Shown: piece after piece, positions 1 through 42,288 of the stretch
How positions within the stretch are numbered: position 1 is the first letter of the stretch
Layout: every line of letters starts with the position of its first letter
Source of the DNA: a virus
Virus genome (UHGV): UHGV-1358694
DNA length: 42,288 bases
Direction: 5' to 3' (one strand)
Notes under the pieces: generated by a model
The model's input: the letters and a program-made list of their open reading frames with translations, nothing else
What the model was told of the DNA's origin: nothing
Databases searched by the model: none
Position numbers and translations under genes: made by a program

Positions 1-45
1 AGCGCAGCGCCTGGGTATGACACTGCGCGGCTACTGCTACCGGTT

Positions 46-63
46 TAATGTAAGGGGTGTAGT
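46..63 (+). promoter_or_regulatory. Copy E of a recurring motif (ttaatgtaaggggtgtagt); candidate phage-RNAP promoter or translation-initiation element abutting the ATG at 64
   Basis: Matches about 15 of 20 positions of the 19-mer at 18323-18342 (TTAATGT...G.GTAG). It ends immediately before the start codon of ORF 64-270. Confidence 0.35.
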
Positions 64-270
64 ATGATTAAGTACGACGTGTTTAATACATTCGGGACAT
101 GCCGTAGAGTTCGTTTGGACTCCAGCGTATACTCCTGCGCTGAGTATTACGACAAAAACACCGGGCAGTGGAAACAATCACTTGTTCCCGCTGTTGATTT
201 AATCCTGGGGCCACATAACGTACTCGTAGCCCGCAACGTAGTGTTCGAGGACAGTGTATGCTCACAGTAG
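64..270 (+). CDS. hypothetical early protein (68 aa)
   Basis: ATG is preceded by AAGGGG 6 nt upstream. The stop overlaps the next start (ATGCTCACAGTAG). Confidence 0.5.
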   Translation: MIKYDVFNTFGTCRRVRLDSSVYSCAEYYDKNTGQWKQSLVPAVDLILGPHNVLVARNVVFEDSVCSQ

Positions 271-602
271 ACGAAACAGCGCTGCTGTGCTGGAGGCTGC
301 TGGAAACGCAGGGCAAGTGCGGCTGCACTTGGGAGACATTCAAAGAGGTTCCTAATGAACTCAAGCAAATCGTGCCAGTTGAACGTAGACTACTCCGAGT
401 TAGAAAAGAGGGGGTTGGCACTGTGCTCACAACCTACCGCGAGTATACAGAGTCTGCCGCGCGGCAGTTGCAAGAGCACATCGAATTGGATGTGGTTGCA
501 GCACTACTACGGTACGGATATCGTGGAGCCTATACAAGATTTAGGGCGGCTGTGCGCTCGTATTATAAGCAAAGACAGCTCGCTGCGTGGTATGCACGCT
601 GA
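258..602 (+). CDS. hypothetical protein (114 aa)
   Basis: The translation has a balanced, charged, protein-like composition. The start is coupled to the upstream stop. It overlaps the 5' part of track ORF 355-2322, whose first ~80 codons are Ser/Cys-rich and unconvincing. Confidence 0.45.
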   Translation: MLTVDETALLCWRLLETQGKCGCTWETFKEVPNELKQIVPVERRLLRVRKEGVGTVLTTYREYTESAARQLQEHIELDVVAALLRYGYRGAYTRFRAAVRSYYKQRQLAAWYAR

Positions 603-648
603 ACTCTTAATGCACGATGAAATACAACTAATTCAGGAGCAAACGAAA

Positions 649-2322
649 ATGCAAGAGACTAATACAGCACCTATCGAATGGAAAGTAGTGCTACCGGAAG
701 GTGCAAACGCACTGCCAATGCGGGAGTCTATGTATTCCAGCGGTGATTACTGGACCCCGTTCCAGGACTTGCAAATGCAAGGAGCTGACCGCCCTCACAC
801 CGAAGATACACTGCAGGCGCTTATGGGTCTCCGTACTGTCAGCATGATAACTCCGGGTTTAGAGGTGACTATAGGCGGGATACTGCACCCGGAGTATCAC
901 GCAGTAATGACGGTTCGAGGCCCGTTGCAAAAGGTGGACCTGTATAACAGCGGAACTTTCTACGAACTCTTTGCCCTGGCGCGAATCACTATCGACAACA
1001 AGTTCGGGGAGCGCCGCCGCGACTTCTACGAGGGCGATGATGCAGTGGTTGAGCGCGTAGTTGCTAGTGTAGAAGAGTTCACCGGTTACAAGGTGCACAA
1101 GCAGGCCGTGCAGTTATTCGAGCGCATTATGCTTGCACCAGAAAAGCAGCAGCGCTACTATTACACGGGATATGATTACGGCAGACACATCCGTGACATG
1201 CACGCCGCGGCGCTGCTCATGAAGTTGCACGGCTTCGTAGTGTCTAGATTCGCTGTGCCGCTGGGCTTTGGTTTCCGCAACGGAGAGCCTATCGTGATGC
1301 TGGGGCAGCCGCGGATGCACAAGGACTTCGCCGCAGTTACTGAGTACCGCTGCGTAGAGATGCGCGTAGGTAAGTGGCTCGCTAACTACTACGGCAATGG
1401 CGTAGACTTCCGTGATGCTATCGAAGACCTCAAGGCGATGAACGTAGACCCTACAACGTACCTGTGCAAGACCGAGCAGGAATGGTACGATGCCTATGAG
1501 AGTGGCCCGAGTAGCTGCATGAGCGGGTACTCATTTGAGCGTAGCCCTGTGCGGACGTACGCTACCACCAGCCACGGGCTGCCGGATAATGGGCTGCGCC
1601 TGTTCATCCAGTACACCGGGGAGCTGTTCGGTGATGACTTCGAAGTGCAGGCACGAGCAATCGTTAACACTGAGACTAATGAGTACGTCCGTGCTTACGG
1701 CAACGCTGCGGATGCAATCCTGCGGGGGCATGGGTACACCAGAAACACTGAGTGTCTCGAAGGTGTAATGCTGGCGCGTATACCACACCCAAGCTACACT
1801 GGTGCAGTGCTGATGCCATACCTAGATAGCAGCCAGTGCGGCGTAGATGAGTATGGGGATGATGCCTTTGTAATCCGTGATGCTTATGAGTACGAGGCAC
1901 AAGAAGTCGATGGATACATCTACGCTGGCACAGAGTCTGCCCGGTGCTGCTGCTGCGGAGAGCGCTATTCCGTCGATGCCATGCACACAACCGTCGAGGG
2001 TGATATGGCGTGCGATGGTTGTGTTGACGATGGGGATTTTGTGTACGTAGTTGGCCGGGAAGGGCTGTATAATCGCTGGAGCTGCACTTGGTCTGATTAC
2101 CACGACGCCTATGTATACGACGGTGATCTCGCGCACTGTGCTGTAGAAGGGGTAGTGCATGACCAAGCAGAACTAGTGTATGCACAGGGCCGGGAGGTGC
2201 TTATTGAGCACGCAGAAGAACACCCAGTGCACGGGTTAATTCTAACTGAGCATGCAGCCGATTGCTTGGGAGAGAAGTACCTGGGCAACGATGACGAAGA
2301 AGAAGCAGAGGAGGCAGCTTAA
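649..2322 (+). CDS. large early protein of unknown function (~558 aa; the ORF stays open from 355 and alternative ATGs lie at 592 and 610)
   Basis: Long ORF. The ATG at 649 has AGGAG 9 nt upstream and follows the stop of ORF 258-602 at 600-602. The protein has a Cys-rich segment (CCCCGERY...CDGCVDDGD) and an acidic tail (DDEEEAEEAA). No family was recognised. Confidence 0.6.
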   Translation: MQETNTAPIEWKVVLPEGANALPMRESMYSSGDYWTPFQDLQMQGADRPHTEDTLQALMGLRTVSMITPGLEVTIGGILHPEYHAVMTVRGPLQKVDLYNSGTFYELFALARITIDNKFGERRRDFYEGDDAVVERVVASVEEFTGYKVHKQAVQLFERIMLAPEKQQRYYYTGYDYGRHIRDMHAAALLMKLHGFVVSRFAVPLGFGFRNGEPIVMLGQPRMHKDFAAVTEYRCVEMRVGKWLANYYGNGVDFRDAIEDLKAMNVDPTTYLCKTEQEWYDAYESGPSSCMSGYSFERSPVRTYATTSHGLPDNGLRLFIQYTGELFGDDFEVQARAIVNTETNEYVRAYGNAADAILRGHGYTRNTECLEGVMLARIPHPSYTGAVLMPYLDSSQCGVDEYGDDAFVIRDAYEYEAQEVDGYIYAGTESARCCCCGERYSVDAMHTTVEGDMACDGCVDDGDFVYVVGREGLYNRWSCTWSDYHDAYVYDGDLAHCAVEGVVHDQAELVYAQGREVLIEHAEEHPVHGLILTEHAADCLGEKYLGNDDEEEAEEAA

Positions 2323-3377
2323 TGTTCTTGAATCCGCATGGGATTGATATGCAGCTGCTATTGCAGATACTGCGAACGCACCGGCCTAGCTGGGGTAGCA
2401 CTAAGTGGTTTGAGCCGCTGCTTATGCAGTCGCTACAGGCGCTGGGTAGTGGTATGCACTACGTAAAGGACAAGCACGGGAACTACTTCGTGCTGGTGGG
2501 GGACTCAGAGCAAAGTGACGTAGCGTTTACGTCTCATCTCGACACGGTGGCCCGCCCAACCAGCGCCGCGCCGGACGTAGGCTGCACTAACAAGGGCGTA
2601 CTGTTCGTAAAGAATCCGCAACAAGCTGACTGCTTGGGTGCGGACTGTGGTGCCGGTATCTACCTGATGCTGGAGATGCTGCGGCGGGGTGTGCATGGAC
2701 GCTACTGCTTCTTCGTTGATGAAGAGGTTGGCTGCGAGGGCAGCGCTGCATCGGTCAAGGATGATACTGGGTTTTGGACTGGAGTCAAGGCTATGATTAG
2801 CTTTGACAGGCGCGGCGACGGAATCATTACGCACCAGCGGTACATGCGCTGCTGCTCTGATACCTTTGCTAAGACCCTGGCAGAGCGCCTGGGACGCACG
2901 GAGCGGCACTTGCAGAGGGGCGTGTATACCGACTCAGCTGAGTTCGTCGGGATTATCCCAGAGTGCACCAACGTAGGCGTAGGGTACATGCACGAGCACA
3001 CTCCGGATGAGGTGCTGGACCTGAACATCCTGGGGAAAGTGCTTGAGCGGGTACTGCAAGATGGAACGTTCTCGCACCTTCCTATTGAGCGGAACCCGCA
3101 GGTAGTGGAGCCAGACCAATGGCTATCCACCCCAACGCTAAGCTTAAGGCAGCCGTGGGACATGCCGCCGGACGAGGACCCGCAATTGCTGGCCGCGTTC
3201 CGGGAAGTGTCTCAGCTTTCTAAACAACAACTGATTAGCTGGGTGCAGGAGAACCCAGCGAAGGCGGCGGAGTACATCATGGTGTTCTCCGATTACGGCT
3301 TCAAAGAAGAACTTATTGAACTGGGCACCCGAGTCGTAGAAGACTGGGGCGGATACGATAATATTGTGGAGGGTTGA
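2322..3377 (+). CDS. M28/M20-type zinc metallopeptidase-like protein (351 aa)
   Basis: The ordered metal-ligand motifs of the M28 aminopeptidase fold are present: SHLDTV (H-x-D), GADCGAG (bridging Asp), FFVDEEVGCEGS (Glu-Glu), ISFDRRGDG (Asp), MHEHTPDE (HTxxD His). The start is a TAATG overlap with the upstream stop. Confidence 0.65.
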   Translation: MFLNPHGIDMQLLLQILRTHRPSWGSTKWFEPLLMQSLQALGSGMHYVKDKHGNYFVLVGDSEQSDVAFTSHLDTVARPTSAAPDVGCTNKGVLFVKNPQQADCLGADCGAGIYLMLEMLRRGVHGRYCFFVDEEVGCEGSAASVKDDTGFWTGVKAMISFDRRGDGIITHQRYMRCCSDTFAKTLAERLGRTERHLQRGVYTDSAEFVGIIPECTNVGVGYMHEHTPDEVLDLNILGKVLERVLQDGTFSHLPIERNPQVVEPDQWLSTPTLSLRQPWDMPPDEDPQLLAAFREVSQLSKQQLISWVQENPAKAAEYIMVFSDYGFKEELIELGTRVVEDWGGYDNIVEG

Positions 3378-3379
3378 TT

Positions 3380-3814
3380 ATGTCTAAGTTTAAAGTCGGC
3401 GATAAGGTTGTACGCACAAAGGATTGTGGCAAAGATGAAAACTTTCTGTCTAAGTTAGGCTGGGACATCTACTACACTGTGACTTCTGTTCTTGGTGATC
3501 ACTGGCTGCAGGTGGATGGGTGGGTAGACGGGGCTGACAAACACCCATGGTACGCCAGTAACTTCGAACTGTACCAAGAACCGAATGACGAACTGCCACC
3601 GGTTCCGCGCAGCGTATCTTACTTAAAAGAAAATGGGCGGCGTAAGCTGGCGGCGTGCATCAATGGGAATTCAGTTAATGTACTGCTGAGCCTGCATTAT
3701 CGCGGCATTATCGACGCTGTGAGTTATAATATGGAACCAGACGCAGCCCTGCAGTTGGCCCACGACCTGCGCCGCATGGCTATGGAAATCAAACGTAAGG
3801 AGAAAGCACAATGA
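3380..3814 (+). CDS. hypothetical protein with an N-terminal KOW/SH3-like 'KFKVGDKVVR' motif (145 aa)
   Basis: The ATG has GGAGGG 6 nt upstream. The N-terminus MSKFKVGDKVVRTK is paralogous to the N-terminus of the protein at 15218. Confidence 0.6.
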   Translation: MSKFKVGDKVVRTKDCGKDENFLSKLGWDIYYTVTSVLGDHWLQVDGWVDGADKHPWYASNFELYQEPNDELPPVPRSVSYLKENGRRKLAACINGNSVNVLLSLHYRGIIDAVSYNMEPDAALQLAHDLRRMAMEIKRKEKAQ

Positions 3815-3975
3815 AAGTAAAAGCTCTACAAAATAGCCCGGAGAACTTTTTGTTTACCGACCGCACCTATACGGTCCTACTGAGTAGTGGTAGTCGGCTA
3901 ACTTTACGCGACGATAAAACCGGCATGACTACAGTGGTCAAAGAAGAGCGCGTTGTACCAGTTAAATCGGAGTAA
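3811..3975 (+). CDS. small hypothetical protein (54 aa), absent from the ORF track (<60 aa)
   Basis: AAGGAG lies 8 nt upstream of the ATG. ATGA overlap with the upstream stop. It ends 3 nt before the primase start. Confidence 0.45.
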   Translation: MKVKALQNSPENFLFTDRTYTVLLSSGSRLTLRDDKTGMTTVVKEERVVPVKSE

Positions 3976-3978
3976 TGC

Positions 3979-4764
3979 ATGGACCAGCCCTGGCTTAGAG
4001 CGTGCAAGCGCCTGGCCGTGGGGCAGAGGGCACGCTTTCGGTGCTGCGGCAGGGACGCCGCCGGGGTGCTATACAATAACCCGGATGCCTGGGAATACTA
4101 TTGCCACCGCTGCAAACAGGTGGGCAAGGAGCACAAGCAGTACCAGCGCATACAGTTACAGGAAGAGCCGAGGGTGCAGCCCTCTGCACCTGCAGATGCA
4201 ATTTGCATTAGCCAAGCGCCTGCGGAAACGCAGAGTTTTATTTACGGATTCCTGACCACAAAGGGAATCATGCCTGAAATGGTGGAGGATGCAGAATGGA
4301 GCAAAGAGAAACAGCGGATAATCTTCCGTGTCGGAAGCGCTGCTCTGGGCCGTGCAGTGCATGCCCGACAGCAACCGAAGTGGGTAATGTACGGCCAACC
4401 AATACCATTCGCTGCCGCGGCACCTGCCGTAGCACCGGATGCAGCTGCGGCCGCACCTCTAAAGGTCGTGCTCACCGAGGACTATCTATCAGCCCGGAAG
4501 ATACAGCACGCAGTTACGAGCTACAGTGCGTTGAACGTGCAGGCTATAGCTATGCTGGGTACACGCTTGCCCACGCCGCTGCGTGCCTGGCTGATTCAGA
4601 ATCGCCCGGAAGTGATTCTGATGCTGGACAATGACCCGGCGGGGCACGCCGGGGTAGCGGCGGCGCGCCGAGCATTGCGCCCGTTCATGCAGTGTCGGGA
4701 GCACTACTTCGCTGCGGACCCTAAGGACGCAGAAATCAAAGAGATTCTGGAGGCGTTACAATGA
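3979..4764 (+). CDS. DNA primase (zinc-ribbon + TOPRIM), separate from the helicase as in phiKMV-like phages
   Basis: N-terminal CxxC...CxxC (RCCGRD...CHRCKQ) zinc-binding element as in T7 gp4 primase. The C-terminal part has VVLTEDYLSARK...ILMLDNDPAGHAG (TOPRIM E...DxD). GGAG 6 nt upstream of the ATG. Confidence 0.8.
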   Translation: MDQPWLRACKRLAVGQRARFRCCGRDAAGVLYNNPDAWEYYCHRCKQVGKEHKQYQRIQLQEEPRVQPSAPADAICISQAPAETQSFIYGFLTTKGIMPEMVEDAEWSKEKQRIIFRVGSAALGRAVHARQQPKWVMYGQPIPFAAAAPAVAPDAAAAAPLKVVLTEDYLSARKIQHAVTSYSALNVQAIAMLGTRLPTPLRAWLIQNRPEVILMLDNDPAGHAGVAAARRALRPFMQCREHYFAADPKDAEIKEILEALQ

Positions 4765-4985
4765 CTGTACAAGTAATCAGCAAGGTGTGTGATTGTGGAA
4801 CGGGATACCGCTCTTGGCACGACTTGAAATGTGGACACTGTCGCAGTAAGCAAGAGGAGCGCAAGCTGGTACAGTACCACCAAGCGCTTGAGGACGCAAA
4901 GCGTCGGCTGCAGTTAGAATACTTTCGCCACTACGTCCACGACGTTAGTGCACCTTACGGCGACCTTCGAGTGGAGCTCGTATAA
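4761..4985 (+). CDS. small Cys-rich (zinc-ribbon-like) protein (74 aa)
   Basis: CDCG...CGHC motifs. ATGA overlap with the primase stop. Confidence 0.5.
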   Translation: MTVQVISKVCDCGTGYRSWHDLKCGHCRSKQEERKLVQYHQALEDAKRRLQLEYFRHYVHDVSAPYGDLRVELV

Positions 4986-5179
4986 TGAACATGGGTATAT
5001 GGGTTTTAATCATGGCGATTAATGGCAGTGCGGTTAGCGATACAGATTTCGCCGCCCTGACTACGCAAGAGTTCACAACGGAGGCCGCCTGCAACAAGGC
5101 AGCTAAAGCGTTCGAAGATAAGTTCGACACATTCCGAGTGTATACCGCCAAAGCAATCTGTGTTCCTAAGGAGGTTTGA
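4985..5179 (+). CDS. small protein with a hydrophobic N-terminus (64 aa)
   Basis: TAATG overlap with the upstream stop. MNMGIWVLIMAINGSAV is signal-peptide/TM-like. Confidence 0.45.
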   Translation: MNMGIWVLIMAINGSAVSDTDFAALTTQEFTTEAACNKAAKAFEDKFDTFRVYTAKAICVPKEV

Positions 5180-5319
5180 TGCAACCACATATCCAGCGAG
5201 AGCTAGTTAATCGGCTACTCACGGCCGCGACGCTGTATCATGGCACCCAGCAAATGCGAGCAGTAATATCCCGACTGGTGCAAGAGGCTTTGGAAGGGGG
5301 TAAGAATTGGACCTTATAG
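5179..5319 (+). CDS. small hypothetical protein (46 aa), absent from the ORF track
   Basis: Strong AAGGAGG 4 nt upstream. TGATG overlap with the upstream stop. Overlaps the helicase start by 13 nt. Confidence 0.35.
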   Translation: MQPHIQRELVNRLLTAATLYHGTQQMRAVISRLVQEALEGGKNWTL

Positions 5320-6587
5320 TAGTTAAAGCGATGTGCACGCAGAAGGTGTGGAACCGACTGCGTGCACAGATACCCAAGTCCATGCTCGCGCCGGATACAT
5401 CTAACCTACTAGACTGGGTGGGGCTGTACTGGAACACGTACCCGGAGCACCATGAGGTGCAGTGGGACGCGATGCAGAGCATGCTCAATCTCCGGGCGGG
5501 GCACCTATCCAGGGAAGAGCGGGTAATCATGGACGAGCTTATGCGGGGAGTACAAGCCGTACCGCAGGATTCTGTGGTGGGTATTGTCCAGACCCTGAAT
5601 GAGCTGGCCTACAGCGGGGAGGTAGCAGCGCTGACACAGCGCTACCAAGACGGCGAGGAGATTGATTACCTGCTGGAGATGAAGCACCTGCAGCGCAAGT
5701 ACGGCGACGGCGCTGCAGTGCACGAGTCGCTGCTTGAATGGGAGAGCGGTAGTGTTGACGAAATACTTGCCGCGACTGACGAGAGCGGTGGTCTTAAACT
5801 GGGCGTGTTCGAGCAGCTCGCTAGCAACATCCGAGGTCTACGCGGCGGGGACTGCATCGCAGTGGCCGCCCCTGTGGACTCTGGTAAAACTAGTCTGCTT
5901 GCTGCTATTGCTGTGGACTTTGCTGAGCAGATGCAGCAGCAGCCGGAAGTATACGGGGACCGCCCGATTCTCTGGCTGGTTAACGAGGGTCCGGCGACGC
6001 GTACAGTGCCGAGGGTATATCAAGCGGCGCTGCACTGGACTCTGGCTGAGATTAAGGACCGGCACAGTAAGCAAGAGTTCGTGCCAGCCTACCTCAAGAA
6101 AGTAGGCAGGGCTGACCGGATTCGTGTTAAGGCTGCGCACTCCTTGACGATGGCCCAGATATCCACGCTCATGGAGGAGATGCGCCCCGCGGTAATCATC
6201 ATCGACATGGTGGCGAACATCCGCGGCGGCACTATGGAGACCGAGCACCAGAACCTCGAAGCGAAATGGCAGGAGCTGCGCATACTTGGGTGCGAGAACG
6301 ACTGCGCTATTGTAGGCACTATGCAGCTTTCACTCGAAGGTTACAACATGTTGTTCCCGCCGCTCACCGCTATGAAGCAGAGCAAAATTGGTGTACAGGG
6401 TGCCTTGGACTTAGCTATTATGATGGGGTGTTTGGACAGAAACGAGCAGCCGCACATGCAAAACGTCCGCGGTATCAGTACTCCGAAGAACAAGATGGCA
6501 CTGTCTGGTAAAGAATCGCTCCTGCAATTCGAGGTAGGATTCGAGCCTGGACGTTGCCGCTTTGACGAAGGCCAGATTAACCGGTGA
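5307..6587 (+). CDS. DnaB/T7 gp4-type replicative DNA helicase (426 aa)
   Basis: Walker A AAPVDSGKTSLLAAIAV and Walker B-like VIIIDMV. The proposed TTG start has GGAAGGGGG 6 nt upstream. An internal ATG at 5331 is an alternative start. Confidence 0.85.
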   Translation: MDLIVVKAMCTQKVWNRLRAQIPKSMLAPDTSNLLDWVGLYWNTYPEHHEVQWDAMQSMLNLRAGHLSREERVIMDELMRGVQAVPQDSVVGIVQTLNELAYSGEVAALTQRYQDGEEIDYLLEMKHLQRKYGDGAAVHESLLEWESGSVDEILAATDESGGLKLGVFEQLASNIRGLRGGDCIAVAAPVDSGKTSLLAAIAVDFAEQMQQQPEVYGDRPILWLVNEGPATRTVPRVYQAALHWTLAEIKDRHSKQEFVPAYLKKVGRADRIRVKAAHSLTMAQISTLMEEMRPAVIIIDMVANIRGGTMETEHQNLEAKWQELRILGCENDCAIVGTMQLSLEGYNMLFPPLTAMKQSKIGVQGALDLAIMMGCLDRNEQPHMQNVRGISTPKNKMALSGKESLLQFEVGFEPGRCRFDEGQINR

Positions 6588-6637
6588 CTTCCCTAGCGCC
6601 TTCTACGAGGGCGCTATGTAGGTACACAGGAGGACTT

Positions 6638-6862
6638 ATGCAAGTAGACTACACAGGGGTTATCCAAAAAGTGGATTACACAGGAATTAGACGCGGCAGT
6701 TATGTGGTGCGCCACCGCATTACTGGAGAGTTCTGTACTGTGGAACTCGGAGCACGCTACAATCAGAGGGAGTGGGAGATTGTGGGATCAATATTGCTAC
6801 TGGGAGATTTACTTATATGCTTAAACCAGAAGATATCACAACGGACGACGCCAAGGTTATAG
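6638..6862 (+). CDS. hypothetical protein (74 aa)
   Basis: The ATG has AGGAGG 4-5 nt upstream. The track ORF starting at the GTG at 6584 is less likely. It overlaps the next candidate gene. Confidence 0.4.
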   Translation: MQVDYTGVIQKVDYTGIRRGSYVVRHRITGEFCTVELGARYNQREWEIVGSILLLGDLLICLNQKISQRTTPRL

Positions 6863-6972
6863 TGGCGTATGCTGCATCTGCAGGTACACCACTTAAAAGC
6901 TTCACGCTGGACAGCAGCCAGCTGATTGTGCATCTGGCTATCAATAAGGCTCGGAGGGCTGAGTGGAAATGA
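6817..6972 (+). CDS. hypothetical protein (51 aa; alternative GTG start at 6772)
   Basis: GGGAG 10 nt upstream of the ATG. Overlaps ORF 6638-6862 in another frame, so one of the two may be spurious. Confidence 0.35.
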   Translation: MLKPEDITTDDAKVIVAYAASAGTPLKSFTLDSSQLIVHLAINKARRAEWK

Positions 6973-7118
6973 GTATAAAAACCAAGTACAGGCCAAGTGG
7001 TCATGTGGACTTGCGCAGGCTTCGACGCTGTGCCCGCAGATTGCAGGGCGCTTGCCGGGACATAGGCATTGGCCGGGAGCGCTGGATCTATAAAGCAACC
7101 AGGAGATTCGGAAAGTGA
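6969..7118 (+). CDS. small basic protein (49 aa)
   Basis: ATGA overlap with the upstream stop. GGAGGG upstream. Rich in Arg/Lys. Confidence 0.4.
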   Translation: MSIKTKYRPSGHVDLRRLRRCARRLQGACRDIGIGRERWIYKATRRFGK

Positions 7119-7129
7119 CAACCAGTATA

Positions 7130-7582
7130 ATGCACATCGACCTGGAGATGGGCGGATGTGTAGACCATGGTAGAGTCAGAAGTCTGACCAAGTAAGGGTA
7201 TGCATTAGTAAAACACCCATATAAAAAGAGCAGGTGTGTCGCTTTACACAGACTGGTTCTGGCAAAGAAGTTGCGGTTATCCCTCGACTGCTTGAGCGGC
7301 GTGGTGGTGCGGCATACGTGCGATAACACTAGGTGCATAAATCCGGACCACTTAATCTCCGGTACCCGCGCAGATAATAACAGGGACAGAGCAGAACGCA
7401 ATCGCAGTGCCAAGTGTGTGCCGAGTAGACAGCGCCTGTCATTAGAGGATTGTAAGGAAATACAGAGTCGCCATAAACCCAGAGTTTGTGGAGGCACGCA
7501 CCTTGCCAAAGAGTATGGGGTAGACTCCAAGGTGATATATAGAGTTCTTAGAGGAGAGTATCCTTGTCAACTACCAGTATAA
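7130..7582 (+). pseudogene. HNH homing endonuclease interrupted by an in-frame TAA at 7193-7195; the first six codons (MHIDLE) duplicate the DNA polymerase start
   Basis: Same-frame reading gives MHIDLEMGGCVDHGRVRSLTK*GYALVKHPYKKSRCVALHRLVLAKKL...VVVRHTCDNTRCINPDHL. This is collinear with the intact paralogue at 14368 (CIDHG..GYA..HRVV..CNNPRCINPEHL). The first usable start after the TAA (TTG at 7271) would truncate the conserved HRLV N-terminus of the domain. Confidence 0.65.
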
Positions 7583-9939
7583 TGCACATAGATTTAGAGG
7601 TCGAGAACCATGAATATTACGGCTCTAAAGCAAGCCCATACTGTCCGGATAACTACGTTGTGGAGTCAGCGTGGCGAATTGATACAACGCAGGCAGATGG
7701 AACAACAACGGTTGGTAGCACTCAGTCAGTTCGCTATGCTAACAGGGCGGAGTTCTTGGCAGGAAGCAGTGCAGGTGCTGAGAGAAGCTGGTTTGTTATC
7801 CCAGAAGACTGTTGGCTAATAGTAGCACACAACGCTGCCTACGAAATCTCCTGGTTCCTAACGTACCAGCGTCAGAAGTTTGAAGCCTTCCTCAAGCGCG
7901 GAGGCAGGGTGTTCTGCACAATGCACGGGGAATACATAGCTTCGGACTTTCAGAGCATGTATCCGTCACTGGACGAGACAGCTCCTAAGTACGGCGGTAC
8001 GCACAAAGTAGACGGGGTTAAGATTCTCTGGGAGCAGGGTGTGTTAACCTCCCAGATTGACCCGATGCTGCTGCATGACTACCTGGTTAACGGGGACATC
8101 CCGAACACGGCCCTGTGCTTCTATGGCCAGTGCGCTACGTTCGCCCAGCGCGGGCAGATGCAGTACGTGTGGGAGCGTATGGACGCTCTGCTGGCTTGGG
8201 CGTACTGCGAGTGGTTCGGCCTGTTCGTGAATATGCCAATTGCGCGCAAGAACCAGGAGGAGCAGGAGCAGCGCATCCGTGAGATTAAGCAGGAGCTGCA
8301 ACAGTACATCCCGAAGGACTTGCCGGAGACGCTGGATTTCAACTTCGGGTCGGACTTTCATATGTCTGCGCTGGTGTATGGTGGACCTATCAAGTACCGC
8401 AAGAAGGTACCCTATGACCCTCCGCAGTACGTCAAGGCCGACTACTGGCAAGTCGGGGACACTTGGGTTGCCGTGGATGACATGCCCGCACCGCCAGGTG
8501 CGACCACGTACAAGTCCGGTAAGAACAAGGGACTACCCAAAGTATTCCGCCTTGATACCGAGGAGGAGAAGCTCAAGTGGGAGGACGACCTTTACTTCTG
8601 CCCGGGACTGGTGAACATACAGGAGCTGCCGGAAGTTATCCGGGAGAAGTATGCGGAGCGTGGAGAGTTCCGACAGGCGCGCACCATGCAGGACGGTACG
8701 CCAGTATACAGCACCAGCACAGACGCAATGGAGGCGCTGGCCCGCCAAGGGTTCGAGTTCTGTAAGTTGGTGAATGAGCTGGCGGCGCTTGAGAAGGACA
8801 CCGGTACCTACTATTTACGGGAAGTTCTGGATGCAAACGGAGAAGTCAAAGAGCGGAAGGGAATGCTGCAGTACGTAATCCCCGAACGCCCAGATGGTTC
8901 CGGTATCATACACCACCGGCTGAATACTTGTGCCACTGTAACCGGGCGCCTGAGTAGCTCTAATCCGAACCTGCAGAACCTGCCCCGCCCGGATGAGGAC
9001 GGTGATGGGGTAGCTAAATCCAAGGTGAAGCAGGTGTTCACCAGTAGATTCGGGGACAACGGGCGTATCACTGAGGTTGACTACTCGGCACTGGAAGTGG
9101 TTATGTCCTGTGTACACACGGGTGACAAGAAACTGCTGGGGCTGCTGCAGAGTGGTACGGATATGCACTGCTACCGCCTAGCTTTCCGTGAAGGATTGGA
9201 TTACGACGAGGTGTACTACCGCTGTCACGATAAGACTTACCAAGACTATAGTACGTGGAAGACAAAGCGTTCGCATATCAAGACCCCTAGCTTTGCTGCG
9301 CAGTATGGGGCTTCCGCAAGGGGTGTAGCCTTCGCCGCGGGTTGTACAGTGGAATTCGCACAAGAGTTCCTAGATAACGAAGCGCGTATGTTCCCAACAA
9401 CCATCGGCTTCCGCGCTGTTGTCAAGGAAGAGGTGGAGCGTAACGGTGCGGAGGGTCGCATGTACCGGGAGCAAGCTGACGACGGCAGCTACCGAATCTA
9501 CCGCATTGGGACGTGGACCAGCCCTGCTGGTGCCCGATACAGCTTCCGTCAGAAAGAGCAGTGGAAAGAGGTTGTGCCCGGGCAGCGTAAGCAGAAGGTA
9601 ATGGACTACAAGGAAACTGAGATGGCGAACTACTGGTGCCAGGGGGAAGCGTTCTTCCTGATGGCGGTGGCGGCTGGTATGGTTCTGCGTGCACTCTTGG
9701 CCCGTGACTGGTTCGACAATCAGGTGTGCCTGATTACGAACGTACACGATGCATTGTATCTGGACAGCGCCAACCCTGAGGTTGGACGTGAGGCGAGCCT
9801 GCTGGTTAAGCAGTGCATGGAGGATGCGCCTAAGCGTATCCATCAGCTCTGGCCTAACTACGGTATCATTGGCGAGGTCCCGTTCCCAGCAGAGGCTGAG
9901 ATGGGTACGAGTATGTACAGTAAGGAGAAGGTAGAATGA
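7582..9939 (+). CDS. family A (T7-like) DNA polymerase with N-terminal 3'-5' exonuclease (786 aa)
   Basis: N-terminal MHIDLEVEN matches the Exo I D-x-E motif of T7 gp5 (MIVSDIEAN). The polymerase domain has RQ/K..YG motifs and a C-terminal VHDA.. motif. The track ORF 7564 extends upstream only through a TTG. The ATG at 7582 overlaps the HNH stop as TAATG. Confidence 0.9.
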   Translation: MHIDLEVENHEYYGSKASPYCPDNYVVESAWRIDTTQADGTTTVGSTQSVRYANRAEFLAGSSAGAERSWFVIPEDCWLIVAHNAAYEISWFLTYQRQKFEAFLKRGGRVFCTMHGEYIASDFQSMYPSLDETAPKYGGTHKVDGVKILWEQGVLTSQIDPMLLHDYLVNGDIPNTALCFYGQCATFAQRGQMQYVWERMDALLAWAYCEWFGLFVNMPIARKNQEEQEQRIREIKQELQQYIPKDLPETLDFNFGSDFHMSALVYGGPIKYRKKVPYDPPQYVKADYWQVGDTWVAVDDMPAPPGATTYKSGKNKGLPKVFRLDTEEEKLKWEDDLYFCPGLVNIQELPEVIREKYAERGEFRQARTMQDGTPVYSTSTDAMEALARQGFEFCKLVNELAALEKDTGTYYLREVLDANGEVKERKGMLQYVIPERPDGSGIIHHRLNTCATVTGRLSSSNPNLQNLPRPDEDGDGVAKSKVKQVFTSRFGDNGRITEVDYSALEVVMSCVHTGDKKLLGLLQSGTDMHCYRLAFREGLDYDEVYYRCHDKTYQDYSTWKTKRSHIKTPSFAAQYGASARGVAFAAGCTVEFAQEFLDNEARMFPTTIGFRAVVKEEVERNGAEGRMYREQADDGSYRIYRIGTWTSPAGARYSFRQKEQWKEVVPGQRKQKVMDYKETEMANYWCQGEAFFLMAVAAGMVLRALLARDWFDNQVCLITNVHDALYLDSANPEVGREASLLVKQCMEDAPKRIHQLWPNYGIIGEVPFPAEAEMGTSMYSKEKVE

Positions 9940-10157
9940 GTATAAAGTCAGGCAGTGTTGTGGAGTTGATGGACCTGGGGCCTGAGCCGATAGACCCGCG
10001 GTCTGCAGCATACTTCACCCCGGGTACGAGGCACACGGTTATGTTCTTCGACCCGGTTACTGGGGAGATAGAACTAAGTTACCCTGGACTGTTAGTAAGT
10101 AGGCCGGGGGACGGTGTCACCTTCTTCCCCGGGGAATATAGGCTTATAGAAGAGTAG
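9936..10157 (+). CDS. hypothetical protein (73 aa)
   Basis: ATGA overlap with the DNA polymerase stop. Confidence 0.5.
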   Translation: MSIKSGSVVELMDLGPEPIDPRSAAYFTPGTRHTVMFFDPVTGEIELSYPGLLVSRPGDGVTFFPGEYRLIEE

Positions 10158-10244
10158 TGATAGGTGGACCCTTGGGTGGTGTAGGGGGTTAGGGTAGCAT
10201 AGAAATACACCAGGGTCAACTAAATAATTAAATAAAATTATTTG

Positions 10245-10299
10245 TTGACTCTGGCTCGATTCTGTGATTCACAGAGAATTAATGTGATACGAGTAGGAA
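10245..10299 (+). promoter_or_regulatory. AT-rich intergenic control region: -35-like TTGACT (10245-10250), palindrome TCTGTGATTCACAGA (10261-10275) and motif copy D (ttaatgtgatacgagtaggaa, 10279-10299)
   Basis: This is the only sizeable intergenic gap in the replication block. Copy D matches 17 of 21 positions of the 19-mer at 18323 and sits 20 nt upstream of the next gene. Confidence 0.45.
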
Positions 10300-10319
10300 C
10301 AACATAAGAGAGGCAACCC

Positions 10320-11351
10320 TTGGCTAAAGTTAGTCTAATTAAACTGTTTACTAAAGAGCAGCACCAGACAATCTTAAGTAGATTTCCTGATAATGTAGCA
10401 GCCGCTAAAGCTTACAACATACTGTTTACATACGGTGAGCCTTACTCTACGGTGGAAGAAGTAGCTGCCTGCAAGGACGACTGCTATGAGCATAAGGTAT
10501 CCCGCCAGCTTGTGCGGTATTGGCGCAGCATCTTCATGGATAACAAGGGCAGCAAGGCCAGTGCCAACCGCGGGCTGCAGGAGGCGCGTAAGCTAATCCA
10601 ACCAAGCCCAACGGACGATATCGGGAATACAAAGGTGCCGGATATGTGTCACCGCATCCTGGTGGTAGGAGACTTGCACGCCCCCTATACTCACGTAGAC
10701 GCCATGCCGTTCCTTGAGAGCGTGCGTGATGCGTACTGCCCGGACATGGTGGTGCAGGTTGGTGACGAAACCGACGGGCACGCGATCAGCTTCCACGACT
10801 CTGACCCGAACCTAGACAGCGCCGGGGTGGAGCTGGAGAAAGCCAAGCTCGTACTGGAGGAGCTGCATGAACTATTCCCGAACCTACTGGTTTGCGATTC
10901 CAATCACGGTTCACTCGTATATCGCCGCGCTAAAGCTCACGGTTTGCCAGTGCAATTTATCAAGAAGTACCGGGATATACTATTCCCTGAGCATGGTGCT
11001 CCGGCGTGGTCATGGGCCGATGCTTGGGTGCTCAATACACCGCTTGGGCCTGTCCGTTTCCAGCATCAAGTCAGCGGTGATTTCATGCTCAATGCATCCC
11101 ACGAGCGCACTTCTCTGGTACTGGGACATGAGCATGGCCGCTTCGAGGTCCAATATGCGGCTTCTTCAACGGCGCTGTACTTTGGTGCGTACGCTGGGTG
11201 CCTGATTGACCGCAAGAGCATGGCCTTTGCTTACGGCAGGCTCACCCGCAAGAAACCAATCCTGGGTGTGATGGTAATCACCGAGGGCTGTCCGCAGTTA
11301 ATCCCGATGCTGCTCGACGACGATGGTCGCTGGGTTGGTCGTACTAAATAA
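10320..11351 (+). CDS. calcineurin-like metallophosphoesterase (343 aa)
   Basis: Motifs VVGDLHAPY (GDxH), VQVGDETDGH (GDxxD) and CDSNHGS (GNH). TTG start with AGAGAGG 6 nt upstream. Confidence 0.7.
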   Translation: MAKVSLIKLFTKEQHQTILSRFPDNVAAAKAYNILFTYGEPYSTVEEVAACKDDCYEHKVSRQLVRYWRSIFMDNKGSKASANRGLQEARKLIQPSPTDDIGNTKVPDMCHRILVVGDLHAPYTHVDAMPFLESVRDAYCPDMVVQVGDETDGHAISFHDSDPNLDSAGVELEKAKLVLEELHELFPNLLVCDSNHGSLVYRRAKAHGLPVQFIKKYRDILFPEHGAPAWSWADAWVLNTPLGPVRFQHQVSGDFMLNASHERTSLVLGHEHGRFEVQYAASSTALYFGAYAGCLIDRKSMAFAYGRLTRKKPILGVMVITEGCPQLIPMLLDDDGRWVGRTK

Positions 11352-11364
11352 TACTGAGGTAATA

Positions 11365-11529
11365 ATGAAAATGGGAATCTGCTCTGTACTGGGCCTTATC
11401 TTTGTAACCCTGAAACTGACTGGCGTTATCGCCTGGTCCTGGCTGTGGGTGCTGCTCCCGTTCTGGGGGCCTGCGGTGCTCGCCGTAATCTTGGTGTTTC
11501 TGGCGGCCGCTGTGGCCTCCGGACGCTAA
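11365..11529 (+). CDS. small two-TM membrane protein (54 aa)
   Basis: MKMGICSVLGLIFVTL...LPFWGPAVLAVILVFLAAAV. GAGG 5 nt upstream. The track ORF from 11323 would overlap the upstream gene. Confidence 0.5.
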   Translation: MKMGICSVLGLIFVTLKLTGVIAWSWLWVLLPFWGPAVLAVILVFLAAAVASGR

Positions 11530-11580
11530 GCCCTGCATCTGCACGTAAATATCATTTGAACTAAACGAGGACGTAATTAT

Positions 11581-12405
11581 ATGACTATGAATGCACTGGA
11601 CACCCTGAACTCCCTGGTAGCTGCTGCGATTGAAACCCAAGATGTAGACATGCGTGAAACCTCACAGGGTGGTGCGTATGAGGATGTGCTGCTGCCGAAG
11701 GGTGAGTACTACGGCTACTTCACAGAGTACGTAGAAATTGGTAAGCGCCTACCGACTAAGGGTGGTAAGCCTACAGGTAAGCCTGCAGTGGCTAACGTAC
11801 GCATCGGCATTGTAGTGTTCGGCCCTAACGGTGAAGTGAAGCGTATCCGCCCGTTCCCGATGGCTATCAGTAACTTTGAGCGCGCAGGCTTCAAGAAGTT
11901 CTTCGACAAGCTCAACTACGATAACAGCATTAAGCATGCTGCGCAGCGTCTGGGTCAGGCCTTCACCTTCCCGATTGATGAGCACACCAGTGCCGCGGGC
12001 AAGAAGTCTAACATCGTGGACCTGTCCGGTATCCGCCCGATTCCGAAGTTCGACCCGAACACCGGCGAACCTATCAAGATGCCTGCCCTGGATGCCTCTG
12101 AGATTAAGCTGTTCCTGTGGAACAACCCGACCAAAGAGACCTGGGATAGCCTGCACATCGAAGGCACCTTCGACGACGGTAAGAGCAAGAACTGGATTCA
12201 GGAGGATATGTACAAGGCTGTAGACTTCCCTGGCAGTGCTCTGGATATTATGCTGAACGCTGGCTCGGTTCCTAGTCCGGCAGCTATGCAAGCACCGGCT
12301 GCTCCTGCAACCCCAGCTGCACCAGCAGCACCGACAGCCCCGACAGCCCCAGCTGCTCCAGTGGCTCCTGCAGCGCCAGCAGCGCCTGCTGCACCTCAAG
12401 CCTAA
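11581..12405 (+). CDS. hypothetical protein with a C-terminal Pro/Ala repeat tail (274 aa)
   Basis: GAGGA 9 nt upstream. The C-terminus is APAAPATPAAPAAPTAPTAPAAPVAPAAPAAPAAPQA. Double stop TAATAA, then a hairpin at 12429-12445. Confidence 0.7.
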   Translation: MTMNALDTLNSLVAAAIETQDVDMRETSQGGAYEDVLLPKGEYYGYFTEYVEIGKRLPTKGGKPTGKPAVANVRIGIVVFGPNGEVKRIRPFPMAISNFERAGFKKFFDKLNYDNSIKHAAQRLGQAFTFPIDEHTSAAGKKSNIVDLSGIRPIPKFDPNTGEPIKMPALDASEIKLFLWNNPTKETWDSLHIEGTFDDGKSKNWIQEDMYKAVDFPGSALDIMLNAGSVPSPAAMQAPAAPATPAAPAAPTAPTAPAAPVAPAAPAAPAAPQA

Positions 12406-12458
12406 TAAACCCTAACCGAAACTAATACGGCCCCGCCTAGGGGCCTTAGAGGAAGCCT

Positions 12459-12713
12459 ATGAACATCATCAACATCCTTATCAAACTCCTGAGCGCAGCC
12501 TACACAGCCGAAGCTAAACGCGCCGATGCCAAAGCACAGTTTAACGGGCAGTTGGCAGTTAAGTTCGCAGACGACGCAGTGCGCCTGGCCGCTCAATCCG
12601 AGGCGAGAGTAGAGGCCTCCAAGCACAGCAAAGAATTGGCAGCGGGGCACGCTTGTCATGCTGATAACCTGCGCGCTAAGCGCGATGAAGTAGCTAACTT
12701 CCTGGGGGTATAA
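12459..12713 (+). CDS. hypothetical protein (84 aa)
   Basis: GAGGAAG 4-5 nt upstream of the ATG. Confidence 0.55.
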   Translation: MNIINILIKLLSAAYTAEAKRADAKAQFNGQLAVKFADDAVRLAAQSEARVEASKHSKELAAGHACHADNLRAKRDEVANFLGV

Positions 12714-12716
12714 TTG

Positions 12717-13088
12717 ATGGATAAAGTATTAGACGCATACAAGAATCTGGCTATCACAGTTAGCGCTGTAGTATATGATGCTGCGGTGTACGGAGTACGC
12801 ATCCACCGCCTAGACGACGTCTATAGCGCCCTGGACAAGCTGGCCGCCATGTATGGTATGGACCTGGAGCTGGCCGCCACTGCCTTCAAAGAGCACAATG
12901 ACCTGGCGGCGCATGCAGATAAGTTACGTGGCGACGACCTCGTGCTTATCCGCGTTGTAGGTACACTCAGCATCGGGCTGGCTGAGATTGGTTCCTGCAT
13001 TTACGATGCAGACCAGAGTCTGCGTACTCCGGAAGTAATCGGGGACATGCTCGGCACCGTGCTGGTACTGTCTGAGTTGGAGGCTTGA
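12717..13088 (+). CDS. hypothetical protein (123 aa)
   Basis: The ATG lies 3 nt after the upstream stop. GGGGG upstream. Confidence 0.55.
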   Translation: MDKVLDAYKNLAITVSAVVYDAAVYGVRIHRLDDVYSALDKLAAMYGMDLELAATAFKEHNDLAAHADKLRGDDLVLIRVVGTLSIGLAEIGSCIYDADQSLRTPEVIGDMLGTVLVLSELEA

Positions 13089-13090
13089 GT

Positions 13091-13249
13091 ATGCTGTACG
13101 TATCTCGCGCAATTTACGTAGCTTTGATTCTCCCGCTGATTCCCTTGGCGGGGCTGTGTTACCTGGGCGACAAGCTCAGCAAGGCAAAGTGGGCAGAGCG
13201 TTGGGTTAACTGGGCCGACAAGAAGGCCCGTGATATTACGGGGCGCTAA
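13091..13249 (+). CDS. small membrane protein (52 aa), absent from the ORF track
   Basis: GGAGG 7 nt upstream. TM segment AIYVALILPLIPLAGLCYL. TAATG overlap with the next start. Confidence 0.4.
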   Translation: MLYVSRAIYVALILPLIPLAGLCYLGDKLSKAKWAERWVNWADKKARDITGR

Positions 13250-14217
13250 TGATTATCAACGGGGTTGACTTGTCCCAGCTCGGGGAGCAGTTAGCTCCAC
13301 AGAACTCTGGGAAGATTCTGCTGTATGACGCGGATTTCACAGTTTATAAATCTGCCGCTACAGTGAAACGTTTGGACACTGCAATCCGCCGCTTCTATCA
13401 GCTACTGCTTGAGGACATGTTCCTGGTCGGCTGCTCAGAAGCAGTGGCGTATCTGACGCCTACGGGGTGTGCTAAGTGCCTGCGCTGGCACCTACCTACG
13501 GCTAAGCCCTACCAGGGGCAGCGCGCTAATCGACAGGAGCTACCTCTCAAGGCGCCGTTGAAGCGGCACCTGATTGAGAATCCCGACCAGTATTCTGAGC
13601 AGGGTATTCAGGTAGTCAGCAGTGACTACTTCGAGGCCGACGACCTGTTCGTGATGGACTCATACGCCTTCGGGGACCGGGGAATCCTGATGTCCCAGGA
13701 CAAGGATTCCTGGCTAAGCCCTATGGCCCGGTTCGATATTCCGACCGGAACCGTGTGGCCTGCCTTGGATAACCCCTTCGGCTGGATTAAGTGGGATGAT
13801 ACCCAGGCTATGCCGGTGCGTGCACACGGCACTAAGTTCTTCTGGTGGCAAATGCTAGCAGGGGATGACGCAGATAACGTCAAAGGCATCACATTGCTTG
13901 ATGGGAAGCTCTGTGGGAAGCGAACGGCCTTTGATGCTATCTACCCTATTACCTCAGAGCAGGACGCCGCAGAATTCGTTGTAGCGGCCTATGCTCGAAA
14001 CAACCAAGACGTACTCGCAGAGGCTGAATGCCTGTGGCTGAGGCGCTCCCAATCAGATTCAGCGTACCTGTATCTGATGTCACTGTTGACTACTCCCAGT
14101 ATGCGTGACTGGGTGCATTCGCTGCACGAGTACCATAAACAGCATATACAGTGGATACAGGAGCACCCAGACAATGGCGAAGATGTCTGCGAAGGAAATG
14201 AGCCTGCGGGCGATTGA
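13249..14217 (+). CDS. 5'-3' exonuclease / flap endonuclease (T7 gene 6-like)
   Basis: ILLYDADFTVYKS (cf. T7 gp6 DGDWLVF), FEADDLFV and GDDADNVKGI (FEN-family GDxxDN) motifs. Confidence 0.7.
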   Translation: MIINGVDLSQLGEQLAPQNSGKILLYDADFTVYKSAATVKRLDTAIRRFYQLLLEDMFLVGCSEAVAYLTPTGCAKCLRWHLPTAKPYQGQRANRQELPLKAPLKRHLIENPDQYSEQGIQVVSSDYFEADDLFVMDSYAFGDRGILMSQDKDSWLSPMARFDIPTGTVWPALDNPFGWIKWDDTQAMPVRAHGTKFFWWQMLAGDDADNVKGITLLDGKLCGKRTAFDAIYPITSEQDAAEFVVAAYARNNQDVLAEAECLWLRRSQSDSAYLYLMSLLTTPSMRDWVHSLHEYHKQHIQWIQEHPDNGEDVCEGNEPAGD

Positions 14218-14377
14218 GTTATACTATGAGGGGAAACATGATGAACTTGAAACTATTCTGGATGCGCTGCGTGAACGAGCACCCAAAACACATCGAAGAA
14301 CGGTTGAGCATTTGGATTCTCTCATTCACGACAATGCTATGCTGGATGTAGTGGGGGAGATTCAGGTATGGGAGTGA
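14174..14377 (+). CDS. small hypothetical protein (67 aa; start uncertain)
   Basis: Internal ATG with AGGAG 10 nt upstream. Overlaps the exonuclease 3' end by 44 nt and the HNH start by 10 nt. Confidence 0.35.
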   Translation: MAKMSAKEMSLRAIELYYEGKHDELETILDALRERAPKTHRRTVEHLDSLIHDNAMLDVVGEIQVWE

Positions 14378-14817
14378 GCACACCTTGTATAGACCACGGT
14401 TGCAAGGGTATGGGTCTAGGTTACGCCACTGCTTGGTTTCGGGTGGACGGGGTGCGGAAGAGCACCACCAAGCACCGGGTTGTGTTTTACGACACGTATG
14501 GATACATGCCCGACGTTGTGGAACACTTGTGCAATAATCCCCGCTGCATAAATCCGGAGCACCTAAGAGCGGGGACGCACAAAACAAACTCGGCTTATAA
14601 GTATAAGTGTGGGCGCGGGAACAATAAGGCTATGGCACTGCGCGGTACCAAGAACGGCAGGGCCAAGCTAAACGACGACACAGTACGTTATCTTAGGCAG
14701 ATGCACATACCACAGGACCGAGAGTGGGGCGCATCCGCCATCGCCAAGCGGTTAAATATGGGTGTGGCTAGCACTTATAGAATGTTAGTGGGGGAGTCAT
14801 GGCGACACGTAAAATAA
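14368..14817 (+). CDS. HNH homing endonuclease (149 aa), intact paralogue of the pseudogene at 7130
   Basis: CIDHGCKG...GYATAW...HRVVF...VEHLCNNPRCINPEHLRAGTHKTN followed by a helix-turn-helix-like C-terminus. GGAG 8 nt upstream. Confidence 0.8.
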   Translation: MGVSTPCIDHGCKGMGLGYATAWFRVDGVRKSTTKHRVVFYDTYGYMPDVVEHLCNNPRCINPEHLRAGTHKTNSAYKYKCGRGNNKAMALRGTKNGRAKLNDDTVRYLRQMHIPQDREWGASAIAKRLNMGVASTYRMLVGESWRHVK

Positions 14818-15221
14818 CCCGGGCACAAATTCGCTCTGTAGCTATGAAGCTCGCCAAGGACCAGGGGGGCGTATGCCCCCTATGCGGTAAACCACTAGAT
14901 TTTACAATCAAGGGAGTAACAGGTGATTCTGTAGTAGTCGACCATTGCCACCTCACTGGCCGTATTAGAGGTGCACTTCACCGTTCATGTAACGGCGGAG
15001 AAGGCAAAGTGGCATCTGCCGCTGGGCGCTGGATTGTTGGTAGCATGCAATCTTCTGGGGCTATTGCTGAATCTCTACGTAGGGTCGCCGATTACTTAGA
15101 CCGTGAACCCACGGATATGCTATACTATACGCACAAGACACCGGAAGAATTAGCACAGGCACAGAAGCTCAAGGCCCGCAAAGCCAGAGCACGACGCAAA
15201 GCACGGGAGACTATTAAGTGA
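14799..15221 (+). CDS. endonuclease VII-like Holliday-junction resolvase (T4 gp49-like HNH/Zn fold, 140 aa)
   Basis: GGVCPLCGKPL...VVDHCHLTGRIRGALHRSCNGGEGK parallels T4 endo VII GKCLIC...DHDH..G..VRGLLC..CN..EG. Confidence 0.65.
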   Translation: MATRKITRAQIRSVAMKLAKDQGGVCPLCGKPLDFTIKGVTGDSVVVDHCHLTGRIRGALHRSCNGGEGKVASAAGRWIVGSMQSSGAIAESLRRVADYLDREPTDMLYYTHKTPEELAQAQKLKARKARARRKARETIK

Positions 15222-15709
15222 ATAAGTTCAAAGTTGGTGACAAAGTGGTACGTAAGCCAAAGAATCGCAGCGACATCTGGGTAGAATTCTGTGGGCGTAT
15301 CGGCACCCACTATTGTGCACCTATGAGTGTTTCCAAGGTAGTGGGTGAGTATGCTATGACCCTGGAGGGTCATGATAATGAATTTTGGTCGGTTGATTGT
15401 TTCGAATATGTTGGCACAACCAACCAGCCGCCGCCGGTACCTGGCATACCAGAAGAGACGCCCACACCCAAAGTGCCTGACGCAGTAAACTACCCTCAGC
15501 ACTACCAGTTCTTCCCGGACCTGGAGGCGATTGAGGTGATTGCGCGCAGTATGACGCAAGAGCAATTCTACGGTTACTGCCTAGGTAACCGGCTCAAGTA
15601 CAGACTGCGCGCCGGGAACAAGGATAAGCTGGAGCAGGACATTGCCAAGTCCGATAAGTACTCAGAACTGTACGAGCAACACCGAGGTAAGTGCATTGAC
15701 GCCAAGTGA
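15218..15709 (+). CDS. DUF3310-family protein with an N-terminal KOW-like motif (163 aa)
   Basis: GTG start overlapping the upstream stop (GTGA), with GGGAGA 6 nt upstream. The N-terminus MNKFKVGDKVVRK is paralogous to 3380. The C-terminus PQHYQFFPDLEAIEVIA...YCLGNRLKYRLRAGNKDKLEQDIAKSDKY matches the DUF3310 signature. Confidence 0.7.
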   Translation: MNKFKVGDKVVRKPKNRSDIWVEFCGRIGTHYCAPMSVSKVVGEYAMTLEGHDNEFWSVDCFEYVGTTNQPPPVPGIPEETPTPKVPDAVNYPQHYQFFPDLEAIEVIARSMTQEQFYGYCLGNRLKYRLRAGNKDKLEQDIAKSDKYSELYEQHRGKCIDAK

Positions 15710-15850
15710 ATGGTGCCACGGGATGTGGCAGAAAGCAGTAGAGCGTGGTGATGCAGCCGCCGCTAAAGACTACCTGGAGATGTACAATCTCTGGGTAAGT
15801 CGCAATCAGTAGTTAGAAGTACCGGACATAACCAAGGAGACTAAGCGCCT

Positions 15851-18319
15851 ATGATTAGCGCCCTGAATACGGTTGTAGTACCAGAGGAAGCACTGGTGAA
15901 ACGCCAGCTGGAGCTTGAAGAGGCCTATAAGATTCGCGGAATCGAGCGGGCACGTAAGCTGATTACGGACGCGTTGCAGAACGGTGGTATTATGAACCTG
16001 CCTATGACGCAGCGTATGCTCACTTCGGCATATGAAGTGGCTGCTGCCGCTATCGATGAGATGCGAAATGTCAAAGCCCCTGGCATTGGTGGGAAGTACC
16101 GCCGGTTCTTGCGCTTAATCCCCTTGGATGTCCTGACCACCCTGAGCCTGTGCACAATGTTTGAGGCGTTCAGCGTCGCCCCTGGCGAGTCCGCCAGTCG
16201 CCGCCAGACTGCGCAGGCGGTAATGTCCGCACTGGGCAGGAACGTACAATCGGAGCTGCTGGCCCTGCAGTTACGCAACGTAGCCCCAGCGTACATGGAC
16301 CGCGTGTATGAGTACCTCACAGAGCGCCGTACGAAGTCCCCTACGCACATCCTGCGTACGCTCCGTGCCAGTGCCGAGAACGTACACTATGGGCACGAGC
16401 CTTGGACCAATGCCCAGAACATCTCCGTAGGGCGTCTGCTGTGTGCTGCGGTGTTTGAGACGGGACTGTTCCAGTGGAAGAACTGTAGCGGTAATCTGAG
16501 CATGCTCTATCCGGCTGACGATGTTATGGAGGCCTTCCAGAAACTGGTAGAGTCCGCTGATACCGTAACCATGAAGCCGCCTATGCTGGTACCGCCGGTG
16601 CAGCACACTACTCTGTGGGATGGTGGGTACCTCACCCCTATCGACAATCGCGGAACCTACCATAACTCGCACATTGACAGAGCTCGTCTCCGTGAAGTAG
16701 CGGAAGCATTTAAGTCCGCGGATGGCATCAAAAAAGCGCTTAATAAGGCACAGGAAACCCCGTACCGTATTAATAAGCGCATACTTGAACTGGTGCAAGA
16801 AGCACGGGCCCTGGGTGTTGGGATAGGTATGCCGCGCTCAGTACCGGAGCCGAAACCGGAGTGGTATCTGGACGGGGTTCCGAAAGAGAATTACACCGAG
16901 GAAGAGCTTGACCGCTTCGGTGAGTGGAAGACGCGTATGTCTCTATGGTACAGCGCCGACCGTAAGCGTGTATCGCAACTGCGCAGCCTTCTGACTACGT
17001 TGGAAATGGCAGAGGAATTCAAAGATGAGAAAGCCCTGTACTTCCCGACTTGTGCGGACTGGCGCTACCGCCTGTACTTCAAGTCCTCGCTGCACCCCCA
17101 AGGTTCTGATTTGCAGAAGGCTCTTCTGGAATTCGGTAGAGGTAAACCTCTTGGAGAGAGAGGGTTGTTCTGGCTTAAAGTGCACGTCGCCACTTGCTTT
17201 GGTTATGACAAAACCCTATTCGAAGACCGCGCATATTGGGTTGATAAAAATATGGCAGTTATCCGTGCAGTTGCAGAGAATCCATTTGATTCAGACGCTT
17301 TTAAGCAGGCCGATTCACCGTGGTGTTTCTTGGCAGCAGTGCTTGACCTGGTGGCTGCTCTGGATTCTCCGTGCCCAGAAGAGTACATCTCCAGAACTCC
17401 GGTTGCTATGGACGCTACGAACTCAGGTGGGCAGCACCTCTCAGCGCTCCTGAGAGACCCTGTGGGCGGTCGTCTGACGAACCTGTACTGGGAGGGTAAC
17501 GACAAGAAAGCGGACCTGTATATGGATGTGAAGCGCCGTACGGACGAGAAGGTGATACTAGACCTGGACAAGGAGGATTTCGTTATCCAGAGCACTTACT
17601 GGAGAGAGAACGAAATCACCCGCAGCATGACCAAGCGCCCCAGTATGACCTACTTCTACAGCGCCACGGTGCGCAGCTGCAGTGACTACATCTTTGAAGG
17701 CGCTTGCGCTGAGGGGTATGAAGGTACCGACACTAACAGTCTATGGAATCTGTCGTGCTACCTGGCTCCGCGTATGCGCGCCGCTATCGAGGAGGCAAAC
17801 CCTGCTGCTGCGGCAGTTATGTCGTACTTGCAGAACCTCGCTAGGCGTGTACCGGCAAGCCAGCACCTGCAGTGGACTACGCCGCTGGGTGGGCTTGTAA
17901 TGAACCGCTACACACAACGTGAGGAGGTGCGGGTACGCATTGACTGCATGAACCTCACCATCATGCGCGTGCATAACCGGGATTTCAAGACCTGCAACAA
18001 GCGCAAGGCAGCCTCCGGGATTGCCCCGAACTTTGTGCATAGCCTGGATAGTACGCACTTGATGATGGTTCTATGTGCAGCTGACGGCCTGGATATTGTG
18101 CCTATTCACGATTCCCTGGCTACTCACGCAGCCGACGTTGACGCTTTGCACCGACACATCCGCGAGCAGTTTGTGCGCCTCTACGAAGAGAATGACCTGC
18201 TTGGGGATATTACTCGCGCAGCAGCAGCTGCCGGGGCGGATTTGACGGGCCTGGATATGCCAGAGGTAGGTACTCTGGACATCCGGCAAGTGCTAGAATC
18301 TCCTTTCTTCTTTTCATAA
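15851..18319 (+). CDS. single-subunit DNA-dependent RNA polymerase (T7/phiKMV-like, 822 aa)
   Basis: Collinear with T7 RNAP: FPTCADWRYRLYF, DATNSGGQHLSALLRDPVGGRLTNL (motif A), RSMTKRPSMTYFYSAT, SGIAPNFVHSLDSTHL, VPIHDSLATHAAD (motif C) and a C-terminal ...ESPFFFS (T7 ...FAFA). Confidence 0.95.
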   Translation: MISALNTVVVPEEALVKRQLELEEAYKIRGIERARKLITDALQNGGIMNLPMTQRMLTSAYEVAAAAIDEMRNVKAPGIGGKYRRFLRLIPLDVLTTLSLCTMFEAFSVAPGESASRRQTAQAVMSALGRNVQSELLALQLRNVAPAYMDRVYEYLTERRTKSPTHILRTLRASAENVHYGHEPWTNAQNISVGRLLCAAVFETGLFQWKNCSGNLSMLYPADDVMEAFQKLVESADTVTMKPPMLVPPVQHTTLWDGGYLTPIDNRGTYHNSHIDRARLREVAEAFKSADGIKKALNKAQETPYRINKRILELVQEARALGVGIGMPRSVPEPKPEWYLDGVPKENYTEEELDRFGEWKTRMSLWYSADRKRVSQLRSLLTTLEMAEEFKDEKALYFPTCADWRYRLYFKSSLHPQGSDLQKALLEFGRGKPLGERGLFWLKVHVATCFGYDKTLFEDRAYWVDKNMAVIRAVAENPFDSDAFKQADSPWCFLAAVLDLVAALDSPCPEEYISRTPVAMDATNSGGQHLSALLRDPVGGRLTNLYWEGNDKKADLYMDVKRRTDEKVILDLDKEDFVIQSTYWRENEITRSMTKRPSMTYFYSATVRSCSDYIFEGACAEGYEGTDTNSLWNLSCYLAPRMRAAIEEANPAAAAVMSYLQNLARRVPASQHLQWTTPLGGLVMNRYTQREEVRVRIDCMNLTIMRVHNRDFKTCNKRKAASGIAPNFVHSLDSTHLMMVLCAADGLDIVPIHDSLATHAADVDALHRHIREQFVRLYEENDLLGDITRAAAAAGADLTGLDMPEVGTLDIRQVLESPFFFS

Positions 18320-18322
18320 AAT

Positions 18323-18342
18323 TTAATGTTACCGGAGTAGGA
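18323..18342 (+). promoter_or_regulatory. Copy A of the recurring motif (ttaatgttaccggagtagga); candidate phage-RNAP promoter heading the structural block
   Basis: It lies in the 23-nt gap between the RNA polymerase stop and the ATG at 18343. The 19 nt from position 2 (taatgttaccggagtagga) recur exactly at 29850-29868. Confidence 0.5.
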
Positions 18343-18783
18343 ATGAAGTTAAAACACACTAGTAAAACTTCCGACTACACTCTCAAGGTTCTGTATAAGT
18401 CCGACGACATTACAGACGCAGTGAAGCAACTGCACGAACTGGGCCACGGCATTAGTCGGGGCCTGGCTCCAGAGCAGCACTACTGGAGGGTGCTGGGAAG
18501 TATACTGGGTAAACAGTATATACTAGGAGTCTATGACTCCCAAGGCGGCTTAGTCGGTGCTGTCAGCTACTACCCAGAAGTTGTAGAGGACTGTCATTAC
18601 GTAGAGCCTGTGCTGTATACAGACTTCTTCGTATTGAAACCGGACAACGGCGCGGCAGTGTCTGTGATTATGCAGGGCCTGCACGCAATAGCCAAGTGCA
18701 TGCGCGCTGGGCGTATCGCCATTAGCCGGGGCACGTCGGATAACACATACAAGACAACTTATCATTTAGTGAGGTCAGAATGA
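18343..18783 (+). CDS. hypothetical protein (146 aa)
   Basis: First gene after the RNA polymerase. The GGAG inside the motif lies 5 nt upstream of the ATG. Confidence 0.6.
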   Translation: MKLKHTSKTSDYTLKVLYKSDDITDAVKQLHELGHGISRGLAPEQHYWRVLGSILGKQYILGVYDSQGGLVGAVSYYPEVVEDCHYVEPVLYTDFFVLKPDNGAAVSVIMQGLHAIAKCMRAGRIAISRGTSDNTYKTTYHLVRSE

Positions 18784-19046
18784 GTGGTGGTAATTTAGGT
18801 AAGCTATTAGGTAAGGCCACGGATATGCTCGGCCTTACTGACAACGCGGGATTAGAGGCGCAGCAGCGCTTGGCAGAGCAACAGGCCAGCGCAGCTAAAC
18901 AACAGGCTGCCTTAGAGGCTAATAGCGCCGCAGATAACATTGCTGAGATTGACCCCGCGGGGGCTGCCTCTGCATCTGCAGATGCAATTACGTCTGAGCA
19001 GAAGAAGCGGCGACAAGCAGGGCAGAGCAATCCTCTGGGCCTGTAA
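18780..19046 (+). CDS. small Ala/Gln-rich virion-associated protein (88 aa)
   Basis: ATGA overlap with the upstream stop. Sits immediately upstream of the portal gene. Confidence 0.5.
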   Translation: MSGGNLGKLLGKATDMLGLTDNAGLEAQQRLAEQQASAAKQQAALEANSAADNIAEIDPAGAASASADAITSEQKKRRQAGQSNPLGL

Positions 19047-19055
19047 GGGGGTAGC

Positions 19056-20651
19056 TTGGAACAAAAAGCAACATTAGCAGAGCTCTTTAAGAAGGACCAG
19101 GATGCAGGCGTATTGGATGCCTCTGAGAAGTTCGCGCAGTGGACTCTTAGCACTATCTTTACCCGGGACGATTCTCTGGATGGTAGACGCAGACCACTGG
19201 AGCGTGACTACCAGAGCACGGGCGCGCAGCTGGTCAACACCGCAGCCACTAAGATTGTAGGTGCGCTGTTCCCCCAGGGCACTAGCTTCTTCCGGTTCTC
19301 CAAGAGTTCGGACCTGGACGAGTTCATTAGTTCGCTGGGCAGTGCTGCTACAGCAGAATCTAAGCTGGCCGAGGTCGAGAACACTGCGTCACAGAAAGTA
19401 TTTGAGAAAGACGGTTATGCTGCGAAGTTGCAAGCTGTGAAGCTGCTGCTGGTTACAGGTAACGCGTTGGAGTATATTGATGAGCGGACAGGTAAATCCA
19501 TCGTCTACTCAGTCCGTAACTTTACCGTTCGAAGGGATGGTAGCGGGAACGTCCTGCGACTCATTATCAGAGAGCGCGCAAGCATCCAGGACCTGCCAGA
19601 AGATTTCCGCGGCACCTTCTACCGTAACAAAGACCCATACGGCGACGTTGATATCTACACTGCCGCTTGTCGCAAAGTTAAGCGGACAGAGGACGGTGCA
19701 GAGGTAGTAAGCTACGAGGTGTACCAAGAAGCAGACGGACACCGCATTGGGGACAGCAGCACCTATCCGGAGCTGGAGCTTCCTTACAACGTGCTAGTGT
19801 GGAACCTTGTTAGTGGCGAGCACTACGGGCGCGGCTTGGTAGAGGACTACGCCGGAGACTTTGCTCGGTTGTCGGTACTATCGGAAGCGTTAACTAACTA
19901 CGAGGTTGAGTCTGCGCGGTTAATCCCGCTGGTTGACGCAAGTTCCGGTCTGGATGTGGACGAGTTCTCAACGTCTGAGACGGGTGAGGCTGTGCAGGTT
20001 GGTGGCGGCGGTTCCAACGGGAATAGCAAATCCCCTGTCACTGCTTACGAGGGCGGCTCTGCCCAGAAGATTCAGTGGATTGCCAGCAACATCCAGATGC
20101 TCGAACAGAAACTGTCTCGTGCGTTTATGTACACCGGTAACTCCCGGCAGGGCGAGCGCGTCACGGCCTACGAGATTCGCCAGAATGCCAAAGAGGCGGA
20201 AGCTGCTATGGGTGGTGGGTTCAGTATCCTGAGCGACACATGGCTGCGTAAGCTGGCGTACCTGTACACTGCACTGGTGTATCCCCGCTTTAAGCTATAC
20301 CTCAGCGAAGGCGTAGTGAATATCAACGTTACTGTGGGTACTTCTGCACTGGCCAAAGCCGCGGCGGCGGACAAGCTGCTAGAGGCGGCACAGTCCATGC
20401 AGCTGGCTATCCCGGTGCTTGAGCAGATTACTCCGCGCTTCAACAAGGATGCGTGTGTAGATTGGTACTTCGACGCCTACGGTATCGTCAGCGAGCCGTT
20501 CATGTACACCGAAGAGCAGCTGCAGCAGAAGCAGCAGGTTCAGGATGCATCTGCCGATACGTCAGCAGGTCTAGCGCAGGACCAACTCCAGGGCTTGACA
20601 GCAGCGGACCCAACAGTAGCGGGTAAGCAGCTGGGCTTATTACCAAGTTAA
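19056..20651 (+). CDS. portal (head-tail connector) protein (T7 gp8-like, 531 aa)
   Basis: Collinear with T7 gp8: AQWTLSTIFTRD (AQYTIPSLFPKD), LLVTGNALEYI...VYSVRNFTVRRDGSGNVLRLI...LPEDFR, GERVTAYEIRQNAKEAEAAMGGGFSILS. TTG start with AAGGGGG upstream. Confidence 0.9.
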   Translation: MEQKATLAELFKKDQDAGVLDASEKFAQWTLSTIFTRDDSLDGRRRPLERDYQSTGAQLVNTAATKIVGALFPQGTSFFRFSKSSDLDEFISSLGSAATAESKLAEVENTASQKVFEKDGYAAKLQAVKLLLVTGNALEYIDERTGKSIVYSVRNFTVRRDGSGNVLRLIIRERASIQDLPEDFRGTFYRNKDPYGDVDIYTAACRKVKRTEDGAEVVSYEVYQEADGHRIGDSSTYPELELPYNVLVWNLVSGEHYGRGLVEDYAGDFARLSVLSEALTNYEVESARLIPLVDASSGLDVDEFSTSETGEAVQVGGGGSNGNSKSPVTAYEGGSAQKIQWIASNIQMLEQKLSRAFMYTGNSRQGERVTAYEIRQNAKEAEAAMGGGFSILSDTWLRKLAYLYTALVYPRFKLYLSEGVVNINVTVGTSALAKAAAADKLLEAAQSMQLAIPVLEQITPRFNKDACVDWYFDAYGIVSEPFMYTEEQLQQKQQVQDASADTSAGLAQDQLQGLTAADPTVAGKQLGLLPS

Positions 20652-20665
20652 CAACAGAGGCATAG

Positions 20666-21508
20666 ATGGATAACGTAGAAAACGGTCAAAACGTAGAAAC
20701 TACACAGGTAGAGAACCAAGGCGGCCCTAAGATTCCGGGCCTAGGTGCTCCCCTTAGCGCCCCGAACAATCAAGGCGTGCAGGATGCACAGACCCCTACC
20801 CAGCAGCAACAGGGCAAAGATTCCCCTGACCCTGCTAAGATTCCTCTGGATATCGAAGCCCTAAAAGCGGCCCTGGATAAGGGTGGCGATAGCGCTAAAG
20901 AGCAGCCCCAGGAGCTGGCTAAGACAGGCAACCCGACGATTGACGCCGGTGTAGCTATGTTGCAGAAAGTCTCTGGGTTAACTGACTCTGATATGGTGCG
21001 GGCACTTGGTAAGGCCCTGGAATATCAGGACCCTAACCTAATCGATACGGCCTTCATTAGGGAACGTTTCGGAGAGCACGCTGCTTATGCAGAGTTGCTG
21101 GCTAAAGCGTACCTGGAAGACCAGGTTGGTCAAGCCACCAAAGCAGTACAGGAAGCTTACGATATCGTGGGCGGTAAGGAGAACTGGGAGGTAGCAGCAC
21201 AGCTGTTTAATTCCAAGGCCCCTGAACCTCTGCGTAACGCAGCTCGTGTACTCGCTAACTCGGGTGAGCTCAAGCAGGCCGCTGAGTTGGTGTCAAGCTT
21301 CTGCCGGGATATGGGTCTTATCAAGACACAGAACCCAATGGTACGCGGTGTAGCCAGCAACAATGCACTGTCTGCTGCGGAATTCCGCGCAGAATATACC
21401 AAACTCCGTCAGGAAGCGGGCAACCGTAGCTTGGCGTCTCCGCAGTTCAGTCAACGTTATAACGATTTGCTCGCACGCCGTGAAGCTGGTAAGCGCGTAG
21501 GTCTTTAA
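20666..21508 (+). CDS. scaffolding protein (280 aa)
   Basis: Position between portal and capsid. Acidic, Gln/Ala-rich and helical. AGAGG 5 nt upstream. Confidence 0.65.
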   Translation: MDNVENGQNVETTQVENQGGPKIPGLGAPLSAPNNQGVQDAQTPTQQQQGKDSPDPAKIPLDIEALKAALDKGGDSAKEQPQELAKTGNPTIDAGVAMLQKVSGLTDSDMVRALGKALEYQDPNLIDTAFIRERFGEHAAYAELLAKAYLEDQVGQATKAVQEAYDIVGGKENWEVAAQLFNSKAPEPLRNAARVLANSGELKQAAELVSSFCRDMGLIKTQNPMVRGVASNNALSAAEFRAEYTKLRQEAGNRSLASPQFSQRYNDLLARREAGKRVGL

Positions 21509-21533
21509 TTTTATTTATAAAGGAAACTAAAGC

Positions 21534-22553
21534 ATGGCCAACACTATTTATAATGGCAACCTGACTCGTCCGCACTGGGGCGGCGCGGCGTCTGACGTAG
21601 ATATTCACCTGGAAGTGTACCAGAACGAAGTGGATACCCGCTTCCAGTACCAGGCTCTGTTCCTGGGCCTCTCCAGCCAGCGCTCTATCAGCGGTTCCAA
21701 CACCTACCGTATTGACCGCCTGAACACCTCCTCGGTGAAGGGCCGTCGCTCTGGTGAGGCACTGGATAGCACCCCGGTCCGTAACGATAAGATGATTATC
21801 GTGGTGGATACGGTGCTGTATATCCGTAACCCTATTGACTACCAGGATGACTGGACCGGTCCGGACTTCCTGACCGAGATGGGTCAGAACAACGGCTCTG
21901 AGTTTGCAGAGACCTTCGACCAGGCGCACCTGATTCAGCTAATCAAGGGGCGTTCTTGGGTTGCTCCGGCGCACCTGAAACCGGCGTTCAACGACGGTAT
22001 CGAGGTAGGTGCAGCTATCCTGGTTCCGGGTACCACTGCCACCACGCAGCTGACTCAGGCTGAGATGGAGGCTAACGCCATGAACATCAACCTGGCGCAC
22101 AAGGCTGGTATTGATGAGCTCATCAAGCGCAAGACCCCGCTGGCGGATATGGTCACTCTGGTGGATGTCGATACCTATTCGCGTCTGCTGGAGCATCCGA
22201 AGCTCCTGAACATCGAATTCGGCCCGTCCAACAACGACGGTTACAAAGACCGCCGTGTAGTGAAGATGAACGGCGTGCCTGTGGTTGAGTGCACCGAGTT
22301 CCCGACCGAGGCCGGTACGCACCCGCTGGGTAGCGCCTACACCGTCACCTCTGACGACGCGCTGTGCCGTATGGTGACTTTCAGCAAGTCCAAGACCCTG
22401 GTGACTGTTGAGGCTAAGCCGTTCACCTCCCGTATCTGGGATGATGAGCGCGAGTTCAGCAACGTACTGGACTGCTACGCGATGTACAACATCGGTCTGC
22501 GTCGTCCGGACACCGCTGCAGTGACCAAGTTCACCTTCACCACCAAGTCCTAA
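21534..22553 (+). CDS. major capsid protein (339 aa)
   Basis: Size and position match T7 gp10A. Biased codon usage typical of a highly expressed gene. A strong terminator follows. Confidence 0.8.
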   Translation: MANTIYNGNLTRPHWGGAASDVDIHLEVYQNEVDTRFQYQALFLGLSSQRSISGSNTYRIDRLNTSSVKGRRSGEALDSTPVRNDKMIIVVDTVLYIRNPIDYQDDWTGPDFLTEMGQNNGSEFAETFDQAHLIQLIKGRSWVAPAHLKPAFNDGIEVGAAILVPGTTATTQLTQAEMEANAMNINLAHKAGIDELIKRKTPLADMVTLVDVDTYSRLLEHPKLLNIEFGPSNNDGYKDRRVVKMNGVPVVECTEFPTEAGTHPLGSAYTVTSDDALCRMVTFSKSKTLVTVEAKPFTSRIWDDEREFSNVLDCYAMYNIGLRRPDTAAVTKFTFTTKS

Positions 22554-22564
22554 TTGGAGGTTCG

Positions 22565-22747
22565 ATGGCAGTAATTGCTACGTTCGGTCTGGAGACTCTC
22601 CAGGCCAATGCAGCTCAGCGGGAGGCGGTTAAGGCCGCCACCGATGTAGCGAAGAACATCCAGGTGGCCTCGGTCGAGTCTGGCCGCAAGGCTACCAAGA
22701 AAACCCGTAAGGCGGCTGACGTAGCCGCTGATACTGTGGAAGAGTAA
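22565..22747 (+). CDS. small protein downstream of the capsid gene (60 aa)
   Basis: GGAGG 5 nt upstream. Lys/Ala-rich. Confidence 0.5.
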   Translation: MAVIATFGLETLQANAAQREAVKAATDVAKNIQVASVESGRKATKKTRKAADVAADTVEE

Positions 22748-22752
22748 TACGC

Positions 22753-22789
22753 GCCCCTGGTGCCTTCGGGTGCCAGGGGCTTTTTTTTT
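22753..22789 (+). terminator. rho-independent terminator with a UUCG tetraloop after the capsid block
   Basis: gcccctggtgcc-ttcg-ggtgccaggggc (12-bp stem with two G.U pairs) followed by T9. Analogous to T7 Tphi after gene 10. Confidence 0.85.
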
Positions 22790-22834
22790 GTCCCTGTCTT
22801 AAAGGTCCAAGGGGTCTTTAATAGAGGAACAAAT

Positions 22835-23395
22835 ATGAGAGAATTAGACGCTGTGAACCTGACGCTGGAAGCCCTTGGGGAATCTCGCGTTATGGACATC
22901 AACACCAGTAACCCAAGCGCAGGGTTAGCTCGCTCTGCGCTTGCACGCAATCGTCGCGGGTTACTCAGCACGGGGTTCTGGTTTAACGTGGTCGAGCGTG
23001 AAGTTACGCCCACCACCGACGGCCTGATTAAGGTGCCGTGGAACCAGCTGGCTGTATATGACGCCTGCTCAGAATCCAAGTACGGGGTACGTGACGGGAA
23101 CCTATACGACCTGGTAGAGCAGAACCAATACTTCGATGCACCTGTGCGTATTCGTGTGGTCCTGGATTTGGCCTTTGAGGACCTGCCGGAGCACGCCGCT
23201 ATGTGGGTGGCTAACTACACCACTGCACAGGTATACTTAAACGACCTGGGTGGCGACAGCAACTACGCTAATTACGCACAGGAAGCTGAGCGGTACAAGA
23301 GCATGGTGCTGCGCGAGCATCTGCGCAATCAGAAGTTCAGCACCAGCAAGACCCGCTTTGCACGCAGAATCCGCCGCGCTCGTTTTATGGTTTAA
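22835..23395 (+). CDS. tail tubular protein A (T7 gp11-like, 186 aa)
   Basis: MRELDAVNLTLEALGESRVMDINTS...RRGLLSTGFWFN is collinear with the T7 gp11 N-terminus. AGAGG 7 nt upstream. The track ORF start at 22760 lies inside the terminator hairpin. Confidence 0.85.
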   Translation: MRELDAVNLTLEALGESRVMDINTSNPSAGLARSALARNRRGLLSTGFWFNVVEREVTPTTDGLIKVPWNQLAVYDACSESKYGVRDGNLYDLVEQNQYFDAPVRIRVVLDLAFEDLPEHAAMWVANYTTAQVYLNDLGGDSNYANYAQEAERYKSMVLREHLRNQKFSTSKTRFARRIRRARFMV

Positions 23396-23404
23396 GGAGA
23401 GTAT

Positions 23405-25765
23405 ATGGCCCAGTCCCTAGAGGGTACCATTCAGAGCCTGCTGCAGGGCGTCTCCCAGCAGGTTCCAAGAGAGCGCCAGCCCGGGCAACTGGGGGCGCAG
23501 CTGAATATGCTCAGCGACCCGGTTTCCGGTATCCGCCGTAGACCGCCGGGTGAGATTGTCTGGGAGAGTACGATCGATAATCCGGGGCTTGATTCCCTGT
23601 TCACTGAATACGTAGAGCGTGGGACTGACGGTAGGCACCTGCTGATTAACACTAGCAACGGTAACTGGTGGCTGTTGGCTAAGAATGGAAAGACTGTCGT
23701 TAACTCTGGCAACGACCCGTACTTTGTTACCACTGTAGGTCAGACCTCTTTGCAGACCGCAAGTATTGCAGGGCTGACGTATATCCTGAATACGGAGATG
23801 TCTCCGGTCACTGCCGTGGACAACACCGGGCGTATCGACCCCAGCACCACTGGGTTCTTCTACGTTAAATCTGCAGCATTCCAGAAACGTTGGAACGTCA
23901 CAGTTACCTCTGCGGGGGTAGATTACTCCGGAGATTATTCCGCCCCGGCTGCTGGTAGCACCAGCGGTAACGCTGAGGAAGTATCAGGTGCCTACGTTGC
24001 TCAGCAACTGCGGGACTCTCTTGTAGCTAATGGGCTGCCAGCAGGGAACGTGAGCGTACGTGGCGCGTACCTGTTCTTCTACGGGTTGAGCAATTGCGTG
24101 GTATCCTCTGACGCGGGTGATACTTACGCTGTGGTGTCCAACCAGTCTCGTGTAGACCAGGAGCAGGACCTGCCTGCTCAGCTCCCCGCAGAAGCCGATG
24201 GGGCAATGTGCCGTGTAGGTACCGCCTCGTCTGAGACAGCGTGGTATCAGTTCAGCTACAGCACCCGCACCTGGTCTGAGGTGGGGGCGTACGGCAGCAT
24301 CACCAAGATTACGAACATGCCCAGAGAGCTCGCCGCGGATGACAACATCATTGCGCGCGATTGGGAGGGGCGCTTAGCTGGTAACGACGATAACAACAGT
24401 AATCCCGGATTCGTCGAGAATGGCTACATCACTGGTATTGCAGCTTTCCAGGGCCGCCTGGTCCTGCTTAGTGGTAGCTCCGTGGATATGTCAGCCTCGG
24501 GCCTGTATCAGCGCTTCTACCGCTCTACTGTGACGTCCTTGCTGGATACGGACCGTATCAGCATTAGCTCTGCGTCTGCCCAGGATTCTGTGTACCGCAC
24601 CGCTGTGCAGTTCAACCGGGACTTGGTTCTGTTTGCTAACAGCATGCAGGCGGTTGTGCCAGGTTCGGCAGTACTTACGCCAACTAACTCAAGTATTAGT
24701 ATTACCAGCACCTACGACTGTGACAGCCGTGTTACCCCGGTAATGGCGGGTCAGACAGTAATTTACCCGAACAAGCGCAACGACAGCTACGCCGGTATTC
24801 TGGAGCTAATCCCATCACCTTACACCGCGGCGCAGTACACTACGCAGGATGCCACGGTACACCTACCCCGGTATATCCCAGGCAGGGTATTGCAGATGCA
24901 AAACTCCAGTGTCACCAATATGGCCTTCTCGCGCATGTCTGGAGAGCGTAATAGCCTGCTGGTCTACGAGTTCATGTGGGGCGGAAGTGATGGCGCTAAG
25001 ATGCAGGCAGCGTGGCATAAATGGTCGTTCCCGTATCCAATCCTGAGCGTACAGGCGCTGGAGGACGAGGTGTTCTTGTACATGCAAGGGCCCAGTCCCA
25101 GCAACAAGCTTTTGATTGTGTCTATGGACCCGCGCGAAGGTTATCAGCTGGGCTCTGAATACCGCGAAGCCTACTCGGATTTGCAGAAGCAAGTTCAAGT
25201 GCAGGACGGGGTGTTCACTGTCCCGTCGGTACTGCGCCCGGTTGGGTGGGCTGACCGTTACAAGGAAGAGCTTATCCTAACGTACTTGCCCAGCAACCCT
25301 ATGGGGCCTACTGAGGTTGGCATCAAGGAGATTGCCGGGGAGAACACCCTACGGGTTGTGCGCGGCGTACCTGATGGCACTTATGTAATCGGTAGACGTT
25401 ACCGCAGTACGTTCACGCTAACTACACCTATTCTACGGGACCAGAATGACAAGCTCGTGGGAAGTGGGCATGTGCGTCTGCTGCGCCTGGACGTGGCAGT
25501 ACGTAACTCCGGGCACTTCGACGTACAGGTACTAGATACCCCGCGGGACGTCAATTGGGGTGGGGAACTGACTGGTATCCTGATGAACTCAAAGGAGCTG
25601 ACGCTTGGGCAGGCTCTGCGTATGGACTTGGCTACGATTACCGTACCCTGCCGCACCAACGCAGACACAACCGAGGTGTCGCTATTTACTGAGGGTTCTA
25701 TGGAGCTGAACGTGCTGGATATCTCGTACATCCTGCGCTACAACCAACGCAGACGGAGGATTTAA
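23405..25765 (+). CDS. tail tubular protein B (T7 gp12-like, 786 aa)
   Basis: MAQSLEGTIQSLLQGVSQQVPRERQPGQLGAQ...RRRPPGEIVW parallels T7 gp12 MALISQSIKNLKGGISQQPDILRYPDQGSRQ...KRPPLVFL. Size matches. Confidence 0.9.
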   Translation: MAQSLEGTIQSLLQGVSQQVPRERQPGQLGAQLNMLSDPVSGIRRRPPGEIVWESTIDNPGLDSLFTEYVERGTDGRHLLINTSNGNWWLLAKNGKTVVNSGNDPYFVTTVGQTSLQTASIAGLTYILNTEMSPVTAVDNTGRIDPSTTGFFYVKSAAFQKRWNVTVTSAGVDYSGDYSAPAAGSTSGNAEEVSGAYVAQQLRDSLVANGLPAGNVSVRGAYLFFYGLSNCVVSSDAGDTYAVVSNQSRVDQEQDLPAQLPAEADGAMCRVGTASSETAWYQFSYSTRTWSEVGAYGSITKITNMPRELAADDNIIARDWEGRLAGNDDNNSNPGFVENGYITGIAAFQGRLVLLSGSSVDMSASGLYQRFYRSTVTSLLDTDRISISSASAQDSVYRTAVQFNRDLVLFANSMQAVVPGSAVLTPTNSSISITSTYDCDSRVTPVMAGQTVIYPNKRNDSYAGILELIPSPYTAAQYTTQDATVHLPRYIPGRVLQMQNSSVTNMAFSRMSGERNSLLVYEFMWGGSDGAKMQAAWHKWSFPYPILSVQALEDEVFLYMQGPSPSNKLLIVSMDPREGYQLGSEYREAYSDLQKQVQVQDGVFTVPSVLRPVGWADRYKEELILTYLPSNPMGPTEVGIKEIAGENTLRVVRGVPDGTYVIGRRYRSTFTLTTPILRDQNDKLVGSGHVRLLRLDVAVRNSGHFDVQVLDTPRDVNWGGELTGILMNSKELTLGQALRMDLATITVPCRTNADTTEVSLFTEGSMELNVLDISYILRYNQRRRRI

Positions 25766-25766
25766 T

Positions 25767-26354
25767 ATGTGGTGGATGGTTGCGGCCATGGCCGCTAAGA
25801 CCGTTCTGGGGCAGGGTGCTCAGATTGAAGTGTCCAAGGCCAGGAACAAGGCTGTGATTCAACAGACAGCCAAACAGCTAAACGACATCGCGCTACAGCG
25901 CGCTCAGTCCAGGGACCGGACTGAGGTGTCTCTGTTTAATATACAGCAGCAGAAGCTGCAGGCTCAGAGCCAAGTAGGCCTACAAGCAGCAGCTTCCGGC
26001 ACTATGGGAGCCTCTGTTAAAGACGCCGTAGCCGCAGTGAACACTGTAGCCGGGCGACAAGAGGCCAGCGTACGTGACCAGCAGGCAACTCAGGAAGAGG
26101 GTTTCCGTCTAATGACGGACAAGGCTGTGGATAGCGGACTGGCTAACATGGACATGGCGGACCCGTACGATAACATGTTTAACTCATTGCTGAGTGTCGG
26201 GGCATCCGCCGTTGGGAAGTACGTCGGTGACGCTGCATCATCTTCTGACTCTGGCAGCTCAACACCCGGAAGCGGTGCGGCGGCTACTCAGAACATGGCG
26301 TCCTCCTATGATTTATGGGGGAGTAAAGGTAACAGCTCAGTTCATACCTGGTAA
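25767..26354 (+). CDS. internal virion protein (T7 gp14-like, 195 aa)
   Basis: N-terminus MWWMVAAMAAKTVLGQGAQI resembles T7 gp14 MCWAAAIPIAISGAQAISGQ. GGAGGA 6 nt upstream. Confidence 0.7.
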   Translation: MWWMVAAMAAKTVLGQGAQIEVSKARNKAVIQQTAKQLNDIALQRAQSRDRTEVSLFNIQQQKLQAQSQVGLQAAASGTMGASVKDAVAAVNTVAGRQEASVRDQQATQEEGFRLMTDKAVDSGLANMDMADPYDNMFNSLLSVGASAVGKYVGDAASSSDSGSSTPGSGAAATQNMASSYDLWGSKGNSSVHTW

Positions 26355-26371
26355 CTTAAGAGGAATATTAA

Positions 26372-29056
26372 ATGCCTGTGATTCAACCCAGTAGACGGGG
26401 GCTAAATATTGGGGGTGTGCAACTGCAGGCCAACGATGTTAGCTTACCATCAACGGTAAGTGAAGTATCCGTTGATACCTCCAAAGCAAAACGCCTAGCC
26501 GCCCTGTCTGGATTCGTGCAGGACTTCGGCGTAGGTTTCGACGAGGCAGTAAAAGAAAACGCCGCAGCCGCCACCGTGCGCGGCGCTATGGATGCTCAGG
26601 GCGCAGTAGATGCAATGGCCTCCAAGGACGAGGCTGTACAGAAGCAAAACATCTTCGTGCGCGAAGCCTACCAGGACGGCTACGTATCCGCCGCCGCGTA
26701 CGACACTCTAGCCAAGTGGCGCACAGAAAGTATTGTGCGCGCTAAGAAAGCCGCCGAGGCTGGGTTGACTGATGAGGAGTTCCAGCAGCAGGAGCAAGAG
26801 CACGTCCAGTCTATGTCGGACAAGCTTGGTATGTATCTACCGGATATGTCCAAGCAGTCCGCTACGACTATATTGCAGCAGCTCCGTGCTACAAGCATGG
26901 CTAACTACACAGCCTTCCAGAAAGGTAGGGCTGCATTTGCCCTGGCTCAGGCTGACCGTGCTCTTGACCGTGGGCTAAGCGCGTCCAGTGAGGAGTTCTA
27001 CCAGCGCTTGCAGGCGGGCCAAGGCGCCGCCGCGCAGATGTCCATTAAGACGGGCTTAGACAGTATCCTGGCTGCTGAGCACTTGGACAAGAACAAGAAG
27101 CTGGACCGGGCCAAGCAGTATCTGGTTAGCGTAGCGCAGCAGACGCAGGACCCGCTGGTAATTAACCAGCTGCAGGAAATGGCCACCAAGGAACTCGGCG
27201 TCAACTCCGTGGATGTCAACGCAGCACTGTATCAGGAGTTCAAGCGCGCCGGTGCACAGATTGAGACACAGGCCCGTTTCGAAATCTCTGATGCAATCCA
27301 GTCTCTCGAAGGTCAGACCCCAGAGCAGCAGGAACAGACTATGCAGCGTATTCGTAGTCGTGTCATTGAGCTGTCGGCATCTGATGTACTCAGCGCCGGG
27401 ACCAGCATGGAGTTCTGGAACAAGGCTCAGACCATTCGTGAGAAGGCAGCAGACGCCCAGGCATTGCGCACAGCAATTACCGGGAATATGCCAAGCTCCA
27501 CTTTGGCGGGTATGTTCAAAGGAGACTTAGATAAGGCACGTACTCAGCTGCTCAAGAGCTTTCCGGACACTCCGGAAGGGAACCTGCAGCTGCTGGCGTA
27601 CGGGAGCAACAGCAAGGACGCGTGGGCAGTCAACGAAGCGCACAAGCGTATGTCTTCGGATATGGCGCGTACGCTGACTACGCTGGACCAGCTCGGTGAG
27701 GATGGTGAGGTTTCCCGCGAGAACGTCAACAGCATCAACTTGTGGGCACAGGCTTATAGCACCAGTACGGACTTAGGGAAGATGGCGCTACTGTCTGAGG
27801 TCCCATCTGAGTGGCGCGGCGTGGTTCAGTCGGCTATTGCTCAGAACCCAAGTAACGCCAGCAACACTATCTTGGACGACCTGCGCCGCCAGGCGCGCAA
27901 CAAGGCTAGCGGCCGCTATACTGATATCCCAGAAAATCCGACGGATAAGATGGTAGACCCAAGCGGCACTGCTAACTGGTTTAGCTTCTTCGGAGATGCG
28001 GATGCCCAGCGACAAGAGGCACGGGCGGCGATGGTGGAGGAGTTCCACTACCTTAAAACCCATAACCCAGAGTCCTTCGCTGGTAAGGATGCTGATGATA
28101 TTAATAAGATGCTCAAAGGCAACATCCAATCCCGTAAATTGGAGCTGGAGGTTGCTGGTGCACCTAGGCATGTGTACCTGCCACCAGGAACTTCCTTGCA
28201 GTCCCTTATGGGGGACTACAAAGGTGATACGGAGCAGTTTACAGCATCGCTGCAGCAGCATATCCAGAATCAAGTTCAGTACCTGTCGGACCCCAGCAAC
28301 ATAGAGCGAGTGGTGATACAGGCAGCCACGGCCGGTAACGCGGGTCAGAACATGTCAGTAATCGTCATTGACAAGAAGGGCAAATTCCAGGATATGTCTG
28401 TGAATCTTCGTGACGTTCAGGCTACTGCTCAGGCTGCGTATGATTCAGCGCTGGCTGGTGAGATGAAGATTGGCAGCGAACAAGTAGGTGTACGTCCCGC
28501 TACCTTCTATGACCACGACAACGGACGTGCTGTCAGCGTGCAAGTCAACGGTCGTAACTCGGTAGGGCTGGAGCCGTCACTGTTTAGTGACATTCTCGCC
28601 ACCACTATGAAGTTCGAAGGGTTCCAAGAAGGTAAGGGCAAGGGTAGTGTAGGCTTCGGTCTGCACATTAACTCTGGCATGCCTGTCCCACAGAGAGTGA
28701 CCATTGATGACGGTATCAGTATCCTCAAGTCCTCCCTGGAGAAGCAGTACGTTCCGAACGTGCAGAAGCAACTCAAGGGGCAGGGTTTGAATGCCTCCGA
28801 CGAGGCGTTAAAGGTCATGGTGGACCTGAACTATCACGGCGGTAACGGTAGCTCTGGCCCTGTAGCAGAGGCGATGGCACAGGTACGCAAGGCTGCTAAG
28901 TCCCCGGTGGGGGCGTATCAGTACCCTGTATCTGAGGCCCAGGGTAGGGCTTGGCAAGCGCTGCGGAATACCCCGGCGTACAAGCAGGCCCAACCTGAGC
29001 GTAAGAAGTACCTAGAACAAAACCTACGCGATTGGCTCTTTGAAGCAACGCACTAA
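26372..29056 (+). CDS. internal virion protein (gp15/phiKMV gp36-like, 894 aa) with a C-terminal lysozyme-like domain
   Basis: Position and size. The C-terminal KFEGFQEGKGKGSVGFGLHI resembles the T4-lysozyme catalytic region [22 protein letters not shown]. phiKMV gp36 has the same architecture. Confidence 0.75.
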   Translation: MPVIQPSRRGLNIGGVQLQANDVSLPSTVSEVSVDTSKAKRLAALSGFVQDFGVGFDEAVKENAAAATVRGAMDAQGAVDAMASKDEAVQKQNIFVREAYQDGYVSAAAYDTLAKWRTESIVRAKKAAEAGLTDEEFQQQEQEHVQSMSDKLGMYLPDMSKQSATTILQQLRATSMANYTAFQKGRAAFALAQADRALDRGLSASSEEFYQRLQAGQGAAAQMSIKTGLDSILAAEHLDKNKKLDRAKQYLVSVAQQTQDPLVINQLQEMATKELGVNSVDVNAALYQEFKRAGAQIETQARFEISDAIQSLEGQTPEQQEQTMQRIRSRVIELSASDVLSAGTSMEFWNKAQTIREKAADAQALRTAITGNMPSSTLAGMFKGDLDKARTQLLKSFPDTPEGNLQLLAYGSNSKDAWAVNEAHKRMSSDMARTLTTLDQLGEDGEVSRENVNSINLWAQAYSTSTDLGKMALLSEVPSEWRGVVQSAIAQNPSNASNTILDDLRRQARNKASGRYTDIPENPTDKMVDPSGTANWFSFFGDADAQRQEARAAMVEEFHYLKTHNPESFAGKDADDINKMLKGNIQSRKLELEVAGAPRHVYLPPGTSLQSLMGDYKGDTEQFTASLQQHIQNQVQYLSDPSNIERVVIQAATAGNAGQNMSVIVIDKKGKFQDMSVNLRDVQATAQAAYDSALAGEMKIGSEQVGVRPATFYDHDNGRAVSVQVNGRNSVGLEPSLFSDILATTMKFEGFQEGKGKGSVGFGLHINSGMPVPQRVTIDDGISILKSSLEKQYVPNVQKQLKGQGLNASDEALKVMVDLNYHGGNGSSGPVAEAMAQVRKAAKSPVGAYQYPVSEAQGRAWQALRNTPAYKQAQPERKKYLEQNLRDWLFEATH

Positions 29057-29059
29057 CCA

Positions 29060-29077
29060 GAGGCCCTTCGGGGCCTC
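29060..29077 (+). promoter_or_regulatory. GC hairpin with a UUCG loop between the internal virion protein genes (RNA processing or stability element, or weak terminator)
   Basis: gaggccc-ttcg-gggcctc. No U-tract follows directly. Confidence 0.4.
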
Positions 29078-29106
29078 CCCTTATCAAAATTCTTTTAGGA
29101 GATATT

Positions 29107-32100
29107 ATGGCTCAGTTTCTGAACCAAGAACCGAATCCACAGGAAAAGGATTCTGCTAAGGGCGCAACACTTAAACCTGCGCCTGAGCGCGTAGATTGGA
29201 ACGATGCCGGGGACAACGGTCTGAACGCACTGGAGCGTGCATCCTTACTGGCGCAGGCCAAGACCCCAGCCACTACCGCCGCAGAGAGCTTTGCATCGGG
29301 TATGGGTAACAGCATCATCGCTGCCGCTATCCGCAAGGCCTCTGCTCCGGCATTTGACCGAGACCCGAACTTTAATGCTAAGCAGACCCTGAGTAGCGAT
29401 ACTCGGGCTAAGCTGTATGCTCCGAATCAGGAAGAGATTGAGTACCTGCACGACTCCGTGTCGGTAGAAGATTACAACTACCGCGTGCAGCAGATGCTTG
29501 AGCAGCGTGACCGTGACCGCTTAATGGCTGACAACACAGTAGCTGGGTTCGCGGGTATGCTGGTAGGAGACTCCCCGTTCATCCTGGCTCCGATGTCTGC
29601 TGCTGGTATTGCTGGCCGTGCGGGCTTAGCTGCACGTACCGCTATCCGCGCCGCTGACGTAGGGTCCGCATTCTACGCACAGGACCAACTGGGGCAGTCT
29701 GCTGCGGTAACTGCACTGATAGCGGGCGTAGCTGGGTTAGACCAGCTCTGGGATATGTCTCGGGCTGCTAAAGCTGCTGCTAAGGCTCGTACTGGGCGTG
29801 AGCCTATGTTCGACCCAGAAGCGCCTACAACGCGTACAGCTAGGGATGCTAATGTTACCGGAGTAGGAGAGGGAGAGGAAATCCTCACTAAGACACTGGA
29901 TGAAAGCATCCAAGTATCTAGAAACAATACCGCCTCCGTGAACATGAAAGCACAGCATGTAGTTCAGTTCTTGAAGAAGTCTGAGCACTTGACAGCAGGA
30001 CAGAAGGCTATTCTGGACACGCTGGGCGATGCTGTAAATGGCATTGATTTTAAACTGGTAGCAGGCTCCGCAAACCGCAGCCGCTACACTTATGCACAAC
30101 AAGATTTAGCTAAGCGGGGAGAGATATCTCTGCGCGCACCTAAGCAAGCTAACGGCAGCACCTGGACTACAGTCGGTGATGCGCTGCGCGCTATGGATGC
30201 AGATACAAGCAAGGTGGCCGTGCACGAACTTATTCATGCCGCTACTGCGCGCGCCATTGACAGTAATCCCGAGATTGCTAAACGCCTGGAGGAAGTGCGT
30301 GCGGTTATTGCAGCAGACTCTACCCTGACACCGCGTATGCGATATTACGCAAGTAATGTGCATGAGATGCTGGCAGGCTTAGGCGATAGCCCTGAATGGG
30401 TTGAGCACCTGGCACGTACACAGTCTCCCACCGGTAAGAGCATGCTCCGCCAACTGGGTGAGTACATCATGAATGCCTTGGGCATCAAAGCCAAGGGCTC
30501 TGCCTTGGAGGATGTCCTGGATGCGTACGAGGACGCCGTTAAGTGGACCGCTAAGGATTATGCAGACCAAGCCCAGAGCTTCCGTAGTGAGGCCTTCCAG
30601 GACCTGGCGGGCAGCACCACCCTCAATGAGGCTAAGCGTGCCCAGGCTATGCTGGACGGCGCTAAGAAGAAGCTATCCACTATGTTTGCCCTGTACGATA
30701 ATATCGCCCAAGGCAACGAAGACTTGGCTAAACTGCTAGTGTCGGATGCGTCCGCAGTAGGCGGCCGTCGCCCGTCAGTGGTAGACTACAAGCGTAACCT
30801 CACTTTGGAGATGGATGCTCGTGCCAGCGTAGTGGAAGATGCTATCCTGGGCGCGTTGAAGGATAAGGGTGTAGGGATGCTCTCACGCTTCTTCCATCGT
30901 AGTAATTTCCGCGCTGAGAGGGCTGCACTGGAAGACCGCCTGAGTAAGTACCTGGATGCTGCCTACAGCGCTGACGTAAACGGTCGCGCCATTCCGGTGC
31001 CGGATGCAGAGATTGCTCCGCTGGTTGATGCCTACCGTCGCTCTGGATGGGCTAGCAAGTGGCACGAGCATATGCTCAATGCCGGTCTAGTGGATGATGG
31101 AGCGTTGGTTAAATCAGACTACTACTTCCCACGCCAGTACAGCTACGACAAGATGCGTCAAGGTATCGCACAGGGTAACACTCTGGATGACTACCGCGCC
31201 CTGTTCCGGTCCGCCCTGCGGGACGTGTACCCGAGCATGGAGTCAGAGGTAGTGCAGCGTGTTGCCAAGGAGATGGTTGACGGCATCTACAATGGCCGTG
31301 TCGGGCAGTCTGGTCCTATGTGGAAGCAGCTGATTAACGGTATGGGTAATGACGAGGTCGTTATGGCTATGCGTAGTGCCGGTGTAGATGAGTCTGCAAT
31401 ACAGAGCTTCTTGGCCGGTAACGTACGCGAATCCGGCAGCACATCCCCTGCGCGGAACCTGCGACAGCGTACTCGGTTCAACATGGACAAAGAGTACCTG
31501 ATTAACGGAAAGAGCATGCGCATGCAGGACCTGATGGATACTGATGTAGCCAAGGTTATGCACGGGTACACTAACCGTATGTCCGGCCGTGTAGGCATGG
31601 CCTATGCAGGCGTACAGGACCTGGGCCAGTTAGCTAAGATGATTGATGAGTCCAAGCACGCACTGGCGGATTCCGCTAAGTGGGAGAAGACTGTCAATGA
31701 TACCATCGACTTTATCCTGGGCGGGGCACCTGCTGACGCTGGACAGCTTCCGGACTTGCTACGAGCAGCTGGGAACATGGCGAACGCCACTATGCTCAAG
31801 AACTCCGGCCTGTATCAGCTGACCGATACTGCTCTGGCTATGAAGGAGTTCGGTATGGCTAGAGTGCTGCGCAGTATGCGTGACCAGCCTTGGTTCAATG
31901 AAGGTGCCGTAGCTATCAAGACTCCTGATATGGCTGCCCGTCTAGACACCGTGCTGCGGGGTAATATCCAGAAGGAGATGCGCTTCCGCTGGCTGAATAC
32001 GTACGCTGACGATAACCTGGACCTGACCCGTCAGGCCTCTTGGTTCAACGTCACCCAGAACGTAGGGCAGGCTGCGCGTCACGTCAACGGCATGAGTATG

Positions 32101-32805
32101 GTGCACCGGTTGCAGGTTAACCTGAACTCCGGTATTGTGGCGGATGAGCTTACGCAGATGTTCAAGGGTGATGCTGAGGCGTTTAAGCGTCTGGAGCGTT
32201 TCGGGCTTACCCGTGACGTTGCGGACCGCGCTATCGCTGCCAACAAGGCCAACCCGGGCGCTATGTTCCAGCCGGACCTGCAAATGCAAGTCGAGGTTGT
32301 AGGGACGCGGATGATGGACTACCTGGTACAGCAAGTTCGTACTGGTGAGACTTCGCACTTCGCGCAGTTCAATCCTATCGGCAAAGTCATTGTAGGATAC
32401 CAGAGCTTCGCACTGGCTGCCACTAACAAGATTCTGCGCAGGGAGCTGAACGATGCTGGGTGGATTGGTGTAGCCCATATTATGGCGTACCAGTTCCCGT
32501 TGATGCTGCTGGCTACTATGGCTAAGCACGGCATGGATGGGAAGGACGTAAGTACCCAGAAACTCATTGGAGAGTCCGTAATGGGTATGAGCGCCATTGG
32601 TGGTATATCGCTACTACAGGATATCTTCCTGGGAGATTCTCCCCGCCACTCGTTGGCGTCTATGGGTTACGTCACAGGGCTGCTCGGGGCCGTACAGGAC
32701 CTGGCTACCGGTAATATGGACATCAAGACCTTCACTAAGCAGGTACCGTTAATCCAGGAATTCGCACCTACGCGAGCTATCATCAATAACTTTGGAGACG
32801 ATTAA
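29107..32805 (+). CDS. large internal virion (ejectosome) protein (T7 gp16-like, 1232 aa)
   Basis: Largest gene and last of the internal-protein trio. Contains motif copy B at 29850-29868. Confidence 0.75.
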   Translation: MAQFLNQEPNPQEKDSAKGATLKPAPERVDWNDAGDNGLNALERASLLAQAKTPATTAAESFASGMGNSIIAAAIRKASAPAFDRDPNFNAKQTLSSDTRAKLYAPNQEEIEYLHDSVSVEDYNYRVQQMLEQRDRDRLMADNTVAGFAGMLVGDSPFILAPMSAAGIAGRAGLAARTAIRAADVGSAFYAQDQLGQSAAVTALIAGVAGLDQLWDMSRAAKAAAKARTGREPMFDPEAPTTRTARDANVTGVGEGEEILTKTLDESIQVSRNNTASVNMKAQHVVQFLKKSEHLTAGQKAILDTLGDAVNGIDFKLVAGSANRSRYTYAQQDLAKRGEISLRAPKQANGSTWTTVGDALRAMDADTSKVAVHELIHAATARAIDSNPEIAKRLEEVRAVIAADSTLTPRMRYYASNVHEMLAGLGDSPEWVEHLARTQSPTGKSMLRQLGEYIMNALGIKAKGSALEDVLDAYEDAVKWTAKDYADQAQSFRSEAFQDLAGSTTLNEAKRAQAMLDGAKKKLSTMFALYDNIAQGNEDLAKLLVSDASAVGGRRPSVVDYKRNLTLEMDARASVVEDAILGALKDKGVGMLSRFFHRSNFRAERAALEDRLSKYLDAAYSADVNGRAIPVPDAEIAPLVDAYRRSGWASKWHEHMLNAGLVDDGALVKSDYYFPRQYSYDKMRQGIAQGNTLDDYRALFRSALRDVYPSMESEVVQRVAKEMVDGIYNGRVGQSGPMWKQLINGMGNDEVVMAMRSAGVDESAIQSFLAGNVRESGSTSPARNLRQRTRFNMDKEYLINGKSMRMQDLMDTDVAKVMHGYTNRMSGRVGMAYAGVQDLGQLAKMIDESKHALADSAKWEKTVNDTIDFILGGAPADAGQLPDLLRAAGNMANATMLKNSGLYQLTDTALAMKEFGMARVLRSMRDQPWFNEGAVAIKTPDMAARLDTVLRGNIQKEMRFRWLNTYADDNLDLTRQASWFNVTQNVGQAARHVNGMSMVHRLQVNLNSGIVADELTQMFKGDAEAFKRLERFGLTRDVADRAIAANKANPGAMFQPDLQMQVEVVGTRMMDYLVQQVRTGETSHFAQFNPIGKVIVGYQSFALAATNKILRRELNDAGWIGVAHIMAYQFPLMLLATMAKHGMDGKDVSTQKLIGESVMGMSAIGGISLLQDIFLGDSPRHSLASMGYVTGLLGAVQDLATGNMDIKTFTKQVPLIQEFAPTRAIINNFGDD
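29850..29868 (+). promoter_or_regulatory. Copy B of the recurring motif (taatgttaccggagtagga), inside the coding sequence
   Basis: Exact 19/19 identity with 18324-18342. Encodes N-V-T-G-V-G with no nearby start codon. Confidence 0.45.
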
Positions 32806-32806
32806 T

Positions 32807-35461
32807 ATGGCATTCAGCTGGCAAGAGTCGGTAAAGCCTGCAGGTACTCAGGATATCCAGTGTGATATTGAGTACCTGGATAAGTCCTATATTCACGTTT
32901 ACTTAGATGGTGCTGAGACCACTGCCTTCACTTGGACCAGCTCCACTAATATTCGCCTGAACTCGCCGCTGTCTGCAGAGACAGCGGTGCTCCTCATTCG
33001 TAAGACTGAACGAGAGTACCTCTACATTGAGTTTGCTAGCGGGGCTCCATTTATTGAGGGCAACGTAGATACCCAGAATACGCAGTTCCTGCACTTAGCT
33101 CAAGAGCTGGTTGAGGGACGCTCTATAGAGGGTTTCTATGGCGATATTAACATGCATCGCTACCGCATCACTAACCTGGGCGGCCCGGTGGATGCGCTGG
33201 ATGCTGCGAACAAGCAGTACGTAGACGCAGGTGACGCACGACTAGATGCTCGCGTAGATGCAGAGGAAGCTGCCCGTAAGGCCGCAGACTCCGCCCTGGA
33301 TGTGCGCACCACTAACCTTGAGCAAACGTACTTTAATGCTAATACTAACAGCTTCCCCTGGTGGACAATTACTGTATTTGATACCAATACAATTACACCC
33401 GGGATGCCGTTCAGTAAGGCGAAGGTGCGTTTAAATGGGGTAACTCAGACTGCTGGGTATTCCTATAGCGTATCTAACGGGGTTATCACCTTTGCGGAAA
33501 CTGTACCTGCAGGTACTCTGGTAGACGTAACTATAGGTGTAGACACCTCAGAAGATACCAGCGCTGTTTCTACTGTTCTAGGTTTATTAGCTGGGGCGGA
33601 TGGTGCTAGTTACATCGGCCTCCCTCACGGCACCTTGGGGCAGGGTGTATACTGGGTAACGCCCGAAATGTTTGGGGCTGTAGGTGATGGCGTTGCAGAT
33701 GACTCTGACGCACTGCAGGCTGCCATGAATGCCTGTGTAGAGTACGAGTGGCAGGGCACCGTTGCTGATACAGACGACCACGGCGGCACCAGTAAGTATA
33801 CCCTAATGTTAACCGGGCAGTACAGGTTCACCCGCACCCTTGTCCTGCCGCCGTTCCTTAGAATGGTGGGGATAGGTCAGTCGTACTTAGCCGACCCAAA
33901 GAATAATGTAGTAAAGTTCATTCCTGATTTCTCCTTACAGGATGGCTACGCATTTGAATCACTAAACTTTGACGAAACAGGTACGCACACGGCAAAGGTT
34001 GATACGTATTCTGCCAGCGCAAGTGACAGGCGCCTAATCACTCGCTGCCCTGGGTTACTGTTAGAAAATTTCTCCGTTGTTGCTGGGGCCAATACTTCCC
34101 TGAAGGGGATTTTCAATTTACGCCTTACACATGGTGCGGTGCTCAAGAGCATCTGTGCACGCATTACGTCCCGAGCAGCTGTTGGGGCGAACCTCACCTG
34201 CACGTGGAATGGCGCATTCCGGGATTGTATTTTCAGGACTGCAACAATTGCTCTGACACTGAGAAATAACGTTACGACATGGCTGTTTGATAACTGCTAT
34301 TTCCAGACTACCCAAGGCGACAACCCACTGCCGTGGTTTACTGATTTCCCTGAATTCTATGGGTACCCGACAAGACAAACCTGGACAGCTTGTGTAGCTG
34401 GCACTTGGTCCTCACCCCATTTTAAGGATTGCACACTAGAGAATTCTCAAAACGGCTACCGGCTTCACAGATGCCAGGGCGGTTCCGAGCACGGAACTTA
34501 CTTTGAGAATATCGAGGAAGAATGCTACGCCCTAATGGAGTGCGTACTGAGTATGACTCCAGGGTATTTTTACAGTAATAAAGGTGCGGCAGCTACCACT
34601 CGCATGGTATTTTTGTCAGGGTCTCTTGCAAATTCAGCAAGCATCGACATGACCAATACTAACTACTTTAGTCAGACTGTTGACCCTTATCACTGCTCGG
34701 GTGCCAGCAAGTTGGTTGTGACTACTGCGGGGGATATGCGTACGAGTATGAAGATAACCTACCCTAACAAGGTTATTTTCAACTGCTACTCGCAATTCTC
34801 TGGGTACTGTGATGTGTATGTATCCTCCACTGGCAATGATGGTTACAACGGGTATAGTGCCACCTACCCCGTCAAGACGCTGCAAGAAGCACTGCTGCGC
34901 TGCCAACCCGGTTATAAGAACCGAATCTATTTGGCGGCAGGGGATACTATTACAACAACCAAGTACTACTCGGACGGGTACCAGCCAAACCGTAGGTTCT
35001 TCCAAGGATACGATATTCGCATTATTGGGGACTCTACTAATAGGCCCACTTTGGTATTGGCCGAAGATAGCGCATGGTTATCTGGTGTCGGGATTAAAGA
35101 CGGCAGCATCTCTTTCTCCCAGCTAAACATAAATCTGGTGCTCTCAAGTAGTAGCAGTGCTGCTGCAACAGCATTTGGTGCACTGGTTTATGCGACGGGC
35201 AGTGCCCAAGTAATCCTGGACTCTTGTACTGTGAGTGGCAGCAGTTCCAGCACACCGGCATTCTTAGTTTCACCTGCTCAGTTGGCTGGGATGGCTACGA
35301 TACTTATTAATGATTGTACGTTGGCAAATATTAACATAGTGCAGAGTTCATCTATATCTGGAATGGGCTTAGCATATATACTAAACCACTCCGGGTGCTC
35401 ATTTACGTCAGTAACTGAGGGTGCTACGTTTGCTAAGATATATGCTAGGGCTATAGCATAA
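32807..35461 (+). CDS. tail fiber / tailspike with a pectate-lyase-type beta-helix (probable polysaccharide depolymerase), 884 aa
   Basis: The N-terminal ~110 aa resemble the T7 gp17 tail-attachment domain (IEYLDKSYIHVYLDG). Central VTPEMFGAVGDGVADDSDALQAAMN is the classic pectate-lyase-3/tailspike motif. GGAGA 8 nt upstream. The distal part drops to ~40-48% GC. Confidence 0.85.
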   Translation: MAFSWQESVKPAGTQDIQCDIEYLDKSYIHVYLDGAETTAFTWTSSTNIRLNSPLSAETAVLLIRKTEREYLYIEFASGAPFIEGNVDTQNTQFLHLAQELVEGRSIEGFYGDINMHRYRITNLGGPVDALDAANKQYVDAGDARLDARVDAEEAARKAADSALDVRTTNLEQTYFNANTNSFPWWTITVFDTNTITPGMPFSKAKVRLNGVTQTAGYSYSVSNGVITFAETVPAGTLVDVTIGVDTSEDTSAVSTVLGLLAGADGASYIGLPHGTLGQGVYWVTPEMFGAVGDGVADDSDALQAAMNACVEYEWQGTVADTDDHGGTSKYTLMLTGQYRFTRTLVLPPFLRMVGIGQSYLADPKNNVVKFIPDFSLQDGYAFESLNFDETGTHTAKVDTYSASASDRRLITRCPGLLLENFSVVAGANTSLKGIFNLRLTHGAVLKSICARITSRAAVGANLTCTWNGAFRDCIFRTATIALTLRNNVTTWLFDNCYFQTTQGDNPLPWFTDFPEFYGYPTRQTWTACVAGTWSSPHFKDCTLENSQNGYRLHRCQGGSEHGTYFENIEEECYALMECVLSMTPGYFYSNKGAAATTRMVFLSGSLANSASIDMTNTNYFSQTVDPYHCSGASKLVVTTAGDMRTSMKITYPNKVIFNCYSQFSGYCDVYVSSTGNDGYNGYSATYPVKTLQEALLRCQPGYKNRIYLAAGDTITTTKYYSDGYQPNRRFFQGYDIRIIGDSTNRPTLVLAEDSAWLSGVGIKDGSISFSQLNINLVLSSSSSAAATAFGALVYATGSAQVILDSCTVSGSSSSTPAFLVSPAQLAGMATILINDCTLANINIVQSSSISGMGLAYILNHSGCSFTSVTEGATFAKIYARAIA

Positions 35462-35474
35462 TAGGAGGTATGAG

Positions 35475-35741
35475 ATGTCATTTAGTGTCACTAAAGAGTA
35501 CAGCACTGTGCTAAACTATCCTGAATTGGGTATACTCCGAGCCGGTGAGGGGGTCGTATGTACGGTAGAATATACGGCCACTCACATCAACGCGGTGGGG
35601 ACAGGGTCTGTAGAGGTACAAATACAAACTAAACTAGCGGACGGGGGTACGGGTATACTGGTATATACTTTTGAACCCGACGGGTTGGATAACTTATTGA
35701 TGCAAGCCGAGGCTAGTTTTAAAGCCACTATAGGAGTGTAA
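35475..35741 (+). CDS. hypothetical protein downstream of the fiber gene (88 aa)
   Basis: Strong SD ATAGGAGGTATGAG. Confidence 0.55.
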   Translation: MSFSVTKEYSTVLNYPELGILRAGEGVVCTVEYTATHINAVGTGSVEVQIQTKLADGGTGILVYTFEPDGLDNLLMQAEASFKATIGV

Positions 35742-35742
35742 T

Positions 35743-36045
35743 ATGGCAGGGGCGGCTAAACGTAGTCGCCTCTCGGAGCTGCACCGCATGTTCACCGAGG
35801 CTTTGATTGAAGAAATCAAACAGTCTAAGGAAGATGAGGTGCCGCTCCCCGCCGCAGATAAATCGGTCATTGCTAAGTTCTTGAAGGATAATGACATTAC
35901 CGCGGATGCAGATTCCGCGGAGATGCAGGACCTTAGAGACGAGTTCGATGACGAACTAGCGGCGCGCAGAGAGGCGCGTAAGCAAGAGATTCTAAACAAA
36001 GTTGGTGGTTCAGACTCTGAGGACTTACTAGAAGGAATTGTCTAA
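35743..36045 (+). CDS. putative terminase small subunit (100 aa)
   Basis: Small, highly charged and helical, immediately upstream of the large terminase and overlapping it as TAATG. Assigned by position only. Confidence 0.5.
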   Translation: MAGAAKRSRLSELHRMFTEALIEEIKQSKEDEVPLPAADKSVIAKFLKDNDITADADSAEMQDLRDEFDDELAARREARKQEILNKVGGSDSEDLLEGIV

Positions 36046-37901
36046 TGGTATCGGTGAAGACTGCGCGACGATTGCGCATGCTCAACCAGAAACTTACTGG
36101 TTATAGCGCGAACCCGCGCAGTATTCCCAAAGAGGAGCGCGAGGACATCGCGATGATGATGGCAGCCGCGCTAAGCGACTTCCGGGAATTCGCATACATT
36201 GGTATGCGGTTCCTAGGCTTTACGCTTACTGACATGCAGGCCGACATTGCAGAGTACATGCAGAAGGGCCCTAGAAAGCGCATGGTGGCTGCGCAGCGTG
36301 GCGAGGCTAAGTCTACACTGGCTGCACTGTACGCCGTCTGGAGGCTCATACAGGACCAATCCTGTCGTATCCTGATTGTGTCCGGTGCAGAGAAACAGGC
36401 GTCCGACGTAGCTAACTTAATCATTCGTATGCTGGAAACCTGGCCGTTGCTGTGCTACTTGAAGGCTGACCCTACTCGTGGGGACCGTACTTCATTCGAA
36501 GGATATGATGTAAACTGCGACCTGAAACCCCTGGACAAGTCCGCCAGCGTCGCGTGCGTTGGTATCACCGCATCCCTGCAGGGGAAGCGTGCGGACCTGC
36601 TGATTCCAGATGATATCGAGACCACCAAGAACGGCTTAACGCAAACCCAACGTGAGCAGCTACTGATGATTTCTAAAGACTTCGCAGCTATCTGTACTCA
36701 TGGAGATATTCTGTACCTGGGTACACCTCAGACCAAGGACAGCATCTATAAAACCCTGCCGGGACGTGGCTTCGAGGTCCGCGTGTGGCCTGGGCGCATT
36801 CCGTCTGTTGAAATGGAAGAGAGATATGGAAGTACACTTGCTCCTTATATCCTGGAGCTTATTGAGCGCGGATATAAACGCACCGGCTTCGGCGTCGACG
36901 GGACGCTAGGCGAGAGCACGGACACCGGGCGCTACGACGAGGATGCGCTGATTGAAAAGGAACTGGACTTCGGTCCGGAAGGCTTCCAGCTGCAGTACAT
37001 GCTCGACACCACCCTGTCAGACCAAATGCGTACGCGTATCAAGCTTTCGGATATGCTGGTTTACTCCGGCAGCCAGGATTCATCCCCGGAGACGTTCTCC
37101 TACATCGCGGATCGCCGGTACATGTACCAGCACGAGCATGAGGGGATTATGGGCCAGCAGATGTACTTCCCGGCATTCTACGGGGACATGCACCTGCCGT
37201 ACCAGCATAAGGTGCTGGTGGTGGACCCAGCTGGTTGTGGCGGAGACGAAGTGTCCTACGCTGCTGGGGGTGCTGCGAACTCGTACATTCACCTATTCTC
37301 CGTGGGCGGCTTCCAAGGAGGTATCAGCGAAGAGAACATTGATAAACTAATTGACCTGTGCGTAGAGTTGGACATCCCGGATATGGTGGTGGAGAGCAAC
37401 ATGGGGCACGGTACCGTGTCTATGCTTATCCTGAACCGGCTGCGGGAGCGACGTCTCGCCGGTATCGGCGTAAGGGACCTGAACAACTCCACGCAGAAAG
37501 AGCGTCGTATAATCGACACAATCAGCCCAGTTACTCGACGTCACCGCCTGGTGGTGCATGAGCGTGCTATTCACGATGATATCAGCACTTGTATGGCGTA
37601 CTCCCGCGATAGACGTTGGTTGTACTCTGCGTTCGCGCAGTTGTCCGGTATCACGTATGACCGCGGTAGCCTGGCGAAGGATGACCGAGCAGATGCAATC
37701 GCCATGATGGTGGCTACGCTGAACGGGCATCTGGTGGAAGATGAGAAAGTGGTGGCTGAGCGTGAGTCTGAGAAGATGGCTCGGGCCTTCATTGAGAATC
37801 CACTGGATTGGGCACAAAGCAAAGTGTCTAAGGGCCTTCGGGGTGTAGCTGCTCGGCTGCAGAACCGCGGCAGAGGTAAACAACATAGAGGAAGAAGATA
37901 A
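36045..37901 (+). CDS. terminase large subunit (T7 gp19-like, 618 aa)
   Basis: Walker A-like QRGEAKSTLAALYAVW, Walker B ADLLIPDDIETTKN and a nuclease-domain VVDPAGCGGDEVSYAAGG motif. Confidence 0.9.
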   Translation: MVSVKTARRLRMLNQKLTGYSANPRSIPKEEREDIAMMMAAALSDFREFAYIGMRFLGFTLTDMQADIAEYMQKGPRKRMVAAQRGEAKSTLAALYAVWRLIQDQSCRILIVSGAEKQASDVANLIIRMLETWPLLCYLKADPTRGDRTSFEGYDVNCDLKPLDKSASVACVGITASLQGKRADLLIPDDIETTKNGLTQTQREQLLMISKDFAAICTHGDILYLGTPQTKDSIYKTLPGRGFEVRVWPGRIPSVEMEERYGSTLAPYILELIERGYKRTGFGVDGTLGESTDTGRYDEDALIEKELDFGPEGFQLQYMLDTTLSDQMRTRIKLSDMLVYSGSQDSSPETFSYIADRRYMYQHEHEGIMGQQMYFPAFYGDMHLPYQHKVLVVDPAGCGGDEVSYAAGGAANSYIHLFSVGGFQGGISEENIDKLIDLCVELDIPDMVVESNMGHGTVSMLILNRLRERRLAGIGVRDLNNSTQKERRIIDTISPVTRRHRLVVHERAIHDDISTCMAYSRDRRWLYSAFAQLSGITYDRGSLAKDDRADAIAMMVATLNGHLVEDEKVVAERESEKMARAFIENPLDWAQSKVSKGLRGVAARLQNRGRGKQHRGRR

Positions 37902-38278
37902 TGGCATCAATCATCGCGGCTAAAGCTGTGGATGTACAGTATGAGATTGTGGGTAAGGCCCAGAATCTGGAGAAGCAAGTATCTCCAGACTACAACGTGG
38001 GCTTTGTTGGCACCGCGGCCCTAGACACTCTGAATACGTTCTTTACGTATATGGAGGGTCAGGGCTATACCGCCACCGCGGAAGGCGCTAGCTTCGTTGC
38101 TGACGGCACGCTACAGGCGCGTCTATTCAGTATGCTGTCGCAGCTGAGCAAGACCGGTTACGTTGCGCTGACTGGCACTGGTATGCCCTTGGGTGAGGGT
38201 TCAGGTACCGACTTTGATACCTCATTCACCGCCCTGCAATCTGCATTTGAGGCTGCTACAGTAGCAGTAGAAGCTTAA
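37901..38278 (+). CDS. hypothetical protein (125 aa)
   Basis: ATGA overlap with the terminase stop. Confidence 0.5.
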   Translation: MASIIAAKAVDVQYEIVGKAQNLEKQVSPDYNVGFVGTAALDTLNTFFTYMEGQGYTATAEGASFVADGTLQARLFSMLSQLSKTGYVALTGTGMPLGEGSGTDFDTSFTALQSAFEAATVAVEA

Positions 38279-38301
38279 TAATAAACCAAAGGAGAGTACA
38301 C

Positions 38302-38484
38302 ATGGCAATTGCAAAAGCAACCCCAGCGCAACAGCAGGAGCTACTGCGTCAGCTGAACATTCTCGGTAAGGACCTGTACGCCATCCTTACGCAGCCGCAG
38401 AACGTGGACCAGACTGGCGCCGCTTTCGATACCAAGCTTACTGCGCTGGAAGATGCAGTAGACGCAGTGAAGGCTGCTAGCTAA
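38302..38484 (+). CDS. hypothetical protein (60 aa)
   Basis: AAAGGAGAG 6 nt upstream. Confidence 0.5.
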   Translation: MAIAKATPAQQQELLRQLNILGKDLYAILTQPQNVDQTGAAFDTKLTALEDAVDAVKAAS

Positions 38485-38888
38485 TGCGTAAGCTGGTCGC
38501 TGGGTTACTGCTCGCGGTTACTCTGACTGGTTGCTCGGCGACCTCTGCACTCACCGGCTTAGTTGGTTCTAAGCCGGATGTGTCTGCTCAGGTTGGCGCC
38601 GAAAACACCAAGCAAACCGTTGGCCTGAATAACAAGGTGGACTCCAGCACCACCAACAAAACCGATGTATCAGATTCTAACGTAGGCACTTTGGACACGT
38701 CCAGTAAGAAGCAGGTGCAAACTATTAGCACCGGGACAATCCAGGCAGAGCGCTTACAGGTAGTTAACAATGATAGTTACAGTCTTATCCTCGCCGGATT
38801 AGCCGGGGCCAGCATTCCTCTGGTCTTCCTAGTGGTCATTCTGGTGATTCGTAAGCTGTTCAGGAAGAAGGAGCAGCAGGATGATTAA
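38484..38888 (+). CDS. lipoprotein with a C-terminal transmembrane helix: unimolecular spanin candidate (134 aa)
   Basis: Lipobox LTGC after a signal peptide (MRKLVAGLLLAVTLTGCSA). Ser/Thr-rich periplasmic region. C-terminal TMD LILAGLAGASIPLVFLVVILVI plus a basic tail. Architecture of T1 gp11. Sits at the head of the lysis cassette. Confidence 0.6.
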   Translation: MRKLVAGLLLAVTLTGCSATSALTGLVGSKPDVSAQVGAENTKQTVGLNNKVDSSTTNKTDVSDSNVGTLDTSSKKQVQTISTGTIQAERLQVVNNDSYSLILAGLAGASIPLVFLVVILVIRKLFRKKEQQDD

Positions 38889-39132
38889 GGTAGGGGACAT
38901 GGTTGGGTCTGACCTCGCTACCAGGGCAGGTGCAGCAGTTACCGGAGCTACGGTATCAGGGGGTTGGTTGGCAGAGTTAATGAGCTGGAACTGGAGCACT
39001 ATCAGCTTCATCACTGCGACTGTGTGTGCAGTGCTAACCCTGGCGTGGAATGCGTATTACAAGCGACGTACATTCAAGCTCCTAGAGGAGCAGGCACGTA
39101 AGGGGACTATTAAATATGAGTTTAAGGACTAA
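38881..39132 (+). CDS. holin, probably pinholin-type (83 aa)
   Basis: Weakly hydrophobic Gly/Ala-rich first segment (AGAAVTGATVSGGWLAEL) and a second TMD (TISFITATVCAVLTLAW) with a charged C-terminus. Lies between the spanin candidate and the SAR endolysin. Confidence 0.55.
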   Translation: MIKVGDMVGSDLATRAGAAVTGATVSGGWLAELMSWNWSTISFITATVCAVLTLAWNAYYKRRTFKLLEEQARKGTIKYEFKD

Positions 39133-39724
39133 GGTTATTGCGGCCCTCACGGGGGCCACTATGCTTGGCGGAGCCATTACCGGAGTAGTCCAGCACAATG
39201 AGGGCCTGAGCCTCACCGCCTACAAAGATAGCGCCGGTATCCCTACTATCTGCTACGGGGAGACGAAGGGCGTCAAAATGGGCCAGAGAGCCACGCTGAG
39301 CGATTGTCAGAAGCAACTGATACAGTCAGCAGGGGAACATGCAAAGGCTCTTGATGGGCTTCCTATGCAGCTCTCGGACGTATCTCTACTGGGTGCGTTG
39401 GACTTCACGTACAACGTGGGTGTAGCCGGATTCAGCGGTAGCAAGGTTAAGGCCGATTTAAAGCGGTTGGATTATGTAGCTGCAGCTAAGTCCGTGCTGG
39501 ACTGGCGCTATATTAGTAAGTACCAGCAGAAGTCCCCTGGGGTTGGTTGGGTGTATAAGGGCAGTAACCGCTGGACATTCGACTGCTCCCAGTATATTAA
39601 TGGGCAGCGCAATAGGGTATGCTGGGGCCTATGGGAGCGCAGACAGTGGCAGAGCAAAGCTATTGGGAACCAGTACAAGAATGTGAATGCAGCGGTAGCT
39701 GCGCTTAAGAATGTTGGAGGTTAA
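39116..39724 (+). CDS. SAR endolysin (T4-lysozyme/GH24-type muramidase), 202 aa
   Basis: N-terminal signal-arrest-release-like segment KVIAALTGATMLGGAITGVV. Catalytic region NEGLSLTAYKDSAGIPTICYGETKG (E...D...T of phage lysozymes). Confidence 0.85.
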   Translation: MSLRTKVIAALTGATMLGGAITGVVQHNEGLSLTAYKDSAGIPTICYGETKGVKMGQRATLSDCQKQLIQSAGEHAKALDGLPMQLSDVSLLGALDFTYNVGVAGFSGSKVKADLKRLDYVAAAKSVLDWRYISKYQQKSPGVGWVYKGSNRWTFDCSQYINGQRNRVCWGLWERRQWQSKAIGNQYKNVNAAVAALKNVGG

Positions 39725-39725
39725 T

Positions 39726-39911
39726 ATGGCACTGGTTGAGCTTGTGCAAGCAAAGGCACCGGTACTGGCGGAGGCTACTACAGACTCCATTGGTGGGGTA
39801 CTACAAGGGGTTGCTGTTGCTGACGCAGCAGATACAACTCCAGAGGCACTGGCGGTTACTGTAGCGGAGCTGTTGGCGTCTCTGCGGGCCTCTGGGGCTA
39901 TCGCTGAGTAA
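39726..39911 (+). CDS. small acidic protein (61 aa)
   Basis: GGAGG 5 nt upstream. Last ORF before the non-coding terminal region. Confidence 0.45.
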   Translation: MALVELVQAKAPVLAEATTDSIGGVLQGVAVADAADTTPEALAVTVAELLASLRASGAIAE

Positions 39912-40050
39912 GTGCTAGGGTAATCCACAAGGTGAGCTACGGGACCTCTTAGGGTGACTCTGGGTGATTCTGCGGGTGCACGTCTATACCTGGACCTGAA
40001 ATTTATTAGACTCACGCGAGGCCCTCCCTCACCCTCAGCGACACCAATTG

Positions 40051-40063
40051 CCCCCATAGGGGG
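40051..40063. other. perfect hairpin cccccataggggg next to the poly-G run
   Basis: 5-bp G/C stem with a 3-nt loop, directly upstream of the poly-G tract. Confidence 0.4.
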
Positions 40064-40080
40064 TGCCTAGCGTCAATTTA

Positions 40081-40155
<75 letters not shown>

Positions 40156-40159
40156 TGGA

Positions 40160-40850
40160 TGGGTGGACGTCTAGCCGTCTAGATGGCCCTAGGGCGCTCC
40201 CAGCGGGCCTGTGCTGCGTTCTAGGGCTATCGCTAGTGCTACCCTATGCCTATCCCTGCGCGTCCACTAGGGCGCTTCCTGTGCTCTCTGTGGGTCATAG
40301 GGGCGTGCTCTGCCTTGCTTATTTTGTGCGTCCATTGTGGGCCTGCCTAGTGCCTGCGCAGTGGGGCCATAGGGTATGCCTAGTGCTATCCCTAGTGCGT
40401 ACTAGGCTATCCACTGGCTATCCTTAGTGCTTTACATTGTGCTGATTCTATGCTACGCTGCGCGCTCCCCACTAGGGCGCACTTCCACTACCCAGCACAC
40501 TCCAGCGCTATCCCAATGCTATCCCTTTGCTCTTACTTTCATTCGAAAGCTATTATGAAATGAAGTAACCGGAGTAGGAGGGTTTTAGGGCACTATATAC
40601 ACTACTACTCACTATGCACTCACTAGTATGTCCCTGTGCCTACGCAGTAGGCTGACATACCTACATAGTCACCGCATCACTCCGTGTCCTTACACTGCGT
40701 ACAGACACTGCGTTCTGCTCCATGTAGTATTATATAGTGTTAGGTAGTATTGGTTCATACTGGCTAGTATTGGCTAGACGTGGCTAGCAGTGGCTACAGC
40801 CAGTGTCGGCACAGTGCTATCCCCAGTGGCTATCCCTAGAATATATAAGG
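40160..40850 (+). repeat. non-coding terminal region packed with short direct repeats (gctatccc x8, tgcctagtgc x2, ggctag x3, tagtattgg x2)
   Basis: The motifs recur on one strand only. No ORF has an RBS here. The region lies between the right-end lysis genes and the first early gene. Confidence 0.6.
40566..40579 (+). promoter_or_regulatory. Copy C of the recurring motif (taaccggagtagga) in the terminal non-coding region
   Basis: Matches 16 of 20 positions of copy A, with the core accggagtagga identical. No start codon follows. Confidence 0.4.
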
Positions 40851-40858
40851 AGTTATAC

Positions 40859-41413
40859 ATGTTACCGTCTAGTCGGGCTATGGCTAAAGCCACTGGTAGT
40901 ACATACTACTACACAGGGAAGCCCTGTAAGTATCAGCACATAGCGAAACGCCTCACCAGTTCAGGTGAATGCTCTGAGTGCTTTAAGGTTAGGAGTACCA
41001 GCCCCGCCCGTAAGGAGCGCATGCGAGAGTATCATAAGGTTTATCAGGTACAGAAAGCTGAGGCTTTAAGAGAGTACCGCAAGACACGCCGACCTAAGCA
41101 CATTATGACAGAGGAGCAGTTACAGCGTAAGGCTCGCCACAGTGCGCGCTACCGTGCTGCGCGCACTCAATCCGTACCTTCATGGTATGGTGAGTGGGAT
41201 GAGTTCGTTATGTTGGAGGCTATCGCTTTAGCAGCCGAGAGGGCAGAGTGTACGGGTATAGCGTGGCACGTAGACCATATGCTGCCCCTAAAGGCTAAAG
41301 GGGTATGTGGCTTGCACTGTGCTGATAATATTCAGGTGATACCCGCTACGCTTAACACGCATAAGTGTAACAGGCTGCTATTCACGGAGCCTTTGGAGTG
41401 GCTAAAGGCATAA
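40859..41413 (+). CDS. HNH endonuclease with an N-terminal Cys-rich region (184 aa); first early gene
   Basis: AAGGAG 6 nt upstream. The track ORF from 40790 has no RBS. C-terminal WHVDHMLPLKAKGVCGLHCADNIQVIPATLNTHKCNR is an HNH motif (H-x-D-H...N...N). N-terminus has CKYQH...CSEC. Confidence 0.7.
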   Translation: MLPSSRAMAKATGSTYYYTGKPCKYQHIAKRLTSSGECSECFKVRSTSPARKERMREYHKVYQVQKAEALREYRKTRRPKHIMTEEQLQRKARHSARYRAARTQSVPSWYGEWDEFVMLEAIALAAERAECTGIAWHVDHMLPLKAKGVCGLHCADNIQVIPATLNTHKCNRLLFTEPLEWLKA

Positions 41414-41419
41414 ACTTGA

Positions 41420-41456
41420 GGTAATACAGTGTTATAAATGCTGTATTACCTTTTTT
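41420..41456 (+). terminator. rho-independent terminator
   Basis: Stem ggtaatacag / ctgtattacc (10 bp) with an 11-nt loop, followed by TTTTTT and a second T6 run. Confidence 0.85.
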
Positions 41457-41593
41457 CTAAAAAGTGCTTGCTTTTTTAAATCTGCTAGGTGTATAGTTAT
41501 CCCATCGAAAGCGATACGGGATACCGGGTAGCTCTAGATTCCAGAGTCGACTGGATAAGTAGACAGCCTGATAAGTCATATGAAAAACAGGTA

Positions 41594-41622
41594 TTGACAA
41601 TAGCAGTAAGCGGTTTTATAGT
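41594..41622 (+). promoter_or_regulatory. near-consensus sigma70 promoter (TTGACA - 17 bp - TATAGT) with an A-rich upstream stretch; probable early host-RNAP promoter
   Basis: -35 TTGACA at 41594-41599, a 17-nt spacer, -10 TATAGT at 41617-41622. It lies after the terminator and upstream of the genes at 41869 onward. Confidence 0.65.
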
Positions 41623-41868
41623 TCGAATCATGTTGCGGAGCAGTGTAGCGCCTAAAGGTGCTCTGACCACTAACCCTAGATACATGGTAGTAGTAAGCGT
41701 GCCGGACGTTATCACCGGGGTTCTGAGGCAAACCATACTGCCGAGGCGAGAGCAGCTCGCTCCTCTGAATCGAGGGAACAAGGCGCGGAGTGTATCCCGC
41801 AAAGAGCATATAACATAGCGTAGCAGTAACAAGGCTGCGCTAGATTATGTTCTCTGAGAGGTGAGATT

Positions 41869-42066
41869 ATGCGCAAAGCAAAACGACTAGCATTGCGGCG
41901 GAATATGCAGTTATCACTGAACCCTACCGACGACGTGCCACTCACTGTGAAGCCCAGCAAACAAGGACTTAGCAGCGAGCACAGGGTGAGGGGAAAGCAA
42001 AAACAAAAGGGCGGCAGTAAACAGCCTAGTGGGTGGCCTACTGTTAACTCCCAATTTGGGCACTAA
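41869..42066 (+). CDS. small very basic early protein (65 aa)
   Basis: GAGGTGAG 5 nt upstream. Lys/Arg/Gln-rich, probably disordered. Confidence 0.5.
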   Translation: MRKAKRLALRRNMQLSLNPTDDVPLTVKPSKQGLSSEHRVRGKQKQKGGSKQPSGWPTVNSQFGH

Positions 42067-42134
42067 TTACAGCCTATAGCATCCTATGGGGTGCTATGTG
42101 AAGTAATTACCTAAACCAATCAACGAGGTGCATC

Positions 42135-42288
42135 GTGACTCATTCAACTGGTAAAGTATTCAAGCTCACCGCTGCTGGTAGCATCCGTAAAGCTCTTGGC
42201 GATGTAGTGGAAGCAAAGCGTAACATCACTATCAGCGCGCTATTTCACGGCCTGATTAGCAGCAACGTCTCATGGGCTACGGATATGC
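42135..42288 (+). CDS. partial ORF running off the window end (GTG start; would terminate 21 nt into position 1-21 if the sequence is circular)
   Basis: GAGGTG 4 nt upstream of the GTG. The frame stays open to the window end. Joined to positions 1-21 it would read ...ATDMQRSAWV* (58 aa). Confidence 0.3.
   Translation, partial: MTHSTGKVFKLTAAGSIRKALGDVVEAKRNITISALFHGLISSNVSWATDM

Follow-up and report, generated by a model that had tools for sequence, protein, structure and literature searches.

The window, by which we mean the whole 42,288-nt stretch analysed here, is a contig of a Drulisvirus (a KP34-like Klebsiella podophage) from JGI metagenome 3300045988 (Ga0495776_002480). All features described below lie on the plus strand. 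A 51-aa ORF without Pfam match (6963–7118) is a homologue of CX1_20 and belongs to a CX1-like left flank, since the alignment with phage CX1 is continuous over window positions 6400–7151 at 89% identity. Its stop codon (TGA, 7116–7118) overlaps a GTG at 7115–7117, which is preceded at 9 nt by a GGAG Shine-Dalgarno sequence (7102–7105, read from the sequence) and opens a stub of the polymerase 5′ end. This stub (7115–7147), recognised from the sequence and from relatives, comprises the GTG plus 10 codons, (M)TTSIMHIDLE, and ends at an Exo I-like D-L-E. It is followed in frame by the HNH coding region (7148–7582), which specifies a His-Me finger (HNH_3/phrog_6254) and a helix-rich C-terminal domain, and whose stop (TAA, 7580–7582) overlaps the ATG at 7582 of the family-A DNA polymerase gene. 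The polymerase gene (7564–9939; PF00476, E 4e-29) encodes 791 aa if read from TTG 7564 or 785 aa if read from ATG 7582. It is intact, as a preliminary description of this DNA had stated, and a JGI record matches its 785-aa product exactly. The second, functional copy of the polymerase 5′ end (7564–7599) stands at its head, and the first six codons of this copy overlap the HNH C-terminus in a different frame. Thus, an HNH homing-endonuclease gene lies 5′ of the polymerase gene, between the two copies, and is fused in frame (7130–7582) to a duplicate of the first 11 polymerase codons, confirming the arrangement reported earlier. A consensus scan of 6500–8000 for promoters and terminators found nothing beyond shuffle expectation.

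The core of the duplication is a 27-mer with copies at 7121–7147 and 7573–7599 (the downstream copy had previously been drawn one base too far, to 7600). These are identical at 23 of 27 positions, and there is no third match within the window (100 shuffles gave an expectation of 0). None of the four differences changes an amino acid in the polymerase frame (ATC/ATA, GAC/GAT, CTG/TTA). Read in this frame, the repeat is longer than the 27-mer: the upstream copy is GTG ACA ACC AGT ATA ATG CAC ATC GAC CTG GAG (7115–7147) and the downstream copy TTG TCA ACT ACC AGT ATA ATG CAC ATA GAT TTA GAG (7564–7599), with TTSIMHIDLE common to both and 25 of 30 nt matching. We take the D-x-E at the end of the stub to be the Exo I motif, in part from general knowledge of family-A polymerases; the other basis of this assignment is that about ten divergent polymerases invariably carry D-x-E-[TV] at the N-terminus. 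A solved-structure search with the N-terminal 279 aa of the polymerase gave no match.

Comparison with relatives that lack the insert, namely RCIP0036 and CX1, showed that the site is uninterrupted there, the stub sequence being present once, as the polymerase start. In the HNH-less CX1 the same GGAG arrangement precedes the annotated polymerase start. The GGAG at 7102–7105 is thus the native initiation signal of the polymerase, now driving the stub::HNH fusion. It had been proposed that the upstream copy supplies ribosome-binding site, ATG and codons; the codons are indeed fused to the HNH frame, but the Shine-Dalgarno sequence lies outside the 27-mer, and it serves GTG 7115, the native polymerase start overlapping the upstream TGA, rather than the ATG at 7130 that had been taken as the start. 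In phage Putnam the codon at the position of window ATG 7148 is GTT, so that the stub start must be the start in use. A second GGAG (7553–7556), read from the sequence within the 3′ end of the HNH gene, stands 7 nt before TTG 7564. The surrounding sequence agaggagagtaYccttgtcaac is kept in all HNH-bearing relatives, and in Kpn13 this GGAG is spaced 7 nt from the polymerase ATG that follows it. The second GGAG is the replacement ribosome-binding site of the polymerase.

The assignment of the inserted gene to the HNH homing-endonuclease type was upheld by profile searches, in which the in-frame TAA discussed below was read as Glu. HNH_3 (PF13392) scored 25.4 bits (cut-off 24.8), zf-His_Me_endon 26.1 bits (just under its cut-off of 27), and phrog_6254 matched residues 8–144 with E 4.5e-23. 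At E<=1e-20 we found 99 homologue clusters. All family-invariant residues of the motif C-x-D-H-G ... R-H-x-C-D-N-x-R-C ... H ... N-N are encoded in 7148–7582, including the RHxCDN...C.NP.H motif. An AlphaFold model of the intact relative P0001 (pLDDT 77, moderate) has strands at 66–69 and 82–85 followed by a helix at 87–96; in the stub region pLDDT is below 50, most alignment rows there being without stub. Foldseek with this model returned no significant global match. It gave a non-significant local match of 26 columns to I-PpoI (rmsd 0.9, E about 3) and, for the C-terminal part, helix-turn-helix matches. The HNH profile had no match among PDB sequences. The gene at 14368–14817, which had been called an intact paralogue, aligns as described, but it is only 30% identical to the window HNH and so is a distant family member, not a recent copy.

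Among close relatives, the gene is present or absent at one and the same site. We found it in 11 of 241 related phage records (about 5%), the others having a single polymerase start. Vibrio phage VP93 and about eight divergent IMG/VR and metagenome contigs also have a gene of this HNH family directly 5′ of the polymerase gene, overlapping its start, and KP34 has an unrelated AP2-type HNH in this slot. A profile-based metagenome scan recovered mostly distant HNH_3 genes in other contexts and only six polymerase-adjacent loci, too few for a stub frequency. Annotation pipelines miss or miscall such genes: JGI called no gene at the HNH locus of the window, an intact HNH copy is left unannotated in the SAA231 record, and the polymerase start is placed at differing codons in other records.

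The gene is flanked by recombination junctions. On the left (7110–7141) homology to the other stub-bearing phages begins, while that to CX1 runs through; BUCT-H1, Putnam and the Logan contig L039 align to the window from 7107–7110, and their upstream genes differ. The four stub-bearing genomes of this lineage have three upstream contexts (L039 has that of BUCT-H1), each meeting the stub exactly at the start codon. On the right (7609–7643) there is a switch in polymerase similarity: nt 1–27 of the polymerase gene carry the marker GTCGAGAAC, common to the window, BUCT-H1 and Putnam, whereas from nt 63 on the gene is 99–100% similar to that of the HNH-less RCIP0036 lineage, and BUCT-H1 and Putnam are just 66–78% identical over nt 100–300. 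The junctions thus delimit a cassette of ~0.5 kb whose flanks resemble different HNH-less phages. No consistently separating "immunity" allele difference was seen between the polymerase 5′ regions of HNH-bearing and HNH-less genomes, a point against the homing reading, in which the resident polymerase copy has to escape cleavage.

The duplication was not made in this genome, a correction to the earlier interpretation. The stub::HNH::polymerase layout is inherited in the lineage of the window, BUCT-H1, Putnam and L039, and 11 of the 99 homologue clusters begin with a polymerase-like N-terminus, with at least 8 distinct junction types in very divergent podophages. In seven types the invariant C-x-D-H-G comes within 0–5 residues after this N-terminus (MTTSIMHIDLE/MGGC, MTTSIMHID/C, MSAIMHIDLE/PC, MRTRILDLE/C, MTIMIMDLE/LPC, MIRVLDLE/DTNASC and MRIRVIDL/DC, with a slash at the junction); the eighth has MRVMIRDIE and a 25-aa linker. 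The stub is 8–11 codons long and ends at the Exo I-like D-x-E in seven types; in P0012 and P0121 it stops at the Asp of this motif. Seven types have a contig that extends into the polymerase codons, and in these the stub corresponds to the N-terminus of the contig's own downstream polymerase, with only 50–83% nucleotide identity between the copies; the contig of an eighth (L036) ends at the polymerase start. A search of 1.84 billion representatives, in which the family collapsed to few 50%-identity clusters, added only the stub forms P0117 and P0121. The fusion of a polymerase stub to an HNH gene is thus not unique to this genome, which is a new result; literature searches brought up neither an account of such a layout for Drulisvirus or phiKMV-like phages nor a publication on this HNH family.

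The polymerase-side end of the junction is constant and the HNH-side end variable (0, 1, 2, 3, 5 or 25 residues before the invariant Cys), and in a neighbour-joining tree the stub forms are scattered among stub-less forms. This pattern suggests the following mechanism, in which cut site and target are those that we infer from the junction positions alone. Polymerase alleles without the endonuclease would be cut by the enzyme immediately 3′ of the D-x-E codons. Where the upstream genes of donor and recipient are non-homologous, the left break end, ending in D-x-E, would be joined to the endonuclease 5′ end with short or no homology, giving rise to the stub, which would then lend the translation signals of the polymerase to the element. 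The layout itself is plain from the sequence: in this lineage the element lies, in effect, within the polymerase reading frame, with the resident ribosome-binding site, start codon and first 11 codons joined in frame to the endonuclease, and its 3′ end brings a new ribosome-binding site, a start codon and the same 11 codons, keeping the polymerase whole. Beyond being a borrowed start, the stub may act as a portable left homology arm of roughly 30 nt inside the conserved target gene, permitting homing whatever the upstream gene. Insertion about ten codons into the polymerase, after the cut-adjacent Exo I D-x-E codons, with start signals borrowed upstream and renewed downstream, may then be a third way, besides introns and inteins, for a homing endonuclease to reside in an essential coding sequence, and one that evolved repeatedly; we advance this generalisation tentatively, at somewhat less than even odds.

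The main competitor is that the duplication has nothing to do with a cut site, having arisen in one ancestral event of unequal recombination or slippage, spread by ordinary recombination, and been kept only for its translation signals. The HNH genes themselves are mosaic (P0056 versus P0041; P0002), and the same junction can sit on very different C-terminal halves (MTTSIMHID/CIDHG in P0012 and P0121, MRTRILDLE/CQDHG in P0041 and P0056), so junctions can be moved by recombination; moreover, crossovers in phage mosaics are, according to one report, usually at gene boundaries (PMC10448857). With a single origin that spread, the constant D-x-E boundary could be inherited rather than set by the cut, and this mosaicism does not allow a clean distinction between independent stub origins and a single one distributed by recombination. 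Nevertheless, there are at least 8 different HNH-side junctions, and every one of them joins the polymerase at one and the same D-x-E position, in phages that share only about 50–60% identity in their polymerases and HNH genes. Each stub, moreover, resembles the polymerase of its own genome, not the stubs of other lineages. We therefore regard a single duplication as unlikely, while giving it real weight.

The frame 7130–7582 of the window translates to MHIDLEMGGCVDHGRVRSLTK*GYALV...CQLPV* (asterisks mark stops), which confirms an in-frame TAA at 7193–7195, at codon 22 counted from ATG 7130. This codon is GAA in BUCT-H1, Putnam and L039 and Glu in the P0001 protein, whose cluster of 26 sequences is full length; the stop is a single G>T change away. 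Comparison with these four relatives supports the view that the TAA is a derived, window-specific nonsense mutation that fits a decaying selfish gene, as the preliminary description had suspected. Kpn13 shows a second, independent decay at the same locus (a 1-nt frameshift). The stop splits the invariant residues, with C, D, H, G, S and L before it and the remainder after. The next in-frame start is TTG 7271, there being no ATG or GTG before it; it is without a proper Shine-Dalgarno sequence, and its product would miss nine invariant residues (C, D, H, G, S, L, G, Y and H), so that, barring an assembly error at this base, the gene no longer functions in this genome. Among three intact or near-intact HNH genes pN/pS is 0.12–0.15, which indicates that the loss in the window would be recent. 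On the window-specific branch we counted 7 non-synonymous and 16 synonymous changes; this absence of a clear non-synonymous excess would be expected of a very recent mutation, and equally of a base-call error.

Such an error, whether in sequencing, in the assembly consensus or through a minority variant, would mean that the actual phage population has an intact, active endonuclease. A single metagenome contig is the sole source of the allele, so that all calls on the TAA rest on one assembly, and it is the only contig found with the window's polymerase. Exact look-up of the four possible truncated products gave no match, and pattern scans for the TAA allele in metagenome and viral contigs gave 0 matches, failing to return even the source contig. 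The change is a single G>T, a type to which oxidative damage gives rise, constraint is not clearly relaxed among the substitutions specific to the window, and the other members of the lineage are all intact. Against this, homing endonuclease genes often decay, as the Kpn13 frameshift illustrates, the window copy carries radical unique replacements (D31Y, P77S, R96C and V122G), and consensus errors are rare in assembled contigs. On balance, we consider an artefact improbable.

It could also be argued that the phage has domesticated the HNH protein, perhaps for replication-linked nicking or the exclusion of competing phages, so that the N-terminal fusion would serve regulation or interaction rather than selfish mobility. 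Its position next to the polymerase is kept across very divergent phages, with translational overlap, and intact copies are under purifying selection at the pN/pS given above. However, selfish endonucleases that are spreading are likewise under purifying selection, about 95% of close relatives lack the gene and are viable isolates, an unrelated HNH replaces it in KP34, and it is inactivated in both the window and Kpn13. The low pLDDT of the stub also speaks against a function of the fusion, though most alignment rows there lack it. Domestication is in our opinion distinctly improbable. That the stop is bypassed, by readthrough (as had been suggested), reinitiation or a two-piece enzyme, with low-level active endonuclease still made, is scarcely credible: the frame 3′ of the stop is open to its normal end with the catalytic HxCDN...NPxH motif intact, but the stop is not conserved, TAA followed by G terminates efficiently in enterobacteria, and the only restart is the poor one at TTG 7271. 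Programmed readthrough or recoding was rejected on the same lack of conservation and because no recoding RNA element was matched.

Three other arrangements were discarded. No Rfam family matches 6500–8200 at E<=1, so the gene is in no known intron. An intein is incompatible with an HNH gene that ends at its own stop in a frame different from that of the polymerase, which is complete downstream. A transposon-type target-site duplication does not agree with repeats of 30–33 nt that differ at 5 of 30 positions here, the four within the 27-mer being synonymous, and by up to 50% in other lineages, nor with an upstream copy that is translated in the element's protein, nor with stub-less family members in the same slot. 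In addition, another lineage (Kpn13) has the distinguishing GAC CTG codons of the upstream copy at its polymerase start.

Our preferred reading, to which we assign a probability of about 0.7, is that the locus holds a free-standing HNH homing-endonuclease gene in a conserved slot 5′ of the Drulisvirus family-A polymerase gene, with a stub made by homing, and recently inactivated; the earlier selfish-gene interpretation is thus partly supported. In this genome the ~0.5-kb cassette would have recombined into a CX1-like left flank and an RCIP0036-like polymerase background, after which a G>T change would have turned the Glu codon into TAA. The endonuclease would then no longer be made, as in the degeneration phase of the homing-endonuclease cycle, and the polymerase would be unaffected because it has its own start signals.

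SegF, SegG and MobE are free-standing homing endonucleases of T4-like phages that practise "intronless homing" (PMC2790892, PMC2988022). Like them, the gene described here lies outside any intron or intein and adjoins its presumed target gene. The T4 genes lie between genes and have their own starts, are patchy among close relatives and sit at mosaic boundaries, short flanking tracts being co-transferred. The present element shares the patchiness, the tracts and the boundary, but it is fused to the duplicated first 8–11 codons of its neighbour and, unlike the T4 elements, carries a replacement start region for that neighbour. HNH endonucleases such as I-TslI and I-HmuI occur in group I introns in the DNA polymerase genes of podophages and SPO1-like phages. 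A further one is I-PfoP3I (PMC3428280). As in these systems, an HNH enzyme is tied to a conserved part of a phage family-A polymerase gene, and as in many intron ORFs it is read in frame from upstream coding sequence; in contrast to them, there is no Rfam intron match, no splicing is needed, and the gene is kept whole by duplication of a short 5′ segment. The case of Aeh1 is similar in having a free-standing HNH gene inside a conserved coding region, with neither intron nor intein, but there the host gene has been broken up into two functional polypeptides, whereas here it remains in one piece and the extra 11 codons are a redundant copy. Some mitochondrial endonuclease ORFs come with, or give rise to, a partial duplication of the gene that they invade; they likewise combine a homing-type ORF with duplication at one end of the target gene and with in-frame fusion to resident coding sequence. 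They are organellar LAGLIDADG or GIY-YIG genes, mostly at 3′ ends or in introns, whereas here a phage HNH gene occupies the extreme 5′ end, in many lineages.

Taken by itself, this genome offers a modest result, a recently inactivated selfish endonuclease gene beside an intact polymerase. It also points to the polymerase start of therapeutic Klebsiella phages as a hotspot of recombination, and to a direct-repeat pair that may be able to delete the element precisely. If the proposed mechanism is true, the stub would make the element independent of the hypervariable genes that precede the polymerase, and the stub boundary would reveal the cleavage site without an experiment. The junction pattern thus provides a concrete, testable prediction of the cut position for an uncharacterised endonuclease family, and suggests both a route by which free-standing homing genes may enter coding sequence without intron or intein and a way in which they may cope with non-homologous flanks.

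The genome is a Drulisvirus, a KP34-like Klebsiella podophage (Autographiviridae/Slopekvirinae) with about 92% identity to KpV41, SU552A and phiKpS2, and the window sequence is identical to the JGI metagenome contig 3300045988|Ga0495776_002480. As the preliminary description had reported, the 5' end of its DNA polymerase gene is present twice. The two 27-mer copies (7121-7147 and 7573-7599) have no other match in the window, where none would be expected by chance, and each of the four positions at which they differ is synonymous. In the frame of the polymerase a longer repeat can be read, GTG ACA ACC AGT ATA ATG CAC ATC GAC CTG GAG upstream (7115-7147) and TTG TCA ACT ACC AGT ATA ATG CAC ATA GAT TTA GAG downstream (7564-7599). 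We compared the polymerase 5' region with that of the insert-free relatives RCIP0036 and CX1, which have this sequence once, as the annotated polymerase start, (A/G)TG ACA ACC AGT ATA ATG CAC...; this start and the stop codon of the preceding gene overlap in (A/G)TGA. The upstream copy is thus the native polymerase initiation region, and a GGAG (7102-7105) lies 9 nt 5' of its GTG at 7115. Its 11 codons form a stub with D-L-E, the Exo I-like D-x-E motif, at the end, and, again as first described, continue in frame into an HNH frame of 145 codons (7148-7582) whose TAA (7580-7582) overlaps an ATG at 7582. The polymerase ORF is uninterrupted, and since a second GGAG within the HNH 3' end (7553-7556) precedes TTG 7564 by 7 nt, the polymerase possesses its own start signals. 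Annotated polymerase starts vary between records, being either TTG or ATG. The stretch from the 51-aa ORF that precedes ORF 6963-7118 to the polymerase received no call from the JGI gene caller.

With the stop codon described below read as Glu, the HNH protein matches HNH_3, zf-His_Me_endon and phrog_6254 (E 4.5e-23) and has 99 homologues at E<=1e-20; every family-invariant residue is encoded in the window gene. The AlphaFold model of an intact relative, P0001 (pLDDT 77), combines a strand-strand-helix core with a helical C-terminal domain that is well predicted; stub residues 1-14 fall below pLDDT 50. Foldseek searches with this model returned local, non-significant matches only, the core resembling I-PpoI and the C-terminus helix-turn-helix domains. 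A second, intact HNH_3/phrog_6254-type gene (14368-14817, 149 aa) lies between a 5'-3' exonuclease-like ORF (13249-14217) and an endonuclease VII-like ORF (14799-15221). It had been taken for a paralogue of the polymerase-adjacent gene; the two do share the broad family, but they are merely 30% identical. Its exact sequence is on record in 35 contigs, and its 25-member cluster includes HNH endonucleases annotated in VLC1, BUCT86 and VLCpiA1m. Literature searches found no characterised enzyme of the polymerase-adjacent family.

The HNH frame does carry the in-frame TAA reported at 7193-7195. In the three sequences with the same layout as the window, BUCT-H1, Putnam and the Logan contig L039 (91-93% nucleotide identity), this codon is GAA (3/3). 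The Putnam record lists its gene as an HNH endonuclease of 150 aa, and the 26 sequences of the P0001 protein cluster are full length. Judged from these sequences, the TAA is a derived change private to the window. Among the three phage copies of the gene pN/pS is 0.12-0.15, a sign that selection acted on it until recently; changes specific to the window comprise 16 synonymous and 7 non-synonymous ones (E22*, D31Y, P77S, R96C, N113S, V122G and L149P). The first canonical in-frame start after the stop is TTG 7271, and the product from there would be without nine invariant residues. Neither an exact product look-up nor scans of metagenome and viral contigs found a second copy of the TAA allele, so it may be an assembly error. 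Decay of an HNH gene at the polymerase-start locus has a precedent in Kpn13 (OQ790081, about 550-971), where a different family member at the same locus, the third HNH variant there, carries a 1-nt deletion and frameshift, so that GYALVGKLV* is followed by GVSSRC... in a different frame. The Kpn13 record annotates the C-terminal HNH part only, and its polymerase start, ATTGACCTGGAG, resembles the stub of the window. As to other records, an intact HNH ORF is left unannotated in SAA231 (L007, 596-1036), and BUCT-H1 was deposited as UNVERIFIED, with no features.

The distribution of the HNH gene is patchy, as it is present in only 11 of 241 related phage records. In the type phage KP34 (GQ413938, 9812-10282) the identical slot is occupied by an unrelated, PHA00280-like AP2-type HNH of 156 aa, its stop and the start of the polymerase overlapping in TAATG; at least two endonuclease families therefore use the junction directly 5' of the polymerase as a hotspot. 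The flanks are mosaic. Nucleotides 1-27 of the window polymerase carry the marker GTCGAGAAC, common to BUCT-H1 and Putnam, while from nt 63 on the gene is 99-100% identical to that of the HNH-less RCIP0036; identity to BUCT-H1 and Putnam over nt 100-300 is only 66-78%. The 51-aa ORF on the left side is CX1-like, and homology to the other stub-bearing phages starts only at about 7107-7110. The four stub-bearing genomes have three upstream contexts, L039 sharing that of BUCT-H1, and each context meets the stub at the start codon. These flanks point to a transferred unit of about 0.5 kb, with its left junction within 7110-7141 and its right one within 7609-7643. The helicase-polymerase interval (window 6772-7118 and its counterparts in relatives) is hypervariable among Drulisvirus genomes; the small ORFs in it, which have no known function, differ between genomes and are each linked in a chain through ATGA/GTGA overlaps of stop and start. 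In another stub-bearing contig (Logan ERR3696557_433, 1956-3474), the polymerase ORF ends after about 376 residues, at a point aligning to window polymerase residue 393 (...STSTDAM), and is directly followed by an AP2-type HNH ORF; the arrangement looks like a polymerase gene split by a second endonuclease insertion.

The HNH family also lies directly 5' of a family-A polymerase, overlapping its start, in Vibrio phage VP93, in a contig matching the HNH of Pectobacterium phage PP90 and in many uncultured podophage contigs; in all these polymerases D-[LIY]-E-[TV] comes right after a short N-terminal leader. In most family members 2-4 residues precede the invariant Cys (MSEC..., MDC...). A polymerase-like N-terminus begins 11 of the 99 HNH cluster representatives, as well as P0117 and P0121 from a wider search. 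The junction types, with a slash between stub and HNH residues, are MTTSIMHIDLE/MGGC, MTTSIMHID/C, MSAIMHIDLE/PC, MRTRILDLE/C, MTIMIMDLE/LPC, MIRVLDLE/DTNASC, MRIRVIDL/DC and MRVMIRDIE followed by 25 residues. Contigs of seven types extend into polymerase codons, and in these the stub matches the N-terminal residues of the polymerase downstream on the same contig (MRTRILDLE vs MRIRICDIE, MRVMIRDIE vs MRIMIRDIE, MTIMIMDLE vs MSIMICDLE, IRVLDLE vs IRVMDLE, RIRVIDL vs RIRVVDL); the contig of the eighth, L036, stops at the polymerase start. Stub and polymerase copies are spaced 448-520 nt apart, with a nucleotide identity of only 50-83%. The layout with a fused stub recurs, and is no mere accident of the window genome.

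An NJ tree intersperses stub-bearing HNH forms with stub-less ones. The HNH genes, too, are mosaic (P0002; P0041 vs P0056; P0012 vs P0121), which leaves the number of independent stub origins uncertain. Among these five homologues, one and the same N-terminal nuclease part, stub junction included, recurs with very different C-terminal halves, helix-rich and presumably DNA-binding, a pattern that suggests domain shuffling within the family. One contig (ENA MUNK22-1 scaffold_118, about 2040-2140) has an N run directly after the polymerase 5' copy and then a repeated NHPYLGAVASTHCPDNYIV coding stretch, probably an assembly problem; its sister contig is clean.

Genome comparison establishes the layout, inheritance, patchy distribution, mosaic junctions and recurrent fusion of the HNH element. 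The polymerase side of every junction is constant, falling within one codon of the end of D-x-E, whereas the endonuclease side varies, lying 0-5 or 25 residues ahead of the invariant Cys. From this difference we infer, as the simplest reading, that the polymerase-side end is set by a predicted site-specific break immediately 3' of the D-x-E codons. Where donor and recipient have the upstream gene in common, double-strand-break repair would copy the HNH gene stub-less. Where upstream genes differ, it could be captured only by joining the left break end to the HNH 5' end, which would need little or no homology; in-frame stub-HNH joins would survive because they supply translation. The joint of the window lineage shows microhomology between polymerase CTGGAGATG and stub-less HNH ATGGAAATG. 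Once formed, the stub would place about 30 nt of conserved polymerase sequence left of the element and thus both homology arms inside the target gene, which fits the three upstream contexts and a left crossover within about 25-30 nt. The two repeats would also offer a route to precise loss of the element, and the nonsense mutation would have hit it later, in the window genome. Comparing the polymerase 5' region of HNH-bearing and HNH-less genomes, we identified nothing that would protect the resident polymerase copy from cleavage.

An element of this kind would work by intronless homing, as do the free-standing homing endonucleases of T4-type phages. Its kind of target gene is that of the HNH enzymes borne by introns in the polymerase genes of podophages and SPO1; unlike these, it has no intron, no intein and no gene split. 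No Rfam family matches 6500-8200 at E<=1, so the locus holds no known intron. The nearest analogy is with mitochondrial endonuclease ORFs, which combine a duplicated gene end with an in-frame fusion. The HNH pseudogene of the window alone is ordinary; the interest lies in the recurrent stub fusion and its implications for the cut site and for homing into variable flanks.

Follow-up and report, generated by a model that had tools for sequence, protein, structure and literature searches.

A recurrent motif of a KP34-like Klebsiella phage is very probably the promoter of the phage's own RNA polymerase, and its -7 base covaries with the polymerase specificity loop

The closest described promoter system is that of Klebsiella phage KP34. 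Purified KP34 RNA polymerase (RNAP) was found to transcribe in vitro from a fragment covering the end of its own gene, and the strong promoter was defined as T(A/G)ATGTTACAGGAGTA, with the next G as +1 (Lu et al. 2019, PMC6834552). The main 5' end was placed by 5'-RACE at nt 22213, the G directly after GTA; the 16-nt strong promoter TAATGTTACAGGAGTA lies at 22197-22212 and 33721-33736, a variant at 475-490 (TGATGTTACAGGAGTA) had activity equal to that of the TAATGTTACAGGAGTA form, and a 14-nt version without the first two bases was much weaker (PMC6834552). In that study one of these sites directly follows the RNAP gene, a second falls within the gene for the internal virion protein, and the third is ~480 nt in from the left end; a further promoter, W (ACTTTGGACATCCGTCAAGT), which is weak and imprecise, was described in the 3' end of the polymerase gene (PMC6834552). 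A different motif had earlier been proposed as the Kp34likevirus promoter (Eriksson et al. 2015); it gave no transcription in vitro with KP34 RNAP (Lu et al. 2019, PMC6834552). For LUZ19 and phiKMV, promoters of the form GgtTATGTCACacACAnnGG were defined in 2024 (Putzeys et al. 2024, PMC10914365), and a 2025 promoter survey reports 467 KP34-like promoters mined in 135 genomes (PMC11880802). Given these three studies, promoters of phiKMV-like polymerases can no longer be called poorly defined, as the initial annotation of the present sequence had it. The promoter reading of the motif considered here is already published for the type phage and has been mined across the genus.

The DNA analysed (the window) is a contig of 42,288 nt, UHGV virus genome UHGV-1358694, which we assign to a Klebsiella Drulisvirus (KP34-like, Autographiviridae/Slopekvirinae). 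Its long ORFs are all on the + strand, and its RNAP-to-capsid segment is ~95% identical to phages Dlv622, FBKp18 and VLC5 and matches 269 GenBank phage records. The encoded RNAP matches T7 RNAP structures (E=7e-68) and is 94.3% identical to KP34 gp37, the KP34 RNAP. The contig is not a full circle: it starts at about KP34 nt ~3167 and ends at about KP34 nt ~1717, and it lacks ~1.5 kb of early-region sequence and, with it, the Eriksson motif's second copy. The copy that is present, at 42071-42102 (AGCCTATAGCATCCTATGGGGTGCTATGTGAA), is a conserved imperfect palindrome. The terminal repeat is found as one collapsed copy within the contig, at ~40026-40310. Inside this copy, positions 40080-40153 form a run of ~74 G (one C), at a point where KP34 and Dlv622 have just GGAGGGGGCGGGG and GGAGGGGGTGGTG, respectively; the run, at the physical genome end, probably arose during sequencing or assembly (two-colour chemistry poly-G) rather than in the phage itself. 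Between the terminal repeat and the left-end promoter, positions 40209-40530 hold short direct repeats of iteron-like look, GGCTATC(G/C)CTAGTGCTA(C/T)CC and CCTAGTGCTATCCCT (four copies of each), which may be linked to replication or packaging.

An exact 19-mer, TAATGTTACCGGAGTAGGA, occurs on the + strand of the window at 18324-18342 and again at 29850-29868, and a copy with three mismatches, TGAAGTAACCGGAGTAGGA, lies at 40561-40579 on the same strand. Over the 16-nt promoter, the copies at 18324 and 29850 match KP34 at 15/16 positions and the copy at 40561 matches the KP34 variant at 475 (S2) at 13/16, with GGA next in all of them. The window sites also share their flanks with the KP34 sites, both those of the major form (S1; 22197 and 33721) and S2: aaaatt … ggaatgaagtta, gc … ggagagggagag and gaaa … ggagggttttag. 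All three window copies carry C in place of A at -7 (position 10 of the 16-mer); the left-end copy differs from S1 at -15, -13 and -10 as well, and from S2 at -13 and -10 besides -7. The conserved core is T[A/G]A[T/A]GT[T/A]AC[C]GGAGTA, then GGA, compared with which the consensus first suggested, TTAATGT-N5-GGAGTAGGA, was too loose. Zero matches comparable to the three copies were obtained in 100 dinucleotide shuffles of the window, and with the 16-nt promoter as query and up to three mismatches, three matches were observed against ~0.3 expected, with none on the - strand; the recurrence in a single orientation noted at the outset is thereby upheld for these three copies, and their occurrence is non-random. 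The window thus holds the 16-nt sequence with its following G, at the three positions known from KP34, together with a gene for the cognate RNAP. In our judgement the motif is very probably the cognate promoter of the phage's own single-subunit RNAP, as characterised for the KP34 family, which is also what the initial annotation had proposed. Promoter activity and start site were established in KP34 by others, and we infer activity in the window phage from homology to the mapped KP34 promoters at the three sites.

Table 1. Positions of the promoter copies and associated features in the window and in related loci
Feature	Position	Strand	Remarks
RNAP gene	15851-18319	+	822-aa T7-family single-subunit RNA polymerase
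RNAP codons 703-706 (T-I-M-R)	17957..17968	+	specificity-loop block covarying with -7
Putative promoter, homologue of KP34 weak promoter W (ACTTTGGACATCCGTCAAGT)	18272..18291	+	18/20; in 3' end of RNAP gene
Strong phage-RNAP promoter (predicted), class A (-16 to -1)	18324..18339	+	predicted +1 = G18340, 3 nt ahead of ATG of first late gene (18343); begins 4 nt past RNAP stop codon
Strong phage-RNAP promoter (predicted), class B	29850..29865	+	predicted +1 = G29866; within 1232-aa internal virion protein gene (29107-32805)
Left-end phage-RNAP promoter (predicted), class C (TGAAGTAACCGGAGTA)	40561..40576	+	predicted +1 = G40577; ~535 nt from physical left end, 3' of terminal repeat, ahead of all early genes
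Promoter position -7	18333, 29859, 40570	+	C here, A in KP34
Conserved intrinsic terminator	22753..22789	+	3' of capsid gene cluster, between promoters A and B; sequence as in KP34 terminator 26623-26660
Divergent promoter-like element TAATGTGATACGAGTA(GGAACAACA)	10280..10295	+	intergenic, head of second DNA-metabolism gene block
Initially annotated copy (TAATGTAAGGGGTGTA)	46..61	+	4 mismatches; outside promoter system
HNH-inserted loci, +355 nt	L124, L126, L128, L133, L146, L151-153, L156, L180, L181		
HNH-inserted loci, +491 nt	L132, L150		
Further HNH-inserted locus	L002:22786-23262		
Prophage module	L368:2480-2800	+	Klebsiella phage ST13-OXA48phi12.5, MK714353
Prophage module	L369:1330-1660		
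Prophage module, IMG/VR loci	L006, L015, L027, L029, L044, L052, L102, L117, L118, L121		
Prophage module, IMG/VR loci	L123, L371, L376, L378, L384, L386, L391, L420, L423, L434		

Relatives for assessing conservation were drawn from IMG/VR viral contigs independently of the motif; the queries were the RNAP C-terminus and the internal virion protein. With the former query, exactly one motif was found past the RNAP gene in 61/61 informative contigs. Its distance from the stop codon is 4-6 nt, rising to 355 or 491 nt where an HNH endonuclease gene is inserted. In many relatives, though not in the window, such a gene separates the RNAP stop codon from promoter A; where it occurs, the insertion lies upstream of the motif, and promoter A is kept intact and adjoining the downstream gene. 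With the latter query, the intragenic copy was kept in 44/44 loci, in one of them with a single T-to-C change. Within this copy 5/7 third-codon positions are invariant, compared with 34/159 in the flanking 480 nt (Fisher p=0.008), and one of the two variable third positions is -7; invariance at third-codon positions points to a constraint on DNA and not on a ribosome-binding site. A further run of 15 invariant bases (CTGGGCGTGAGCCTA; window 29791-29805), third-codon positions included, was seen in 41 distinct sequences ~45 nt upstream of promoter B; it partly overlaps the search peptide and ascertainment may contribute to it. The motif was absent from E. coli phage P64441 and Vibrio phage 1701, whose RNAPs are 60% and 53% identical, and the promoter is therefore genus-specific. 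Many IMG/VR matches to ATGTTACNGGAGTAGG were set aside as an unrelated protein repeat (…VTGVGTAR…) or chance, and matches to the loose pattern TGTNANACGAGTAGGA were mostly chance.

Across these relatives the base at -7 goes with the type of the RNAP specificity loop at residues 703-706. Past the RNAP gene (site A), 30 contigs combine SAVL with -7A and 31 combine TI[M/L/V]R with -7C; the corresponding numbers are 19 and 22 at the intragenic site B, 11.5 kb away, and 26 and 26 at the left end. There are no exceptions at any of the three sites, concordance in the IMG/VR contigs being 61/61, 41/41 and 52/52. The 3.4 kb around the RNAP 3' end contain 915 polymorphic columns, and none except the loop codons (17956-17968) and 18333 tracks loop type perfectly; the 1.5 kb around site B contain 381, and there position 29859 alone does so. 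Both loop classes show the flank haplotypes, either terminal RNAP residue (C or S) and the variants at -15, -13 and -10, which argues that the association does not merely reflect two clonal lineages. That terminal residue (C/S822) had looked linked to -7 in 15 loci but is unlinked in 61, and was rejected as its partner. As to the variants themselves, TGAAGTAACCGGAGTA is the commonest left-end promoter in TIMR-type genomes (16/26), and the -15G/-13A form TGAAGTTACCGGAGTA is the sole post-RNAP promoter in 15/31 TIMR-type contigs, and in Dlv622. Because TGAAGTTACC... is the sole promoter at that place in these contigs, -15G/-13A must be compatible with function.

The specificity loop of T7 RNAP comprises residues 739-770 and its R756 reads -9; the loop hairpin is said, in work by Cheetham and colleagues in 1999, to read promoter positions -11 to -7. 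In a phmmer alignment, R696, D698, T703-R706 and H708 of the window enzyme correspond to T7 R746, N748, G753-R756 and Q758. The change L706R accompanies A-to-C at -7, that is, T-to-G on the template strand. A plausible scenario is that the -7 base is read by the specificity loop, with TIMR here and SAVL in KP34, and that R706, which aligns with T7 R756, contacts the template-strand G at -7 directly. The window promoter is 1 bp shorter and the loop 5 residues shorter than in T7, and because the loop-base register is unlike that of T7 we can only infer this contact. Two loop subgroups were noted by Eriksson et al. 2015, at a time when the promoter was not known, and the covariation analysis of the 2025 survey was run on T7-like enzymes only (PMC11880802). 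In the literature searched, which took in the main text of that survey, we found no statement of covariation between -7 and the loop. What appears to be new here is the exception-free pairing of -7A with SAVL and of -7C with TI[M/L/V]R, which would define a natural specificity switch.

A transcription scheme for the window phage can be proposed on this basis. The polymerase would bind the 16-bp duplex from -16 to -1, melt GAGTA and start at the following G (18340, 29866 and 40577); by KP34 homology these starts coincide with the GG of GTAGGA, where they had been anticipated. Promoter A would drive the late structural operon (portal, scaffold and capsid genes) as far as the terminator at 22753. 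Promoter B, 3' of that terminator, would re-supply transcripts of the tail-fibre, terminase, lysis and tailspike genes, and the left-end promoter would let the phage enzyme transcribe the whole genome from the left end. Lying upstream of the RNAP gene, the left-end promoter, together with copy 10280 if that copy is active, would give positive feedback. These operon roles are presumptive. The late transcription units of the phage can be annotated with confidence; conceptually, nothing new comes from the motif.

Five copies had been annotated initially, of which those at 18324, 29850 and 40561 are certain, the one at 10280 is uncertain and the one at 46 is a chance resemblance. Copies 10280 and 46 each match the 16-nt promoter at 12/16 positions. 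At this level (4 mismatches) the window has seven matches on the + strand and three on the - strand, against ~1.1 expected per strand, and the excess on the + strand is probably compositional or due to chance. The remaining + strand sites are 32, 881, 25394, 33804 and 36043; at 881, 25394 and 36043 the coding sequence is well conserved in KP34 and Dlv622, yet drifts away from the promoter there. Where the window has the copy at 46-61, KP34 and Dlv622 read TTTAACGTGCGGGGTGTGG, within coding sequence, so that this copy lacks conservation at the homologous site in relatives and was rejected as a promoter.

Copy 10280 (TAATGTGATACGAGTAGGAACAACA) is identical in KP34 (at 12983) and Dlv622 (at 14338). 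When Drulisvirus loci were sampled via the downstream phosphoesterase gene, it was invariant in 51/52 of them, with 10 nt upstream varying, and it stood 39, 316, 435 or 466 nt from the phosphoesterase start, kept whatever genes follow. The odds are roughly even that this copy is a weak phage promoter, the other reading being a host promoter or a 5'UTR element. According to the latter, to which we give slightly less than an even chance, it would be a host sigma-70 promoter or 5'UTR element (TTGATT-N18-TAATGT, an AT-rich upstream element and TTGACT) that is phage-like at its ends only. Our reasons for taking this seriously are that: (i) the four mismatches (three against the KP34 form), at -10, -8 and -6 and, in the window phage, also at -7, all fall within the -10 to -6 specificity region, and the copy neither matches from -12 to -6 nor shows co-evolution with the loop; (ii) -7 is A in both RNAP classes, and hence there is no covariation with the loop; (iii) TTGACT/TTGATT and an AT-rich tract are conserved upstream; and (iv) the local genes need expression before phage RNAP exists. 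Against the host reading, a consensus scan gave no sigma-70 match at the position, conservation is sharp from about -19 to +9, as in a single-subunit RNAP promoter, and TAATGT (-16 to -11) and GAGTA followed by GGA (-5 to +3) are retained exactly. Also against it, one Drulisvirus has the -6C variant TGATGTTACACGAGTAGGA as its left-end promoter, and this variant recurs in prophage arrays. The Drulisvirus in question, a SAVL-type genome (L481, IMGVR_UViG_2974544971_000001), has this G-to-C change at -6, and the prophage arrays with the same variant number five; use of TGATGTTACACGAGTAGGA as a left-end promoter implies that some change in the region around -6 is tolerated. A 15-bp palindrome beside copy 10280 (TCTGTGATTCACAGA) was dropped, as it is not conserved in relatives.

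The pattern scan with the motif also matched loci that lack an RNAP, in the context …AATTTAATGTTAC[C/A]GGAGTAGGAA…, with 24 nt identical to window 18319-18342. These loci belong to lambdoid temperate phages and prophages of K. pneumoniae, for example ST13-OXA48phi12.5, ST101-KPC2phi6.1 and RCIP0114. They carry a module of ~380 bp in the intergenic space between Rz1 and a terS-like gene (lysis/packaging), antisense to both. In every locus the order is a hairpin, a T7-group promoter, TTTAATAGTGGCGAGTATAGA, a KP34-type promoter, a 5'UTR, a strong ribosome-binding site (AAGGAGG) and an ORF of 36-38 aa. The first promoter is of one of the T7/T3/K11-like types ATTAAGACTCACTATAGGAAGA, TAATGCGACTCACTATAGGAGA, AATTAGGGCCCACTATAGAGA, ATTACAACTCACTAAAGAGA and AATTAGGTAGCACTATAGGGAGG; ATTAAGACTCACTATAGG is identical to 2/11 co-oriented promoters of the T7-like Klebsiella phage TVB03. 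The middle block, TTTAATAGTGGCGAGTATAGA, reproduces exactly the consensus promoter of Molineuxvirinae phages of Klebsiella: phage Kp7 has 12 co-oriented copies at gene junctions, including one with 21 nt identical, and 20 further phages of this group each have it at 4-6 places. The KP34-type promoter is the -7C, the -7A or the -6C variant (TAATGTTACACGAGTAGG). At least four sequence types were found among the ORFs, all strongly hydrophobic (GRAVY 0.9-1.7; best 17-aa window 1.7-2.5) and with no match in Pfam, PADLOC, NCBIfam or PHROGs. No sigma-70-like promoter was detected in the module, and Rfam gave no RNA family there. The module is an accessory insertion, present in 9/80 prophages sharing the adjacent terS-like gene and in 5/5426 E. 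coli genomes; scans of genome contigs gave no match and then five chance matches.

The simplest model suggested by the layout of these loci, tentative and possible rather than probable in our view, is that the module is a tripwire: the RNAP of an invading Autographiviridae phage would fire the array and a small membrane toxin would abort the infection. Only the invader's own polymerase would fire the array, and the product, a membrane peptide like a type I toxin, would kill or depolarise the cell; the SAVL/-7A versus TIMR/-7C polymorphism would then be one of escape and counter-escape. Alternatively, the module may encode a superinfection-exclusion peptide boosted on infection, or it may serve antisense silencing of the prophage lysis genes. 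The tripwire model has a counterpart in an engineered triggered-suicide defence for lactococcal phi31, in which Djordjevic and colleagues reportedly, in 1997, fused a phage-inducible promoter to a lethal gene. As there, the module is predicted to place a lethal or membrane-active gene behind a promoter fired by the invading phage's transcription machinery alone; unlike the engineered case, the Klebsiella module is natural and stacks three promoters for three RNAP families. In the literature searched we found no description of a polymerase-triggered prophage module, though one may nonetheless have been published. If true, the tripwire model would amount to a new anti-phage sensing principle, in which the invader is recognised by its transcription specificity, and would bear on the choice of Autographiviridae phages for Klebsiella therapy.

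For the motif itself, it was also considered that it is mainly a translation-initiation element (a Shine-Dalgarno GGAG with spacer) and not a transcription signal, which we hold to be highly improbable. In the copy at 18324, GGAG (-6 to -3) does stand at a good Shine-Dalgarno spacing, 5 nt ahead of the ATG at 18343, and it probably serves read-through transcripts from the RNAP gene. However, the copies at 29850, in frame within a gene, and at 40561, non-coding and with no start codon nearby, show equally strict conservation, and with +1 at 18340 GGAG is absent from promoter-initiated mRNA. Covariation with the RNAP loop, moreover, has no translational explanation. The caution voiced initially, that part of the motif could act in translation initiation, accordingly stands for the 18324 copy and its read-through transcripts only, and falls for the others. 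We would expect mRNA initiated at promoter A to have a 3-nt leader, with GGAG acting as a Shine-Dalgarno sequence only on read-through or W-initiated transcripts. That the motif is a site for some other DNA transaction (phiKMV-like nicks, packaging, replication or a homing-endonuclease target), of the kind Eriksson et al. suggested for their own motif, is extremely improbable: one copy does lie close to the genome end and many relatives carry an HNH endonuclease gene beside site A, but these insertions are upstream of the motif and leave it intact, the near-identical KP34 sequence was biochemically shown to be a promoter (PMC6834552), and the RNAP specificity loop is the only covarying partner of the motif across 3.4 kb.

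We favor, then, the reading of the motif as the promoter of the phage's own RNAP, and in this light the system can be compared with its described counterparts. As in LUZ19 and phiKMV, the copies are few: one or two directly follow the RNAP gene, and the structural region holds one. Unlike there, the window copies are all sense, whereas the early region of LUZ19 has an antisense copy, and the sequence is unrelated: no TATGTCAC, and hence no promoter of the type GgtTATGTCACacACAnnGG, was found on either strand of the window.

With T7 the window system shares a single-subunit RNAP, a promoter of 16-17 bp, a TAAT start and a melting segment before the +1 G, and its left-end promoter presumably corresponds in position to T7 phiOL. 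Beyond the TAAT start the motif is unrelated to the 23-bp consensus of the T7 group (Studiervirinae) with its CACTATAGG core. Unlike T7, with 17 promoters, the window phage has three or four per genome, and its RNAP gene is at the end of the middle region. According to Raskin and colleagues, T7 RNAP N748D is reportedly retargeted to the T3 bases at -10/-11. As in the T7/T3 switch, a few residues in one beta-hairpin change together with one promoter base; unlike it, the core sequence is unrelated, and the window switch involves -7 and the residue opposite R756 in the alignment, not N748.

The closest likeness remains that with KP34, which extends to the 16-nt element, the three genomic positions, the flanks, the orientation, the +1 context (GGA) and an RNAP that is 94% identical. 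Unlike KP34, the window phage has -7C in all three copies and TIMR instead of SAVL at RNAP 703-706, and its left-end copy also has -13A and -10A. The covariation of -7 with the loop defines, between the two types, a ready-made and probably orthogonal polymerase/promoter pair within the KP34 family.

Follow-up and report, generated by a model that had tools for sequence, protein, structure and literature searches.

Results

The tailspike gene and its neighbours

The window, that is, the whole stretch of 42,288 nucleotides (nt) analysed here (UHGV virus genome UHGV-1358694), contains only one large receptor-binding protein (RBP) gene, the tailspike gene at 32807..35461 on the plus strand. The open reading frame (ORF) was uninterrupted from 32792/32807 to 35461 (+), and the ATG at 32807 gave an 884-aa product identical to the database protein P0001. 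P0001 was present on at least 24 contigs of ~43.7 kb with unchanged gene context, showing that the window phage recurs in metagenomes in the same arrangement each time. Neither a second RBP nor terminal repeats were found in the window, and gp55, the second RBP of phage KpV41, gave no tblastn match anywhere in it.

Compared with KpV41, the backbone showed 94.1% nt identity over 99% of window 15000-32800 (17.8 kb). On the other side of the tailspike, the small terminase subunit gene terS (35743..36045, +) was recognized by phrog_891 (E 2e-31), and from ~35760 on the identity to KpV41 was back at 92-97% with shared gene order. By nt identity and synteny with the type members, the phage belongs to Drulisvirus, the KP34-like Klebsiella podophages. 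Since backbone identity resumes at terS, this gene was taken as the right-hand flank, outside the cassette described below.

Between the tailspike gene and terS lies a small ORF of 88 aa (35475..35741, +), preceded by an AGGAGG ribosome-binding site (35463..35468, +) that was read from the sequence 6 nt before the ATG. The ORF matched the phrog_7836 profile (E 6.3e-11 over aa 1-86) and sits directly after the spike, which together place it in this family, a PHROG family without assigned function; no Pfam or NCBIfam family matched it.

The N-terminal part of the spike is of Drulisvirus type

The first 155 residues (32807..33271, +) form a particle-attachment anchor of the T7 gp17 N-terminal type. 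Pfam Phage_T7_tail (PF03906) matched aa 13-140 with E 1.1e-12 and 48.3 bits against a cut-off of 25.2, which confirmed the anchor proposed in the first-pass annotation. The identity to KpV41 was ~94% up to ~33270, indicating that the anchor was inherited together with the Drulisvirus backbone. Solved in-situ podophage tail-fibre chains aligned to aa 1-263 (23sh_r, E 5e-104; 8es4_G; 8vbx_R).

A second N-terminal domain followed at aa 156-271 (33272..33619, +), a diverged allele of Drulisvirus type. It showed 65-70% nt identity to KpV41, and distant blastn gave ~70-73% to many Drulisviruses, with the similarity extending to window ~33618; toward phi1_0660xx and K66PH128C1, gene nt 1-650/732 were 82-84% identical. 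The GC content at third codon positions (GC3) of this domain was 0.44, and 0.1% of backbone windows were equally low. Residues 1-271 as a whole matched Drulisvirus spikes only (gene nt 1 to ~660-730; ~44-kb podophages). The junction or linker was located at aa ~272-282 (33620..33652, +), as Drulisvirus similarity stops by ~33618 and similarity to other carriers begins at ~33653; in the structure model, aa 261-280 had a pLDDT below 50.

The distal module is shared with Klebsiella phages of other lineages

As shown by the identity profile against KpV41, similarity was ~94% to ~33270, 65-70% to 33590, random over 33590-35720 and 92-97% from ~35740, and the distal module could not be aligned with the KpV41 spike. 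This module, aa 283-884 (33653..35458, +), comprises a predicted enzymatic beta-helix body and a C-terminal beta-rich domain. Its relatives were found in seven phages of other lineages (49-358 kb) and in two prophages of K. quasipneumoniae genomes, with 78-81% aa identity to the spikes of KP13-26, KP13-16, KP13-7, P19-618, phi1_146037, KP13-27 and KP13-2, and nt identity to phages of other families reached 76-98%. The carriers included the jumbo Alcyoneusvirus KP13-7, the Stephanstirmvirinae KP13-16 and KP13-26 and the Webervirus KP13-2, the others being unclassified. All named carriers are Klebsiella phages, and five unrelated phages isolated on the single strain Kp-P1/KP13 all had the module, which ties it to host specificity. 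In contrast, it occurred in 0 of ~270 other Drulisvirus relatives. At least 10 N-terminal anchor clusters bore the module, with the Drulisvirus fusion solely in P0001; among 5.8 billion proteins no other joined it to a Drulisvirus anchor, and the closest relative outside the P0001 cluster had 79% identity. Thus, as the first-pass annotation had expected, the two parts of the protein found different best-matching lineages, Drulisvirus-type podophages for the N-terminal part and seven phages of other lineages for the distal part.

The left end of the module carries the N-terminal cap motif of the beta-helix, FGAVGDGVADDSDALQAAMN, at aa 289-308 (33671..33730, +). Many unrelated PHROG spike families matched only aa ~282-312, and the pattern MFGA[VK]GDG was found in beta-helix genes of many bacterial phyla. 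When species-representative genomes were scanned with the module alignment, the cap motif appeared in many phyla with no full-length relative. The motif is therefore generic, and it likely serves as a recombination anchor.

The right end was formed by the C-terminal domain, aa 766-884 (35102..35458, +), where the spike is most diverged and richest in AT and where the structure model was beta-rich. It had 60-62% aa identity to the carriers, a proportion of synonymous differences (pS) of at least 0.77 and a GC3 of 0.403, and no backbone window was as low. Among the carriers, the spike C-terminus was conserved through the last residue. An intramolecular chaperone of the Peptidase_S74 type was considered for this domain and rejected, with no chaperone or peptidase Pfam family at E up to 1.

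The small downstream ORF travels with this distal module. It shared 44-49% aa identity with ORFs after the same module in the seven phages, which were 87-89 aa long and started 9-12 nt after the spike gene, and 32% with KpV41 gp47. Among 50,697 phage records, its tblastn relatives were only those seven phages and KZag1. The carrier cassettes, small ORF included, were 80-94% identical to each other in nt, and this identity ran through the small ORF and stopped at its end, with random similarity beyond both ends of the cassette. Because the 88-aa ORF belongs to the replaced block, the block ends at 35741 and not at 35461. In comparison with sister Drulisviruses, the exchanged unit therefore comprises both the distal spike and the 88-aa ORF (~33620/33653-35741). 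The swap of a distal module proposed in the first-pass annotation was thus upheld, but its extent was revised, as the unit starts ~250-280 nt upstream of the proposed 33900.

With the family profile of the small ORF, KpV41 gp47 was detected at E 4e-34 and the ORF that follows P0024 at E 3e-32, and an 89-aa ORF at the same position (+11 nt) after P0012 was recognized by position alone. That this C-terminal domain is invariably followed by the small ORF did not hold as a strict rule: P0021 has no such ORF downstream of its homologous C-terminal domain (E 1e-77), and the KpV41 family member follows an unrelated spike. Exhaustive phmmer searches with the small ORF returned a few 88-94-aa proteins and giant proteins with Ig-like repeats (SprB, cadherin-like, Big_9), the latter probably reflecting compositional or beta-strand likeness. 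Its AlphaFold2 model (pLDDT 69) showed four strands and a C-terminal helix, with no PDB match better than E 0.3.

A tract of recent shared ancestry within the module

Within the beta-helix body, a tract of ~0.8 kb (33890..34700, +; aa ~361-631) stood out because its nt identity to the carriers reached 85-98%, whereas the sequence to its left and right gave 45-75%. Its pS was 0.32-0.49, compared with at least 0.77 in the flanking blocks, and the two-breakpoint maximum chi-square was 65-103 versus a null maximum of 18-21. Outside the tract, the module was synonymously saturated against every known relative. While the cassettes of the KP13-series carriers are mutually 80-94% identical, the window copy is that close to them only in 33890-34700. 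The GC step noticed near 33.9 kb is genuine, but it marks an internal recombination breakpoint at the left edge of this tract and not the start of the module, and the description of the module as recently exchanged holds for the tract, the remainder being saturated.

These data also raise the possibility that only 33890-34700 was imported, and that 33653-33890 and 34700-35741 are old residents of an unsampled Drulisvirus sub-lineage. The flanks had GC3 values close to the backbone (0.59 for aa 283-375 and 0.57 for aa 632-765, not significantly below it) and are saturated against all carriers, and the phage recurs in metagenomes with constant gene context, all of which would fit long residence. 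Against this, the fusion of the module to a Drulisvirus anchor is missing from the ~270 relatives and from the rest of the 5.8 billion proteins, and the C-terminal block (GC3 0.40) and the small ORF (0.455) are both strongly AT-shifted. We regard this narrower import as possible but doubtful; it concerns timing and does not conflict with a mosaic origin of the spike.

Base composition of the module

The GC content of 33900-35461 was 47.4%, compared with a window mean of 53.9% and 55.2% in the coding backbone, and only 0.34% of 1562-nt windows were as low, all of them overlapping that region. The depression reported in the first-pass annotation was thus real, but it had been measured against a genome value of 57-60%, which is too high. 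The 200-nt windows in the region ranged from 0.44 to 0.525 and not from ~40 to 48%, and the last 200 nt of the spike gene, given as 38%, had 40.5%; the minimum of 37.5% was found at 35300-35499, a stretch that covers the stop codon and runs into the next ORF. Nor was the dip limited to 33900-35461, as GC was 45-51% already at 32700-33100 and 33300-33600, and values below 50% persisted to ~36000.

Codon usage was not uniform either, as had been anticipated. GC1/2/3 were 0.465/0.487/0.508 in the module and 0.604/0.421/0.630 in the backbone, so that the module differed by -0.139 at position 1, +0.066 at position 2 and -0.122 at position 3. For GC3, the backbone windows gave 0.629+/-0.033 against 0.508 for the module, and in GC3 as in GC1 every backbone window lay above the module.

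Such a dip might be purely compositional, because beta-helix spikes are rich in Ser/Thr/Asn/Tyr and the locus is AT-rich in all Drulisviruses, in which case vertical inheritance could suffice. Indeed, the first codon position (GC1) deviated most, the module was enriched in T, S, C, F, Y and N, and the unrelated distal modules of KpV41, VLC1/5, HenuGS and KP-Rio showed a similar dip (GC 0.49-0.54; GC3 0.51-0.55 versus 0.63-0.65 in terL). As this dip in unrelated modules is of the same size, composition alone is no proof of transfer, nor does it date one, and the GC discontinuity lost its value as the sign of recency for which it had been taken. However, amino-acid bias accounted for 37% of the GC drop, while ~63% lay at third codon positions, and composition as the sole explanation is refuted, and left very improbable, by the similarity data, which gave 76-98% nt identity between the module and phages of other families but no alignment to a 94%-identical sister genome. 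Under horizontal acquisition, the low GC would have two sources, the Ser/Thr/Asn/Tyr-rich composition seen in GC1, and AT-rich synonymous sites kept from a module pool circulating among lower-GC genomes.

Predicted fold and function

The AlphaFold2 monomer model of the module (pLDDT 82.9) showed regular short strands over model residues ~34-354. Foldseek returned 55 PDB matches with E of at most 0.001, every one of them a beta-helix spike or a glycanase, with CBA120 TSP1 best (E 4e-15), followed by K64-ORF41, Sf6, HK620 and GH28/PL6 helices; BFVD gave 279 structure matches, and viral tailspikes were matched there. Among solved structures the best match reached TM 0.47 with 13% identity, and among predicted viral structures TM 0.54 with 18%. 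These results predicted a right-handed parallel beta-helix of the tailspike type. The pectate-lyase signature noticed at ~33.6 kb in the first-pass annotation was present as the cap motif, but the corresponding Pfam family PF12708 (Pect-lyase_RHGA_epim, "pectate lyase 3") stayed below its cut-off (aa 289-357, 24.0 bits against 27), so that the beta-helix assignment rests on the structure model; precomputed PF12708 matches were present in several homologues.

The spike has the architecture of a Klebsiella depolymerase, with an anchor, a central beta-helix and a C-terminal domain in the RBP slot. We infer that the module has capsule depolymerase activity and a role in host range; its enzymatic activity, trimer formation and substrate are predictions, as is any role of the small ORF. 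Alternatively, the module could bind a receptor without enzymatic activity, or could act as an enzyme on another glycan, such as O-antigen or an exopolysaccharide, instead of capsule. No catalytic residues were identified in it, the PF12708 match was sub-threshold, and CBA120 TSP1, the solved structure nearest in fold, is no capsule enzyme. The family is also without a characterised member, as no characterised depolymerase close to it was found in the protein database, the DepoCatalog supplements or the predicted viral structures. However, every named carrier infects Klebsiella, the nearest cellular homologue lies within a capsule locus, and nearly all characterised Klebsiella depolymerases use the same fold class, which makes this alternative improbable. 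No close structural twin with known chemistry, whether lyase or hydrolase, was among the PDB and BFVD matches. As for the carriers, none is listed under its name in the DepoCatalog supplementary tables, neither capsule nor serotype is mentioned in the paper describing the KP13 phages, and a literature search by name found no paper for phi1_146037 or P19-618; the P19-618 accession is at least listed in the DposFinder paper.

A homologue inside the Klebsiella capsule locus

A homologue of the module with a Tat signal, P0027/P0028, was observed inside a Klebsiella capsule (K) locus, with 47% identity over 586 aa. The locus is AT-rich, at 31-35% GC. Similarity between the phage module and this homologue started exactly at the cap motif, where the module begins, and one K. 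quasipneumoniae genome contained both the K-locus gene and a prophage with the module. In the PDB, P0027 had sequence matches only to CBA120 TSP1 and Phi92 gp150, and K-locus typing via E. coli genomes gave no match. We tentatively propose, as a conjecture that is rather more likely to fail than to hold, that the beta-helix body of the spike and a Tat-exported enzyme from the K locus of the attacked capsule type share direct ancestry, and that the 88-aa ORF is a dedicated spike partner for assembly or an accessory function and not a hitch-hiker. Such a link to the low-GC K locus would account for the AT-rich state of the module in phages of high GC and its GC-rich state in those of low GC.

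Discussion

The mosaic ancestry of this locus, its boundaries and its composition are established by the data, and the predicted fold is that of a tailspike. We conclude, with a probability of about 0.85, that the window phage has a single Drulisvirus tailspike of mixed ancestry, in which the anchor of the genus is joined to a horizontally shared beta-helix module. Residues 1-271, as the genus-specific anchor, would fix the trimer to the tail, and residues 283-884 would be the body of a small family spread horizontally among Klebsiella phages and prophages. The beta-helix would bind and cleave the capsular polysaccharide of one K-type, allowing the virion to tunnel to the outer membrane and thereby setting the host range. 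The exchanged unit has the generic cap motif as its left boundary and the start of terS as its right boundary. The cassette itself is recombinant, with recent common ancestry between 33890-34700 and the KP13-type carriers and an older allele, otherwise unsampled, in the tract flanks and the small ORF.

Exchange of depolymerase modules is a textbook route of host-range change in Klebsiella phages, and the capsule types open to a given Klebsiella phage depend on these modules; exact boundary maps are therefore useful for host-range prediction and therapeutic phage engineering. The present spike offers a clean junction on a Drulisvirus chassis at aa ~272-283. As the swapped unit includes the small gene, this gene might need to be moved along with the module, and the tract suggests that part of the helix body may be exchangeable by itself. 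The K-locus homologue could help to assign capsule specificity to an uncharacterised depolymerase family. Were the relationship general, phage specificity could be predicted from whether a host carries the K-locus gene, and host-gene capture would be one way in which new depolymerases arise.

Among known systems, the closest counterpart is KpV41 gp46, a KP34-like depolymerase in the same slot, after the internal virion protein and before terS, with 83% aa identity in the anchor (aa 1-271) and the same plan of anchor, linker, beta-helix and C-terminal domain, in line with the modular scheme that Latka et al. 2019 (PMC6872550) set out for RBPs. The distal 600 aa of KpV41, VLC1/5, HenuGS and KP-Rio are nevertheless unrelated to those of the window spike, and KpV41 has gp55 as a second RBP, which the window phage lacks. 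The spikes of the KP13 series and the other carriers show the opposite pattern, with a homologous module to the C-terminus but each with its own N-terminal anchor of ~94-186 aa. This agrees with reports that central and C-terminal depolymerase domains spread together across phages of podo-, sipho-, myo- and jumbo type while the N-terminal chassis stays specific to each lineage, sharing between Drulisvirus and Alcyoneusvirus being explicitly described (DepoCatalog, PMC13385381; bioRxiv 10.64898/2026.05.12.724579); co-transfer of a small downstream ORF is not mentioned in the available portions of these sources.

At the level of fold, the module shares the right-handed beta-helix of the tailspikes CBA120 TSP1 (4OJ5/4OJ6), K64-ORF41 (8X8M), Sf6, HK620 and LKA1 gp49. 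CBA120 TSP1 was matched with a Foldseek probability of 1.0 and with sequence-level similarity around the cap motif (aa 242-351), and at a TM of 0.47 and 13% identity neither its substrate nor its chemistry is transferable to the module. The K-locus homologue P0027/P0028, rather than the window gene, resembles the WceF/AmsF-type glycanases of bacterial exopolysaccharide clusters (PMC7949094). The likeness is one of fold and context, with no sequence relationship seen to WceF: in both cases a beta-helix protein related to phage spikes is encoded where a polysaccharide synthesis cluster ends.

The spike gene lies in a Drulisvirus backbone

The tailspike was encoded by a single uninterrupted ORF on the plus strand, running from a TTG at 32792 or an ATG at 32807 to 35461. 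The ATG at 32807 immediately follows the stop codon of the upstream internal virion protein gene (1232 aa), and a start at this codon gives an 884-aa product identical to the database protein P0001. The Klebsiella phage KpV41, like many other Drulisvirus members, was 94% identical over 15000-32800, and the spike gene stood where KpV41 has gp46 ('tail fiber protein'). In public metagenomes, at least 24 contigs of ~43.7 kb carried P0001, with identical neighbours in all of them, indicating that the phage is recurrent in nature; it was absent from 50,697 GenBank phage records.

A second receptor-binding protein was not found in the window. KpV41 carries gp55 (651 aa; locus L008, 11929-13884) after its endolysin, whereas 39725-42288 of the window held small ORFs only, with no large ORF past the endolysin and no match in tblastn with gp55. 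Directly after terL, an ORF at 37901-38278 (125 aa) showed 63-77% nucleotide identity to KpV41 in surroundings of 92-99%, marking a variable spot at 37900-38310.

The distal spike and a small ORF form an exchanged cassette

As the first-pass annotation had proposed, the N-terminus was T7 gp17-like (PF03906 at aa 13-140, E 1.1e-12, exceeding the curated cut-off), and comparison by megablast and protein search showed that the N- and C-terminal parts have different nearest relatives. Nucleotides 1 to ~470-730 of the gene matched only ~44-kb podophages (80-90% identity), whereas nucleotides 847-2310 matched seven Klebsiella phages of 49-358 kb (76-83%). Protein matches to the distal 603 aa came from the same seven phages only, at 78-81% identity up to the final residue. 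These carriers were the jumbo phage KP13-7 (Alcyoneusvirus), KP13-16 and KP13-26 (Stephanstirmvirinae), KP13-2 (Webervirus), KP13-27, P19-618 and phi1_146037, and the N-terminus of each carrier spike was its own and unrelated. Among 29 database relatives, the module (aa 283-884) stood on at least 10 distinct anchor clusters, and P0001 was the only fusion to a Drulisvirus anchor (aa 1-271). Given these different relatives, the interpretation as an exchanged module survives; the original observation was partly confirmed, and its interpretation is supported with corrected coordinates.

Nucleotide identity to KpV41 was ~94% as far as ~33270 and 65-70% between 33290 and 33590; from ~33590 it was at random level until ~35720, and it stood at 92-97% from ~35740 onward, where terS begins (35743). 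Drulisvirus-type similarity was traceable to ~33618 at most (HenuGS being the best case) and carrier-type similarity began at ~33653, which places the junction at aa ~272-283, just ahead of the N-terminal cap motif of the beta-helix and in a segment disordered in the structure model. Six carriers, belonging to different virus families, shared the matching block together with the small ORF at 80-94% nucleotide identity, and identity was random just beyond both ends; the mobile cassette is therefore the distal spike plus the small ORF. The replaced block, previously placed at 33900-35461, spans ~33620/33653-35741, extending further at both ends and including the 88-aa ORF.

The second N-terminal domain (33272-33619, aa 156-271) was a diverged allele, with ~65-70% nucleotide identity to KpV41 beside flanking anchor at 94%, so that the anchor region is also mosaic; its GC3 was unusually low (0.44). 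Drulisvirus-type anchors 84-89% identical to that of the window also occurred in PQ049254.1 (hits H38 and H77, 'Acinetobacter phage vB_AbaP_Indie') and PQ429080.1 (H9, 'Escherichia phage vB_VIPECOTPH05B'), which may reflect unexpected hosts or naming issues.

The GC dip is shared across the genus

The GC dip had been read as the mark of a recent exchange. The dip at 33900-35461 was real (47.4% GC, the lowest 1.5-kb stretch of the window, 0.34 percentile), but the genome-typical level was 53.9% for the window mean and 55.2% for long genes rather than 57-60%, and the last 200 nt of the gene had 40.5% rather than 38%; a 37.5% minimum at 35300-35499 spans the spike stop codon. Nor did the depression start at ~33.9 kb, as the start of the gene was already depressed and the low GC extended to ~36.0 kb. 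The lowest 200-nt window of the whole sequence (34.5%) was at ~10200-10400, just upstream of an ORF starting at 10320.

GC at codon positions 1, 2 and 3 was 0.465/0.487/0.508 in the module versus 0.604/0.421/0.630 in the backbone of long genes (differences of -0.139, +0.066 and -0.122), and no equal-length backbone window was as low as the module at GC1 or GC3. T, S, C, F, Y and N were enriched in the module, and E, R, Q, K and D depleted. From the position-wise differences, ~63% of the net drop is attributable to synonymous-site composition and ~37% to amino-acid bias.

In the carriers, module GC was 0.43-0.46 irrespective of flanking GC (0.35-0.48); relative to its flanks, the module was richer in GC in the jumbo phage and richer in AT in the Drulisvirus of the window. 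Two prophages showed module GC of 0.44-0.47 versus 0.53-0.57 in adjacent tail genes. In KpV41, VLC1, VLC5, HenuGS and KP-Rio, unrelated distal modules had GC3 of 0.51-0.55 versus 0.63-0.65 in their own terL. Because these unrelated modules dip too, the dip is not diagnostic of recent exchange. A dip is common to the genus, as a feature of the modules that circulate at the spike locus; it supports foreign ancestry in general and does not date the transfer in the window.

The module is itself a mosaic

Nucleotide identity between the window copy and the carriers was ~60% over 33750-33930, 85-98% over 33930-34700, 60-75% over 34700-35100 and 45-65% from 35100 to the end of the small ORF. In aa 376-631, synonymous divergence (pS) to the carriers was 0.32-0.49 and matched the level found between carriers, which was uniform (0.35-0.50). 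The remaining three blocks of the spike were saturated (pS at least 0.77), and the small ORF had a pS of 0.67-0.85. The identity pattern therefore reflects age, not constraint. A two-breakpoint maximum chi-square test on third codon positions, run against four different carriers with a permutation null, placed a tract at aa 361/364-631/637 (nt ~33890-34700) against all four (chi-square 65-103 versus a permutation maximum of 18-21). The GC step at 33.9 kb thus proved real and coincides with the left breakpoint. What it marks is the border of a 0.8-kb tract of recent shared ancestry within the beta-helix rather than the start of the foreign module.

GC3 fits this internal mosaic: two old flanking blocks had 0.59 and 0.57 (not significantly under the backbone), the recent tract had 0.50, the C-terminal domain 0.40 and the small ORF 0.455. 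For the three old blocks (aa 283-375, 632-765 and 766-884), proteins in a collection of 5.8 billion sequences came no nearer than ~82%, 79% and 62%, respectively. The carrier modules were patchy too; KP13-16, for example, was more diverged from P19-618 at aa ~496-559 (chi-square 46.5, null maximum 24), which suggests ongoing recombination inside the module family.

The module is predicted to form a beta-helix

Of the pectate-lyase-3 signature reported at ~33.6 kb, the motif was present at aa 289-308 (nt 33671-33730), but the Pfam match was sub-threshold and covered the cap motif only. As a motif it is generic; the matches of many PHROG spike families, unrelated to one another, were confined to aa ~282-312, and the pattern MFGA[VK]GDG was seen across many bacterial phyla. 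An AlphaFold2 model of aa 261-884 from 30 homologues (pLDDT 82.9) showed regular short strands over model residues ~34-354, followed by a lower-confidence stretch and a beta-rich C-terminal part. The top Foldseek match was CBA120 TSP1 (E 4e-15, TM 0.47), followed by a Klebsiella K64 depolymerase, the Sf6, HK620 and LKA1 spikes, phi29 gp12 and GH28/GH55/PL6 enzymes; the viral library returned tailspikes and pectate-lyase-superfamily proteins only. The predicted beta-helix fold is a solid assignment.

The module was common to five taxonomically unrelated phages, all isolated on the single strain Kp-P1 (= KP13), and was also present in one lambdoid and one P2-like prophage of K. quasipneumoniae. 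These occurrences link it circumstantially to host specificity.

A small ORF mostly accompanies the C-terminal domain

The small ORF (35475-35741, plus strand, 88 aa, phrog_7836) has AGGAGG 6 nt before its ATG. A homologous 87-95-aa ORF was located 9-12 nt past the spike in all seven carriers and the P2-like prophage (L017, 4261-4548), and an 89-aa candidate member (L093, 7122-7391) occupies the corresponding position past the lambdoid-prophage spike. In the phage collection, relatives were detectable in the same seven genomes plus one weak match, and in no others.

Across KpV41 and a Drulisvirus panel (L010-L014), the spike-terS interval differed by spike type. It held a 95-aa member of the small-ORF family in KpV41 and an unrelated ~54-aa ORF in VLC1, VLC5 and HenuGS, with an additional 80-aa ORF in VLC1, whereas it was empty in TUMS_K1, whose 'fiber' is anchor-only (308 aa). 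The small ORF was absent downstream of the database relatives P0021 and P0029 and of the K-locus homologues. It is strongly tied to the window-type C-terminal domain, though not without exception. Fold and family searches gave no assignment; we infer that it would be an accessory gene within the cassette, whose product may act in assembly or associate with the spike.

A cellular relative lies in the capsule locus

P0027 and P0028, the full-length relatives at the greatest distance, were non-phage genes within a canonical Klebsiella K-locus (wzc, wbaP, glycosyltransferases, wzy, wzx, pyruvyl-transferase, homologue, gnd, rmlBADC, ugd) and were present in many K. pneumoniae-complex chromosomes. 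The homologue lies between the pyruvyl-transferase gene and gnd (L090, 10001-11890; L091 and L092, 10001-11908) and has 34-35% GC in a surrounding locus of 31%. At its N-terminus P0027 has a twin-arginine-type signal (MSISRRRFLSGA...SNA), and it was 47% identical to window aa 283-866 (E 4e-180), the alignment starting exactly at the cap motif.

In the K. quasipneumoniae assembly GCA_024431655.1 (L093, locus-tag prefix NPN65), pieces of the K-locus homologue (cluster members P0057 and P0060) occurred together with an integrated prophage of lambdoid type, and the spike of that prophage, P0012, carries the module. This one co-occurrence suggests the capsule produced by the K-locus in question as the target of the module family, which may have a common origin with a host capsule-processing enzyme. 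A precedent for such an enzyme related to spikes is WceF in Pantoea (PMC7949094).

Relation to known modular exchange

The locus has well-resolved junctions and an internal recombinant tract, and a small ORF was transferred along with the spike module; this ORF and the homologue in the K-locus merit follow-up. In the established model for Klebsiella phage receptor-binding proteins, depolymerase bodies are swapped modularly on lineage-specific anchors (PMC6872550), and further reports describe central and C-terminal domains shared across morphotypes, including Drulisvirus with Alcyoneusvirus (PMC13385381; bioRxiv 10.64898/2026.05.12.724579). The locus is an instance of this known modular exchange, in which an uncharacterised, putative depolymerase family is mounted on a Drulisvirus chassis.

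Follow-up and report, generated by a model that had tools for sequence, protein, structure and literature searches.

The short repeats that flank the terminal repetition of bacteriophage T7 were reportedly described by Dunn and Studier in 1983 as arrays named SRL and SRR. The T7 motif is CCTAAAG, present in 11 copies at nt 17 to 332, none of them on the minus strand, with a period of 12 to 14 nt (lag 13, z = 9.2), and the heptamer is found on both sides of the direct terminal repeat (DTR). In T3, 11 copies of CYTAAAG make up a one-strand array at the equivalent position. Our literature searches on the function of the T7 short-repeat array found nothing usable. In T7-like Yersinia fPS phages, the stretch from the left terminal repeat to the first phage promoter contains variable repeats, which have been described as microevolutionary variation, with no function assigned to them (PMC5923468), and the left-end cut and repeat-duplication step of T7-type maturation has been described as not fully understood (PMC3350473).

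Here, we studied the corresponding region of a virus genome of 42,288 nt (the window, that is, the whole stretch of DNA that was analyzed). Judged by its sequence, the source genome is a Drulisvirus, a KP34-like Klebsiella podophage, assembled as a circle. Members of this genus rank with the phages most widely used in Klebsiella therapy. We put at roughly 85% the probability that the motifs iterated near the end of the window are the Drulisvirus version of the T7-group short-repeat array, lying just inside the left DTR, and the GCTATCC/CTAG array is an ordinary feature of the family. As in T7, some copies fall inside the DTR and the array itself occupies noncoding DNA immediately inside it; the eight CTATCC copies are likewise all on one strand, with a period nearer 11 nt. 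The order of elements may also be similar: in T7 the array is followed by phiOL and then by the host promoters, and here by a putative phage promoter (40561 to 40576) and a sigma-70 promoter (41594 to 41622).

Position of the array at the left genome end

A second DTR copy was absent from the window, and one ORF was continuous from the window end into its start; the DTR is therefore read as collapsed to a single copy, and the contig is circularly permuted. In the alignment, the start of the predicted DTR (Table 1) corresponds to the blunt left end of fHe-Kpn01 (MN380459; both ends mapped experimentally, DTR 1 to 222; PMC7291057), and the annotated repeats of KpV71 (1 to 246) and KP34 (1 to 216) align with the same start. 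The predicted physical left terminus, at 40027, begins CCTCAC. Alignment to this end-mapped relative bears out the proposal of the first-pass annotation that the motifs belong to the terminal region of a T7-group genome. The suggestion that the repeat block might lie within the terminal repeat held only for 40160 to ca. 40311, which includes one of the eight CTATCC copies, whereas the other seven are outside, in the noncoding left end between the DTR and the first ORF. The array occupies 40334 to 40524 in the noncoding DNA inside the left DTR, and additional copies follow as far as 40835.

Table 1. Features around the predicted left end of the genome (window coordinates)
Feature	Coordinates	Strand	Basis or remark
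Right-flank variable short repeats (CTAGGGTAA, CTTAGGGTGA, CTGGGTGA, GCGGGTGC)	39913..39974	+	Sequence varies among 17 junctions
Conserved block adjoining DTR start; candidate recognition context for the left-end cut	39975..40026	+	Kept in 17/17 Drulisvirus junctions
Predicted DTR	40027..40311 (inner end ca. 40311)	+	Alignment to fHe-Kpn01, KpV71, and KP34
Palindrome CCCCCATAGGGGG	40051..40063	.	25 nt from predicted left terminus
Poly-G tract (G21 C G50), 72 nt, within DTR	40081..40152	+	Strong length outlier
CTAG[GT]GC copies (40189, 40221, 40233, 40267) and the single in-DTR CTATCC (40250-40255)	40186..40280	+	Motif positions
Boundary box CCTTGCTTATTTTG at DTR inner edge	40313..40326	+	CTTATTTTG kept here in 11/11 panel genomes
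Phased array, 11 consecutive units, YAGTG-like core every 10-13 nt	40334..40442	+	Unit spacings, autocorrelation
CTATCC cluster A	GCTATCC at 40385, 40406, 40417	+	Within array 40334..40442
Invariant block of ca. 65 nt separating clusters A and B	40426..40492	+	Near-100% conservation, 20 distinct genomes
CTATCC cluster B, two GCTATCC 11 nt apart	40507..40524	+	Ca. 40-55 nt upstream of phage promoter
Invariant promoter-proximal block with small palindrome CTTTCATTCGAAAG (40536-40549)	40528..40560	+	Conservation in relatives
Homologue of KP34 RNA-polymerase strong promoter (TGAAGTAACCGGAGTA)	40561..40576	+	3 mismatches to KP34 16-mer
CACTA x4, ca. 10-nt steps, directly 3' of phage promoter	40591..40625	+	Motif positions
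TAGTATT x3 (20-nt steps) and TGGCTA[GC] x4 (10-nt steps)	40725..40797	+	Motif positions
CTATCC cluster C, two GCTATCC 13 nt apart, just 5' of the ribosome-binding site of the first ORF	40816..40835	+	Motif positions
First ORF, endonuclease VII/HNH-like	40850..41413	+	phrog_1035, E = 4e-24

The HNH-like gene that follows is an insertion that separates the array from the early host promoters and was found only in a subset of relatives. Most relatives, with or without the HNH gene, have cluster C at about +700 to 830 nt, counted from the left end; it was absent from KpV71 in the left-end alignment. The absence of a credible ORF from the repeat region, already proposed in the first reading, was confirmed: the longest had 63 aa with a GTG start, the ORFs annotated in relatives were inconsistent, and the indels among relatives were not multiples of three, so that a coding reading was rejected.

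At the inner edge of the DTR, the boundary box occupies the position of the T7 concatemer-junction pause signal. A simple scan flagged a possible terminator or pause hairpin at 40300 to 40316, which was rejected because covariation in a 10-genome consensus fold was essentially nil (−0.11 kcal/mol); without a covariation-supported hairpin, we treat the box as conserved DNA sequence only. A MetJ-box-like tandem (ACGTCTAG/CCGTCTAG) at 40166 to 40181 was dropped as well, since it was not conserved in relatives. Within the DTR, the G-run homologous to the poly-G tract measured 4 to 19 nt in 17 IMG/VR contigs and 0 to 17 nt in GenBank relatives. On these sequence comparisons, its position is a real hypervariable homopolymer site, the length of 72 nt is probably an assembly over-extension, and the tract is flagged as a site prone to assembly error.

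Across the terminus, the right-flank repeats lie upstream of the DTR in the concatemer, as a weak counterpart of the T7 right-side array, and in several relatives among the 17 junctions compared, GGTATC[CT]C repeats were found at this flank. Unlike the T7 heptamer, present on both sides of the DTR, GCTATCC was absent from the right flank of the window, which had two copies of CYTAGGG; inside the DTR, there were four copies of CTAG[GT]GC and one of GCTATCC.

Composition, periodicity, and conservation of the repeats

CTATCC was found eight times, always on the plus strand, at 40250, 40386, 40407, 40418, 40508, 40519, 40817, and 40830 (span, 40250 to 40835), and the copies with a leading G (GCTATCC) start at 40385, 40406, 40417, 40507, 40518, 40816, and 40829. 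These are the eight same-strand copies that the first-pass annotation had listed, with coordinates within 1 to 2 nt, and recounting also recovered its other motifs (tgcctagtgc, ctagggc/ctagtgc, ggctag, and tagtattgg). Enrichment was computed for 40154 to 40849 versus the rest of the window. In this region, the eight CTATCC copies compare with 0.19 expected (p = 4e-11; Bonferroni, 1.7e-7), with no reverse-strand copy, the six CTATCCC copies with 0.03 expected, and the 16 CTAG copies with 1.24 expected (p = 4.5e-13). CTAGTGC was present four times here and never in the rest of the window, CTAGGGC four times and once, respectively, and CTAG[GT]GC on the plus strand eight times in 39913 to 40849 and once elsewhere. 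Neither CTATCC nor CTAG reached a comparable density in the rest of the window. Given that CTATCC over the whole window was unremarkable (25 observed versus 19 expected), the signal is one of local clustering and strand bias.

The spacings between consecutive units in 40334 to 40442 were 11, 13, 11, 11, 11, 12, 10, 11, 11, and 12 nt, with a lag-11 autocorrelation of z = 4.1 and a phase coherence that was maximal at a period of 11 to 11.5; coding controls had no periodicity comparable to this lag-11 signal. CCTAGTG units at 40346, 40379, and 40391 belong to this array together with cluster A, TGCCTAGTGC is present twice (40344 and 40377), and GCTATCC and CYTAGKG alternate in an array with a period of ca. 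11 nt, in which clusters A and B flank the invariant 65-nt block. Downstream, 40577 to 40849 had a lag-10 autocorrelation (z = 5.2) and contained TGGCTA[GC] at exact 10-nt steps (40761, 40771, 40781, and 40791) and TAGTATT at exact 20-nt steps (40725, 40745, and 40765).

More than 25 other Drulisvirus genomes had 3 to 10 CTATCC copies each, none of them on the minus strand. Along similar lines, all 76 CTATCC sites in 11 GenBank-derived left ends were on the plus strand (76 versus 0), with the consensus G-CTATCC-C-T-A-G and spacings of 11 nt (24 times), 12 nt (15 times), 21 nt (8 times), and 23 nt (3 times). A scan of viral contigs with CCCCCATAGGGGGT recovered mostly unrelated contigs, which is no surprise with a 14-mer, and the 17 with a Drulisvirus context were used; in this independent IMG/VR panel, full-length contigs had 4 to 9 copies each, all on the plus strand, and the array context was free of minus-strand copies. 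Among relatives, copy number shifted in whole units of 11 to 12 nt, and cluster B varied from one to three copies. Core columns were more conserved than neighboring array columns (0.92 versus 0.76; 15 of 20,000 permutations reached the observed difference), but the same test against all columns was marginal (p about 0.07), and conservation in the region is highest in the invariant blocks rather than in the motifs. The array is maintained across the genus at 77 to 90% identity. More than 240 deposited genomes have the conserved 500-nt region, essentially unannotated, and several records have spurious ORFs there or give repeat boundaries that are inconsistent; the Kp34likevirus genus paper does not refer to the terminal repeats or to the array.

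Candidate functions and rival explanations

In vitro work has defined the KP34 RNA-polymerase promoter as T(A/G)ATGTTACAGGAGTA, one copy of which is located at nt 475 to 490 of KP34 (PMC6834552). The window contained only four sites with up to three mismatches to this promoter, 10280, 18324, 29850 (the last two with one mismatch each), and 40561 (three mismatches). The element at 40561 to 40576 is the positional homologue of KP34 promoter S2 and was kept in all 11 panel genomes; it is predicted to be a phiOL-like promoter for the phage RNA polymerase, the positional counterpart of T7 phiOL. CTATCC itself was rejected as a phage promoter, being unrelated to the one defined experimentally for KP34, and as a sigma-70 promoter of the T7 A1-A3 type, with no hexamer match and no scan candidate at any CTATCC site. 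A standard scan found no sigma-70 site in 40154 to 40849 and one at 41594 to 41622, after the array and the phage-promoter homologue. With relaxed settings, one plus-strand candidate was found in the invariant block (40432 to 40460), where TTTACA-N17-TGcTACGCT is a possible extended −10 promoter (a weak match), and one leftward, minus-strand candidate near 40757. Rfam covariance models had no match at E ≤ 1 in 39800 to 42288 on either strand. Protection from RecBCD through Chi was discarded also, since the whole window has three GCTGGTGG sites and the region none.

Taken jointly, the identity of the array and a binding-lattice mechanism seem to us somewhat favored. From the anatomy, conservation, periodicity, strand bias, and family parallels that we observed, we infer protein binding and a packaging role, and we propose tentatively that the array may most likely serve as a phased lattice to which a concatemer-junction or packaging protein encoded by the phage would bind. 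Since the cores repeat once per helical turn on the same strand, they would present one face of the DNA and could act as a multivalent lattice for such a protein at the concatemer junction. The prime candidate ligand would be the small terminase subunit, acting by itself or together with the large subunit (36045 to 37901) and a paused phage RNA polymerase. The small terminase of this genome (35743 to 36045) belongs to Pfam PF11123, the family of T7 gp18, and pairwise BLASTP between these two proteins gave no alignment; a divergence beyond BLAST detection fits the divergence of the DNA motifs. Phages whose enterobacterial hosts are closely related have different motifs, which speaks for a ligand encoded by the phage and against one from the host. 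Given that the array adjoins the DTR boundary, where T7-type maturation starts, and is the final stretch encountered ahead of the left-end cut, it could slow the machinery for packaging and repeat duplication or hold it in position. The same-strand orientation and the 11- to 12-nt spacing arise automatically from tandem slippage, and the sole independent evidence on orientation, the agreement of four locations (the in-DTR copy and clusters A, B, and C), is weak (ca. 1 in 8 by chance). With 3 to 10 copies among close relatives and a KpV71 devoid of cluster C, no exact architecture is required.

This tandem slippage leads to a first alternative, a neutral by-product in which a slippage or recombination hot spot beside the DTR duplicates units of 11 to 13 nt that then decay without any sequence-specific function. 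Changes by whole units, such as the four tandem 12-mers of JKT1 or the three copies in cluster B of P1010, fit this view, as do expansions of unrelated units (CACACTCAGCA four times in K2044 and GGGCCATAGTG repeats in SFN6B and SU552A), and tandem duplication alone accounts for the same-strand copies and their period. We consider it unlikely in view of the greater conservation of cores than spacers within the array, the recurrence of one core with different spacers at four separate locations, and the persistence of arrays across the genus, with analogues in four subfamilies. An artefact of the assembly, or a false join where the genome ends meet, could be suspected from the adjacent poly-G outlier, the collapsed DTR, and the permuted contig. 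The recurrence of each site of the array in more than 25 genomes assembled independently, including the Sanger-era KP34 and the end-mapped fHe-Kpn01, makes the probability of such an error in the array negligible, and the misassembly caveat of the first-pass annotation applies to the neighboring poly-G and not to the array.

The remaining alternatives assign the repeats to other DNA-binding proteins. As a replication origin, the array would provide iterons for a phage replication protein, next to the phiOL-like promoter and AT-richer DNA, with priming by RNA polymerase; T7 phiOL is a secondary origin, a phage promoter is located directly 3' of cluster B, the direct repeats are phased, and GC falls to 42 to 43% at 40500 to 40650 (ca. 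54% genome-wide). However, the array has no initiator gene beside it, iterons are not known from T7-type origins, cluster C and the in-DTR copy are far from the promoter, and the RNA polymerase gene of this genus comes after the replication genes, so that an origin primed by it would fire late; this reading is thus rather improbable. Slightly less credible still are sites for a phage or host transcription factor that would control the phiOL-like promoter, the possible sigma-70 promoter, or the early promoters. Cluster A is upstream and cluster B downstream of TTTACA-N17-TGcTACGCT, cluster B is also ca. 40 to 55 nt upstream of the phage promoter, and tandem winged-helix binders of the OmpR/PhoB type usually have sites laid out as direct repeats with a period of 11 nt. 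Against this, the standard promoter scan of 40154 to 40849 was empty, CTATCC has no match to the sigma-70 hexamers or to the KP34 promoter, and a host regulator would not predict motifs that differ among T7, SP6, and KP34, whose hosts are close relatives. The same difficulty, arrays of unrelated motifs in other lineages on related hosts, affects an array for host DnaA or another host nucleoid protein, which we regard as very improbable. One copy, CTATCCACT at 40407, agrees with the DnaA box TTATCCACA in 7 of 9 positions, and the TATCC core, the 11-nt phasing (shared by the low-affinity DnaA sites of oriC), and the conservation of the CTATCCACTGG copy in most relatives speak for such an array, but of the eight copies a single one reaches into the ACA portion of the box, and T7-group replication is DnaA independent.

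Returning to the packaging lattice, a more specific version in which it would combine with an end signature found across the family, made up of the YCTCAC terminus, the CCCCCATAG palindrome at +25, and the boundary box at the inner DTR edge, into a platform where the PF11123 small terminase carries out the left-end cut and DTR duplication, perhaps joined by a paused phage RNA polymerase, is doubtful. If it were true, the lineage-specific motifs would be coevolving recognition codes that enforce packaging specificity between coinfecting relatives. In practical terms, recognition of a T7-type end architecture allows assemblies to be oriented and trimmed correctly and shows genome engineers which noncoding DNA should not be removed casually, and the array is a compact, naturally variable substrate for asking what the DTR-side short repeats of T7-group phages do.

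Arrays and packaging sites in other phages

In order to put the array into perspective, it can be compared with the ends of other phages. As the first-pass annotation had supposed in calling such iterons typical of T7-group ends, oriented arrays were found at the same position in T7, T3, SP6, and phiKMV. SP6 has 13 copies of CTTAGT(G) on one strand at nt 83 to 570, in steps of 10 to 12 nt (lag 12, z = 4.9), and its CTTAGTG resembles the CTTAGTG and CCTAGTG units found here; phiKMV has 10 copies of CCTGGC(T) (lag 11, z = 3.4). The motifs of SP6 and phiKMV are lineage specific, and the arrays are unannotated in their records. With respect to T7, the motif differs (GCTATCC and CYTAGKG versus CCTAAAG), and the array of this Drulisvirus, unlike that of T7, is broken into three clusters by invariant blocks. 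The Yersinia fPS phages are Studiervirinae with other motifs, and the variation in their repeats matches the variability in copy number and poly-G seen here.

Short oriented sites beside the cleavage site that organize an oligomeric small terminase are also known from the R-sites of lambda cosB, with cosQ, and from the pacL and pacR boxes of SPP1; cosQ serves as a termination signal that is encountered immediately ahead of the last cut. Binding to these arrays is demonstrated, they involve unrelated small-terminase families and sequences, and their likeness to the array described here is an analogy of mechanism only. Elements of the CCCC(C)ATAG type, related to the palindrome of this genome, occur in T3, SP6, and phiKMV, in the last two ca. 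25 to 30 nt from the terminus, while T7 shares with this genome the YCTCAC terminus and the palindrome CCCCCATAGGGGG at the same offset from the end. At T7 nt 26 to 44, the identical palindrome and the adjacent T[A/G]CCTA match the sequence found here at 18 of 19 positions.

The repeated motifs at 40160-40850 are, with a probability of about 0.85, the Drulisvirus version of the short-repeat array that T7-group phages carry just inside the left direct terminal repeat (DTR).

Genome context and terminal repeat

The window belongs to a KP34-like Klebsiella podophage of the genus Drulisvirus (Autographiviridae, Slopekvirinae), whose core genes are 94 to 95% identical to those of many deposited phages. 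Because one ORF runs uninterrupted from the window end into the window start, and no long segment of the window is repeated elsewhere in it, the contig is an assembly in which a linear genome has been circularised and its DTR collapsed to one copy.

For phage fHe-Kpn01, the ends have been located with PhageTerm, restriction analysis, ligation and Sanger sequencing; they are blunt, and the DTR measures 222 bp (PMC7291057). The fHe-Kpn01 left end starts CCTCACCCTG and aligns exactly with window 40027, and the end of its DTR falls opposite window ~40310, consistent with the repeats annotated in KpV71 (246 bp) and KP34 (216 bp). The predicted DTR (40027-~40311) therefore includes only part of the region flagged in the first-pass annotation, namely 40160-~40311 with one CTATCC; the remaining seven copies are located downstream of the DTR, before the first ORF. 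The boundary box has a core, CTTATTTTG, present in all 11 Drulisvirus left ends of our panel, and is conserved at the sequence level, no covariation-supported hairpin being found in it. In T7, the concatemer-junction RNA-polymerase pause signal, ATCTGTT, is found at this position, the DTR inner edge.

Table. Features of the terminal region and neighbouring genes (window coordinates)
Feature	Position	Remarks
Small and large terminase subunits	35743-37901	
Endolysin	39116-39724	
Non-coding DNA	39913-40849	between endolysin and endonuclease VII/HNH-like ORF
Predicted left terminus	40027	alignment to fHe-Kpn01
Palindrome CCCCCATAGGGGG	40051-40063	
Poly-G	40081-40152	G21 C G50
CTAG[GT]GC x4 and one CTATCC	40189-40280	within DTR
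Boundary box CCTTGCTTATTTTG	40313-40326	exactly at DTR inner edge
11 consecutive units	40334-40442	YAGTG-like core
Cluster A	within 40334-40442	GCTATCC occupying spacer of three units
Invariant block	40426-40492	between clusters A and B; 20 genomes
Cluster B	40507-40524	two copies, 11 nt apart
Second invariant block	40528-40560	
Promoter homologue TGAAGTAACCGGAGTA	40561-40576	
CACTA, TAGTATT, TGGCTAG repeats	40591-40797	10-nt-periodic
Cluster C	40816-40835	two copies, 13 nt apart
Endonuclease VII/HNH-like ORF	40850-41413	first ORF; phrog_1035

The poly-G tract (72 nt, 17 nt past the palindrome and within the predicted DTR) is a genuine hypervariable homopolymer site: among 17 Drulisvirus contigs from IMG/VR the homologous run measures 4 to 19 nt, among GenBank relatives 0 to 17 nt, and some records begin or break there. 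Its length in the window, an outlier, probably reflects over-extension in assembly or sequencing. A 50-nt block (39975-40026) adjoining the DTR start is conserved in 17/17 junctions and duplicated in one IMG/VR contig (L117); the sequence immediately upstream of this block varies and carries short repeats that are specific to lineages, GGTATC[CT]C among them. Deposited repeat lengths disagree (119, 149, 212, 216, 222 or 246 bp among records including JKT1, F19, SU552A, NTUH-K2044-K1-1 and KpV71), the annotated "DTR" of JKT1 spans the array and not the true end, and nonhomologous "hypothetical protein" ORFs are annotated over repeat and array in deposited relatives. The first ORF, followed by a terminator with a 16-bp stem (41418-41452), is carried by some relatives only (KpV71, P1010 and PSK2, with KP34, F19 and others lacking it) and appears to be a mobile insertion separating the repeat array from the early promoters.

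Motif array, its conservation and nearby promoters

All eight same-strand CTATCC copies of the first-pass annotation were recovered (starts at 40250, 40386, 40407, 40418, 40508, 40519, 40817 and 40830), every one on the + strand and seven with a leading G; no reverse-strand copy was found within 40154-40849. Compared with the rest of the window, this interval was strongly enriched in CTATCC (8 observed versus 0.19 expected, p = 4e-11), CTATCCC (6 versus 0.03) and CTAG (16 versus 1.24, p = 4.5e-13), and CTAGTGC occurred four times there and nowhere else. The other repeats that had been noticed are real and more regular than described, with exact 10-nt steps for TGGCTA[GC] (four copies), exact 20-nt steps for TAGTATT (three) and steps of ~10 nt for CACTA (four). 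Units at 40334-40442 are spaced by 11, 13, 11, 11, 11, 12, 10, 11, 11 and 12 nt, and CYTAGKG units are found within the DTR, on both its flanks and directly after the palindrome.

The 537 nt at 40313-40849 match 244 phage records at 77 to 90% identity, nearly all unannotated there. In the 11 left ends CTATCC occurs 76 times, always on the + strand, with an extended consensus G-CTATCC-C-T-A-G and spacings of 11 nt (24 times), 12 nt (15), 21 nt (8) and 23 nt (3). Likewise, full-length contigs of the independent IMG/VR set carry four to nine + strand copies downstream of the palindrome, where no minus-strand copy was found. Copy number shifts by whole units (four tandem 12-mers in JKT1, three copies in cluster B of P1010), and unrelated 11- to 13-nt units are likewise expanded in single genomes. 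In an alignment of 20 genomes, GCTATCC columns were 92% identical to the window versus 76% for other array columns (15/20000 permutations reached this value); against all columns, invariant blocks included, the test was marginal (1437/20000). The block of ~65 nt at 40426-40492, with next to no variation across 20 distinct Drulisvirus genomes, exceeds the motifs in conservation and includes a possible extended -10 promoter, TTTACA-N17-TGcTACGCT.

The 16-mer at 40561 is homologous to, and in the same position as, T(A/G)ATGTTACAGGAGTA, the strong promoter of the KP34 RNA polymerase. In vitro transcription served to define that promoter, of which a copy stands at KP34 nt 475-490 (PMC6834552); two further copies in the window, at 18324 and 29850, each differ from it by a single base. 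A strong sigma-70 promoter (TTGACA-N17-TATAGT, 11/12 matches) lies within 41536-41622 and, together with its upstream DNA, shares ~88% identity with T7 nt 541-605, the A2 promoter region. Matches to this module, from which the KP34 early promoter differs, were found in 457 phage records, most of them from T7-like Studiervirinae; coverage of at least 80% of its length was limited to ~26 records, all Drulisvirus-type among the matches listed. The pattern suggests sharing or exchange between subfamilies. The 32-nt motif AGCCTATAGCGTCCTACGGGGCGCTATGTGAA, proposed as phage promoter or nick site (PMC4411677), has a copy at ~42066-42100; the experimentally defined promoters of the later KP34 RNA-polymerase study differ from it (PMC6834552), and the nick mapped in fHe-Kpn01 (nt 7873) is at another position.

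Possible role of the array

Several identities of the array could be discarded: a phage promoter (the KP34 promoter sequence differs), a sigma-70 promoter (promoter scans), a known RNA family (no match) and coding sequence, no ORF across the region exceeding 63 aa. Nor is it an assembly artefact, since it is reproduced in >25 independent genomes.

The array is conserved, oriented and phased at about one helical turn, adjoins the inner edge of the repeat and lies just upstream of a phiOL-like promoter. Copies on one strand at a regular period are what tandem slippage yields by itself, and strand bias and phasing therefore count for less as evidence of function than they appear to. As an account of the array, we consider neutral slippage unlikely. 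Slightly less probable is an origin primed by RNA polymerase, and regulator sites are the least probable of these three main rivals. Our tentative preference is a multivalent lattice to which a phage-encoded packaging protein would bind, acting at the concatemer junction. A phage rather than a host ligand is favoured because the motif is not the same in phages whose hosts are closely related and because the small terminases of the window and T7 (gp18), both of Pfam family PF11123, have diverged, with no similarity detectable by BLAST. T7 packages its DNA from right to left; were this genome packaged in the same direction, the array would be reached last, ahead of the left-end cut.

Comparison with T7-group phages

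Short-repeat arrays beside the T7 terminal repeat have long been known. The first 340 nt of T7 contain 11 + strand CCTAAAG copies (three in the 160-bp repeat, eight just after) with a 13-nt period (z = 9.2), followed by the phage promoter phiOL and host promoters A1-A3. Arrays of the same type, each with its own motif, are present in the left end of T3 (CYTAAAG, 11 copies), in SP6 (CTTAGT(G), 13 copies in 10- to 12-nt steps) and in phiKMV (CCTGGC(T), 10 copies). They are also documented in T7-like Yersinia phages, which are reported to differ by 11 to 34 repeats in the stretch from the left repeat to promoter P1, in repeats adjoining the right repeat and in poly-C tracts within the terminal repeats (PMC5923468). 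We found no description for Drulisvirus in the literature, including the genus (Kp34likevirus) paper. Recognising the array helps annotation, quality control of assemblies and the engineering of phages, and the array offers a tractable system for the function of arrays beside T7-group repeats, on which we found no answer in the literature.

The CYTAGKG units of the window look like the counterpart of T7 CCTAAAG, and GCTATCC is a Drulisvirus-specific partner motif. T7 and Drulisvirus, which belong to different subfamilies, share the YCTCAC terminus and, at the same offset ~25 nt from it, CCCCCATAGGGGGT[A/G]CCTA (T7 nt 1-44; window 40027-40069); T3, SP6 and phiKMV have related CCCC(C)ATAG elements at nt 25-35. 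Terminus and motif together probably constitute a family-wide end-processing element.
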